DNA of 64,000 nt from Chiloscyllium plagiosum (lineage: Eukaryota): NCBI RefSeq assembly GCF_004010195.1, contig NC_057749.1:19426661-19490660 (forward strand), in the 5' to 3' direction. Below the pieces are notes generated by a model. That model saw only the letters and a program-made list of their open reading frames with translations, was not told where the DNA came from and did no database searches. Below, one piece after another: positions 1-64,000 of the stretch; within the stretch, counting starts at the first letter, position 1, and every line of letters starts with the position of its first letter. The position numbers were made by a program, and so were the translations under genes.

Positions 1-22
1 GGGAGAGAGAGAGGGAGAGAGA

Positions 23-64
<42 letters not shown>

Positions 65-117
65 CAGAGAGAGGGACAGAGAGAGGGACAGAGAGAGGGA
101 CAGAGAGAGGGACAGAG
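1..117. repeat. (GA)n microsatellite grading into a 12-mer (GGGACAGAGAGA)n repeat
   Basis: Directly visible. Confidence 0.95.
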
Positions 118-383
118 AATCACAAAGTTGGTCCTTTATCTAAAAGCTGTTCCTTTTCTCAAGGATACTGTGTCTTTGATTTTTTTCAGAAGGGTCATAA
201 AACACTCCAGCCTCCGAATCGGCTGGGTTTGGTACAGAGGTGTAAGGGTATTGGGAGGCCTTTTTGTTTATATACAAAGGAATGAGACTTTAGGTTAAAG
301 CTTATGCTTTAGAAGTGACCTGTATAATGAAAGGTCAGCTCTGGAAGCTGAAGTCTTGGTGAGTCAGTTCAGTTGTGGAGTTT

Positions 384-571
384 AGATTAGAGTGATGCTG
401 GAAGAGCACAATAGGTCAGGCAGCATCCGAGGAACAGGAAAATCGATGTTTCGGGCAAAAGCCCTTCATCAGGAATGAAGGCAGGAAGCCTCCACGGTGG
501 AGAGATAAATGGGAGGGGGGTGGGGCTGGGGAGAAGGTAGCAAAGAGTACAATAGGTGGATGGGGGTGGGG
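384..571 (-). mobile_element. Penelope-like element 3' terminal (pLTR) fragment, family B, with decayed hammerhead motif
   Basis: Reverse complement matches the 3' ends of the PLE copies at 42114-42902 and 11348-12262; CUGAUGA-AGGGC-UUUU-GCCC-GAAA-CAUC at ~441-476. Confidence 0.8.
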
Positions 572-1740
572 AAGCTGTGTGAAAACAGGCTGCTGGACTC
601 TCTCTCCTTCTGCCCTTCTAACTTCAACCTGTAACCCTTTGTTTCATTTTTTTTGCTGGTGTTTAAGGAGTTTGTTTAGTGGGACTGTTGTGTATATGCA
701 GAACAGCATAATTAAGTCGAGTTTGGGATAGTCTAAGTTCTGTGGGTATTCTATATTCTGTTCTTTGTGTTTCATTTATTAATTTTGTGAATTCATTTTT
801 GTCAGTTTTAAAACCTGGAATTCAACCTAGCTAACTTACTATGGGTAGCTTTCACTGTACACTGACTGAAACAAATTGCAAAGTTACGGTCTGGGCTGCC
901 CACTTAAGAATGTTTTGAGTGGTCTGGCTTAACTAGGTAACCAACTACCACCGTGCTCAGGAGTAAGTGAGACATAAAAGATATTTACTCCAACAGTTTA
1001 CTTGGAGCTGTTGGGAGATACACTAGCATTTCTCTCCCCATGGAACTGCTCAGGCTGTCAATCACCAGTATGTACAAGACCAAGCGAAACAAACTAAGTT
1101 TTAATATATGTGTTCAAAATAGTAGTCAACATTGTTATCAGGTTACTACTGATCCGAAAATGTACTAAACTGCCATTTAACTACAGTATAGCTAGAAGTG
1201 CAGGTCAGAGGCAAGGAACTCTGCAGCAAATAACTCACTCTCATCTCCACAAAGCCCGTCCATCGTCTAGAAGATATAAATCAGAAGTTTGCAGAAATAC
1301 TTGCCATTTGCCCGAGTGACTGCAGCTCTAACAATACTCAAGTAGTTCAATAGCATCCATAATAAAGCTTCTACTGTCAGCATGGTCAACATGGGTGCAA
1401 GTTCCATGATTTTCATGAGTTATGGTAATCTGAATGCATTGCCTGAAAGGGTGGTTAAAGTATCAATTATGACTTTCAGAAGGGAATGGAATAATTATCT
1501 TATGATTGAATTTCCTGGACTCTGAGCATGGGAGTAGGACTATCTGGATAACTTTCAAAGAACATGTGTAGGCACCACAGGCTGTACAGCTTCCTCTTGC
1601 GCTGCAGTAATGTACAAACCTATAGGGGATTTGAGTGCCACTCACTAAGATGGTTTATACTATGACTGGGAATAGCAGGACAGTCCATTAAGACAATGAG
1701 ACAATAAAGCCCCATCAGCATCCCATCTGAACACACATAC

Positions 1741-1890
1741 CTCCAGCTGTCCATCCTCTGTGCAAGCATGGAGTTTAAAGTGCTGAATGCTAATGGCTGC
1801 CATCACGTGGCCCTTCCTTCGAGAGTCACATCGACAGTGTGGAAAAACTATCTGATTGTAGCCTTCACAAGTCCGAATCATGTTCAGGTA
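1741..1890 (-). CDS. SNX27: SNX27-like coding exon 9 (FERM F3)
   Basis: [50 protein letters not shown]; acceptor attgcag, donor GTATGT; 150 nt. Confidence 0.95.
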
Positions 1891-2025
1891 CTGCAATAAT
1901 AGACAGATATTTAGTGTCAGATTAATGAATGGCCTGCCAGCAAATCCCACTCCCCCACCAGCCCAACATTGTTTAATCCAATTCATCACTCGAACTAGAT
2001 TCAAATCTGCACTAATCTAATAAGA

Positions 2026-2190
2026 CAGACTTGCATTTATATAGTACCTCTCAGAACCTTAAGTAATCCCAAAATGCTTTGCAGCCAGCTATGAACTGAA
2101 GTGTGGCTAACCACATTAGCAAATGGGTGCACAGCAAGATCCCACAACTGCACAGTGGCAATACTGGAATAATCGTTTTCAGCAACACTG
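2026..2190 (-). mobile_element. Deu-domain SINE fragment (SacSINE1/AmnSINE1-like)
   Basis: gacttgcatttatatag...cacagcaagatcccaca is the reverse complement of the recalled DeuSINE 3' region; related copies at ~23183-23580, 36857-37170, 41905-42100, 44820-44940, 57500-57710. Confidence 0.6.
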
Positions 2191-2444
2191 GCTTAGAAAT
2201 GTTTTGGGATATCCTTACAATGTGAAAGGAACAATATAAATTCAGTGTTTCTCGTTCTTAATCCTGCACTTGCTGCCTCATCTATCTATCTCTGCCGACC
2301 CCCAATAATTCCCCATTCATCAATACATGGAATTCATATCTCGTCCATGAGTTCCTTCATTGACATTATTTCCTAGTTCAAGTAGCCAGTCATTCTCTGC
2401 TATCCCTCACAGCTCTGCGTTCAATCTCAGCCTCATCCATAAGA

Positions 2445-2628
2445 AAGCATAAAGCCATAAGACACAGTAGCAGAAATTAGCCCATCAAGTCTGCTCCGCC
2501 ATGCAATTATGACTGACACGTTTCTCAACCCCATTCTCCCACTTTCTCCACATAATCCTTGATCACCTTGATACTCAAGAACCTATCTATCCCAGTCTTA
2601 AATGGCCTGGTCTCCACGGCCATCTGTG
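2445..2628 (-). mobile_element. CR1 LINE 3' end fragment
   Basis: Matches the 3' UTR of the CR1 copies at 39955 and 47262-49672. Confidence 0.75.
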
Positions 2629-2984
2629 CCCTGGAAGGATTTCCCCGAAACACTCCACTATGCTGCTCTATGCCACTCATGAACAGATCATCAGGTCATT
2701 TATTTCATTGTTAAGGGACTGTAGGGAAGACAGACTGTCCAACCTTCTCACCCAAGAGCAGAACACTAGCTGGTTCTCCTGTGTGTGCTGTGGGTTCAAC
2801 AGCCTTGATGTACTGGGCTGGACAATACAGTGGCAAATTTCATCTCAGTTGCAGGTGTTGTTTTAAACAAGCAGAAGGTGCAAAACCTCCCAGTAACTCA
2901 GCAGGTAGCAGCACAATGGCCAGTTTGAGGCTGACCTATTCCTGTGTACAACTGGAAACTTGCAACTCCAACATTATGACATGA

Positions 2985-5705
2985 TTTGGAGAGGCCGGTG
3001 TTGGACTGGGGTGTACAAAGTTAAAAATCACAACCCCAGGTTATAGTCCAACAGGTTTATTTGGAGGCACCAGCTTTTGGAGCGCAGCTCCTTTATCGGG
3101 TGGTTGTGGAGAATAAGATTGTAAGACACAGAATTTATAGCAAAAGTTTACAGTGTGATGTAACTGAAAATATATATTGAAATAGACCTGGACTGTTTGT
3201 TAAGTCTCTCAGCTTTTAGAATGACCATGTTGGCTTCAGTTCTTCCGTATGTAAATCACAAAACCTCTTTTAAAAAGTTACATTCTCAAATGAGTTTTAA
3301 CAACTGGTGCCACATTGGCCCAGATAATGTATTGAAGGTGTTAGCTCCCTGTGAGGCGTCTGTGCCACAATGGTCAGACTGATTCTAATCTAAAAAACGG
3401 ATTTACAGAATCTTACATGTCTTCATGTAGTTTTTGAGTAAAGTAAATGTAATTCTGCAAGTACAAATTCAACCCACAAAGTGTCTGCGAGAGGGTGTGA
3501 GTGTGTAAAGGGGTTTAAATCTGTGAGAGCGTGTGTGTAGAAGTGTATGTGTGAGTGTATGACAGTGGGTGTGAGTGCGTGCATGCGTGCGTATATAAAG
3601 TGCAATGGAGTCACCTGTAGTGTGACATGAACCCAAGATCCCGGTTGAGGCCATCCCTATGGGTACCGAACTTGGCTATCAGCCTCTGCTCGGCCACTTT
3701 TCACTACTGCCTGTCCCGAAGTCCGCCTTGGAAGATGGTCATCCGAAGATCCAAGGTCAAATGTCCTGGACCGCTGAAGTGTTCTCCGACTGGGAGGGAA
3801 CACTCTTGTCTGTTTGTTCTGCAGTGTCCATTCATCCTTTGCCGTAGCCTCTGTTTGGTCTCGCCAATGTACCATGTCTCAGGGCATCCTTGTCTGCAGC
3901 GTATGAGATAGACAACGTTGGCTGAGTGGCATGAGTCCCTGCCACGTACATGGTAGGAGGTGTACCCACTCGTAATGATGGTATCAGTGTCGACACTCTT
4001 GCAGCGTCTTGCATGAGACAGGATTGTATGGAGTTGTCCTGAAAGCCGGACAGCTTGCTACAAACAATGATCTGTTTGAGGTTTGGTGGCTGTTTAAAGG
4101 CAAGAGGTGGAAGTGTGGGGAAGGTCTTGGCGAGATGCTCATCCTCATTGATAATGTGTTGCAGGCCGCGAAGAACATGGCATAGTTTTTCTGCTCCTGG
4201 GAAGTACTGGACAACAAAGGGTACCCTGTTGGTTGCAGCACGTCTGTCTCCTGAGGTGGTCATTACGGTTCCTTACTGTGGCACGTCTGAACTGGTGGTC
4301 GATGAGTTGGGCATCGTACCCCGTTCTTAACAGGGCATCCCTGAGTACTTCCAAGTGCCCATCACGTTCCTCATCTGAGCAAATCCTGTGTATGCATTGG
4401 GCTTATCCATAGGGGAAGGCTGTTTTCATGATTTGAGTGGAAGTTGGAGAAATGTATCAATGTAGAGAGAAATCACTGAAAAAACTACACAGTGATATCA
4501 ACAAGTTTCATCCCACCATCAAATTCACCATGGACTACACTCTACTATCTGTCTCATTCTTGGACACGTGCATGTCCATCAAGGATGGGCACCTCACTCT
4601 ACCACAAACCCATGGATAACCTCACGATGCTACATTTCACCAGCTTCCACTGGAAACATATTAAAACATCCATCGCCTATGGATAAGCCCTACACATACA
4701 CAGGATTTGTTCAGAGGAGGAAGAACGTGATGGGCACTTGGAAGTACTCAGGGATGCCCTCTTAAGAACAGGGTACGATGCCCAACTCATCGACCACCAG
4801 TTCAGACGTGCCACAGTGAGGAACTATAATGACCTCGTCAGGAGGCAGACATGTACTGCAACCAACAGGGTTGCCTTCGTTGTCCAGTACTTCCCAGGAG
4901 CAGAAAAACTACACCATGTTCTTCACGGCCTGCAACACATTATCAATGAGGATGAACACCTCGCCTTTAAACAGCCACCAAAACTCAAACAGATCATTGT
5001 TCGTAGCAAATTGCCTGGCTTTCAGGAGAATTCCATGCAACCCTGTCACGGTAGACGCTGTAAGACGTGTCAGAGTGTTGACACGGACACCTCCCACCAT
5101 GCACATGGCAGGGACTCATGCCACTTGGCCAACATTGTCTATCTCTCATACACTGCAGACAAGGATGCCCTGAGACATGGCACATTGGCGAGACCAAACA
5201 GAGGCTCCTAACCCCGCACACATACACATAAAAGTTTGTGGGTTGAATTTGTACTTGCAGAATTATATTTACTTTACTCAAAAACTGCATGAAGCCATGT
5301 AAGATTCTGTAAATCCGTTTTTTAGATTAGAATCAATCAGTCTGACCATTGTGGCACAGACGCCTCACAAGGAGCTAACACCTTCAATACTTTATCTGGG
5401 CCGACATGGCACCAATTGTTAAAGTTCACTTGAGAATGTAAAGTTCACTTTTTTAATAAAGTTTTGCGATTTACATACGAAAGAACTGAAGCCAACATGG
5501 TCATTCTAAAAGCTGAGAGACTTAGCAAACAATCCAGGTCTTTTTCAATATATAATTTCAGTTACATCACACTGTAAACTTTTGCTATAAATTCTGTGTC
5601 TTACAATCTTATTCTCCACAACCACCTGATGAAGGAGCGTCGCTCCGAAAGCTAGTGCTTCCAAATAAACCTATTGGACTACAATCTGGTGTTGTGTGAT
5701 TTTTA
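2985..5705. mobile_element. Penelope-like element (family A), inverted double copy with TSD
   Basis: Left arm (-, ~2985-4458) and right arm (+, ~4460-5705) encode degenerate RT7/thumb (SFLDT, LYHKP, IAYG), Cys linker (PCHGRRCKTC) and GIY-YIG remnants; the 3' UTRs are reverse complements; TSD attatgacat at 2973-2982 and 5706-5715. Confidence 0.88.
5623..5657 (+). ncRNA. Minimal type I hammerhead ribozyme motif (PLE family A)
   Basis: CAC-CUGAUGA-A-GGAGC-GUC-GCUCC-GAAA-GC-UA-GUG: intact core, 5-bp stem II, 3-bp stem I, palindromic AGCU helix III typical of dimeric PLE hammerheads. Confidence 0.75.
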
Positions 5706-6113
5706 ATTATGACATAAATAGATTCCAAAGTACTTCACTGGCTGTAAACCCTTTTGTAATGTCTGTAGGAAGTGAGAAGTATTATAGAAATGCACCCTCT
5801 TCCCCTTTTCAATACCCAGGACTTCAATCACAGCTTCAGTCATCTTTGTCTAACTCTACGGCTGCGCTATATCAGTTGTCATCATCTTGAAATCCACTGG
5901 GAATTACTGCCCCTTGAAGGTACTAAACAATTCACAAGGTGACTATCATTGGAAGAACTGGTTCAAGCCTTAGCCTTTTGGAAGTGGAATATCTGAATCA
6001 AGTCCTTTCCTGTGCGCCATTTCTGATAACTAACATTCTAAGCTGCAAGTTCTAACGATAAATTTTCCTGTTTTGTCAACGCATAAATATTAAACAAACA
6101 GGCAGGATCCTAC

Positions 6114-6203
6114 CATGACTTTTTTGTGCTGCTCCGACAGTTTCTGAAGCTGGTATGACTTATCGCCGACGCGAATCCGCCCTTTCTTTACGTCCTCCAC
6201 GGC
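6114..6203 (-). CDS. SNX27: SNX27-like coding exon 8 (FERM F2)
   Basis: Not in ORF track; AVEDVKKGRIRVGDKSYQLQKLSEQHKKVM; acceptor attgcag, donor GTAGGA; 90 nt. Confidence 0.93.
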
Positions 6204-8277
6204 CTGCAATTACAACACAGCTGCTGACTTATGGCAGTGACACACAGACCTGCAGTTATTATTACCACACAGAATAAAATAGCTTTTCACAAAATTCTAT
6301 ACGACTATTCCATCAGTAAATGCCTACAACATAAAGATACTTGTGCCTTTAACTCTGCCCTCTTCAACAGACCTGCTCCTCCATAGGCAGTTGTGCCTAG
6401 AGTTGCCTGAATTTTACAGTGGAGGTCAAGAGCCTTTATTACTTAAAGCTTTTTTTTGGTAAATATGGTTATTAGCAAGAAAACAAATTTTTTGACTTTA
6501 TAAAAATATAAAGTTATTGAAAATATAACAAATAATAAATACCAGTACAATAAAGAAAAATGCAACTTACAATACAACTACTGTTTACTAACTACCCTAT
6601 AATACAAAACCCTAACTGTGCAAAACACCACCAATAAATATGTAAGCGACTAATAAAACAAAAAAAAACACACAAAAACACAAAATAGCTATGCTCGGAG
6701 CAAAGCTCCCAAACAAAAAAAAAACGGGAGAATTGTATATGTACCCGTATTAACTCAGGAGCCCCCCTCCAGGGCCCAGGGCTCAGCAAACCACACCATC
6801 CTGGTTTAAACAAATGCCCTAGTTAAGATAGCTGACAAATCTATATCCAAATAACTCAAAAAGGACTGCCGTATTTTATAAAAGAGGTCTATTGTGTAGT
6901 GCACCATGTTTGTAAAAAAAATCCAAGAGAATGTATTCCATAATCAATTTCTGCCATCCCAGCAAGCCCGGTGGGTTCTCAGGCACCCAATTCATCAGAA
7001 TATTCTTCTGTGCACTGTAAGCAAGATTAAATAGTTTCTTCCCATGCCCATCTGAAGATGATAAATTCAGGAGAGAGATCAGGTCTACTTTAACTTCGGT
7101 TCTCAATACCCTCCCCATCACTCCAGCCATGGCGCTCCAATAAACATGGAGCCTCTGGCATGTCCAGAAACAATCGGCAAGAGTATCTACACTTATTTCA
7201 CATTTGGGACACATTGAAGATGTCCCTTCGCCAGATAGTCCGATGCCAGATGAATCCTGTGCAGAACATTTAACTGGATAGCGCTTGTCCTATTACAGGA
7301 TTAGATCTTTTGCATGTTTTCCCTTATGTCCTTCCAAGTTTCAGAAGAGATCTCCACTCTTAGCTCTTGCTCCCAGGCCTAAAATAACCAATTAATATCC
7401 TGCCAGGCCCTGCCACCCAGCAGGCGATAGAGGGCACTAACCGAGAGGGCGCTTATGGTACATAGCAACAACCTTTATCAGGCTTACAGGGCTTAGTGAA
7501 AAGCACAGTCATCTTCTGGATGAAATCCCTAACCTGAAAAAAAAAGGCAAAGATCTCATATTTGCGGCTCAGTTGCTCGAAAGACATCATAACCTCCCCC
7601 TCAAACAAGTTTCCCAGACTGGAAACTCCTCTCGCTGCCCATAGTTTGAACCCTGAGTCCATCATCCCTGGTCAGAACCCTGGCATACCAACTATGGGCG
7701 TAAGTGGCAAAGTCTTGGATAAGCAACCCTCACTCTGACATATTGTTCTCCATGCCTTGACTGTACTAATAACAATGGGGTTCTGGCCATGGTCCATAAC
7801 GGTCCTCATCTTATCCATAAACAGGTTAATAAGAGGGCACTTTGCCTGGGAGGCCTCAATATGCAGCCATATCGAGCCCGGATCATCACCTGCCCAATCG
7901 CACACAAAGGACAGCAGGGAACTCAACTGATACCTCCTGATGTCTAAGAAATCAACTCCTCCCCATCCTTTAGGCAACTGCAACTTAGTAAGTTTAAGGA
8001 GGGGCCACCCACAAAGCCAGACAAAGGAACGAAACCAACCCATAAGTTTCCACAGCGATGACCTGGAAACATTAGAGGGAGCATAGGCATGGGATAAAGC
8101 AAACGAGGAAGGACATTCATCTTAATGAGGGTTATTCAGCCCAACCATGAAATTGGAAAAGCCTGTCATCTCTGGAGATCCTGCCTAATATGGTCGAGCA
8201 CGTGAGCGAAGTTAGTCCAAATTAGCAAGTGAGTCCGAAATAACTTATCAAATATGGGCGTAATAAAAATGCCGAGG

Positions 8278-8396
8278 AATCCTGATGAAGGGCTTCTGCC
8301 CGAATCGTCAAATCTGCTGCTCCTCGGATGCTGCCTGACCTGCTGTGCTTTTCCAGCACTACACTCCTGACTCGATCTCCAGTCCTCACTTTCTCC
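8278..8396 (+). mobile_element. PLE family B terminal fragment (hammerhead plus tail) inside the L1
   Basis: cctgatgaagggcttctgcccgaatcgtc...gatgctgcctgacctgctgtgcttttccagc...cctcactttctcc. Confidence 0.85.
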
Positions 8397-9997
8397 CTTC
8401 TATTTTAGCCCACCTGTCCTCACAACCTTCAGATCGATACAATTCAGAGTAAAAACTCCGAAAAGCCTCATTAATCCTTTTGGCATCGTATGTAAGGACC
8501 CCCAGTGCTGTCTCTAATTGCAGTAATGGATCGGGGAGCATGCTTTTTCCTAGTCAGATATGCTAAATACTTCACTGGCCTATCCCCATACTCGAACAGC
8601 CTTTGCCTAAAAAAAAGGCAAGTTCTTTCTTTGCAGTTTGTGTCAGTACTGAATTCAAGACAGCCCAGAGGGCCATGATTTGCTGTAGCTTAGTCACCAA
8701 AAGCTGTGCAAAATGTGCCACCTCGGTGGATTTCAACCGCATCTCAAGCGGACACTGCTGTTCCCCCTTCTGTCATTTCCTGCTAGCCAAATAGGGAATA
8801 GCTAATCCCCTAGCAAAGGCCTTAGCGGTCTCCCATAGCATAGACGGACAACTAGCCGTGCCTGAGTTGATAGTCAAGAATTCCTGAAACTCATTCAAAA
8901 AGTATTCCACAAATTTGGAATCCTTAAGGAGAAAAGGGTCCAAACGCCAGTGCCACAAACCTAGCCCCTCACTCTTGGCCTTAACCTCCAAACATACCGT
9001 TGGGTGATCAGAAACAGCTATTTTACAACCCATAATCGATCCAGAAGGGTCGAGGGAGCCAGAAAGAGATCAATCCTCGAGTGACATTTATGTGGGTTTG
9101 AAAAAAGGTGATGTTCCTGCCGGTAGGATGAAGACATCTCTAAATATCCACCAGCCCCAACTCCTCACATAAGTCAGTCACCTGCTTGGCCTGCAAAGAA
9201 ATAGTTGGGGGTCCACTGGGCATCCCGTCCACTGTCAGATCCAGAAGGTAATTAATGTCCCCCTCCTACAATAATGTGCTGTGTTCCAAAGTCGCTCACC
9301 AAAGATTTGAGGGGATGCGGAGGACAGGAGACATTTAAAATGCCATATTCCTCCCCATGTATCAGGGCCTTGAGTATCACAAACCGTTCTTGCTCATCTT
9401 TCACCTGCTCTAATAATGTGAATGGAAGATTTTTCTGGATAAGTACCACCACTCCCCTACTTTTAGTAAAAAAGGATGAAAAGAATACCCGGTCATAACC
9501 CCTCTGTTGTAACTTCAGGTGTTGCCCATCATCAAGATGGGTTTCCTGCAACAAAGTGATATCAACCTTTTCCCTCTTCAGGCTAGAAAGTATTTTTTTT
9601 CCTTTTAACAGGCAAATGACTTCCCTTGATGTTCCAGGTGCACCCAGGTTGGACCTGAGCACAGATCTCCTCACGGATCTCAACTACAGCCCCAACCTTC
9701 GAGGTAAGTCTCACCATCACTGCCACCAATTCCCGTGAGTCTGTCAGGTCCCCTGGGGTTTCAGGAGAGGCTGATGCTGTGGCCACTGGTGTGCCTGGTG
9801 CTGCAGGGGAGTGTCCTCCCTGCTGCTGTTTGCTCGCTCCTTTTCCTTTTGGCATCCTTCCCACTCCCAAGTATTAATGAATGTGTTCTATAAGGTTTTA
9901 AGCTAATAGTTCCTCAACATAAGTTGGCCAGGGATGGCAAAAAACATCAATATGCCTTGGCTGTTAGGCAGAGCCATACACGGCAGTTCTACAGAAT

Positions 9998-10010
9998 CGC
10001 CGCCATCTTG
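9998..10010 (-). promoter_or_regulatory. YY1-type motif at the L1 5' end
   Basis: CAAGATGGCGGCG about 10 nt inside the apparent L1 5' end. Confidence 0.55.
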
Positions 10011-11018
10011 CAGATTCTCAAAAAAAAAGCTCTCTCTTAAAAAAAAGATTTGCCTAAAATAAAAACTTCTTGGGGGGGGGCGGCGTCACAGGTTGGGAAT
10101 TTTACATTGCTAAACCAAATATTTGACAAATGGCCAAGCAAGATATATATATTAAATTTATGTTACAATGGAAAAGAAATCAAAACTACAATAGATAGAA
10201 TTCTGATTTATTCATTTGTTATGATTTTGTGAAAAATGCTGAGTGAAATTGTTTGTGTGGAATTAAAACAATTTCTTCAGTTATTTATTCTTGAGATAAT
10301 AAAAGCTTCTAATAGGAAATTATGAATAATTTATTGTCTCTGACATAATCAAAACAATAATCACTACAACCGCAAGACTAGGTCCTCAAACCAGAGTTAT
10401 CTATAACCATCTGAAGGGTTACTGACTTAAAACCTTAACTCACTTTTCTTCTCCACAGATGCTGCCAGATCTGCTGAGTGTCTCCAGCAATTTCTGTTTC
10501 TGATACCATGTTTAGCTATACTACCCCCACGGATACAGAGCGTTATGTTAAATTAAATTACCATTTCAACCTTTAAAATGCAGCATAATGATTAATCTTT
10601 CACCTGCATAATAAAAATTTTTTTTTAAAATATTACTGTTTCAACTGGTAAAGACAAAGTTAGACAAAGTGTCGAAGAGTCACAGGTTGCAAACCTCTGC
10701 ACTAAACTTTGAGATCCTCTCTGTTTCTTTATCCTCCGTTAATTCCTTACTCCAACTCAGCTTTTCTGCATCATAAGGTTGCAACTAGCTAGGTGTTGAA
10801 TATTTTTGATAATGCTCCTGTGAAGAACCTTGGGACATCGAAGGCACTATACAAGGACAGTTATTGTTGGATGCTTGCCATTTGGGAACTTGCCACAAGT
10901 CTAGGAACTTTTTTTTTGAGAAAATAGCACAGTTGGAAAGGGACTACGCTCCAATGTATCTCACTGCAGGATTAAGATCAGGAATTATTAACACACAAAC
11001 ATATGCATCAAACATATG

Positions 11019-11115
11019 CCACCTCAAAACGGACCCCGTCACCAAGGATATATTTCCCTCCCCACCCCTATCAGCGTTCCGGAAAGACCACTCCCTCCGC
11101 GACTCCCTTGTTCAG
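11019..11115 (+). mobile_element. Isolated internal PLE family B fragment
   Basis: HLKTDPVTKDIFPSPPLSAFRKDHSLRDSLV matches the 42114 copy. Confidence 0.8.
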
Positions 11116-11658
11116 ATTCAACTCCAGAAATCTAACTCAAATCTAGACTGCCTCACCAATCCAGCACTAAGGGAATGCTGTGCTGTTGGAGACGCTATCT
11201 TTCAGTTGAGCAATTAAACTGAGACCCAAAATACCTTTTCAGTTGATTGTAAACAATGCCACACTTTTAAGTAGTGAGTGGTGTTTCTGGTTCATTTCAT
11301 TGTGCTCTGGAGGAGCCTGAAGCAGATTCCTGTTCAATTACCAATGCGGAACTGACTCCCACAGCTACCTAGATTATACCTCCTCCCACCCTGCCCCCTG
11401 TAAAAACACCATCCCATATTCCCAATTCCTTCGCCTTCGCCGCATCTGCTCCCAGGAGGACCAATTCCAATCCCGAACAACCCAGATGGCCTCCTTCTTC
11501 AAAGACCGCAATTTCTCCTCAGACGTGGTTGACGATGCTCTCCACCGCATCTCCTCCACTTCTCGCTCCTCCGCCCTTGAGCCCCGCCCCTCCAATCGCC
11601 ACCAGGACAGAACCCCACTAGTCCTCACCTACCACCCCACCAACCTCCAGATACATCG

Positions 11659-12050
11659 NNNNNNNNNNNNNNNNNNNNNNNNNNNNNNNNNNNNNNNNNN
11701 NNNNNNNNNNNNNNNNNNNNNNNNNNNNNNNNNNNNNNNNNNNNNNNNNNNNNNNNNNNNNNNNNNNNNNNNNNNNNNNNNNNNNNNNNNNNNNNNNNNN
11801 NNNNNNNNNNNNNNNNNNNNNNNNNNNNNNNNNNNNNNNNNNNNNNNNNNNNNNNNNNNNNNNNNNNNNNNNNNNNNNNNNNNNNNNNNNNNNNNNNNNN
11901 NNNNNNNNNNNNNNNNNNNNNNNNNNNNNNNNNNNNNNNNNNNNNNNNNNNNNNNNNNNNNNNNNNNNNNNNNNNNNNNNNNNNNNNNNNNNNNNNNNNN
12001 NNNNNNNNNNNNNNNNNNNNNNNNNNNNNNNNNNNNNNNNNNNNNNNNNN
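11659..12050. other. Assembly gap (N run)
   Basis: 392 Ns. Confidence 1.
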
Positions 12051-12167
12051 CCCTCTCCGGCCTATCACCCTCATCTTAACCTCCTTCCACCTATCGTATT
12101 CCCAACACCCCTCCCCCAAGTCCCTCCTCCCAACCTTTTATCTTAGCCTGCTTGGTACACCCTCCTC

Positions 12168-12203
12168 ATTCCTGAAGAAGGGCTTATGCCCGAAACGTCA
12201 ATT
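12168..12203 (+). ncRNA. Minimal hammerhead motif (PLE family B)
   Basis: CUGAAGA-A-GGGC-UUAU-GCCC-GAAA-CGUC; stem I weakened. Confidence 0.65.
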
Positions 12204-13601
12204 CTCCTTTTCCTTTGATGCTGCCTGACCTGCTGCGCTTTTCCAGCAACACATTTTTAAGCTCAATTACCAATGCATCACAGTCATACAAAAGGACAAG
12301 TCACTACAATGGGACCAGGACCAGCATTTGAGGTAATGAGTTCAAATTCAACTACAGCAAGTTGAGATTTAACTCAATAAATGTGATAATTTGCAGCTAG
12401 CAGTAGAAAATGGAGATTAACAGCATAACTAGCCTTCACGGAAGAAAATCTGCCAGTTTTACCCAGCGTCCTCCAAGTGACTCCAGTCCCACTAAGGCTT
12501 GACTCAACCCTTAACGATAAAGAGCCAATACATACTGCCCTGCCAGTACCACAAATCATATTTTAACTCACCACTACACCAAGCATTGTGATTCATGTAC
12601 CGTACAGTAATCCCATTCCAAAATCTTTCAGTTACATTTGCAAGTTTTGCATAACATTTTTTGGAATGCAATTAATGTCGTGAAATTATTCCTCGTTTCA
12701 GTTCTTTATGACACGTTAGTGTTTTAATTTTGACCAATGCAACAACAGGACTGGTCATCTTAAGGAAGTTTGCTGGTGCCGCAGTTAGTGGCCATATTCC
12801 TGCTTCAAGGCCAAATGGATACTGAAGAGGACAGGATTAAATTTGTTCTACTGATTTCTGACAAAAAGGCCCATGTGAAACATTAACTCTTCTCTATCGC
12901 TCAATCTCACTGACCTGCATATTTATAGTGCTTCCTATTTTTATTACAGATTTGCACTGAGTGAGAAATGGGATCATTTAGCTTCAACAGAATGCCCCAG
13001 TTAACAGACTGCAGTATTGTGAAAGGTGAAGCAATGATCATTGAAAACATCAACCTTGTACTTGTTCAGAGTTGACTAATACACGTGACCATGATATATG
13101 TATGTACACAAACAGGCACACAAACACTAGTCTTCACCACGAAGGAGTTATCACATTTGTGGGAAGGCATCTTCACTTTAAGTCTACTGTTCAAGTTTGG
13201 ATCCAGAAGAAGAGGGCTTCAATAAATTAATGAGGCAGGAGGTGCTTCCCAATCATGACAGAAAGTCACTTCACTGAAGCACCACTGCTAATGATTCAGT
13301 GAAAAGCAGGATTAAGTAAACTAGCTGCCATCTCAGTCACTAAGGATTTTGTCACAAGTAACTGAAAAAAGGTGAAACTACATTACAATGATGGAAATAA
13401 AGCAGAGTTTTCAGATTACCAGTTAAGCAATTACACTGTTCAAAATCATTTTTCTACCTCAATACGTTCTGATGCTGAGGCACTTAGACACATATAAAGG
13501 AGGAGAGTCCCAAACATACAAAACATAACCAAGTACCAGAAATTGCTTATTGTATTCTATGTTGCTTAAAGTATGCAGTGCATGGAGAAATGCTCATGTA
13601 C

Positions 13602-13765
13602 CTGGTGGAAGAAGTAGGTTACTGCAAGGTCATTGTCATTCAAAAGTTCTTCTTGGGCCATGGTGAAGAGCCACTTCCTAATGACCAAACATGTCCCAGC
13701 TGCCGCTGAAGTGTAGTTCTGTATGTACAGTTTGTGTGGAAACTCATTGGGGACTAGCTTCCGTT
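13602..13765 (-). CDS. SNX27: SNX27-like coding exon 7 (FERM F1-F2)
   Basis: Not in ORF track; (E)[54 protein letters not shown]; acceptor ttttgcag, donor GTACAT; 164 nt. Confidence 0.95.
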
Positions 13766-14689
13766 CTGCAAAAGGTACAAATTAATCTCTGTATCAATGA
13801 CACACAACCAATGACTCAAATGACATCAACCCCGAAACAGGAAAAGGTTTGCAACCTTCCTTAATCGAGGACGAGACATCTTTGGCTAAGCAACAATATA
13901 GTTGGAGATATAGCCATTGTATCATGCATGAGTCAGTACCTTCACTGGCCTAAATGTTAACCTGCTACATTCTGACATTCAAATCCCTCTCTATACGTAA
14001 CCTCCTTTGGCCCGAAAACCACCCAAGAACTCACACTTCTATAACTTTGGTCTCCTGTGCATTTGGCCCACTTACTGTCTCTTCAGCCACCTGTGTGCTA
14101 ACGTGTGAATTGAATTTCCCAATTCTCTCCACCTCCTTAAATATGCCCTAATTCTTTGACCAAGCTCGCAGCTGTCCTAATATCTCAAGAACAAAGAGAA
14201 AGGCCTGATGAATGTGATTACAACATGGCTAAATTAAATGGCAATGCAATTTATGGACCATGCCAAACTTTTAATCATTGGAAAAGCTTCTGCAGATTAA
14301 GACAACGAATGAATAACAATTCATTTTCAAATTATGTAATGGAAAATCAATCGATTCTTCTGAGAGAAATAGCAAGGGAGACATTTCCAAAACATCTTTT
14401 GAAACTGACAAGGGGACTCTGTATTAGTTTATATCATGATAGATACCATGAGACAAAAACTAACAGCAGGAAAAATTTAATTGGTCTATCAACCCTCACC
14501 ATATATTATGGGAGCTAAAGCACTATAGCTGGACATTTCAAAAACCACATTTATTCCAGTATTAACACTCCATCAACAAATTCTTCTTCAAAACACTCCA
14601 GAAGAGAAATTTTGTTGGGTTATAAAACTATTTTAACACTATGAAGGCGTGACAGATCAGTTAGCTGTGACAGGCTTGGTAGCTTCAAT

Positions 14690-17600
14690 AAAAAGGCATG
14701 ACACTGGGTAAATAATGGTTAATATTAAACAAATTAGTGCATGTAATGCAGTAGTTACACATTCCTTTGGGTGAAGGACACAAAGAAAGTGGATCAACAT
14801 GATCAACTAAAGAAATTAAGGACTGTACTATGCACAGAAAGAAGTCATATATAGTTGCTAGAAAAAAAAACCTGAAGATTGGGAGCAGGTTAGAATTCAA
14901 CAGAGGACCAAGAAGTTGAATGGGGGGGTGGGGAAAAACATACAAAAATAAATTTGCAAGAAACACAGCAGCAGCCCAAGAGCTTCTATAAGTATGTTAA
15001 AAAAAAAAATCAAAAGCAAATATAGGTTTCTTACAGTCTGAAAAGGGAGAACTTACAATGGAGAAGGAAATGTCAGAACAATTAGACAACAATTTTGGTG
15101 CCATTATCACAGAAGTGCTAGGAAAGGAAGAGACTTTTGGGAAAGGAGAACTGAAGGTTAGTTTAGCTAAAAAAAAGTGCAGCTGGTAAAATTAAAAGGA
15201 GTGAAAGCCGATAAATCTCCAGGGCCTGATCCTTTAATATCCTGAAATGTAAATGGTCATGGAAATAATAGATGCATTGATTTTCAAATTCCAAAACTGT
15301 TTTCCAGAACAATCCCACAGCATGGCAAGTGTAACCACACCATTTGTAAAATGAAGGTAGAGAGTAAACTGTGAATTACAGACCAGTTTGCCTAACAGCA
15401 GAAATAGGGAAAATCTGGAGTCAATGATGACGGGTGCAATAACAGGACACTTAGAAAATACCACTCGTATTGCACGAAGTCCCCATGGGTTAATGCAGAG
15501 GGAAACCGTTTGCGCAAACCTCCTGGTGTTTTTTTTGAGAACGTAACTAGTAGAATAGATGGAGGAGAACCAGTCACCACAGACCATAAAAAATTAGAAC
15601 AGGAGTAGGGCATTTGGCCTCCTGTGCCTGCTCCACCTTTTAATAAGATCATGGTTGATTGCACATTCCTCACATCCACTTTCCTGCCTCTTCCCTGTAA
15701 GCCTCGATGCCCCTATCAGAATCTGAGTCTTCAATATATACATGGACTCTGCTTTCTGTAGTTACAAATTCCAAGGACTCATAACCCTCTCAAAGAAGAA
15801 ACACCTCTATCTCAGTCTTAAATTGGTACCCCTTAATTCTGAGGCTACGTCCTCTGGTCATAGACTCTTTCATGAAGGGAAACATCCTTTCAGTGTTTAG
15901 TCTGTCAAGCCCCTTAAGAATTCTACGTGTTTCAATGAGATCCCACGTGTAGTCCTAATCCTTCCATACCATAGTGAACCTTCTCTGAACTACTTTCAAC
16001 GAAATGATACCTTTCCTTAAATAAAGGGACCAAAACTGCTCACAGTCCTCCAGATGTGGACTCACCTCGTGCAGATGCAGTAAGACCTCCCAAGTCTTAT
16101 ACACCAAATCCCTTGAAGGCCCAACTTTCCATTAGCCTGATTACCTGCTGCACCTATGCACTAACTTGGTGTTTTGTGCACAATACCTTCAAAGCCCTTT
16201 GTTTTGCAGCTTTCTGTGGTTTTCTCCATTTAAATAATAGTCTATTCTTTTGTTCTTCCTTCTAAAATGAAGAACTTCACATTTTCCCACATTATACTCC
16301 ACTTGCTAACTTTGTTCCCCATTTAATCTCTCTCTGGAAACTCTGCATCCATCTTGCAACCTGCTTTTCCATCTATTTTTATGTCATCTGCAAATTTGGT
16401 TCCAGTTCTTCACTTCCATTGCCCAAGTCGTTAATAAAACTTGCAAACAGTTGTGGTCCCAGCACTGATCACTGCAGAAACCCACTCGTTACAGGTTACC
16501 AAACCGAAAAAGAACCCCTTATCCCCATTCACTGTTTCCTGCACATTAGCCAATTCTCTATTTATGCCAGTATACTACCTCCAATAGTGGGCTGTTATCT
16601 TATGACTTAACTTTTTGTGAGGTACCTTATTGAATGCCTCCTGTAAGTCCAAATACAATACATTTACTTATTCCCTCTATCCACTTGAAAAACTAAGAAA
16701 TTTGTCAGACACAAGTTCCTTTTTAAGCCAGACTGACTCTACTTGAATAGACTATGATTTTCCAAATGTGCTGCTATTACTTCTTTAATAATTGATTCCA
16801 ATATTTTTCCAACTAAGGATGTTGGCTAAGTGACCTATAGTTAGTGCTTTTTGCCTCCCTCCCTTTTAGAATAGAGGTATTACAATGGCAGTTTTCAATT
16901 TTACAGGGACGTAGCGAATTTGGACTTTCAGAAAGTTTTAATGAAAGCATGTGGGACTAGTGAAAAATACTGGCATGGTTTGAATACTAGTTAGCAGTCA
17001 GGAAACGGAGCAGGAATAAACGTACAATTTTAGGAACTGATAGTGATAAATGAGGTTCCACACGGATCAGTGCTTGGACCTTAGCTAGTCTCAATATAAA
17101 TATGAATAAACTGGATAAGGGAATCAAATGTAATGTTTTCAAATTCACCGATGACACAAAACTTGATGGGATTGGGACCGGTGAAGAGATGTAAAGAGAC
17201 TTCAAGACGATTTGGACAAATTCAGTGAGTGAGTAATTACATGGCAGATGCTGTAGTATGATGTGGATACATGTGAAGTTGTCTACTTCAGTAGGAAAAA
17301 CAAATGTCAAATAATGATAGCTTAGGAAAGGTTGATATACAAAGATTCCTGTACATTGGTCATTGATATAAGCATGCAATGCAGCAAGCAATTAGGAAGG
17401 GAAATGGCACAATGGACTTTGTTGCATGAGAATTTGAAAACAGGAACTTATTACAGCTACGTCAAGCCTTGGTGAGATCTCACCTAGAGTTCTGTGTGCT
17501 GTTTTGCCTTCTTAACTAGAAAGAAATATACTAATAACAGAGAGAGTGTAATGAAAGTTCACCAGATTATTCTTGGAATGGCAGGTTTGTTAAGGAGAGA

Positions 17601-18030
17601 TTGAGTTGAGTGGTCTGTAATCATAGCAGTGTAGAAGAATGAGGGGGGAATCTCAATGAATCAAAATTCTGACAGGGCTGGACAAATCAGATACAAATCA
17701 GAGGTTTCCCATGGTCACGGCGGCTCAGAACAAGGGATCTTGGGGTCACAGTTTCAGGATATGCACCAGGCACTTTCAGACTAAGACGAGAAATTTCTTC
17801 ACTGAGGATGATTAACTTGTGGAACTCTCTCCCACAGAAGGATGTGGAGGCCAAATCACTGAATATATTTAAGAAACAGATAGATTTCTAGAAGTGAAAG
17901 TTGTCAAGATTTATGGGAGAGAGTGGGAGTATGGCATTGTGATAGAGGATCAGCAATAGTCATATTGAATAGTGGAACAGGTTCAATGGGCTGAATAGCC
18001 TATCCCTGCTCCTAACTTCTATATTTCTAC
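14690..18030 (+). mobile_element. Degenerate CR1 LINE, split by an inverted CR1
   Basis: SPGPD and EPV|DVANLDFQK motifs interrupted at ~15576; resumes at ~16906 through KFTDD to the 3' UTR. Confidence 0.75.
15578..16905 (-). mobile_element. Degenerate CR1 LINE nested in opposite orientation
   Basis: CR1 3' UTR at the left end; KFADD (gtcatctgcaaattt) and QGSVLGP-like remnants on the minus strand. Confidence 0.75.
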
Positions 18031-18089
18031 ATATTGGCATGTTCTGGTGCCATTATTTGTTTTCTCAAAAATTAAAAAGTCACCCTTAC

Positions 18090-18168
18090 CAAAAAAGTGA
18101 TCCACAACTTCAAAGAGCGTAAAGAAACTTGCTGTGATACTATCCATTCGTAAGTGCTCTTGTACAGC
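18090..18168 (-). CDS. SNX27: SNX27-like coding exon 6 (FERM F1)
   Basis: Not in ORF track; AVQEHLRMDSITASFFTLFEVVDHFF; acceptor ccctgcag, donor GTAAGG; 79 nt, phase fits exons 5 and 7. Confidence 0.9.
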
Positions 18169-19856
18169 CTGCAGGGATAGAACAGAGTGTGTCATTGAGC
18201 TCAGTCAAATATACAAACACTTGACACTGCATGGGGCAAAACACAGAAATCAGCTTCATTAAAGAATGGCAAGCTGAAACCTTCATTTATTGGACATGGA
18301 ATCGAATTTAATCTGGGGACAATCATTGACACTCTCCAAGATGAGATTGGTTAGTCAACACTGCTCTCTCATATTTCACAAGACAGATTTTTACTGAGCT
18401 GTCGGGGCAACAATGCACCAAACTAGCTGCAGACAAATTAACCTGAGTATATTTGATGCCATCTTCAATGGGATGGATAATATTCCACTCGCAGTGCAGT
18501 GAAATTAAACAATAAAGTATCTGACAACAACTTGGAACATAGTAGCAAAGTTCACCAATCCATGAGCTGGAAAAGTTCAATTGGTCTCAGTCTAACAGTT
18601 CTCAGGTTGATTGTAGTGCCCGGTTTCCAAGTTTAAAGGTCACAAGAGTAGTGATTATGTTACTGAAATAGTTACCCAGACAGTGCAAGTTCAAACTCCA
18701 CCACGGTGGTTTAAGAATTTGTATTCATTTTAAAAATCTCACTGGTATTAATAAAAGTGACTATAAAGTAGTCGTGGGGTCATGGTGAATTTCATATCTC
18801 ACAAAAAAAACCTCCAAATAGCTCACTAATATCACCACCAACTCTGGTCTACATATGACTTCAGTCTCACACCAGCGTGATTCTTTTGTAAATATCCTTT
18901 GAAGTGGCCTGGCCCTAAATCACCCCACTGTACGCAAAGTGGAAAGAGGGCTACCACCTTCTCACAACAATTAGTGACAAACAATACCTGCCAGAGACAA
19001 CCACACCACGAAAGTGAAGCAAAAATAATCTTATCAAAGACTTTGTTTTGGGATGGAGAAAGCCATGATTCACAGCATGTAATCATTTTCCACTACAATC
19101 AATTTTTAAAAACAATGTTGCACTTTAAGCATAATTGAAAGAGACGTTGATTCGCATCTTTGCAGTTAGAAGTGTCAACTTGTAGAACACTGATCATTTT
19201 GCAATATATCAACAACCTGAATACCTGAGCTAAAGTACATAGAGACTAACCTTTGAAAGAATGTGTATCATCCAATCTTTAGTGCCTTCCAAGAAGTTAC
19301 TGGATCAGAAATTCTGGTGTTGATTCCATATTCCACCTGATCATTGCACTCTGGATCACCAACCTCAAATTTGTGTTGAGAAAAACCCATGCCTAAAACA
19401 TGAATTACTTATTCTCTGTGCAGATGTTAAATAAGCCTACTGTGCATTACTGTGCATTACCACAATTATTACAGCATAGAACGCCCGTTTGACCCATCGT
19501 TCTCAGAGTGAACATTTCACAAAGTACCACCTTCCAGTTTCCTCACTTGTACCCTGCGTATTGATTCTTTTCCAGTATCAATCTAACTCGTTTCGAATGT
19601 AGTAATTAAATGTGCCTCCACCACACTTCCAGGCACCGCCTCATACTGCATTTGCTTCTTTAGCTAATTACTTCAAAGTTGTGCCCTCTTGTTCTTTTCA
19701 CACGAGAACAGCTTCAGTGTGTCCAGATCCCTCATGATTTCAAATACCTCCACTCAGCCTTCTCTCCTTTAAGGAAAACAGTCCAAACTTCAGGTTCACT
19801 TTATTTATGACTCTAATACTTAAGCAATACGTGGAAGCAATTAAGCTTCTAAATAT

Positions 19857-20899
19857 TGTAAAACACCTTTTTAATTTTCTGTATTTTTGATTGTGGACTG
19901 AAATGCGAACAGGACTGTTTTAAAAACCATGGATTGTGGAATTGATTACTGCACTTTTTAAAAGTTATTTCACACATTGTCAAGTGCTATGTACACCACT
20001 GTTTGTTCAAGCAATGGGGGAAGTTGCTACTGACAAACTGGAGGCAGAGGAGGGGACAAAGGGAGATTTAGCCAACAAGCAGCTGACTGATAAGTGGTCA
20101 CCATGTCAGAGACCTATGATGGAGGTTTTATGCCTGCCAACAACAGAGACTGGACCCCAGGTAGCTGCACAGCTTGTGGTGTCAATGTTTGGTCAGAGAC
20201 ATCAGACCTCCAAAAGAGGAGCTGTCCTTTTCTCTCTGCAGATAAAAAAGGCCTCAAACCTGAAGAAAGCCAAACCTTTGCTCCTCAGTAGTTGCTATAA
20301 GCTGTGGCTTTTAACCAGTAAGTGAAAGACTTGTGGTTGTGAAACAGTCGCTCTGTACCCCCTGCAAGCAAGTGAAAGTACCTGAAGGAAAATGGAGCAG
20401 CAGCAAGTTCTGACCAGCCAAAAGGATCTCAGCAAACCCTCTGGACAGGGATCACTAAACTATCTTCCCAATCATTCCCTACACCCATAACACCCATTTT
20501 CTTTCATTTTTAATTTTTGGTCCCATTTGTGAGGGCCAAACAGGAAAACGGGACGAGTTCAGTTTATGAATCCTGGTTGGAGTTTACAAGTTGGGCTGAA
20601 GGGCCTGTTCACTGCTGAATGACTATGAATTATGTATGTGTGCACGCGTATGAGTGTACAGAGGTAGTTTTAGAAGAGGGTTAGAGTTTCAATTAGTAGA
20701 ATTGTGCGCCAACAGTTCACAGTGTTTTTCTGTTGCTGTAACCTAATTATTTCAAAAAAATAGTAATTCCTGTTAAGTGCAGACACCTGCTCTCTGTTAA
20801 CCTGGGTCTAAAAGGCAATTAAAATGGAGAATTGTGCATACTTTCATAAAATTGAAGTTTCATGACAACCCCAAGAATAGCAGGGCTTGATTCATAACA
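19857..20899. mobile_element. Possible solo LTR
   Basis: TGTAA...TAACA termini, about 1 kb non-coding; no TSD found. Confidence 0.3.
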
Positions 20900-21307
20900 A
20901 GGTGCAGCAGATCTGCAGTGACCAACAGAGACAATCTGCAGTGCACTGTAGTAAAGAACCTTGCACTTTTTGCATCATTTGATCCGAACATTAGTTAAGA
21001 GCTACATCATCAAACGGTAATGAGTCAAAACTGTATTTCAAAACATGAATTACAAATGTCAGCAAAATCTTCAGTTGGTAGAGCATCGATACATCACTCT
21101 TTTTGCCTCAAGATGCATTATCCAAGGGGTAATACCAATTTGGTCACTAACCCTGCTGACTAAAGTTTAAATCCTGGGCTCCTTCTTGTGATTTAAGAAA
21201 TTCCTGTTTATCCAGGTGAATATAACATCACCAAATGAAAAACTATGAGTCAAGGTTAATTCCATTTTTATTGAGACAAGCCAGAACCTCAAGTCAGGCT
21301 CACTCAC

Positions 21308-21412
21308 CCTGTAGACCTCTTCTGCAGTGCTGTTCTTTTTTACAGTGACTGTGATGATGTTTCTGTCAGGCAAGGCTATCCTCAGATCCACGTCAGACAG
21401 TCCGTTTGTACT
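21308..21412 (-). CDS. SNX27: SNX27-like coding exon 5 (FERM F1/RA-like)
   Basis: STNGLSDVDLRIALPDRNIITVTVKKNSTAEEVYR; acceptor ttttcaag, donor GTGAGT; 105 nt. Confidence 0.92.
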
Positions 21413-21462
21413 CTTGAAAAATTAAATGGTAAACAAGTGGTTGTTAGAACATTCTTCTACTG

Positions 21463-21627
21463 AAGTTAAAAATTACACAACACTAGGTTATAGTCCAACA
21501 GGTTTATTGGAGGCACTAGCTTTTGAAGCGCTGCTTCTTCGTCCAGTGGTTGTGGAACAGAATCATACGACACAGAAGTTACAGCAACAGGATCATAGTG
21601 CCATGGATTGTAATATTAAACAAATTT
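21463..21627 (-). mobile_element. Decayed PLE family A terminal fragment in the short intron between exons 4 and 5
   Basis: aagttaaaaatt...ggttatagtccaacaggttt matches 3018-3190. Confidence 0.75.
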
Positions 21628-21727
21628 AGCATTCTACTTCATTAAGTTAAACATTATTCTTCAAATTCTGAGTTTAAAAATGAAGTCCGGTCTCAGCTAA
21701 GCCAGTTTTCCTTCCTGATGTCCTTAC

Positions 21728-21792
21728 CTCACTGGAATCAGCCAGAAACTCCTGCATCACATCGCTCTCTCCAAGGACGCTGACTGAACACA
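21728..21792 (-). CDS. SNX27: SNX27-like coding exon 4 (end of PX)
   Basis: Not in ORF track; read manually as (V)CSVSVLGESDVMQEFLADSSE; acceptor ttttgcag, donor GTAAGG; 65 nt. Confidence 0.92.
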
Positions 21793-22539
21793 CTGCAAAA
21801 CAAATCACAAAACACATTAACTACAGCTCAGACGTATAGTGCTGCTTGCAGTTAGAAATTTCCAATGCTGCATTCCTTAACTAACACTGGATAGGCACCC
21901 TGACTTCAAGCATCTGTACATACAGCTCAGATTTTTCCATTCAACCAGTGTTTCAGCTGCACCTTCTTCTTCGGTACACTGCAGACCAAATACTCAACAC
22001 ATTTTAAGGTTTCTTTCTCTTTAACTGGAAGTTGACAGCATTTGTTGCCCGGTCCTAACTGCCCTTGAACCGAGGTCATTTCAAATCAAGCATATTACTG
22101 TGGTTTTGGAGTCACATATAAAAGCCAAAAAAGGACTTTCTTCCCTAAAAGGACAGTGAACCAGAAAGGATTTTGTGACATTTGATGATAACTGTAAAAT
22201 GTCACCATTACTGAAACTAGATTAAAATTCAATTAATAAACATGGAATAAAAGATTCACCAGCTGGTGTGATGTGAAGACAATGTTCAGCAAATCAGTAA
22301 TATGAATTCCTGGATTACTAGCCCAGTGAATTATCTCCCCAGCTCTCCCTTCTGATTCCAGTTAGTGAATGCTTGAACCAGCCTGGTTTGGAGAGAAGAA
22401 ACAAAGTAGCTTTCTTCTCAAGTCTACATTTGCAGTGTTGAGACTCATTGAAATAAGTTGAGTTACTTAAGTTATTTGTGGTTCTAACTAAGGGGAAGAG
22501 TGAAAATGCACTTGGTCTGGACTGGAAAATCACCAAAAT

Positions 22540-22856
22540 GGCATGGCGGCTCAGTGGTTAGCACTGCTGCCTCTCAGCACCAGGGACCCGGGATCAATTC
22601 CTGCCTCAGGCAACTGTCTGTGTGGAATTTGCACATTCTCCCCTTGTCTGCATGGGTTTCATTCGGGTGCTCTGGTTTCCTCCCACAGTCACAAAGATGT
22701 GCAGGTTAGGTGAATTGGCAATGCTAAATTGCCTGTAGTGTTAGGTGCAGGGGTTAATGTAGGGGAATGAGTCTGGGTAGGTTGCTCTTCGGAGGGTCGG
22801 TGTGGACATGGTGGGCTGAAGGGCCTGTTTCCACATTGTAGGGAATCAAATCTAAA
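22540..22856 (+). mobile_element. HE1-type tRNA-derived SINE
   Basis: A box ggctcagtgg, B box ggatcaattcc, CR1-like 3' tail gaagggcctgtttcc, tctaa end. Confidence 0.85.
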
Positions 22857-22917
22857 AGCCTGAGGGGAGTAAGCACTTGCATTCAACAACTTACTTCAAG
22901 GCACTCCATAGCAGAGT

Positions 22918-23129
22918 TTAAAAATGTGTTGCTGGAAAAGCGCAGTAGATCAGGCAGCATCAAAGGAACAGGAGAAACGACATTTCGGGCATAAGCCCTT
23001 CTTCAGGATTCCTGAAGGGGTTATGCCCGAAACGTCGATTCTCCTGTTCCTTGGATGCTGCCTGACCTGCTGCGCTTTTCCAGCAACACACTTTTAAGCT
23101 CTGATCTCCAGCATCTGCAGTCCTCACTT
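22918..23129. mobile_element. Palindromic PLE family B mini-insertion
   Basis: ~90-bp inverted arms with axis at aggattcct, 30-nt tail on the right arm, 15-bp TSD actccatagcagagt at 22903-22917 and 23130-23144. Confidence 0.9.
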
Positions 23130-25223
23130 ACTCCATAGCAGAGTGTCTACTCTGCCCAGCCTTGACATAAGGAAGCAAATGAAAGATTTGCATTTATATA
23201 GCCTCTTTGGCACCTCGTTGTGCCAAAGTACTTCTAGGGCCATTAGATTCCTTTGATTATGCTTGCAAAGTTGCAATGCAGCAAATACAGGAGCAAACTT
23301 GTATACCACTTGGTACCACAAACAGCAATGTGATAACAATAACATAGTTTGTTTTATTTGGCAGATAAGTATTAGCAACACACGAGGGATCTGCTCCAAT
23401 TCCAACAACCTCATGCAATTTTTTTCATTGTTGAAGTTAGACAGAGAGATCTCAGTGGTTTGTTTATCTCTGACTATGCCACATGGCATTCAAGTACCAG
23501 CCCGAATCAATGCTCAAATCTTGAAAGTAGAGCTCCAAGACTTTGATTTCAATGGTAGGAAAGAACTTATAACCACTTAATATGTAGATAAGCCATATTG
23601 GATTTGGTGCTTTGCGATGAGCTAGGCCAGGTGTCAGATCTCTTGGTGGGAGAGCATTTCAGTAACAGTGACCACAACCTTTACCAATGCCATGGAGGGG
23701 GATAGGAACAGACAGTATGAGGAGGTATTTCATTGAGGGAGGGGAATTATACTGCTATTAGACAGAAGCTAGGGAGTATAAATTAGGAACAATTGTTCTA
23801 TGGGAAATGCACAACAGAAATGTGGAGGCTGTTTAAAGAGCACTTGTTGCGAGTGTTGGATAACTTTGTCCCACTAAGACAGGCAAGAAAGGATAAGATG
23901 AAGAAGCTTTAGATGACAAAAGAGGAGCTTCTCATATAGAGGAAGGAAGCTTACTTGGAGGTTGAGGAAACAAGGATCTGCACAGCTTCAGAGGATTACA
24001 CAGTAGCTAGGAAAGTACTCAAAAATGGACTGAGCGCTAGGAGGGGGCATGAAAAAGCCTTGGCAGGAAGGATTAGGGAAAACCCAAAGGCATTCTACAC
24101 ATACGTGAGGAATAAGAGAATGATCAGAGAGAGGGTAGGATCAATCAGGAATAGTAAAGGGAACCTGTGCCTTGAGTCTGAAGAGGTAGGGGAGGCCCTT
24201 AAATGAGTTTTGAGCATCAGTATTCACTAGAGGGGGACCTTGTTGATGGCGAGAACGTTATGGACCAGGTGAATAGGCTTGAACAGATTGATATTAAGAA
24301 AGTGGATGTGATGGAAATTCTGGGAAGCATCAAGATAGATAAGTCCCCAAGGCCGGTCCAGGTATATCCAGGGAAGCAAGGAATGAGAATGCTGCATCTC
24401 TGGTGATGGTTTTCGCATCCTCACTCTCCACGGGAGAAGTACCAGATGATTGCAGGGAGGTAAATGTTGTTCCTCTGTTCAAGAAAGGGAATAGGGAAAT
24501 CCCTGGGAATTACAGACCAGTCAGTCTTACATCTGTGGTAAACAAGGGTGCTGAGACATAGGACTTATGACTATGTGGAAAAACAGTTTGATTAAAGATA
24601 GTCAGCATGGCGGTGCAGGTCATGCCTCACAACCCTTATTGAGATCTCAGAGGATGTGATGAGACAAGTTGACGAAGGTCGAGCAGTGGATGTGGTGTAT
24701 ATGGATTTCACAAAGGCCTTTGATAAGGTTCCCCACGGTAGGCTCATTCAGAAACTTAGGAGATATGGAATACAGGGAAATTTGGATGTCTGGATACAGA
24801 ATTGGCTGGCTGAAAGACAGCGAGTGATAGTGGATGGAAAGTATTTTGCCCGGAGGTTGGTGACCAGTAGTGTCCTGCAGAGATCTGCTCTTGGGCCTCT
24901 GCTCTTTATTGTTTTTATAAATGACTTGGATGAAGAAGTGGAAGGGTGGATTATTAAGTTTGCCAATGACACAAAGGTCAGTGGCGTTGTAGATAGCGTC
25001 AAGGGCTGTTGCAAGTTATAACAAGACATTGACAGGATGCAGGGCTAGGCTGAGAAGTGGCAGATGGAGTTTAACCTGGATAAGTGCGAAGTGATTCATT
25101 TTGGAAGGTCGAATTTGAATGCTGAAGAAAGGTTAAAGACAGGATTCTTGGCAGTGTGAAGGAACAGCGTGATCCTGGGGTCCACGTATATAGATCCCTG
25201 AAAGTTGCCACCCAAGTTGATAG

Positions 25224-25426
25224 CTGGAAATGTGTTGCTGGAAAAGCGCAGCAGGTCAGGCAGCATCCAGGGAACAGGAGAATCGACGTTTCGGGCATAA
25301 GCCCTTCTTCAGGAATTATGCCTGAAACGTCGATTCTCCTGTTCCCTAGATGCTGCCTGACCTGCTGCGCTTTTCCAGCAACACATTTCCAGCTCTGATC
25401 TCTAGCATCTGCAGACCTCACTTTCT
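25224..25426. mobile_element. Palindromic PLE family B mini-insertion nested in CR1
   Basis: Inverted arms, tail ctgatctctagcatctgcagacctcactttct, 14-bp TSD acccaagttgatag at 25210-25223 and 25427-25440. Confidence 0.92.
25281..25316 (-). ncRNA. Minimal hammerhead motif, sense to the host pre-mRNA
   Basis: AUUC-CUGAAGA-A-GGGC-UUAU-GCCC-GAAA-CGUC-GAUU; core intact. Confidence 0.7.
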
Positions 25427-27484
25427 ACCCAAGTTGATAGGATTGTTAAGAAGGCTTATGGTGTTTTGGCTTTCATTAACAGGGGGAATGAGTTTAAGAG
25501 CTGTAAGGTTTTGCTGCAGCTCTATAAAACCCTGGGTAGACCACACTTGAAATATTGTGTTCAGTTTTTGGTTACCTCATTATAGGAAGGATGTAGATGC
25601 TTTAGAGAGGGTGCAGAGGAGATTTACCAGAAGCTACCAGGATTGGAGGGCTTGTCTTATGAAGAGAGGTTGAGTGAGCTAGGGCTTTTCACACTGGAGA
25701 GGAGGAGAAAGAGGTGACTTGATAGAGATGTACAAGGTAGTGACAGGCATAGATAGACTAGATAGCTAGAGACTTTTCCCCAGGGCAGAAATGACTGTCA
25801 TGAGGGTTTAAGGTGACTGGAGGAAGGTACAGGGGAGATGTCAGAGGTAGGTTCTTTACACAGAGTGTGATGGGTGCATGGAATGCACTGCCAGTGGTGG
25901 TAAGTGAGTCAGGGACATATAAGCAACTGCTGGACAAGCACATGGACAGCAGTAAATTGAGGGGTATGTAGGTTACGTTGATCATAGATTGGCACAACAT
26001 CGTGGGCCAAAGGGCTTGTACTGTGCTATTCTATGTTCTAAATGTAATCAGCCAAAAGACTCGCCTATGAACATTCACTAAACACTACTGTGCCATTCTA
26101 CTTCCACCACACTAGTCCATAAAACCCTTGTCCAGACAGGGCTTTCTTTGGACACTTTAAATCAGGTTCTGCAAGGAAAAAAACTTTGAGATAGACAGTT
26201 TTTATTTCATTTAAACTTAATAGAAATATCTGCTGCATATCCCCAGCATGATGATATTGCATGCATATATCATATTCATGTGTAACCTTTTGTTCATAAC
26301 CCAAACTCTGCCCGTTTGACCATGCAGATTCAGAGCAGAAAGCTGCTTGAAGCAGCAAACTGGCCACAAGCTAATTGTGCTGGGTCAAGTTTCAGGCACC
26401 TTAGTTTTGAACAGAGTAAACCTTTAATTTGTTGGGAAGACTGGGTTTCTGAAGCCACCAACCTAACTCCTGCTCCATTTAATTTGCACTGTAGTAAGAA
26501 CAGTTCCTGACTGGCTGTTGAGTAGACTGGCAACAGTAGATTATCAGGGCATTTTATTGGAGTGCTACTAACTCTAATTGCACACTGATGCCAGAAACAC
26601 ACGAAACTCAAAGACCAGGTTCAAAGTCCTCTGAAGTCTATTATTCAATAAGATTATGGCTCAATGTCATCAACGTCACAATCCTGCCCCATTCCATATC
26701 CTTCAATTCCAAGAGCCCAAACATTTCACCACCTCAATCTTGAATGTACTCAGTAAGTGAGCACCCACAGCTCTGAGGTATAGAAATCCAGAGATTCACA
26801 ACCCTGAGTGAAGAAGTTTTATAATTCATTATTATGTCATTACTAAATACTTGCATCTTGGTGCAGACATGATATCTCTGCCATAAGGTCAGCATTGGTT
26901 TTGGGAAAGGCAGGAATCAGGAAAATGGGCCTCACCAGCTATCTGTATCGAAAAAAAATTCCAAACCATTTATCTTCATGCCATTGGCCAAGAGAGGTAG
27001 AGAGAACCAAACTCCTCTGACTAGAAAAATGCAGTTGATGACAAAGAGAAAAGACTTTCTTTTATACAGTGTCTGTCACAACCCAAGGCCAGTCGAGCAC
27101 TTTTGATATGTAGATATCATTATAATGGAGACGATGTGGAAACAAAATTGCAAACCATCTCTACAAACATTGACTCCTTCCACCAATGCTCAGCAGCAGC
27201 AACAGTGTATATCATTGACAAAATACCCTGCAGAAATTCACCAAGAGTCCAAATACAGAAGCATTATCATCTAGAAGAACAAGGGCAGCAAATACACAGT
27301 AATACCAGCAAATTTCCTCCCAAGCCACTCACCATCCTAACCTGGAAACAGCTCTCCATTCCTTCAGTGTTGTTGGGTCAAAATCCTGGAACAACTGTCC
27401 AATTGCATTCTGAGCCTACTTATGCAAAATGGGCTGCAGTGGTTCAAGAAGGCAGCTCACTACCACCTTCTCAAGGAACACTAG

Positions 27485-28060
27485 GGATGTACAGGACATT
27501 GGTTAGGCCACTATTGGAATATTGCATGCAATTCTGGTCTCCTTCCTATCAAAAGATGTCATGAAACTTGAAATGTTTCAGAAAAGATTTACAAGAATGT
27601 TGCCAGGGTTGGAGGATTTGAGCTATAGTAAGACGCTGAACAGGCTGGGGCTGTTTTCCTGGAGCGTCGGAGGCTGAGGGGTGACCTTATAGAGGTTTAC
27701 AAAATTATGAGGGGCATGGATAGGGTAAGTTGGCAAAGTCTTTTCCCTGAGGTCGAGGAGTCCAGAACTAGAGGGCATAGGTTTAGGGCGAGAGGGGGAA
27801 GATATAAGAGAGACCTAAGGGGCAACTTTTTCACACAGAGGATGGTGCATGTATGGAATGAGCTGCCAGAGGAAGTGGTGGAGGCTGGTACAATTGCAAC
27901 ATTTAAGAGGCATTTGGATGGGTATATGAATAGGAAGGGTTTGGTGGGATATGAGCCGGATGCTGGCAGGTGGGACTAGATTGGGTTGGAATATCTGGTC
28001 AGCATGGATAAGCTGGATCAAAGGGTCTGCTTCCATGCTGTACATCTCTATGACTATAGA
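27485..28060 (+). mobile_element. CR1 (HER1-like) 3' fragment
   Basis: YRTLVRPLLEYCMQFWSP; FFTQRMVHVWNELP; 3' UTR. Confidence 0.88.
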
Positions 28061-28095
28061 CTCTGCTAGCTGGGTCAGCATTTAACGTTCACATT

Positions 28096-28387
28096 TGGAG
28101 ATGTCGGTGTTGGACTGGGGTGTACAAAGTTAAAATCACACAACATCAGATTATAGTCCAACAGGTTTAATTGGAAGCATTAGCTTTCAGAGCACTGCTC
28201 CTTCAACAGGTGGTTGTGGAGTACACAGTTGTCAGACACAGAATTTAGAGACAGAATTTATTGGCTATAAATTCCGAGTCTTACAACTGTGTACTCCACA
28301 ACCACCTGTTGAAGGAGCAGCGCTCTGAAAGCTAATGCTTCCAATCAAACCTGATGGACTATTACTTGGTTTTGTGTGATTTATAAC
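28096..28387. mobile_element. Palindromic PLE family A mini-insertion
   Basis: ~125-bp inverted arms, left tail tggagatgtcggtgttggactggggtgtac, degenerate TSD aacgttcacatt/aatgtccacatt (28084-28095, 28388-28399). Confidence 0.88.
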
Positions 28388-29651
28388 AATGTCCACATTC
28401 TGTGTGAATTAACAAAGCAAGCTCCCATAAACATTAATCTAATAAGGGCCAGATAATTTGTAATGCTGGTTTTGCTTCATTCTTTCACGGGACATGGGCA
28501 TCACTCATGAGGCCATACCATGAGTAGAAATTAATTTTCGCTTCATTCCAAAGGTCATTTGTAGAGTAAGCCGTGAATCATGAATAGATAGATTTCTTTC
28601 CCGAATGTTAATAATGCTGAGACTAAGTTTACAATCCAGATTTGTTAACGGATGTTAAATTAAAATTACAATTTGAATCAGGCCTCATATAACTAGTCCT
28701 GTGACACTGTAGTTGTTCCACCATCCTCCCCCTTTTGTTGAACAATATATGTTTGTTCGAATGCAGAGGATTAGAGTAATAACATGTTCATTCCTTCTTC
28801 ACTAACAATACAAGGAACATTCTTAATCCATTCTTCAGCATTAAAACAGATAGCATGAAACTTTCCTTCTAGCAGAAGAAGCTAATGACATGTACTTAAT
28901 TTCACATTATGCAACCTATAAGTATAATTCATAAATAAATCAAACTACCCATAACACTAATGAACTGCACACCCCTCACTGGGTTAGCAGCTGGTTTTTG
29001 ATTTATAGCTCAGATTTTTCTTCAGGAGTGATGAAACTGTCAAAGTGTCTCTGAGCCATAGTTTGACAACCATTGGGAGTGATATGACCCACTGTTCATA
29101 CACTTCTCCCTTTCTGTAGGCAGTAGAATTTGTACTGTCTATACTTAGGCAGCAGACTGATGACTGTTCTCTCCAGACCTGTATAACCAACATATAGAAG
29201 TGCACTACCATGGTACAGTAGCATTAATGACATATTCCTAATAATTCGCAAATCACTATACCCAGCATCAATGTAATCCCCAATATAAAACTACATTCAG
29301 ACAGTGTGCAGACACACAGTAGAAAACACAACTGTCAATGTAGGCATAGCAAATTGAATGCAATACATCACCAGATAATCTGCCTTTAAATGATGTTAGA
29401 TGAGGGACATATAATGGCCAATGTGTCAGTAAGAGAACAGCATAATAGGGTGACAGACATTTTTGAATGCATCGAGCAAACTCAGTACCACAAGACATCA
29501 CACTGCAGTGAAGAATGTGGGTCTCAAAAAAACTGAAAGCAATTCTCAGAGTTTACTATTCAAGCCGAGGAAGTCAATTCCATTCATGAAGAGAAAAATT
29601 CAGTTCTTTCATCAACAACCTGACACTCAAGGTTCAAAGTTTGAGAGAGAG

Positions 29652-29860
29652 TCATAGAGTAATACAACATGGAGACAGACCCTTCGGTCCAATCAGTCCA
29701 TGCCGACCATAATCCCAAACTAAACTAGTCCCACCTGCATGTGCGTGGCCCATATCCCTACAAATATTCTTATTCACGCATTTATCTAAATGTCTTTTAG
29801 ATATTGTATCTGAACCCATATCCACCACTTCCTCTAGAAGTTTATTCCACACACGAATCA
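29652..29860 (-). mobile_element. CR1 3' end fragment
   Basis: VIRVWNKLLEEVV..KRHLDK and CR1 3' UTR. Confidence 0.8.
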
Positions 29861-32800
29861 CTGTAGAAAAACTCTCCATTTCTATCATAAATAATGGATC
29901 ATCTGACAGGAGGCAATGAAAAACAAAGACATACTGCAAACCTACAGAATTTATTAACCATGAGCCAAAGAGAGAAGGGAAACCTCCCTTTGACCTGACT
30001 TCTCTCAAAAATCACTGGATGTTGGCCTGCACTAGAAGACCATATAGATACAGAAAGTGCTCACACCAATCCTGGCTTCATTTGAATCTGCAGGTTAACT
30101 GAACATTCCCCTTTTGATGATTTAAATATAACAGATTCTGAGGAGTGTCCGGGGGATAGTGTAAAGGTCCAAACTCAGGGCCTAGGTAACTACCACCTAT
30201 GGTGGAGTGAAAAGACTCAAAGGCTAGAGGACAGAATTGAAGGTGCACAATGCCAGCATCCTCAGTCTCTTAACTCTGTTATCAGAGGATTGAAGGCTTT
30301 GACATTTTTTTTCCCCCTGAAGAGTAGTGCCTAGTAAGACGTGATTCTCTGCCTCAGGTAGGTATTTCAGAGGGATGGGATCTCAAGAAGATGACAGATA
30401 GAGCACTTATCTATGCAAGAATCAAAGCCAGGATATGCTATATCCTCCATAATTCAGACGTTTGAAATAAAACTATAAAGACTGTGCTTGGGCAGCACTT
30501 GCTGAACAATTCTGTCAGCGCAACGAGTTATTCCTAACCAATTTGAGATCTATCCGGCTTGTAACATGATTTAAAAAGGCTAGTTGCATACATCCATACA
30601 CAGGGACTAGCCCACAGCAGAGAATAAAGGAACACATCCAGGCACTAAATCTTTTCAGCAAAAACAATTGCGGGGGAAGAGATGACAATGACTCCCTGGT
30701 CCATTGTCCATGGCAACACCAACTAGTCAACTTACCAACTAATTAGCATCCTTTTCTGATGCTACATAAATTGTTGCACCCTTCAGAATTTGTTTCTCTT
30801 ACCTATGCCATGATGACTGCATGAAGAAAAGTTCCGACAGCAAGTCTCCTTTTCAGTTTCAGCAACACTCAAATTCTATGCTGTGATATTACAGACTTCA
30901 GAACTTTAATAATTGTTCACTGACAATGAATCAAAGATAAAACATTATACAAGGAAAACATCAGTAATAACTGTCTGGAATAAAGTATTAAAGACCAGGA
31001 CAAACTTATACAGGAATTGAAAGCAATTAATCACGTTTGGCAATAGGAGTGGAGACTACATGGACAAAACTGCTTAGACACATGCTTGACAAACTGGATG
31101 ATTTATTGCCACAAAGCTCAAGGATTGCCCGACAAAAGAATTTAAGGAGTTAACTTCAAACAGGCAGTCAATGCCAAATGTAACAAGGAACAATGAAGCT
31201 GCTTCTGATCAGAAGGGAAGCTGCAGACATGCGGTCATTTGGATGAAAGAACTTAAACAATCAATAATGGCCTGAAAGACAAAAATGCGTCTAAGAATTG
31301 AACACCAGAACTCCACCTTAGCCAAACTTCAAAAGAATAACACTGCACGAGAATCAAACCCTAGACATTTCCAGAGACCATTGGTTGAAATCCTAGCCAG
31401 ATTCCACCAAAACAATCAGGTAATAGCCAATTTAGGCTGTGAGGCTTAACTTGCTTATTTGAGGGGGTCTTAGTTTGGTTGCTACATGCAATCAAGTTCA
31501 AATCATTGTTAGAGTACGTGATTGTGCGATTTCTTAACACATAGCCGAATTGAAGGTAACTTGTGGCAATTTACCCACAAACTACCAAGTGGCCAAACTG
31601 TAAACTACTGAATACACAACTGATTGTCGAAATAAGACCCTGAACAAGGGTCTCAAGTGAGCAAACCTAAAATTGCAAGATGCAGCCAAATTAAAAAAAT
31701 ATTGAAAAAGGCCAATATGGTCAAGAGCTTTGCCAACCAACAGGCTGCCATCCTTGGCTGGGTTTGACAGGCAGTTACCAACATAGTTGGAAATCATATA
31801 CTTATAGTGTGAGGAAATGTAGTGGATGCTCATGCCTTGTCACAAGTGGGCTAACTTGCAATGGAGCTAGGTCTGAGCGTTGATGTAAGATTGGAACTAC
31901 AAACCTCAACATTAACTTCTGCTTGTTGAGCTGCTGAAAATATTTCCAATTCCCCTGCCAATGTTTTGCGGATCTTTCAGGATAATGAAGTCAGGAAATC
32001 AAATAAATATGAGCAAACAGAGTGGCCAAATCATGTGCATTTCAATAACAGGTAGATATGTATGAATGATATCCTCTCAGAGGGTGGACAACCGATTCAA
32101 AGACTTGAGGTGTTAGAAGAAACAAAGGAGAGAGCAGGGACGCTGACGTGGAAAAGGACGTAATATCAAGATTTGCTACCAAACAGCCGGGCTGTATATA
32201 GCACCAAACTCTCACTGAAATCAGAAACAGAAAATTTGAACAAAGTGATGAAAATGCATCACAACAAAAAATGCATGGGGACAAGACACAGAGGAGTGAA
32301 GGAAGGGAGAAAACTAGTTAAGAAACAAAAACAACATTGTGCAAAGCATCCCACTCTCCAGGGCTGAAATCTTCAACTTCAAGATTCTCTATTCCTAAAA
32401 CCACAACAATCAGGAAAGAAAATTGAAAGGGAGCATCAGAATTGGTCAGTCTCTTCAACTTTTACATTCTAAGCAGATTCTTTTTCCCCAAAGACTCACC
32501 AGCTAATAAAGAATCTCTCTTCAGTACATAACTACAGTCTAACCTTGAAGTTGTTTATCTGCACGTCTTTCATGATCAATTACAAAAATCCATCACACAT
32601 TCTGTTGGCAGAAAACTGCTGACTCAGTCGTGCTCAATACTGCACCACAGAAATTAACCTCAATCTGCTCCATCTTAATCAAAATGAGCACAGCAGACAC
32701 TTCAGCATGCTTCTGAATCATTCCTTTCAAACAGATTGTCCAAGAAAAGCTAGAGAGCAAAAATAACAATTCTCCAGACAAGACAGATTAAATTGGAAAG

Positions 32801-33442
32801 ATTCTGTCAACCATGACTGAAGGACTTTGGTTGCTTTTTCATCTCCCTTCTCTCCCTCCACCTCCTGCTTAAGTTCCAATAGGCATCAACACAAATTTGA
32901 GAAAGTTTACTTAAGGACAGAAGAAACAAAACTGCAAAAGCTGAAAGTATATGACAGGTCAGCACAATGTCTGTGGAGAGAGAAAAAAGCAAGGTACTGT
33001 TTCAGGTCAATGACCTTTTGACAGTATTGCGCTTCTGTCTGCACTATTGCTGTCAGACCTAGAGTCATCTCTGTCTCTTATTGTTTCTACAGCTATGGTT
33101 TCCAGAATTTGCAGAACAATAGATTCTATCCACATACACAAATAGTGATACTATACTCGAGATTTTCCATAAGTTATGTCACTTTGCTGGGGATTGTCCA
33201 TAAAGATTGATATTTTCCTGGGGCTTCCCCCATGTTGATGGAGACTCTCCCTGGAACTTCTTGGAAATGCTGACATGGCCCCATTAAAAAGAAAATAACT
33301 TATGAGACAATCTTCTGCAGCATAAGAAAGGAGCAGGTGGAGATTTTGTTTAAAAAAAACTACAGATAAAGACTCTGAATACAAAATAGACAAAGGTGAC
33401 CAGACCAGAGCCTGCTAGGGCTTTATTTGAGTATACAAGTAC

Positions 33443-35024
33443 ACTGATTAGGGATAGTCAACATGGCTTCGTGCATGGGAAATCATGTCTCGTGAACTTG
33501 ATTGAATTTGTTGAAGAACTAACAAAGAGGATTGATGAGGGCAGAAAGGTGGATGTGATCTATATGGACTGTACTAAGGTGTTCGACAAGGTTCCCCATG
33601 GAAGACTGATTAACAAGGTTAGATCTCATGGAATACAGGGAGGATTACCCATTTGGATACAAAACTGACTCAAAGGTAGAAGACAGAGGGTGGTGGTGGA
33701 GGATTGCTTTTCAGACTGGAGGTCTGTGACCAACAGTGTGCCACAAGGATCGGTGCTGGGTCCACTACCTTTTGTCATTTATATAAATGATTTGGATGTG
33801 AACATAGGAGGTGTAGTTAATAAGTTTGCAGACGACACAAAAATTGGAGGTCTAGTGGACACCGAAGAACATTACATCAGAGTACAACGGGATCTTGATT
33901 AGATAGGCCAATGGGCTGAGGAGTTTAAATGTGGGGTGTTGAGTTTTGGAAAGGCAAATCACAGCAGGATGCATACACTTAATTAGATTAGATTAGATTA
34001 CAGTGTGGAAACAGGCCCTTCGGCCCAACAAGTCCACACCGACCCGCCGAAGCGAAACCCACCCATACATTTACCCATAACCTAACACCACGGGCAATTT
34101 AGTATGGCCAATTCACCTGACCCTGCACATCTTTGGACTGTGGGAGGAAACCAGAGCACCCGGAGGAAACTCACGCAGACACGGGGAGAACGTGCAAACT
34201 CCACACAGTCAGTCGCCTGAGGCGGGAATTGAACCCGGGTCTCTGGCGCTGTGAGGCAGCAGTGCTAACCACTGTGCCACCCACTAATGGTAAGATCCTG
34301 GGGAGTGTTGCTGAACAAAGAGACCTTGGAGTGCAGGTTCATAGCTCCTTGGAAGTGGAGTTGCAGGTAGATTGGATTGTGAAGGCGGCGTTTGGTATGC
34401 TTGCCCTTATTGAACAGAGTACTGAGTACAGGAATTGGGAGGTCATGTTGTGGCTGTACAGGACATTGGTTAGGCTACTTTTGGAATATTGCCTGCAATT
34501 CTGGTCTCCTTCCTATCGGAAAGATGTTGTGAAACTTGAAAGGGTTCAAAAAAGATTTACAACGATGTTGCCAGGATTGGAGGGTTTGAGCTATAGGGAG
34601 AGGCTCAATAGGCTGGGGCTGTTTTTCCTGAAGCATTAGAGGTTGAGGGGTGACTTTATAGATATTTATAAAGACATGAGCAACATGGATAGGGTGAACA
34701 GCCAACGTCTTTTCCCTGGGTTGGGGGAAGTTCAGAATTAACGGGCATAGGTTTAGGGTGAGAGGTGAAAAATTTTAAAAGGGTCCTAACGGACATTTTC
34801 ATGCAGAGGGTGGTGCATGTATGGAATGAGCTGCCAGACGAAGTGGTGGAGGCTATACAATTGCAACATTTAAAAGGCATCTGGATGTGTATAGGAATAG
34901 GAAGGGATTAGAGGGAAATGGGCCAAATGCTGGCAAATGTGACGAGATTAGGTTGGGATATCTGGTCAGCATAGACCAGTTGGACCGAACGGTCTGTTTC
35001 CGTGCTGCACATCTCTATGACTCT
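33443..35024 (+). mobile_element. 5'-truncated CR1 (HER1-like) LINE
   Basis: SQHGFVHGKSCLVNL, VPQGSVLGP, KFADDTK; interrupted by a SINE. Confidence 0.9.
33984..34282 (-). mobile_element. HE1-type SINE nested in CR1
   Basis: tRNA head with B box gggttcaattcc on the minus strand, CpG-rich, (TCTAA)n tail. Confidence 0.88.
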
Positions 35025-36856
35025 AAATAAAAAAATAAGCCCAGAGTTGGTTTTTCGGGGGTGGAGGGGGGGAACAATGTGATCCTTTTCCTTCACACAT
35101 GTGGACAATCTGTGAATGGAAAGGATCAAATGGAAGAGCAAACCCAGACGCAAACAGCCTAACAATGGGCATAAATAGGGTTGAAGTTACAGGATACAGC
35201 ATTTGAGGTGGAGCTTGACAGTGTGAAAACACAGAACCAGTGCAACAGTTTTCAATGGGATCACCGATTTGGGTAAAACAATATATATCTTCAGATTCAA
35301 AGGGTAAATGGTACAAACTTGGTAAGTCAAAAATGTAGCCTTTGCAGACATCCTAATTAACATGACACCAATGAACATTTTACACTGTGCTCTTTGATGG
35401 GATGAGTTTGCCTTCTTCAATCTAATTTCCTCCATTGCATCAGTTGGTGAGGCTGTGCCATTAGGTGCCATGCTCTAGAAAGCAGCAATGATGTACAGTT
35501 AATGAGAGTATCAGGTGTGCTCATGCATACACTTCCATTCACATTTCCAGTACAGATTGGGATTTCTCAGAGTCATAGAGTGAAAGTGTTCAGTTCACTT
35601 GCACTCAGAGATGAAGGTACAAATTGTACACTTGCTGAGTCTCATTATCCTGGACAGAGGCAACATCAACAAAATTATATCTACTTTGGTATGTATCGAA
35701 GTCAGTTCACCGAATACAAATGCTGTTTTCACCAAAGAATTGTCCAGCCAGCAACAATGTAAAACACTATCCCTTCCCTAAATCAGCAAGTACAGTGCTC
35801 TTTCAGCACTGCCAGACAAAAGCAGCTTTTCCTAGTTCAAAAGATGGACACCCTGAGTGAACATTGACACCAGAGTCAGTGAGTTGGAGACCAGGCTTTT
35901 AATTCATAAACTGGTCTGCTGAATGCAGCAGGTCATCTCTATTAAAATGCATCAAGTGGAAGACAGCAACAGAATCCAAACTCTGTGCAAAATCAACCTC
36001 TATCACAGCAGTGTGGTCTGCAGGTATGATCAGCAAAGGGATTTATCCAATCATCTCCAGTCTAGCTGGGACTGTAGAGCAAAAAAAAGCAAAGTCTCTA
36101 GTAAATGAAACCTTAGTCAATGAACGAATGGCACTTTCCCCATCTCTCTGCACAGCAACAACGTTCTCTCTTTCAAACCAGAAGGTGTAGGCTTGAATCT
36201 CAGAAGGCAAATGAGAGCACAGAGATTTAAAGAACTGATAAAAGAAATGCAAGTAACACAACATTTTCAATTCAGCAAGTAGTTAGGATCTAAAATACAC
36301 TATCTGACAAGAGTGATGCTGGAGGCAGGATCAATTAGAGCATTCTAAAGGGAATCAGACTTTTGTCTAGAAAGTAAAAGAATATGTAGGGTTATGGGGA
36401 GGTGGGGCAATAACACTAAGTGAAATAGGAATGCTACTTTATGTGGAAAATAAAGACCACAGTGTATGCGCACCATATTCCCATGTTGAATCTTTTATGC
36501 AGCAGCTTATGTAAACATCTCCGATTCAAATCTAGCCCAGATTGATGTAAGAAAACTCATGTTGTCCAACAGCTGCATGGTGCCTGCAGGATTAAATTAG
36601 GGGCAGTCTCATTTTATTCAAATTAATCTAAAGTCAATAGCACAGGCAAAGAGGAATGTCTCCACTTAACTACATGAACAGAAATCAAGGCCAATCTAGA
36701 AATAAGAGACCATTCTGTAAGAGTGGCTATGATACTAAGATTGTCATTTAAACCCAAACAGTTTATTACTGCGCTTTAGGGGCTGCAGTCTACACATGAT
36801 TGGCTTTTAGTGAGTTAGGAAGACATTCAACTTTACCCAGGCCAACTTAGAATTGA

Positions 36857-37170
36857 AAGACTTATTATATAGCACACTTCACGATCACCAGACATCTCAA
36901 AACACTTCACAGCCAATGAAGTACTTTTGAAGCAGATACCATTGTAAGATAGGAATTGCAGCAGCCAAACAACACACACAAAATTGACACACACCAGCAG
37001 AAATGATTGGATTATCTTTGTCATGTTTATTGAGGGATAAGCAACAGCCCAGACATGGAGAAAAGTCCCGTCCTCCTCTTAGAAATAGTGCCACAGGATG
37101 TTTTATACTCAGCTGAGAAGACAGATGAGGCCTTGGTTTTACACTGCGTTCAAAAGTCAGGACTTCCCAA
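36857..37170 (-). mobile_element. Deu-domain SINE (SacSINE1/AmnSINE1-like)
   Basis: cagccaatgaagtacttttgaag, aatagtgccacaggat, gccttggttt motifs of the recalled consensus. Confidence 0.65.
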
Positions 37171-37384
37171 TGGGCAGAACGGACAATAAAATTTGACATT
37201 ACCAAAGAGTTTTTTAAAAAAAAAATCATCCATCAAACCAATGTTCACATTTATAATGGAAAAGATCTCAGTGACTGTTAATTAAACAAGAAACAATAAA
37301 TCAAAGAGCTGTTCAGTTGCACAGAATGGAAATCTCTCAATTCAACAAGTTGTAGACATCAAGAAACCAAACAGCGTATTTATC

Positions 37385-37708
37385 CATAGACAGCAGTAAC
37401 AATGCGACAGTTCGGTTTGTCAAGCTTCTTCCAAGAATAATTAGCTACACTAATGCCCTCGATATTTGTACAAAGGTTTACAAGCATGAAACAGGACAAT
37501 GGCTTGAGGCAACATTCCATGGCACACATGTTCTTGATGTGCCTCTCATAGACAGCAGTAACAATGCGACAGTTCGGTTTGTCAAGCTTCCTCCAAGAAT
37601 AATTAGCTACACTAATGCCCTTGATATTTGTACAAAGGTTTACAAGCATGAAACAGGACAATGGCTTGAGGCAACATTCCATGGCACTCATGTTCTTGAT
37701 GTGCCTCT
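37385..37708. repeat. Tandem duplication, 2 x 162 bp
   Basis: Units 37385-37546 and 37547-37708 are near-identical. Confidence 0.95.
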
Positions 37709-38174
37709 AATGACAGCTTCAACTCCAGTCTGCATTCAAACTCAAACAAAGTGGTAACTTGTTCTGACATCCTGTCACTTCTAGTTCCTGGTTAATGTGA
37801 TGGCCATGGCCCCAAAATATTCCTGTTTTTTCCAATCAAAGTCTGAAAAGGCAAGGACAATTAATCCTGTGTTTGGTTCCTTTTCAACCTCATACACTTT
37901 TAGAGATGCTGGCCATCACTGCACTTGCCCAGTTCAGTTGAGAGAGATCCTCTTAAATGAATGATTAAGGTAATTTCATCCAAAGAATATTTGAATAGCT
38001 TTTATCATACTTAAAACTTTCAATTTGCTAACTATTGTAGTCACAGGGCTGTGTGTTTTGTCATCTTAATCACCAAGACTTGTGCACACAAATGCAAAAC
38101 CAGGATTTCAGTAAACACTTTCCAGGGACTGTCATACTGAGCTCCAGAACCTTACTCATTAGCTACACAATGAA

Positions 38175-38374
38175 TTGGAGATGCCTGTGTTGGATTGGGG
38201 TGTACAAAGTTAAAAATCACAACACAGGTCATAGTCCAACAGGTTTAATTGGAAGCACTAGCTTTCGGAGAGCTGCTCCTTCATCAGGTGGTAAAGGAAT
38301 GGCGCTCCGAAAGCTAGTGCTTCCAATTAAACCTGTTGGACTATAACCTGGTGTTGTGTGTGATTTTTAACTTT
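38175..38374. mobile_element. Palindromic PLE family A mini-insertion
   Basis: Inverted arms, left tail, TSD ctacacaatgaa/ctacgcaattaa (38163-38174, 38375-38386). Confidence 0.88.
38256..38290 (-). ncRNA. Minimal hammerhead motif, sense to the host pre-mRNA
   Basis: CAC-CUGAUGA-A-GGAG-CAGCU-CUCC-GAAA-GC-UA-GUG; core intact. Confidence 0.7.
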
Positions 38375-39687
38375 CTACGCAATTAAAAGCTGACTTCACA
38401 TGGTAGACAAACTTCAAGGAGGCAGCCTGCATTGTGCCAGAGATAATGTATTCTTCGAAGTTGAGGCGTTGCATACCATGTTCACTTCCTATTTAATTCA
38501 GAGCCTCCGTGATGGACTTGAGCAAAGAGATGTACCAGTTCGAAAACCAGGAGACTCAATGACTGAAACCCATCATCCAGTCTTTTCATCGTTCCTTTCA
38601 ACAACCCCCTCCATTGGTATTGAAGAGGAGAGCCTTCACACAAGTCATTTGCACAATTGAACACTACAACTTCAGAAATGCTTGCAAGTCATTGACAATG
38701 GCATTCATCACACCACCAATAGTGAACCTTCCCCATGGCTCTCATCCATCCCTACACAGTATGTGGAGCATGACTACACGTTGCCAACGTTAATTCTTTC
38801 AGAGTATTTGACTTCACCCTTCTCCACACAGAACACAGGGACAAGACATGGCCATTCAGCCCCTCATGTCTTCCACCATTCAATTCAAGTTAATGGCTGA
38901 TTTGTATCTCAGCATCATCTTGGTTCCATAACCCTCAAAACCCCACCTACGAAAATCTATCATTTTCAGATTAATTAAAACCCTCAACTGGTTCCACCCA
39001 GAGAAAAGAGCTGCAGAAGCGATTTCTGACATCACCTCCATATAGCTGAGTTTGACCTTTGTGAATTCGGTTCCCAAAGGAAACAGTTGGACAGAAATTC
39101 CAAACTCCTTTACAGCATCTTAAAGATTCATTTCTTTTGTAAAATGCATCGTGATAAACTTAAGATCTGTTGAATTCTTGTCTTATAACTCAAACATATC
39201 CTCAAAGACCAACATCAGCCAGCACAATAGACCAGCTGTAAATATACAGTGACAATGTCTCAATCAAACTCTGAATTTCCCACTACTTCTCCATGCTCTC
39301 TTACAAGATTTAATATGCCCAAGGTTTGATGTTGTTCTTTCATCTCAGAAGTTCTCTATTTTCTTAACCTATTCAAGATACTTGTTGCTCTCCAGTCCTT
39401 CCTGCATTTAGTGACTGCTGCAGTTTGAGAGAGAAGACTACTAAATTATCTGTAAGGAAAGAATATGCAAGATTTACAGGTAGATGAGGTAATAGCAATA
39501 GCTATGTTGCTCATTTGGAGAGCCATACGCATATGGGCCAATTGGCCTTATTCTACGCTATAACTGTTTATATGATTCTTTGAAGAGACTGGCTTCCTTG
39601 GATACTCCTGTAATTTTCAAAGGTTAGATTTTAGTGAACCACCCACAAAGAGGTCTTGCAGTAGAAAGTGTCTTTCAAAACAGTATA

Positions 39688-39857
39688 CAGAGAAACCTCG
39701 ATTATCGAAAGGATGCAGGCAGGGAGTATTTTGTTCGGTTAATCGAATGCATAATCGAATGCCGGATAATAGTTAGCCAAGCAATGGGACCTTGCCATCT
39801 TGTTCGGATAATCCAAAATTCAGTTAAATCGAATACCGGGTCATCAAGGTTCCTCTG
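39688..39857. mobile_element. Tc1/mariner (pogo/Tigger-like) MITE
   Basis: TA TSDs; TIRs CAGAGAAACCTCGATTATC / GTCATCAAGGTTCCTCTG; 170 bp. Confidence 0.8.
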
Positions 39858-39954
39858 TAGTCACTTCCAAAACTACATCTCATTCGGCAGAGATGCACAC
39901 ATACACATTTGTTGGTTTCATTTACATAATAAATTTATTTATTTCAACAAATAA

Positions 39955-41498
39955 AGCCATAAGACACAGGAGCAGAAATTAGGCCATTCAGCCCATTGAG
40001 TCTGCTCTGCCATTCAATCACGGCTGGTTTCTCGACCCCATTATACCACTTACTAGCTGTAAGCCATGATCCCCATGACAATCAAGAACCTATCCCTGTC
40101 TGAAATATAATCAATGACTTGGCCTCCACAGCCTTTTGTGGCAGTGCATTCCCTAGATTCACACTTTGGTTGAAAAAGTTTCTCCTTATTTCCGTTCTAA
40201 AAGGTCTCCCCTTTACTTGAAGGCTGTGCCCTCAGATCCTCGTCTCTCCCACCAATGGCAACATCTTCCCAACATCCACTCTGTCTAGGTCATTCGGTAT
40301 CGTGTAACTTCGAATTAGATTCCCCCCCCTCATCCTTCTAAACAATGAAGATAGACCTAGAGTCCTCAAATACTCATATGTTAAGCTTTTTATTCCTGGC
40401 ATCATTCTCATGAACCTCCTCTGAACCCACTCCAGGGCCAGTACATCCTTATGGGATTTGGGGCCCAAAATTGTGCATAATAATCCAAATGTGGCCTGAC
40501 CAGAGCCTTATAGAGCCTCAGAAGGACATCCCTGTTTTTATATTCAAGTTCTCTCGAAATAAATGCCAACATTGTATTTGCCTTCCTAACCTTGAGAGAA
40601 GCCTGGACTAGAACCCAAGTCTTTTTGCCCTTCAGACTTCTGAATTTTCTCCCCATTTGGAAAATAGTCCATGCCTCTATTCTTCCTACCCAAGTGCATG
40701 ATCTCGCACTTTCCCACCTTGTCCTCCATCTGCCATTTCTTTGCCCAGTCCCCTAACCTGCCCAAATCCTTCTGCAGCCTCTCCACCTTCTCAATGCTAC
40801 CTGGCCCTCAACCTATCTTTGTATTGTCTGCAAACTGAGCCAGAATGCCCTCAGCTCCTTCATCTAGATTGTTAATGTATAGAGTAAAAAGTTGTGATCC
40901 CAACACTGGCCCTTGCCGGACACCACTTGTCACCGGCTGCCACCCTGAGAAACACACTTTCATCCACACTTTGTCAGACAGCCAAGCTTTTACTCATGCT
41001 AGCACCTGTCTCTCATACCATGGGCATTTATCTTACTCAGTAGCCTCCTGTGTGGCACCTTGTCAAAGGTGTTCTAGAAGTCCAGGTAGATAACATGCAT
41101 TGGTTCTCTCCTTGGTTTAACATGCTCATTACTTCCTCAAAGAATTCTAGCAGATTTGTCAGATATGGCCTCCCCTGATGAAACCATGTTGACTTTACCC
41201 TATATTGCCATATAGTTCCAATTATTCAAAAGTCTCATTCTTTACAATGGACTCCAAAATCTTACCCATGACCAAGGCTAGGCAAATTGGTCAGTAATTG
41301 TCTGTCTTTTGCCTTATTCCCTTTTTAAAAAGGGGTGTCGCGCTAGCGATTTTCAAGTCCTCTGGGACCCTCCCAGACTCTAGTGATTCCTGAAAGATCA
41401 CCACCAACACCTCCATTATCTCTTCAGCTATCTTCTTTTGAACTCTGGTGTGTAGTCCATCGGGTCTAGGTGATTTATCCACCTTCAGACCATTCAGT
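39955..41498 (-). mobile_element. 5'-truncated degenerate CR1 LINE
   Basis: DKSPRPDGLH, RLQKDLGRLGDWAKKWQM, LYKALVRPHLDY; 3' UTR at left. Confidence 0.9.
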
Positions 41499-42113
41499 TA
41501 AGAAAAGTTACAAATGTTAAGAATGTTACAATTCATACTAACAGCAATTCCAGAAAACTACAACATTACATTAACAAATGAAGGCTATATCAGGACAGAT
41601 GCCTGATTATATAAACCAGTAGTCCTTTTCGGGTTATTCAAATGAATTAGTGGATAGACTCCAGTCATTTTTTTTTGAGCTGAATTAACTAAAAGTAAAA
41701 TGATTAGCATTAGTGAAAAAGCTAACTGTAGAGACAGTTAATGCCCTGCTACTCATTAGATTTGCCATTAGCCTACAATTACTAAAACAATCAGCTTTGC
41801 AAATTATCAAACTAAACAAACAGTCTTATAGTCAAAACTACATAACATTCTTACCAGACCAAGAGAAATCGCTTGACTAACTGTAAACGGTGTAAATAAA
41901 GACAACATTTATATCGGATTTTTCAAAACACCAGGGCATTCCAAAGTATTTAGAGCAAAGCACTTTTTGAGGTACACTAATATTTGTATATAAAAAGCAC
42001 AACTGCAAATTTGGGCAAGAGTTCCCACAAAGAATGGTTTGAATAATCGGAGAACCTGTTTTTCAGGGTTTGAGGGATAGCCTTTGGCCAGGAGATAGCA
42101 CAGCATTTTCTTT

Positions 42114-42902
42114 GGCCCTCCAACGCATCTCGTCCACATCCCGCACCTCCGCCCTCAGACCCCACCCCTCCAACCGTAACAAGGACAGAACGCCCCTGGT
42201 TCTCACCTTCCACCCGACAAACCTCCGCATAAACCAAATCATCCGCCGACATTTCCGCCACATCCAAAAAGACCCCACCACCAGGGATATATTTCCCTCC
42301 CCACCCCTTTCCGCCTTCCGCAAAGACCGTTCCCTCCGTGACTACCTGGTCAGGTCCACGCCCCCCCCACGACCCACCCTCCCATCCTGGCACCTCCCCC
42401 TGCCACCGCAGGAACTGTAAAACCTGCGCCCACACCTCCTCCCTCACCTCCATCCAAGGCCCCAAAGGAGCTTTCCACATCCATCAAAGATTTACCTGCA
42501 CATCCACTAATATCATCTACTGTATCCGTTGCTCCCGATGCGGTCTCCTCTACATTGGGGAGACTGAGCGCCTCCTAGCAGAGCGCTTTAGGGAACATCT
42601 CCGAGACACCCACACCAATCAACCAAACCGCCCCGTGGCCCAAAATTTCAACTCCCCCTCCCACTCTGCCGAGGATATGGAGGTGCTGGGCCTCCTCCAC
42701 CGCCGCTCCCTCACCACCAGACGCCTCTCACCCATTGTACTCTATGCTACTCTCTCCTCACCCCCACCTAGCTTATCTCTCCACGCTTCAGGCTCTCTGC
42801 CTTTATTCCTGATGAAGGGCTTTTGCCTGAAACGTCGATTTTGCTGAAGCTCCTCGGATGCTGCCTGAACTGCTGTGCTCTTCCTGGACCATTGATCCAG
42901 AA
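42114..42902 (+). mobile_element. 5'-truncated Penelope-like element (Neptune-like, family B)
   Basis: Cys linker PCHRRNCKTC and GIY-YIG endonuclease NIIYCIRCSRCGLLYIGET...RFREH; internal deletion after LTTRR; 3' pLTR. Confidence 0.92.
42805..42840 (+). ncRNA. Minimal hammerhead motif (PLE family B)
   Basis: AUUC-CUGAUGA-A-GGGC-UUUU-GCCU-GAAA-CGUC-GAUU. Confidence 0.7.
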
Positions 42903-43453
42903 TGCAATGCAGAGTTAGACTAAATTCTGTGCTCAGGTCTCAGAGTGAGATTGACCCGTGACCCTGAGTCAACAGTGCACTACCCATTGAGTCTACCCTA
43001 CAGTATTCATTATCACAAATGCAATGCTAGTAGTTCTCTCCAACATGAGGTATTCAGTAGCAAGAAGCACACAACCCAGTAGAAACACAGCAAGGCACTC
43101 ACGTAAGGAATGAAGATTTCCACCCAGTGTGGTTTTGTTTTAAACAAGATGTTCTATAAACAGAACACCATTTTTTCTTTGTCCATATCCTGATGTGCCA
43201 CTGCACCTACACCACCACCTAATTTACATGCATTCTTTGGTTTCAGCCATACATTCACACACTTTTACCAAGGTATAAATATAACTTTTGTTGTGCACAC
43301 CTAATCTCTAAAATAAATGATTGTTTTACTGTGGTAGATGTTTTATATTAACATGCATGCTTCTCAACATTGAAGTACAAGATGTGTTTTACTGTGAAAC
43401 AGGTGTCATGTCAATATCAACAGTAACTGTAAATGAAACAGTCCCATGCTCAC

Positions 43454-43646
43454 CTTTCTCAAGGTACTCCTCCAGGCCTCTCCGCCTGGCATCCAATTGC
43501 TGTTCGGAGAGGGAAAATGGCCACTTCCGTGGGAGTTTTGGGAAATGGAAATCAGAGAATTCCCTCTTTAGATTCTGGTGAAGGATTGTGAACTCACGGA
43601 AGCGCCGTGAGCAGAGCTGGCGTCCAGCCATGTAAATATTGAATAC
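43454..43646 (-). CDS. SNX27: SNX27-like coding exon 3 (PX domain)
   Basis: [64 protein letters not shown]; acceptor ttctag, donor GTGAGC; 193 nt; phase joins exons 2 and 4. Confidence 0.95.
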
Positions 43647-45006
43647 CTAGAACAAAATCAGGTGACAGATCAAAAAGAGAAAAATTTTCAATACTATTTC
43701 ATATTTTTATTTATATTAATCCAAAGATGACTCAAAGGGCAGTACTCCACTCAAGCACATAATCCAGGCTGACACTTGTGTGCAGGGTAATTGGAGGTAC
43801 AGTCATAAGAATGCAACATTAAACGAAGGGCACATTTGTTCTTTCTTCAGTTAAGAGTTTGAAATGCAGAAGACAATCTCCCACCCAGTTTACTGAAATA
43901 AATGGATTGTCTCGTTCCACATCTCATTGTCAAGACCTACAAAAGCAACGTGTTAATCAATTATCACATTTGGCTACAACACTGGTTGTACTTCAGTGCT
44001 CTTTCACTATGTGGCAAAGCACAGTGGAACATTCTGAAGGCACTGACTCAATTCAGACTTTCAACGCTACACAATGCAATAACCATTCTGGTTTTTTTAC
44101 TTAATTAGAAGGAAATTCAGTTACCCCAGCACCTTCCAAACACTAAGCCTAACCCAACTATTACCAACAAGGACAAGGTAGCAGATATATAGGAACACCA
44201 CAACTGAAAGTACCCCTCCAAGTCACTCACTACCCTGACTTGAAAATATGTCATTGTTCCTTTGGTGTCACTGGGCCAAAATACTGGCACTGTTGGCATA
44301 CTTACACCACCTGGATGGCACCAGTTCAAAGCAGTAGCTCATCACTGCCTACTCAAAGTAAATTAAGGCTGAGTCATTAATGCTGGCCTAACTAATGACC
44401 CTCATATGCCATGAAAGCGTAAACGGTTTTCCTAACTCATGCATGCTTCTATGGTCAGTGAAATCATCAGTTCTTCACTAAAATCCTGGAGTTTTGAAAG
44501 GTTCCTGAAAGCCCTCATCTTTCTGCTGCCAGTTGTTTTTCTTCACTTTGTGAAGTGATCATATGTATATTTTTGAAGGGATCTATGTGAGCATGACAGG
44601 TGCATTGGCAGTAAGTGCACAACAACCACCAGATAACTGAGCATTGATTAAAAATAAAATGGCTCACAGAAGTTAATTTATGAAATCCCAGCTTACCAAT
44701 TGGTGCCATGACCTCAAAGTCCATTGCAGTGAGTTGCAAAACTGAACATAAACCACAAGATCAGAATAAAATGACTGTGTAAGTTGCTGGGTTGTAATAC
44801 AGCAATGGGATCATGCTGAACACTAAATAGACATTGCGTGGCATTTGCAACAGTGACTATATTTCACAAAGCATTTTATTGGCAGCAACATGCATTGGGA
44901 CCATCCCGAGACTGTAAAAGTATTTATGTAACTGCAAGTTGCCCTTCCTTCCGACTTGCTAAGTAACAACCTACCTGGTCAGGTATACACTTTATTTGCA
45001 GTCCAC

Positions 45007-45450
45007 AGGTGCAGCACGGTAGCTCAGTGATTAGCACTGCTGCATCACAGCACCAGGGTCCCAGGTTCAATTCCAGCTTTGGGCGACTGTGTGTGTGTGG
45101 AGTTTGCACATTGTCCCTGTGTCTGCGTGGGTTTCCTCTGGGTGCTCCGGTTTCCTCCCACAGTCCAAAGATGTGCAGGTCAGATTTGGCCATGCTAAGT
45201 TGCCCATAGTGTTAGGTGCATTAGTCAGAGAGAAATGGGTCTGGGTGGGTTACTCTTCAGAGGGTCAGTGTGGACGTTTCCTCCCACAGTCCAAAGATGT
45301 GCAGGTCAGATTTGGCCATGCTAAATTGCCCAGTGTTAGGTGCATTAGTCAGAGAGAAATGGGTCTGGGTGGGTTACTCTTCAGAGGGTCAGTGTGGACT
45401 TGTTGGGCTGAAGGACCTGTTTCCACACTGTAGGGAATCTAATCTAAACC
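45007..45450 (+). mobile_element. HE1-type SINE with internal tandem duplication
   Basis: A/B boxes; 45150-45275 repeated as 45276-45399; tctaa tail. Confidence 0.88.
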
Positions 45451-45714
45451 TAATCTCTTGGGTGCCCTTGAAGCAAAAAGGGAAGGTTGTAAATGTAGTC
45501 TTGTCAATATTCCCCAAAACCCAAGAACAAAAAGAAAGGCTGAGCCAAGGTTTAAAAGTTAAACCATAGGATTTTTGAACCAATCAAGTCACATTACTAA
45601 CAATGCCTAGTGTTCACTTACTGTACTTAACATACAACGGAGTGAGACCAAATCTATACAACTATTGTTAGGTTTTTCAAAAGTCTTGACAAACCATGAG
45701 AACTAATTACTCAC

Positions 45715-45946
45715 CACAAATTTCTCCCCGTTCCTTTCCACATGTTTGTAGCCAGGGATAGAGATTGGCACTGCCCGCTTCTCACTGTAGTCATAGTAGA
45801 TGTTCCCAGATGAGTCATCACCAGGATCAAGCCGATCAGCTTCTTGTTGTGGAACAGACAGCACCGTCAGAATCAGCTCCCGATCTCCTGCCCGAATCAG
45901 GTCCACAACTTGTTTATGAGTTGCTCCCTCAACATTAACACCATTT
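45715..45946 (-). CDS. SNX27: SNX27-like coding exon 2 (PDZ C-terminal half, linker, start of PX)
   Basis: Translates to [77 protein letters not shown]; acceptor gtgtag, donor GTGAGT; 232 nt. Confidence 0.95.
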
Positions 45947-46439
45947 CTACACAAGCAATAAATAGCATAATGAGAAATTTATAAAATGCAGAGGTACTGT
46001 AACACATTGAGTTTACAGACAACTGCCCAAGCGGTCTAGGTTCAGGCAGTCAAACTTCAATATGTGCAATAGTGTAACTTGGAGAGATCTGGTCAAAGAT
46101 GGATTAAACCTAGATCCATTTCAGCACTGATGAGATATCCTCATCGCATTATTAAAAAAGAGCTGGAGAATTCACAATACATTCTGAAACTGATTCTGCT
46201 ATGCTGAGCTCACAGCAGCACTGACCTATAAAAGTGACTACTCAAAAGTAATTAGAAATCTTTGAGATGATGTATAATGTTCTAAATAAAGAGAGGCCTT
46301 CTCTTTTGCTTTTATTGAATTTGAAATTCAAGTTTGGTCTACCAACTTGGACAAGCCTAGGAAATGTCAAATGTTTCAAGTTGTCAGTTACAGCTTTAGG
46401 AAATATCATTTTCTTTTATTACTCATTCACTGGATTCAA

Positions 46440-46990
46440 CCTCTAATCAACACACTTGAGGTTACCATTGGCCAAAAACTCATCATATAGAGGAGGTCAG
46501 AAACTAGGAATATTGCAGCAAGTAACTCACCTCCTGATTCCCCAAAGCCTGTCCACAAAGCACAGCTCAGGAGTGTGGAGGAATACTTCCCACTTGCCTG
46601 GATGAGTGCAACTCTAACAACACTCAAGAGTTCAACACCATCCCAGACAAAACAGCCTGCTTCACTGGCACCACACCCACAACCATCCATCCCTCCACCA
46701 GCGATGCTCAGCTGGAGCAGTATGTACAGTACTGCAGAAATTTACAAGGATTCTGAGGCAGCACCTTCCAAACCCTCTGATCACTTCTGTCCAGAATGCA
46801 ACAGATATTTGGGAATACCTGCACCTTCAAGTTCCTCTCCAAGTTACTCATCATCCTGACTTGTAAATGTATCACCAGTCCGTCAAAATCTTGGAATTCC
46901 CTCCCGTAGGGCAATGTGGATCCACCAGCAGCACAAACTGTGGTGAATCAAGAAGGCAGCTCTCAGCATCTCAAGGGCATCTAGTGATGA
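46440..46990 (+). mobile_element. Old CR1/L2-group LINE 3' fragment (distinct family)
   Basis: KAQLRSVEEYFPLAWMSATLTTLK C-terminal motif; related pieces at ~1180-1380, 27170-27480, 44120-44410, 55700-55990. Confidence 0.6.
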
Positions 46991-47261
46991 CCAGGTGGTT
47001 TCACACTAGTGAACCAGGTGGCTTCTTCTGACAATTGACAATGGTTTCGTGGTCGGCATTAGACTCAATGATTGGATTCAAATTCTACCATCTGTCATTG
47101 TGGGATTCGAACCTGGGTCTCCAGAATGTTACCTGGGTCTCTGGATTAACAGTCTATCACCTCTCACTGTTTCAAGTCCAGTTGGATATTGTATTTTTTT
47201 AAATTAAAGAAAGATTCTGCTTAGTCCTGTCAGCTTAATGCCACTTTCCTCAATTAATCTC

Positions 47262-49672
47262 AAGAAAGGGAATTCATGGAATGCTTACAGGATGGCTTTT
47301 TGGAACAGCTTGTCATGAGCCCACAAGAGAGCAGGCTATTCTGGACCTAGTGCTTTGCAATGAACCAGACTCTATAAAAGATCTTAAAGTAAGGGAACCC
47401 TTAGGAAGTAGTGACCATAATATGATAGAATTCAGTCTGGAGTTTGAAAGGGAGAAGGCAAAATCGGATGTAATGGTGTTACAGTTGAATAAAGGTAATT
47501 ATGAGGGCATGAGAGAGGAACTGATTAAAATAGACTGGAAGCAGAGGCTAACCGGGAAGACAGTAGAGCAAAAATGGCAGGAGTTTGTAGGTATAATTGA
47601 GGACACTGTACAGAGGTTCATTCCCAAGAAAAGAAAGATTAACCGGGGAGGGATTAGACAACCTTGGCTGACAAAGGAAGTCAGGAAATGTATTAAAGAA
47701 AAAGAGAGATCCTATAAAGTGGCTAAGAACAGTGGGAAATCAGAAGATTGGGAAGGATACAAAAGCAAACAGAGGATAACAAAGAGTGTAATAAGAAAGG
47801 AGAGGATCAAATATGAAGGAAGGCTAGCCAGTAATATTAGAAATAATAGTAAAAGTTTCTTCCAGTACATAAGAAACAAACGACAGGCAAAAGTAGACAT
47901 TGGGCCACTTCAAACTGATGCAGGAAGCCTAGTGATGGGAGATAAGGAAATAGCAGGAGAACTTAACAAGTACTTTGCGTCAGTCTTCACAATGGAAGAC
48001 ATGAGTAATATCCCAAAAATTAAAGGGTATCACGGGGCTGAGTTGAGTATGGTTGCCATTACGAAAGAGACAGTGCTAGAAAAGTTAAAAAGTCTTAAAA
48101 TTGATAAATCTCCTGGCCCCGATGGGATACACCCTAGAGTTCTGAGAGAGGTGGCTGAGGAAATAGCAGAGGCATTGGTTGAGATCTTTCAAGAGTCACT
48201 GGAGTCAGGAAAGGTCCCGGATGATTGGAAGATGGCCGTTGTAACCCCCTTGTTCAAGAAAGGATCAAGGCAAAAGATGGAAAATTATAGGCCAATCAGC
48301 TTAACCTCGGTTGTTGGTAAAATTCTAGAATCCATCATTAAGGATGAGGTTTCTAAATTCTTGGAAGAGCAGAGTCTGATTAGAACAAGTCAACATGGAT
48401 TTAGTAAAGGGAGGTCATGCCTGACAAACCTGTTGGAATTTTTTGAAGAGGTAACAAGTAGGTTAGACCAGGGAAACCCAGTGGATGTGGCCTATCTAGA
48501 CTTTCAAAAGGCCTTTGATAAGGTGCCACACGAGAGGCTGTTGAGCAAGGTGAGGGCCCATGGTGTTCGAGGTGAGCTGCTGGGATGGACTGAGGATTGG
48601 CTGTCTAACAGAAGGCAGAGAGTTGGGATAAAAGATTCTTTTTCAGAATGGCAGCCGGTGACGAACGGTGTCCCGCAGGGTTCGGTGCTGGGGCCACAGC
48701 TGTTCGCAATATATATTAATGATTTGGATGAGGGAACCGGGGGAATTCTAGCGAAGTTTGCCGATGATACAAAGTTAGGTGGACAGGCAGGTAGTACTGA
48801 GGAAGTGGGGAGGCTACAAAAGGATCTCGACAGGTTGGGAGAGTGGTCCAGGAAATGGCTGATGGAATGTAACGTGAGCAAGTGCGAGGTCTTGCACTTT
48901 GGCAAAAAGAATAAAAACATAGACTACTTTCTAAATGGTGAGAAAATTAATAAAGCCAAAGCACAAAGGGACCTGGGAGTGCTAGTCGAGGATTCTCTAA
49001 AGGTAAACATGCAGGTTGAGTCCGTGATTAAGAAAGCGAATGCAATGTTGTCTCTTATCTCAAGAGGGTTGGAATATAAAAGCAGAGATGTACCACTAAG
49101 ACTTTATAAAGCTCTGGTTAGGCCCCATTTGGAGTACTATGTCCAGTTTTGGTCCCCACACCTCAGGAAGGACATACTGGCACTGGAACGTGTCCAGCGG
49201 AGATTCACACGGATGATCCCTGGAATGACAGGTCTAACATATGAGGAACGGCTGAGGATACTGGGATTATATTCGTTGGAGTTTAGAAGATTAAGGGGAG
49301 ACTTAATAGAGACGTACAAAATAATACATGGCTTGGAAAAGGTGGATGCTAGGAAATTGTTTCAGTTAAACGAGGAGACTAGGACCCGTGGACACAGCCT
49401 TAGAATTAGAGGGGGTCATTTCAGAACAGAAATGCGGAGACATTTCTTCAGCCAGAGAGTGGTGGAATTCATTGCCACGGAGTGCAGTGGAAGCCGGGAC
49501 GCTAAATGTCTTCAAGGCCGAGATTGATAGATTCTTGTTGTCTAGAAGAATTAAGGGCTACGGGGAGAACGCTGGTAAGTGGAGCTGAAATGCGCATCAG
49601 CCATGATTGAATGGTGGTGGAGTGGACTCGATGGGCCGAATGGCCTTACTTCCACTCCTATGTCTCATGGTC
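47262..49672 (+). mobile_element. Young 5'-truncated CR1 LINE with near-intact ORF2
   Basis: 748-aa ORF with end of APE (LDLVL, SDH) and full RT (SPGPDG, QHGF, DFQKAFD, GVPQGSVLGP, FADD); frameshifts near 47315 and 49465; TSD ttaatctc at 47254-47261 and 49673-49680. Confidence 0.95.
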
Positions 49673-50273
49673 TTAATCTCGTGTCCAAATGGCCACTTTC
49701 TGATGAGCTGAGAAGTAAATAATTAACCATAGGCCCCACAGATAGGTTAAATCAGCATGTAACACAAGTCAAAGAGCAACTCCGGTCTGCAAGATCAAAC
49801 ATAGCAATCAAACCCAGAATTAGACCAGTCAACAAACACATGTGCTGGCTGAATATCATGGATACTCATCAAAAATTACAAAACTACTCAATAGGTCACA
49901 TCATGATGCCATCTACATGTTTTACACAAATGTCAAACCTCTGGAAAGTATCTAGGTGAGGGCATTATGTCAAGTACATACCCCTTAATCGCAATATTTT
50001 AAATCAAAGTTTGAGAATTTGCAGCCTTAGTATCCAATCAAGCAAGTGGCCAAAATACTTTAATCTTCAAGAAAATGCTTCAGGAAATCACCTCACCGTC
50101 AATTTGAATACGACCGAACACTTTAGCGACTAGTTACCATGGGGACATATGTAATCAGGTTGCAGCAAACTGCAAATTATCAAAATTTTAATGTCAAGAT
50201 TTGTAAAGTTTTGGATTTGTCTATCCTTCTCAAACCTCTCAACAGTTACCAGATCTGCAAAAAAAAACTGTTT

Positions 50274-50505
50274 CAAAAACAGAAGTGCTGAAAAGGCTCA
50301 GCAGGTCTGGCAGTATCCATGGAGAGAAAGCAGACTTAACATTTCGGATCAAATCACCTTTCCTCAGTTGTTCTGAGGAAGGGTCACTCAACCCGAAACA
50401 TTAACTCGGCTTTCTCTCCATAGAAGCTGCCAGACCTGCTGACTTTACAGCCATTTCTGTTTTTGTTTCTGATTTACAGCATCCATAGCTCTTCTGGTTT
50501 TTATT
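50274..50505. mobile_element. Older palindromic PLE-type mini-insertion (family C)
   Basis: Inverted arms with axis at tcctcagttgttctgagga; both arms carry CUGAGGA..GAAA; tail on the right arm. Confidence 0.75.
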
Positions 50506-51309
50506 TAAGCAGAACTGTTCAATTGTTTACACTTGAAAGAGAAATCAGTGACCTCCACTTATTTTAGCTTCATCGGTATTACAGTCAAGTTCACTTTAAA
50601 AAATAAATTGACTACAGTTCTTTGTTTTTAAATTGTTCTCCACGCCGTCAATCAGCCACAGCACACCCCTCAGCAAGAAACAAGGGCGTCCATTGTGACT
50701 GCTGTCCAATTAACAGTCAACAGGAAGGGCAAATGAAGGTGAACTTTGCTATCAGATTCTTCCTTTGTCCTTTTGCCCTGACTTAAAAAGAAAACACATA
50801 AAAACTGAAGCCACGTGGATAAGTTTATGATTCCAGTTTTAGTCTTTCATTTGAGTTGGAATGCCAAAGTGACGGGCTGAAGTGACCCAGGGAACTAACT
50901 TGCTGTAGTCAGGCTAAGACTCAAGTGGGTCAACAAGCACATGGGTAACTATACGAGAATGGGAACTGGGGCGATTCACTGTTCCTTTGAGCTGCGTGGC
51001 TACAGCCCATTATGGTGAAACTCTTGCACAACTTCCTGCTGTGTTCTAAACTGCTGGCAGCCATCAATAGCTAATACTATGCCAGATTATTGATGTGATT
51101 TGAAGAGGTTTATAGGATTAGGATCCAGGTCAGATAGACATAATGAAAATTGTCAAGTGGTAATTTCCAGTGCATTAATTTACAAGCATAGAATTACAGA
51201 TTCCCAGCATTTCACAACAGTTGGTTAAAAAATACTGAATGACTCTTTTACGCAGATTATTACAGTACTGGAGGTCACATGGCCTAATCCTTCTATAACG
51301 ATAAAGATG

Positions 51310-52533
51310 GAAACAAAGAACAAAAGAAAATTTATAGCCTAGGAACAGGCCCTTCGGTCCTCCAAGCCCGAGCCGATCCAAATCCACTGTCTTAAACCCA
51401 TTGCCCAATTCCTAAGCATCTGTATCCCTCTGCTCCCCATGTACTCATTCATCTGTCCAGACACATCTTAAATGAATCTACCGTGCCTGTCTCTACTATC
51501 TCTGCTGGCAACGCGTTCCTGGCACCTACCACCCTCTGTGTAAAGTACTTGCCGCGTGTATCCCCCCCTAAACTTTTCTCCTCTCACCTTGAACACGCAA
51601 CCTCTCGTTGCTGAATCCCTCACCCTGGAGAAAAGCCTATCTATCCTGTCTATACCCTTCATGATTTTGCAGTCCTCAAATCTGGTCTCTCTCTCCCACA
51701 CCCCCCCGCCCCCCACCATCTCCTTTTTCCCAAGAAAAACGATCCTAAACTACTCAACTGCTCTTCATAGCATCTTCCATATCAGGCAACATCCTCGTAA
51801 ACCTTCGCTGCACCCTCTCCAAAGCGTCCACATTCTATTGGTAATGAGGCGACCAGCACTGTACACAGTATTCTAAATATGGCTGAACCAATGGCTGAAC
51901 CAATGTCTTGTACAATCTTAACACAAGCTGCCAGCTCTTATACTCAATACTCCGTGTTGAGTATACCATACGCCTTCTATTCATCTGTTCAGCCACCTTC
52001 AGGGTACAATGAACCTAAACTCCCAGATCTCTCTGCTCATCAACTTTTCCCAAAGCTCTTCCATTTACACTATAGTTCGCTCTAGAATTAGACTTCCCAA
52101 AATGAATCACCTCACATTTGCCTGGATGGAATTCCATCTGCCACTTCTCCACCCAACTCTCCAATCTATCAATATTCTCCTGTATTCTTTGACAGTCCCA
52201 TATCCACCAATCTTCGTGTCATCTACAAACTTACTGACCAGACCAACAATGCCCTCTTCGAGATCATTTGTGTGTATCACAAACAACAGTGACCCCAATA
52301 CTGATCCCTGTGGAACACCATTAGTCACTCTTCTCCATTTTGAGAAACTCCCTTAAACTACTACTATCTTCTGTTGCTCAACCAGTTCTTTATCCACTTA
52401 GCTAGAACACCCTGTACACCATGTGACTTCACTTTCTCCATTAGTTTACCATAGCGAATGCCTTACTAAAGTCCATGTATATGACATCTACAGCCCTTTC
52501 TTCATCTATCAACTTGGTCACTTCCTCAAAGAA
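51310..52533 (-). mobile_element. Degenerate CR1 LINE
   Basis: GVPQGSVLGSLLF, KFVDDTK; 3' UTR at left. Confidence 0.88.
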
Positions 52534-53604
52534 CTAAATGATATTGCTTTCCATCCTAGCCTCCTTTCCACCCTAGCTGACTTTCTCTCAGTTCCACTAA
52601 TATATTCAATTAGCACTTTCACCCTCAAGGAAGGCTTTCCAAACTATGGGTTGCAACCTCCGACTGGTCATGAAACAAGATTTGGGGATGCCGGCTTCAA
52701 AGCAGCAACGACTGTGTGGACCTCATACTGTTTCTTGACAGCTGCATGGGCCCTTTATATGTACGTTCTTTGCTACAGGAGGGTATGTCCTAATCAACAG
52801 TGACTAAAGCCACATTCCTGCTGTGAGAGCACCTGTGGTAGGTGTTCAGTTGGCTCATCTTTCCATCAACTACCAACAAGGAAAGCAGGAGTGGGGAGGT
52901 TGTGAAGGATGGAGATTGGAGAAAGGAGGGGAAGATGGTGGACACAGCTACTTTCGTCCCAGCTACTAGAACTGAAGCCATCCACTGTGCTCCAGTGGAC
53001 AACTTGAAGGTTTCTCTCCCTCCTCACTCTTGGGTTCCCCCAAAATTTTCACCCAGGATCACACAAAATCTGAGGCGAGTTGAAAGCGAGATTACACCAG
53101 CAAAATGTCTTGGTGGCACATTAATCACCTCAATCACTCAACAAGGTAGGGAGAGTTGTAAAGTGGAACCACTGTATATAAAGAAATTTCTCTTCAATTT
53201 CTTGATGACCAGCACATTCATGATCGGCAGTTCTAGACTTGCCACAAGATTACACAGAACAGGTAGACAACACCAATGAGGTCTCCACTTTTGCTTATAA
53301 ACGCTTCTCAAGCTGAGGGTTAATGTTTTGGGGCTTGACATCTAAGCTCTCTGGAATAGTGTGTCCAGGTTATGGTCGCCCCGTTACAGGAAGGATATTA
53401 AGCTGGGGAGGATTCAGAAGGGATTTACCAGGAAGTTGCAGGAACAGAGGGCTTGAGTTATGTGCTGGATGGGTTGGACATTTTACACTGGAGCTTAGGA
53501 GATTGAGGGGTGACATTACTGAAGTCTCAAAATCATGAAAGGTATAGATAAGGTGAATGGGTGGTGTCTTTTCCCTGGAACTAGGGATATTTTTAAGGTG
53601 CGAG

Positions 53605-54031
53605 TGTCATCCTATTTCTGAATCAGTCAGAACACTCAGACTCAGTATGGCTCTACCTCCTTCATCTTTATTTTGAGCCCTGGAGAGAGAGCAATTGCCC
53701 ATGTACACAAAGACATGAGCTCTCGGTCTCTCAAACAGCAGATTCTTAAGGAACTATACAGTCACTTACAGGGAGCAGCATCCAAATAAGGCAACATTGA
53801 TATTGATTGGGTGACCATTACAATTAGCAAACATCAACAGTAAAGATTAAGCCATCTGACATTACACAATGGATATTCTTCACCTCGTTAAACCACGACC
53901 TTTGACTTCAGCACCTCATTGTTTACTGCAAGTTCTTACCTGGTCAAAATCATGCTAGCTGAGCCTTTTTGTTACACAGCCCTAAACTTAACTCTTTCCC
54001 TACCTGCTCATATATCTTATATACATTCTCA
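53605..54031 (-). mobile_element. Solo LTR inserted in a CR1 3' fragment
   Basis: TG...CA ends, 4-bp TSD cgag/caag, AATAAA on the minus strand; flanking CR1 (53360-53604, 54032-54060) rejoins on removal. Confidence 0.6.
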
Positions 54032-55540
54032 CAAGGAGAAAGATTTTAAAAAGACATGGGGGGGGGGGGGGTGGTGTCCCTCCATCAAGTTAACAAAAAC
54101 TCAAAGAAACACTTCTTAAATGTAGTCATTCTACTTCCTCAGCATTAACAACTCCACTAAAGAAATCTATAGGCAAAGTTGAACTACAAGATTTAACATG
54201 AGATTCAAGAGTCAGACCTTACGGGAGATCCGCCCCAAGAATTCTCTGCTTGAGGTTTAAAATTAAAACAGCCTCTTAGTATGCCAGCCTTACACACTGC
54301 AGAAAACCTGAGCTACCAGTGAACCATAACATTCCTTCAACAAAACGTTTTTGACGCCAAAGCTATGTTGTACATCCTATTAATTAGGTCAATGCATTTG
54401 GGACTCAGATGAACGGGCACTTTTGGTCCAGATCCACATTACACAAATCTAATCACATAAAATAAGGTGCTAGTGTGATGAAAGTTGTCACACAGTAGTC
54501 ATTGGAGGAATTGAAGGTCATCGAACTGTTCCCTAAATTTCAAATACACCTCAGAAGGCAAATACTGGCCTCAGAGGAGGGAGTGGAACAGATTCATCAG
54601 GTTTCTTTTCGTTATTCTTTCATGGGGTGTAGATGCCACTGGCAAGACTAGCATTTTGTTACCCATCCCAACTACCTTTGAAATGAGTGACTTAACTGGC
54701 TTCTGAAATGGCCTAACAAGAGTCTATGCTATGAGTCAGGACTCAGATTAGACCCGGCCATGTAAGAATTTCAGATTTCCTTCACTGAAGGACATTTGAG
54801 AACTCAGTAGGTTTTTACCACAATTGATGATAGCTCCTGTTCACTATTACTAATAACTTTGAATTTAAAGTCAAAAAGGCTTCTGGATTATGAGTCCAAT
54901 GACATTACCATGAGGTCATTATAACAGCAAGGGAAGACTATCAGAAAGATAGAGACTTAATCTGCACTGCATTCAAATTCAGACTTGCACAATTACAAAC
55001 ATCCTCATTTTATTTTTACTGAATCACGAAACTGGAAGGTCTTTTTTTAAAGCGAGCACAGCTGGGGAAAGGGTTAAAGACGCCACACAGGTTCTCTATG
55101 AATGAGTCAGGCAGTCAATGGACAGGCAGTCCTAGCAAACACTGCATTTGTTTGCCAAGAGACATTGTGCTTGGGTCAGGAGTTCTTTACACTGCAGAGA
55201 ACAGATGCCCAATTTACAGCTCTTTGGGAGCCATAGCCAACTTCCAACCCGAAAACGGAAACTCAGCAGAGCACTACTGAACTGACATTAACAAAAACCT
55301 CACGCAGATCAGGGCTGCATATACAAGGATGTGTTGTATTTGGTGAGGATTAAACAACAGAACAACACACAGTACACACAGAGTTGTGAAAACAGGAATT
55401 CAGGGAAATGGAATACTAGCACCAAGACTTAGAATTTAATTAGCAAGCAATTTCAGAAAACCCACCCACCAGTGAAAATATCTACTCCCTCCATTACTAG
55501 TGTACTATCACTGAAATATGTGTTACATGTATTGCATCAA

Positions 55541-55681
55541 TAGTGTTTCCCAAACCTTTTTCCCCCCCACTACATCCCATTTGGAGGCTTTAGAACTGTA
55601 TAACCTCTCAGAGTGAGGGATGTGGAGAACAGAGTGCACAATAGGTAGGGAAGGGGATCCTGAGCCGATTTGGGAAGACTG
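55541..55681. mobile_element. Possible hAT-type MITE
   Basis: tagtgtttcccaaa ... tttgggaagactg imperfect TIRs; no TSD seen. Confidence 0.4.
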
Positions 55682-56089
55682 ACCTGAACGATGTATTACA
55701 GGATGCTGTCAAGGCTTCTTTGGCAGCACTTCCCAAATCAGCAATCTCCTCAACTTGGGAGGAAAAGGGCAGTAATATAAAACACCATCACTTCCAACTC
55801 ACAAAGCAACCTGACTTGGACATAAATTGCTGCTCATACACTGTCGCTGGATCAAACTCTGGGAATCCTGACCCAATGCATTGTGACTGCACTTATGCCA
55901 CACAAATTGCAACAGTTTATGAAGCCAACATAACAGCAACAAAACTGGCAAAAAATGTTCACCTTGCCAGGAACACTGGCAACCAGAGAATTAACTGAAA
56001 AATTCTAAATCGCTGAGGATAAGTGACTAGGAAGGGCTGTGCTTTCCCTCTTTCATGCAACTTACATCCACTGTGCTTCCAGACGCCTC

Positions 56090-56117
<28 letters not shown>
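56090..56117. repeat. (AAT)n microsatellite
   Basis: Directly visible. Confidence 0.95.
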
Positions 56118-56123
<6 letters not shown>

Positions 56124-57789
56124 GCAGTTTCACATTCCACAGCCAAAAGGAGTGAGTGTCTTGGAGATAGTATAGCTGTTTTGGTCTTGGCAAGGCGGAC
56201 TCTCACCAGGAAGGTTTTCTGCTGCAATAAACTTTCCTTGAGGAGATCAACTTGAAACAAATCCAAAAAATCTAAACATCCTGAAACTTTCCAAAAACAT
56301 TTACATGGGAATTGCAGGCCAAGAACATTTAGAGCAAAGGTCACCAAGGATTTGATCACTTGCAGCCATTCTCTGAAATCCCATTAACCTGGCCCTTGAA
56401 CACAACTGGCATTCTTTATTTGTTTGATTGTATTTGTTTGAATTCTGATTGTCTGAATAGTTTGTAAAGGCATGCCCCCCATTTCTGTACTTGCTTCTAA
56501 AAGTTGGACTTGTACCAATAACTTAAGGTTATTAAAAATGCATCTGAGGCCACTGAAGTTAATCAGTACAAAAGCAAAAAACTTGAACACAACAACCCAC
56601 AGAACAGAATGGATAATTCTGATTGGGTTAAGTATCTGATACATGGAAATTAATCAGAGAACTGCTCCCTTCTCTCTCCACAAAGTGTGCGTGTTGGAAG
56701 GTGCCCATCTTGGGTAACTATGAAACTATGGTAACATGAGTATTGCAACTTTATGCATGGATGAGGTAATGGTGGTTAGCTGGGTTAGAGAGAGAGGGAG
56801 ATACAATAGTTGCCTGGACAGCAAACAAAATAATTCAAGATACTGCCAAAAGATCTTTTATGTTCACTCAAGGGGACAAATGTGGCCTCAATTTAACATC
56901 TCCTCTAAAAGATGACACTTTAACACTGGAGGCTCAGCCTAGCTTTTAGTGCTTAAGTCTCTGGAATAGGTTTTAAATCCAAACGGTTTTGTAATATTAA
57001 AGTACATTAGTCAGTCAAAGCACACGCCTTGTTCTTTTTGAGAATCCTGCCAAAGGGGAAGTGAACTAACTCTTCAAGAATAGAAGGGAGAAATTGTAAA
57101 CGTTAAGCATTTCAGCAAAGCATTTAACAAATTCAACATTGAACTAATTCGACAGCAACAAGTTCCTCCCTCGTGAAAATTCGAACTTCTGGTAGGAGCC
57201 TCAAGCATGTTGTCTGAGCAATGAGTAAACCAATGGCCTAAAAGTGATGTCATTCAGTGACAGCCTACATCAATGGCAACTTCTATCTCAAGACTCCTCC
57301 CCCGATTGGAAACACCATGTCATAGCAGAGCAAAAAAACACTGGTGAAAAATTCTGATGCATCAGCCTACATTCTATGTTTTGTCCTCCTGTGTGGCCAT
57401 GCAGCTTAGAAAGCACAATGAAGTCAGCTGTGGTAGTTCACTTCCCGGAGTCACAGGATGAGAAACCCAAAAGTGTTTTATACTATTTCTCCCTCTTTTC
57501 CTAAATGTAATCACTGCTGTAAAGTAAATTTCCCACAAACAATGTCATTACAGCCAGATAATCTGTTTGGGTAATGCTGGTTAATTATTGGTCAGGAAAA
57601 CAAGCGAAACCTCTGTTTGGTTGTACTTTGATGAGCAATCGTTTATCTTAATTCAAAGGGGCAAACATAGCCTCAATTTAACATCAAATCCAAAAAGGAG
57701 CCATCACTAAGCAAAGGCTTTTTTTTGATGGGGGAGGGGGTTTGAGAGAGAGATACAATTGGCTTAAAAATAAAAAAAAAGGTGCTGAG

Positions 57790-58095
57790 CAGGTGACACA
57801 GTGGCTCAGTGGTTAGCACTGCTGCCTCACAGCACCAGGTTCAATTCCAGCCTCGGGCGACTGTCTGTGTGGAGCTTGCACATTCTCCCAGTGTCTGTAT
57901 GGGTTTCCTGCGGGTGCTCCGGTTTTCTCCCACAGTCCAAAGATGTGCGGGTCAGGTTGATTGGCCCATGCTAAATTGTCCATAGTGTTAGGTGCATCAG
58001 TCAGAGAAAAATGGGTCTGGGTGGGTTACTCTTCAGAAAGTCGGTGTGGACTTATTGGGCCGAAGGGCCTGTTTCCACACTGTAGGGAATCTAAT
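57790..58095 (+). mobile_element. HE1-type SINE
   Basis: gtggctcagtggttagcactgctgcctcac head, B box, gaagggcctgtttccacactgtaggg tail. Confidence 0.87.
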
Positions 58096-58419
58096 AAAAA
58101 ACAAGCCAAAGGAAGAGCTATTAAGTTGCCTGATCAGATCCTTGCTTTAAAAAAACGGTTTTAGAGAGTCTTAAAGGAGAAAAAGTCATGATGAGGTTTA
58201 GTATCAGAATTTCAAAACATGCAGACTAGGTGGTTGCCAGCATGATCAGAATGATTAAACTAGCTTCAACGGAAGACATGACAATCCAGTTTATTGCTCA
58301 CATAAATCAGCCATAAGACTGGGCAACCTAAACACAGAGTTGGTGGACAGTTTTCCTGAAACACTGCAGAAGAGCAGATTGGTAAATTGGATTTAATTCA
58401 CAAATTTTTCAAATGTTCA

Positions 58420-59225
58420 TTCATGCAAATGGACTTTGCAGAGTGGAGCAACATTTATTACCCATCCCCAGTCACCCTCGGGAAGACGACGCTAAGCTGC
58501 CACCTTTAACCACTGCAGTTTAAGGTGTGGGGACATCTACAGTGCTGTGACAGGGGGAGCTCCAGGAATTTGACCCAGTGATACTGAAGGAATCCCCATC
58601 ATATATTTTCATGTCAGGATGGTGTGGGGCTTGGAGAGGAGCTTGCAGGTGGGGACATTCCCATATGTCTGCTGCCCTTGTCCTTTTAAGTAGAGATCAG
58701 ATTTAGGAGGCACTGTGCAGGAAGTCTTGGTGGATTTCTGCAAAGCATCTTGTAGATTGCAAATACTGCTGCTACTGTGCATCAATGGAGGAGGAAATGA
58801 ACACCATGGATTATGGTGTCAATCAAGCAGGATGCTTTATCCTGGATGGCATCAAGCTGCCACTCTTGTTGGAACTGCACTCATCCAGACAATTGGGAGG
58901 ATTCAATCATTTTCCTGAATGGTCTTGTAAATGGTGGACACGCTTTGCGGAGACAGGAGTTGAATTACTTGGTGCAAGATTTGCCATTGACCTGCTCTTG
59001 CAGCTGTTTTATTTATATGGCTAGTCTAGTACAATTTTAAGTCAATGGTAACCCCCACAGTGGGAGATTCAGTGATGGTAACACCTCTGAATTTCTTGAC
59101 ATTGATTCGATTCTCTTTTGCTAGAGATGGCTATTGCCTGACCTGTGTGGAGTGCAAGTTATTTGCCATTTATCAGCCCAATCCTGGTCATTGTTCAGAC
59201 CTAGCTGCATTTAGACAGATTCCTT
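58420..59225 (-). mobile_element. Old CR1/L2-group LINE 3' fragment
   Basis: Reverse-complement similarity to 46440-46990. Confidence 0.55.
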
Positions 59226-60774
59226 CAGTATCTAGTGAGAATTCCCTTGTCTAATATGTTTAAACCTAAATGATTAAAAGCAGCATTTCTGAATGCACAA
59301 AGATCAGAAAATTTGTGGAGAGAAAACAGAAGTAAAATTATGAATAATTCTTCAGTAGAGACAGACAATTCTGATTCAATTTCCTCAAAAATCCCAAACT
59401 CCAGATTCAATTTGCTAAATTTCCTAACCAGACAATTAAGCCAAGTCATCCATGCTTAACAAATAGACTCTGTGGCCATAAGAGGCCAGAACATAACCAT
59501 CACAAAACAGCTGTATCAAATGGTATTGTTACAACACAGAAACAGACAGCCAACTAAATCAGCCTTTCTACCTCTGTATTCGCAATACAGTTAAATTATA
59601 ATCTTCATAGATCTTCAAAATTGAACCCAATGGCTCCTAGCCAGACTTTTGTGAACAACCAATCCCAGACTCTATTATCAATTCTAAACACCATTTTGTA
59701 GATTGAACAAACAATTTAGAACTTTGGTTTCTATTCTCTGAACATCCAATAACTGATAATGGGAAATTAGGGAGTTTTTAAATCGTCATTACGCAGTATC
59801 AGCAGGTAAACTGCTCCTCACAGAAAATACAGTTCAAAACCAAGTTTAAATTCTGGCCTCTCCCTGTCACACTGACCTTCTGAGGTCCCAGTTACCATTC
59901 AACATCTGCCACCTGCTTGAGAAGAAGGTCTCTTTCAGACTTGCTGGTATAATTCCCAAGTACTGACCTTGTTAACGGCTAAACATCAGCTCTCTGTTTG
60001 AATATACTGTTCTCTATCAAAGTCTTAGAGTCTGTCGAAGATTTTGAAAAAGAACCAACCTTCCAGGTCTGGCCTCAAACAACAGCTTGTTTATTCTTCA
60101 TGAAAACACAAGCTGGTGCCCACAGTCCAAATGTCATTTTCAGCCCTCAGTTCAAAACTCCAAACCAAAATTAATAAAAGAACAAAATAAAAGTAATGAA
60201 AAAAGTCAACAAGGGTTCTAACAGTTTAAATCCAGAGTCTGAATAAATTCTGATGGACTGCAAAGGTGACAAATCTCTGAACAATCTAAACATGCGTATA
60301 CACCTTCTGACCAGCTTAGCCATATATTCAATACAGAGGACACAAAACTAACCAAAAATATATTGGGCATCTCTGGAAATAAACTGATGGTTTTAGAAAC
60401 TATCTACAAAAAACACAATGTAAGCAAACAAGCCTTTTATGCACATTGTCCATAGATCTCCCATATTGCTGCAGGACAAGTTAATAGCCAAAAACCACAG
60501 CCCTCAAAAGGACATCTGTGACATTTGAGCACAGATTAAACAATATCCCTTAAACAAATTGAAGAACCATAGAGACACAAAGCTTTAGACTACAGAAAGA
60601 GACATTTCATGTTCATGTTGTCATCAAGTAGCTATCAATTCTCATCCCATTTCCCAGCACTTGGCTCATGGTTTGTATATTTTGGTATTTCAAGCGTTCA
60701 TTTAAACACTTAAATGAGATAACTGACACCTCGACTACCCTTTCACAAAATAAGCAGTATCCATTTGGTTGATA

Positions 60775-62400
60775 GATTGATTTATTCTCACATGTACCTA
60801 AGTAGAGTGGAAAGCTTTGTTTAGGAGCAGTACTGGCAGATTATAGTAAGCAAGGACATCAGATCATAGGGTTAAAAAAAACTAGACAGAGGTATACAAG
60901 GGAATGTGCAAGTTAGAGAGTCCATTCATCAGTCTAATAACAGCAGGGAAGAAGCTGCTCTTGAACCTGCTGGTGTGTATGTTCAAATGTATCTTCTGCC
61001 TGATGGAAGAGGTTGTAGAAGAGCATTGCTGGGGTGTGAAAGATCTTTAATGATGTTGGCAGCCTTTCTGCAACAACATGCCATGTAAATTGGATGGAAG
61101 GTTGGCTTCAGTGATGGTCTGGGTTGTGCACACAACCTTCTGTAGTTTCTTACGGTCCTGGACAGAGCAGTTGTTATACCAAGCCATTCTGCATCCAGAC
61201 AGTATGTTTTCAATGATGCATTTGTAGAAGTTGGTGAGGACCCTTATGGACATGCCAAACTTGCTGAGCCGCCTGAGGAAGAAGAGGTCTTCTTGTGCCT
61301 TCTTGACCCTCACATCTATGTGGGAAGTCCAGTACAGATTGTCAGTTATTGCCACTCCGAGGAACTTGACGCTCTTCACCCTCTCAACCTCTGTTCCACT
61401 GAAGCCAACGAGGGTGCGTTCTCCTCTCTCCTTCCAGAAGTCAATGATCTTCTTTAGTTTTGCCGACTTTGAGAGAGAGTCGTTCTCATTGCACCATGTC
61501 ATTCAGTGCTCGTCATTGTTTGATATCCGTCCGACCATGATGGCACCATCAGTAAACTTGTGGATGGCGTTTGTTTGGAACTTGGCAACACAGTCGTGGC
61601 TGTACAGGAGTACAGCAGGGGTCTGAGAACACATCCTTTTTAGGGGGGGGTCTCCAGTGTTGAGCGTATACGTGGAAGTGGCGCAGTTGTCTATCCTTGT
61701 GCACTGCAATCAGCGGGTCAGAAAGCTGAGAATCCAATTGCACAGGGTGGAGCCAAGACTTACATCTCCTAGAGTTTTGACATCAGTCTGGAAGAGATAG
61801 TGGTGTTGAAGGTGGAGATACAGTCAATGAAGAGTCTGTCATAGGTTTCCTTGTTTTCCAGATTTCCAGGGATAAGTGCAGGGCTAGGGAAATGATGTCT
61901 GCTTGAACCTGTTGGCAGACAAATTGTACAGGATCAAACCAGGCTGGAGTTGATGTGGGCCATGATCAGCCTCTTGAAGCACTTCATGGCTATGGAGGTC
62001 TTTTTGAAGCAGGTGGGGACTTCGGTTTATAGGAAGGGGAAGTTGAAGATGCCGGTGAATATCTGCAGCAGTTGGTCACCCACAGGATCAGAGTGCTCAG
62101 CCAGGGACTCCGTCTGGGCCCGTCGCTTTCCTTGGGTTGACTCCGAGGAAGACCAATCTAACACCTGCAGTGGTGACGGTGGGCACCTTCGAGGCAGGTG
62201 ACATCATTCAGCTCAAACCAAGCACAGAAAGCACTGAGCGCATCAGGGAGGAAGGGCCTTTGTCTGCTATCTTGCTCTGCTTCATTTTGTTCCCCATAAA
62301 ATTGTTTAGGCCTTGCCACAGGTGGTGAGACACACTATTTTTGGTTTGGGCCTCTAATTTGCTCCAGTACTGCCTCTGGGCATCCCTGATGGCTTTGCAA
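60775..62400 (-). mobile_element. Rex1/Babar-like LINE, degenerate
   Basis: LLYSHDCVAKFQTNAIHKFTDG, KFLGVAITDNL, LFFLRRLSKFG, NFYKCIIENIL, PLPSGRRY. Confidence 0.8.
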
Positions 62401-62994
62401 AAGTGAGATTAGGAATCGAAATTCAATGTCAAGGTAGGTTCAGAAAGAAAGATTGGATTCAGAGAGATAACAGACAGTAAAAAAAAAATCTAAAAGTGCT
62501 GCTGCATAAGTAATTGTGAGCACATTGGCCTCATGCTTATTGCAACATAAATGTCAGCGTTGTAATTCTGCAGAACCATAAACACTAAGTGTTTGTGTTT
62601 AAACTATAATCCTTCCCCTCCATGCATTGCCAGAAGTGCACTGTGCTGCAAATTTAATCTTTCACTTTGTTATAACCTCCATAGTTTTTAAACATCTTAC
62701 CTCATACTGGTGCACCATAGCAACCTCAATTAAAAACTACTCTTAATGATAAATTATTTTAATGAGATTTAAATGTATGTCAAAATTACTTTGGCACTCA
62801 CTCCACGCCGGCTGTCCCTGATTAATCTAAGTACTTCTTAATATTCATTTGAAATTATGTTTCCAAGTGTTTGCCTACAGTTGATATTAGTCACACTAAC
62901 GTAACTGGCAGCAAACACTTTCCTTCCTTTCTGAATATGTATCGTACATTGGCTGCCATATACCAAGAACGACTGAAAAGGCCAAATGTATCGC

Positions 62995-63990
62995 ACGGAA
63001 ACAAACCCTTCAGTCTAATTCATCCATTCCAACCAGATATCCTAACTCAATCTAGTCCCTTTTGCCAGCACCCAATCCATATCCCTCCAAACCCTTCATA
63101 TTCACATTCCCATCCAGATGTCTTTAAAATGTTGTCATTGTAACAGCCTCCACCACTTCCTTTGGCAGCTAATTCTATACATGCACCACCCTCTGCGTGA
63201 AAAAGTTGCCCCTTAGGTCCCTTTTAAACTTTTTCCCTTCTCACCCTAAACCTGTGCTCTCTACCGCTGGACTCACCCTCCCCAGGGAAAAGACCTCATC
63301 TATTTATCCTATCCATGCCCCTCATGATTTTATAAACCGACATCTTCAATTTCCCCCTCCTACACCCCTCAGCCTCTGACGCTCCAAGGAAAACAGCCCC
63401 AGCCTATTCAGCCTCTCCCTATAGCTTAAACCCTCCAACCCTGGCAGCACTTTTGTAAATCTTTTCTGAATGCTTCCAAGTTTCACAACATCCTTTCCAC
63501 TGCACACAGTATTCCAAAAGTGGCTAACCAACGTCCTGTACAGCCACAACATCACCTCCCAACTCCTATAATCAATGCTCTGACCAATGAAGGAAAGCAT
63601 ACTAAACCCCTTCACTATCCCATCTATCTGCGGCTCTACTTTCAAGGAACTACGAACCTGCACTCGAAGGTCTTTTTGTTCGGTAACATTCCTCAGGACC
63701 TTATCATTAAGTGTATATGTCCTGTTCCGATTTGCCTTTCCAAAATGCAGCCCCACACATTTATCTAAATTAAACTCCATCTGCCACTCCTCAGCCCACT
63801 GACCCAGCTCATCATGATCCCATTGTAATCTGAGGTAACCTTCTTTGCTGTCGATTACACCTCGAAGTTTGGTGTCATCTGCAAACTTACTAACTATACC
63901 TATGTTCACATCCAAATCATTTATATAAAATGACGAAAAGCAGTGGACCTAGCACCAATCCTTGTGGCACACCACTGGTCACAGGCCTCT
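62995..63990 (-). mobile_element. CR1 (HER1-like) 3' fragment
   Basis: KFADDTK, WAEEWQMEFNLDKC, LYRTLV in ORF 63346-63915. Confidence 0.9.
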
Positions 63991-64000
63991 CTTTATCATC

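Follow-up and report, generated by a model that had tools for sequence, protein, structure and literature searches.

Penelope-like elements (PLEs) typically insert with an inverted copy and a one-sided tail (PMC8557442, PMC3846280, PMC8969392, PMC2377424); in the descriptions of canonical EN+ PLE insertions, the inverted copy is 5'-truncated and the tail measures 30-40 bp (Craig 2021, PMC8557442; Arkhipova 2013, PMC3846280; Schostak 2008, PMC2377424). How the inverted ends and pseudo-LTRs of these elements form is called unexplained (PMC2377424, PMC8557442). Metazoan PLEs also carry minimal hammerheads, in which stem II is preceded by an extra base, stem I is short and stem III is palindromic, and pairs of such motifs on opposite strands, 100-700 bp apart, are mentioned in passing, neither as a class nor with an explanation in the part of that paper covered (Cervera and de la Pena 2014, PMC4209133). 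For the Anolis Poseidon element PAc, the PLE protein, a predicted dimer, cuts and extends both strands in vitro, RT has two start sites with the tail lying between them, and the RNA is used uncleaved, with ribozyme cleavage unneeded; the formation of the inverted copy and the end points of the cDNAs are not addressed in the portion of the paper covered (Frangieh 2024, PMC11167929).

Here we analysed a stretch of 64,000 nucleotides from Chiloscyllium plagiosum (hereafter the window), which contains five short hairpin-shaped insertions with a one-sided tail, termed hairpin-tails. They share with canonical EN+ PLE insertions the head-to-head copy, the tail at one end, the target-site duplication (TSD), the GIY-YIG partner and the hammerhead in the terminal repeat; unlike in the descriptions cited above, both copies are minimal and enclose no internal sequence, such forms make up about half of the tail-bearing copies, and their 5' wall is sharp. 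In the literature searched (full texts, with few subscription papers among them), neither minimal hairpins as a class nor a run-off at the RNA 5' end was described, and the class is not named in the part of PMC5753468 covered.

Results

Five hairpin-tail insertions of three families

The first-pass annotation had described five insertions of one architecture drawn from three sequence families. Both the inverted repeats with an unpaired tail on a single side and the families, namely A (22918 and 25224), B (28096 and 38175) and C (50274), were borne out (Table 1), while details of TSDs, axis, ribozyme and tail needed correction. Rather than four clear TSDs of 12-15 bp, two were clear, being exact in the focal element, whose body spans 22918-23129 (15 bp), and in the second family A element (14 bp); in either case, 1 of 392 random pairs did equally well or better. 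The 12-bp TSDs of the two family B elements contain two mismatches, a score equalled by 3% of random pairs, and the best candidate at 50274 is a doubtful 9 bp, equalled by 7%. The symmetry axis, said to lie at or just 5' of the hammerhead, sits at its 5' edge in four elements; in 28096, it is placed about 40 nt further upstream, at a TATA-like motif. As for the tail, the claimed length of about 30 nt is close to the ~32 nt of 22918, which is a shortened form of the ~36 nt that family A has genome-wide (ends near +61 and +97, numbered with the predicted hammerhead cleavage site as the zero point). More solo PLE termini (A-like, B and C) occur in the window at 370-570, 8275-8400, 21463-21590 and 10413-10502.

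Table 1 Coordinates of hairpin-tails and related features in the window
Feature	Position	Strand	Remarks
Family B insertion of 2.7 kb, hairpin-tail design	2973..5715	.	tailed arm minus, tail-less arm plus, coding remnants inside; exact 10-bp TSD (2973-2982, 5706-5715)
TATA-like box of family B (5586-5592) with initiator-like site	5586..5620	+	inferred transcription start 5618, 8 nt before hammerhead core
Coding copy of family A, 5'-truncated, partly unread	11321..12264	+	ends in same terminus as hairpins; initiator-like site 12165-12170, inferred start 12168 (-32)
Coding remnant, older sister family of A	42043..42884	+	GIY-YIG endonuclease and hammerhead-bearing end
Inverted repeats of the five hairpin-tails	22912-23103, 25215-25401, 28133-28382, 38225-38350, 50298-50442		arms 81-92% complementary
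Left TSD of focal family A element	22903..22917	.	15 bp, exact repeat at 23130-23144
Focal tail-less arm	22918..23008	-	family A PLE terminus copied from ~+60 back to ~-30
Focal minimal type I hammerhead motif	22975..23010	-	core start 23006; stem III changed in this copy; architecture as in PMC4209133
Focal tail-bearing arm	23009..23097	+	3 nt of hammerhead core missing; symmetry axis 23009
Focal tail	23098..23129	+	stretch between the two inferred RT start sites
Right TSD of focal element	23130..23144	.	15 bp
Second family A hairpin-tail	25210..25440	+	14-bp TSDs 25210-25223 and 25427-25440; centre differs (-32/-16); minus-arm hammerhead intact
Family B hairpin-tail	28084..28399	-	tail left; axis near TATA-like motif; degenerate 12-bp TSD (28084/28388)
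Family B hairpin-tail	38163..38386	-	axis at 5' edge of hammerhead; degenerate 12-bp TSD (38163/38375)
Family C hairpin-tail	50274..50505	+	older; TSD doubtful

Relation to coding Penelope-like elements

Coding relatives of two families had been reported in the window, and those of A and B were indeed found: the same termini close the coding remnants of family A, of its older sister and of family B listed in Table 1. Pfam recognised a GIY-YIG domain at 42233-42844 (23.6 bits against a cut-off of 22.6), and the family B insertion contains another at 3704-4057 (E=1.7e-4, slightly under the gathering score) as well as HTH_animal look-alikes, which are also present in the family A copy (score 0.97, recognition below 2300). 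These two GIY-YIG stretches represent the PLE trait of a terminus contiguous with an ORF for RT plus GIY-YIG at the C terminus; the RT core itself was not seen in the window, Pfam left the thumb-region ORFs unnamed and gave no relevant match for three of five proteins, and a PDB search with the GIY-YIG remnant returned no match. Another PLE trait, a one-sided tail of 30-40 nt with an inverted adjacent copy and a TSD, was found with ends at ~+61 and ~+97 and a TSD mode of 14-16 bp, with one double-tail exception. This locus (L099), in which either arm bears a tail and no TSD was called, is the only such case among 50 unbiased loci. Thus, the hairpin-tails are supported as PLE ends and as products of retrotransposition, as the first reading had proposed; the element type appears to be Penelope/Poseidon, with the assignment to Poseidon being an impression.

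At the L050 locus, the tail continues into a reading frame starting near +140, which we take to encode a PLE-like N-terminal peptide; the ribozyme and the tail would therefore sit in the 5' untranslated region. The ORF of family A lies ~140 nt past the ribozyme, whereas that of PAc begins inside it (PMC11167929). Tailed inverted arms adjoin ORF-bearing copies at L112, L116, L120 and other loci, and at the L095 centre and L122 family A copies lie within family B termini, with B sequence duplicated. The window holds further repeats as well: an apparently young 762-aa open frame with a LINE endonuclease end and RT (47239-49527), presumably of a CR1/L2-type LINE; broken LINE remnants on the minus strand (6876-9683), which we assume from the look of their peptides to be L1/Tx1-like; and a tandem repeat of ~150 bp (37356-37757), either strand of which contains open frames.

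Hammerhead motifs

A hammerhead-core scan of the window returned nine motifs, four of them within the five hairpin elements. All nine display the three features that define the minimal hammerheads of metazoan PLEs (PMC4209133), and hence the terminal repeats carry predicted ribozymes of this type. As read from the sequence, 25224 and 38175 each have a single arm in which both the core and the palindromic stem III are intact; stem III is altered in 22918 and 50274, and 28096 has an identical core change in both arms. An Rfam scan of the window gave no hammerhead at E<=1 and seven weak matches to miRNA hairpins, all below gathering. Among 28 unbiased hairpins, 9 retained an intact minimal hammerhead and 1 had both motifs intact. 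Furthermore, in the predicted folds of three hairpins the core was paired, and 12-18 kcal/mol would be needed to free it.

Abundance of hairpin-tails and their centres

The family A tail 23-mer (23098-23120) had 54,324 exact matches in 3.56 Gb, compared with 0 for the control. We sampled 110 tail or hairpin loci and 20 ORF-adjacent stretches in total; the loci comprised the 30 best matches to the whole hairpin (biased for the junction), 30 of the 40 best matches to a single arm together with its tail (representing one young subfamily) and, as the unbiased sample, the first 50 tail loci along contig C1. Of the unbiased 50, 26 were short hairpin-tails, and in another 2 hairpin-tails the inverted arm was long. 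There were also 13 short solos and 4 long copies with a tail; 3 loci could not be read upstream, and the remaining two were a double-tail hairpin and the second half of a complex locus. With short hairpins at 26/50 of the tail matches (95% interval 37-66%), we estimate at least 28,000 independent short events in family A. Sizes form a continuum from solos over short hairpins to long inverted copies, including 2973-5715 in the window.

The centres of the sampled hairpins, whose shared or unique junctions had been suggested as a check, were all distinct, both in the young subfamily (17/17, from 30 loci) and in the unbiased sample (28/28, from 50 loci), giving 45/45 unique centres and thus de novo formation. 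The focal junction has 21 copies genome-wide, of which 14 are on one haplotype and 6 on another, with arms that match in both sets, and 1 is mixed; this junction therefore arose repeatedly. The two arms agreed at 242 of 255 diagnostic sites in 70 hairpins, where 41.5% discordance was expected, and minor alleles were common to both arms 78 times versus 23.0 +/- 4.3 in 1000 shuffles. Hence, both arms usually come from one source; the L021 copy, which has two of the 13 discordant sites, may have two. Outer ends cluster at ~+61 and ~+97 with a target overlap of ~1.3 nt (chance ~0.4), and the TSD was 14-16 bp in 42 of the 54 loci (out of 80) in which one was called, ranging from 10 to 19 bp overall rather than having the fixed length of a transposase product. 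In 26 of 45 hairpins, it was the tail-less arm that extended further 5'; in 12 it was the tailed arm, and in 7 the ends were level. The junction filler at the centres of L077, L071, L105 and L129 was templated, consisting of brief repeats of PLE sequence from upstream or of the flanking target.

A 5' wall near position -32

Among 75 readable inner ends of the unbiased sample, 31 fell at -36..-28, 2 at -4..+4 and 6 beyond -36, a count that leaves out copies bounded by unread sequence and thus undercounts long ones. Because arm ends are rare at the cleavage site and pile up 28-36 nt upstream of it, the ribozyme is a passenger in the hairpin insertions; the axis lies near the hammerhead seemingly since the template RNA begins there, not through cleavage. 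Genome-wide, exact family A 17-mers fell from 53,979 (-32..-16) to 28,015 (-37..-21) and 21,584 (-71..-55), that is, by 48% across five bases at -32 and by 23% across the next 34, although such counts also mirror subfamily variation. The same wall was present in ORF-bearing copies (20 of the 40 top matches to the ORF start, 19 of them readable): no readable 5' end lay beyond -34, nine ended at -29..-34, and none of the nine copies reaching -29 went beyond -37 (P=0.001 were half of them to cross). The adjacent inverted arm bore the tail in 7 of the 8 ORF-bearing cases that could be read. About half of all arms reaching -32 extend further upstream, which implies that additional templates come into play (a 3' repeat copy, read-through or jumps).

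The family A wall sits on an initiator-like motif, of which position -32 is the A. Family A has a weak TATA match only, and family B has a TATA box 32 nt ahead of an initiator-like motif similar to that of family A. The step in family B was predicted from this TATA box, in a prediction recorded together with the first two counts, and the counts across the predicted start indeed dropped from 17,959 to 9,094, followed by 9,174 further up. An extra G is a capping mark in full-length L1 insertions (PMC11702581). Just 5' of -32, an extra G was found in 54/100 unfiltered rows, compared with 41/100 in a control (P=0.09) or with 40/78 (P=0.76); once rows attributable to the partner arm or to a point mutation had been removed by hand, the counts were 54/87 versus 24/62 (P=0.008), and 29/38 versus 11/28 at the control end (P=0.005). 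These data suggest a G excess as capping would leave, which depends on the hand filtering.

In the one usable RNA run (X19), the 1801 reads were dominated by those of scattered genomic copies and showed no start peak; 92% continue into unlike sequence, and the commonest 5' loose end, at -32, mirrors the genomic copies and is uninformative on the transcription start. In a separate observation, hairpin centres were crossed by poly(A) RNA reads (at L047:1465-1490, one joint had 9 reads from 8 starts). Transcripts thus include hairpin copies, from which double-stranded RNA could arise. Two other origins of the wall were considered and rejected: run-off at the ribozyme cleavage site, where only 2/75 ends lie, and a splice acceptor, as there is no AG at the wall and no common upstream exon in the 19 ORF-bearing ends. 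From these sequence counts, we infer that the wall at -32 probably corresponds to a capped transcription start. Not every PLE has this layout, as the start of D. virilis Penelope is found ~120 nt upstream of the ribozyme (PMC2377424 with PMC4209133).

Discussion

Our main reading, to which we assign a probability of about 0.7, is that hairpin-tails are PLE cDNAs primed de novo on both target strands, run off the RNA 5' end at about -32 and joined head to head. An autonomous Penelope/Poseidon-type element would supply the RT-GIY-YIG protein, which, probably as a dimer, would nick both target strands 14-16 bp apart, and each nicked 3' end would prime RT at one of two fixed sites in the 5' UTR (~+61 and ~+97 in family A), the tail being the stretch between them. 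On an uncleaved RNA template that would begin at about -32, just ahead of the hammerhead, both cDNAs would run off after ~90 and ~130 nt; their 3' ends would be variably trimmed and then joined in head-to-head orientation, the overlap or filler being a few nt long, and fill-in would yield the TSD. One short cDNA alone would leave a solo stub, and a short plus a long one would produce the textbook PLE with an inverted end. The fixed outer ends, the length of the TSD, the wall, the template haplotype common to both arms and the distinct centres are features of the genomic copies; the capped start at the wall, the dimer geometry and the repair route are what we infer.

This scheme agrees with PAc, for which cutting and extension of both strands, two tail-bounding RT starts and dispensable cleavage are described (PMC11167929). 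The abortive, doubly primed PLE insertion offered as one option by the first-pass annotation is supported by the unique centres, the rarity and the two haplotypes of the focal junction and the high share of short hairpins. As in L1 twin priming (PMC11702581), the second strand primes a second cDNA, the TSD is kept and the centre is end-joined, but L1 cDNAs cover adjacent parts of the RNA, whereas those of hairpin-tails copy the same stretch from two fixed sites.

The other option offered at the outset, a non-autonomous ribozyme-hairpin class, would make the hairpin an amplifying unit, either a ribozyme retro-hairpin or a MITE-like DNA transposon. Tens of thousands of copies of similar size, with a few recurring junction types, could give this impression; yet all 45 centres differ, the recurring junction is rare (21 copies) and lies on two haplotypes, the TSDs have no fixed short length, the ends are asymmetric with a tail on one side as is foreign to a MITE or TIR transposon, and the hammerhead core is intact in 9/28 and buried in the folded hairpin RNA. 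Non-LTR retrozymes are likewise non-coding, hammerhead-bearing and PLE-related (PMC7229834; bioRxiv 10.64898/2026.07.22.740005), but they are amplifying head-to-tail tandems with intact hammerheads, while hairpin-tails are head-to-head dead ends with unique centres. Hairpin-tails do not amplify as a unit, and for family A the focal junction and centre data refute an amplifying element, which we regard as the least credible of all the readings. Fold-back self-priming, which resembles an idea in PMC3846280, would have a single cDNA bend back at its 3' end and serve as its own template. It would account for the concordance of the arms, including rare variants present in both (6 cases). It needs a tailed arm that extends at least as far 5' as the other, however, and the opposite was found in the 26 of 45 hairpins mentioned above, by 200-300 nt in L065 and L103; nor does it explain a fixed second end at ~+61 with an intact TSD, and we consider it largely refuted and very improbable.

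Two further explanations accept short cDNAs and differ on where they come from or why they stop. If short RNAs of solo stubs, a SINE-like pool using the same initiator, served as templates in place of full-length mRNA, the great excess of stubs over ORF-bearing copies (13 short solos per 50 unbiased loci) and their retained initiator-like site would fit; against this, the stubs lack the upstream sequence at the TATA position, and ORF-bearing copies (7 of 9 scorable, of 20) have their commonest arm haplotype in common with hairpins (8 of 14 scorable), which makes such a source improbable in our view, if slightly less so than fold-back. Alternatively, double priming may be right and the wall a hotspot of RT stalling or trimming at the 5' edge of the hammerhead, where a quasi-palindrome lies at -31..-24. 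In family A the wall falls on stem I, many junctions make use of the quasi-palindrome, and no RNA start was seen, so this explanation deserves more weight than the preceding ones; still, about half of all arms cross the wall and 0/9 ORF-bearing copies do, partnerless solos end at it too, and ends at -4..+4 are rare (2/75) even though RT reaches the 3' side of an RNA structure first. We therefore judge stalling unlikely.

Retroviruses make minus-strand strong-stop DNA by priming internally near the RNA 5' end and running off at the cap. Run-off from the two PLE priming sites raises the tentative idea, which we hold to be possible but on balance doubtful, that PLEs make a comparable strong-stop cDNA, that a jump of this cDNA normally rebuilds the pseudo-LTR, and that hairpin-tails are the cases in which both cDNAs failed to jump and were joined. 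They differ from the retroviral case in being primed by nicked target DNA on both strands, and strand transfer is suggested by L050 only. Direct partial tandems, consisting of a terminus, the ORF start and a second terminus ending at the tail-less site, occur at L050:1440-2050 and L057:1440-1900. In the former, a single case, one copy stops at -33 and continues from there into ORF sequence, the trace expected of a template jump, which fits a jump after run-off; the latter fits a microhomology deletion with a target duplication of >100 bp. If true, the strong-stop reading would answer where pseudo-LTRs and inverted ends come from and would predict PLE start sites from genomes alone.

Overall, hairpin-tails do not constitute a new class of element but are a very abundant, extreme form of the way in which PLEs are known to insert; what they add is a mapped 5' wall and the mechanism it suggests. 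Since their repeats mimic MITEs and miRNA hairpins, mis-annotation is likely. The set maps the priming sites, the nick spacing and the template's 5' end to the base, and it ties the in vitro result on the anole element to a genomic structure; the run-off model offers a testable clue to the integration of the poorly understood PLE class.
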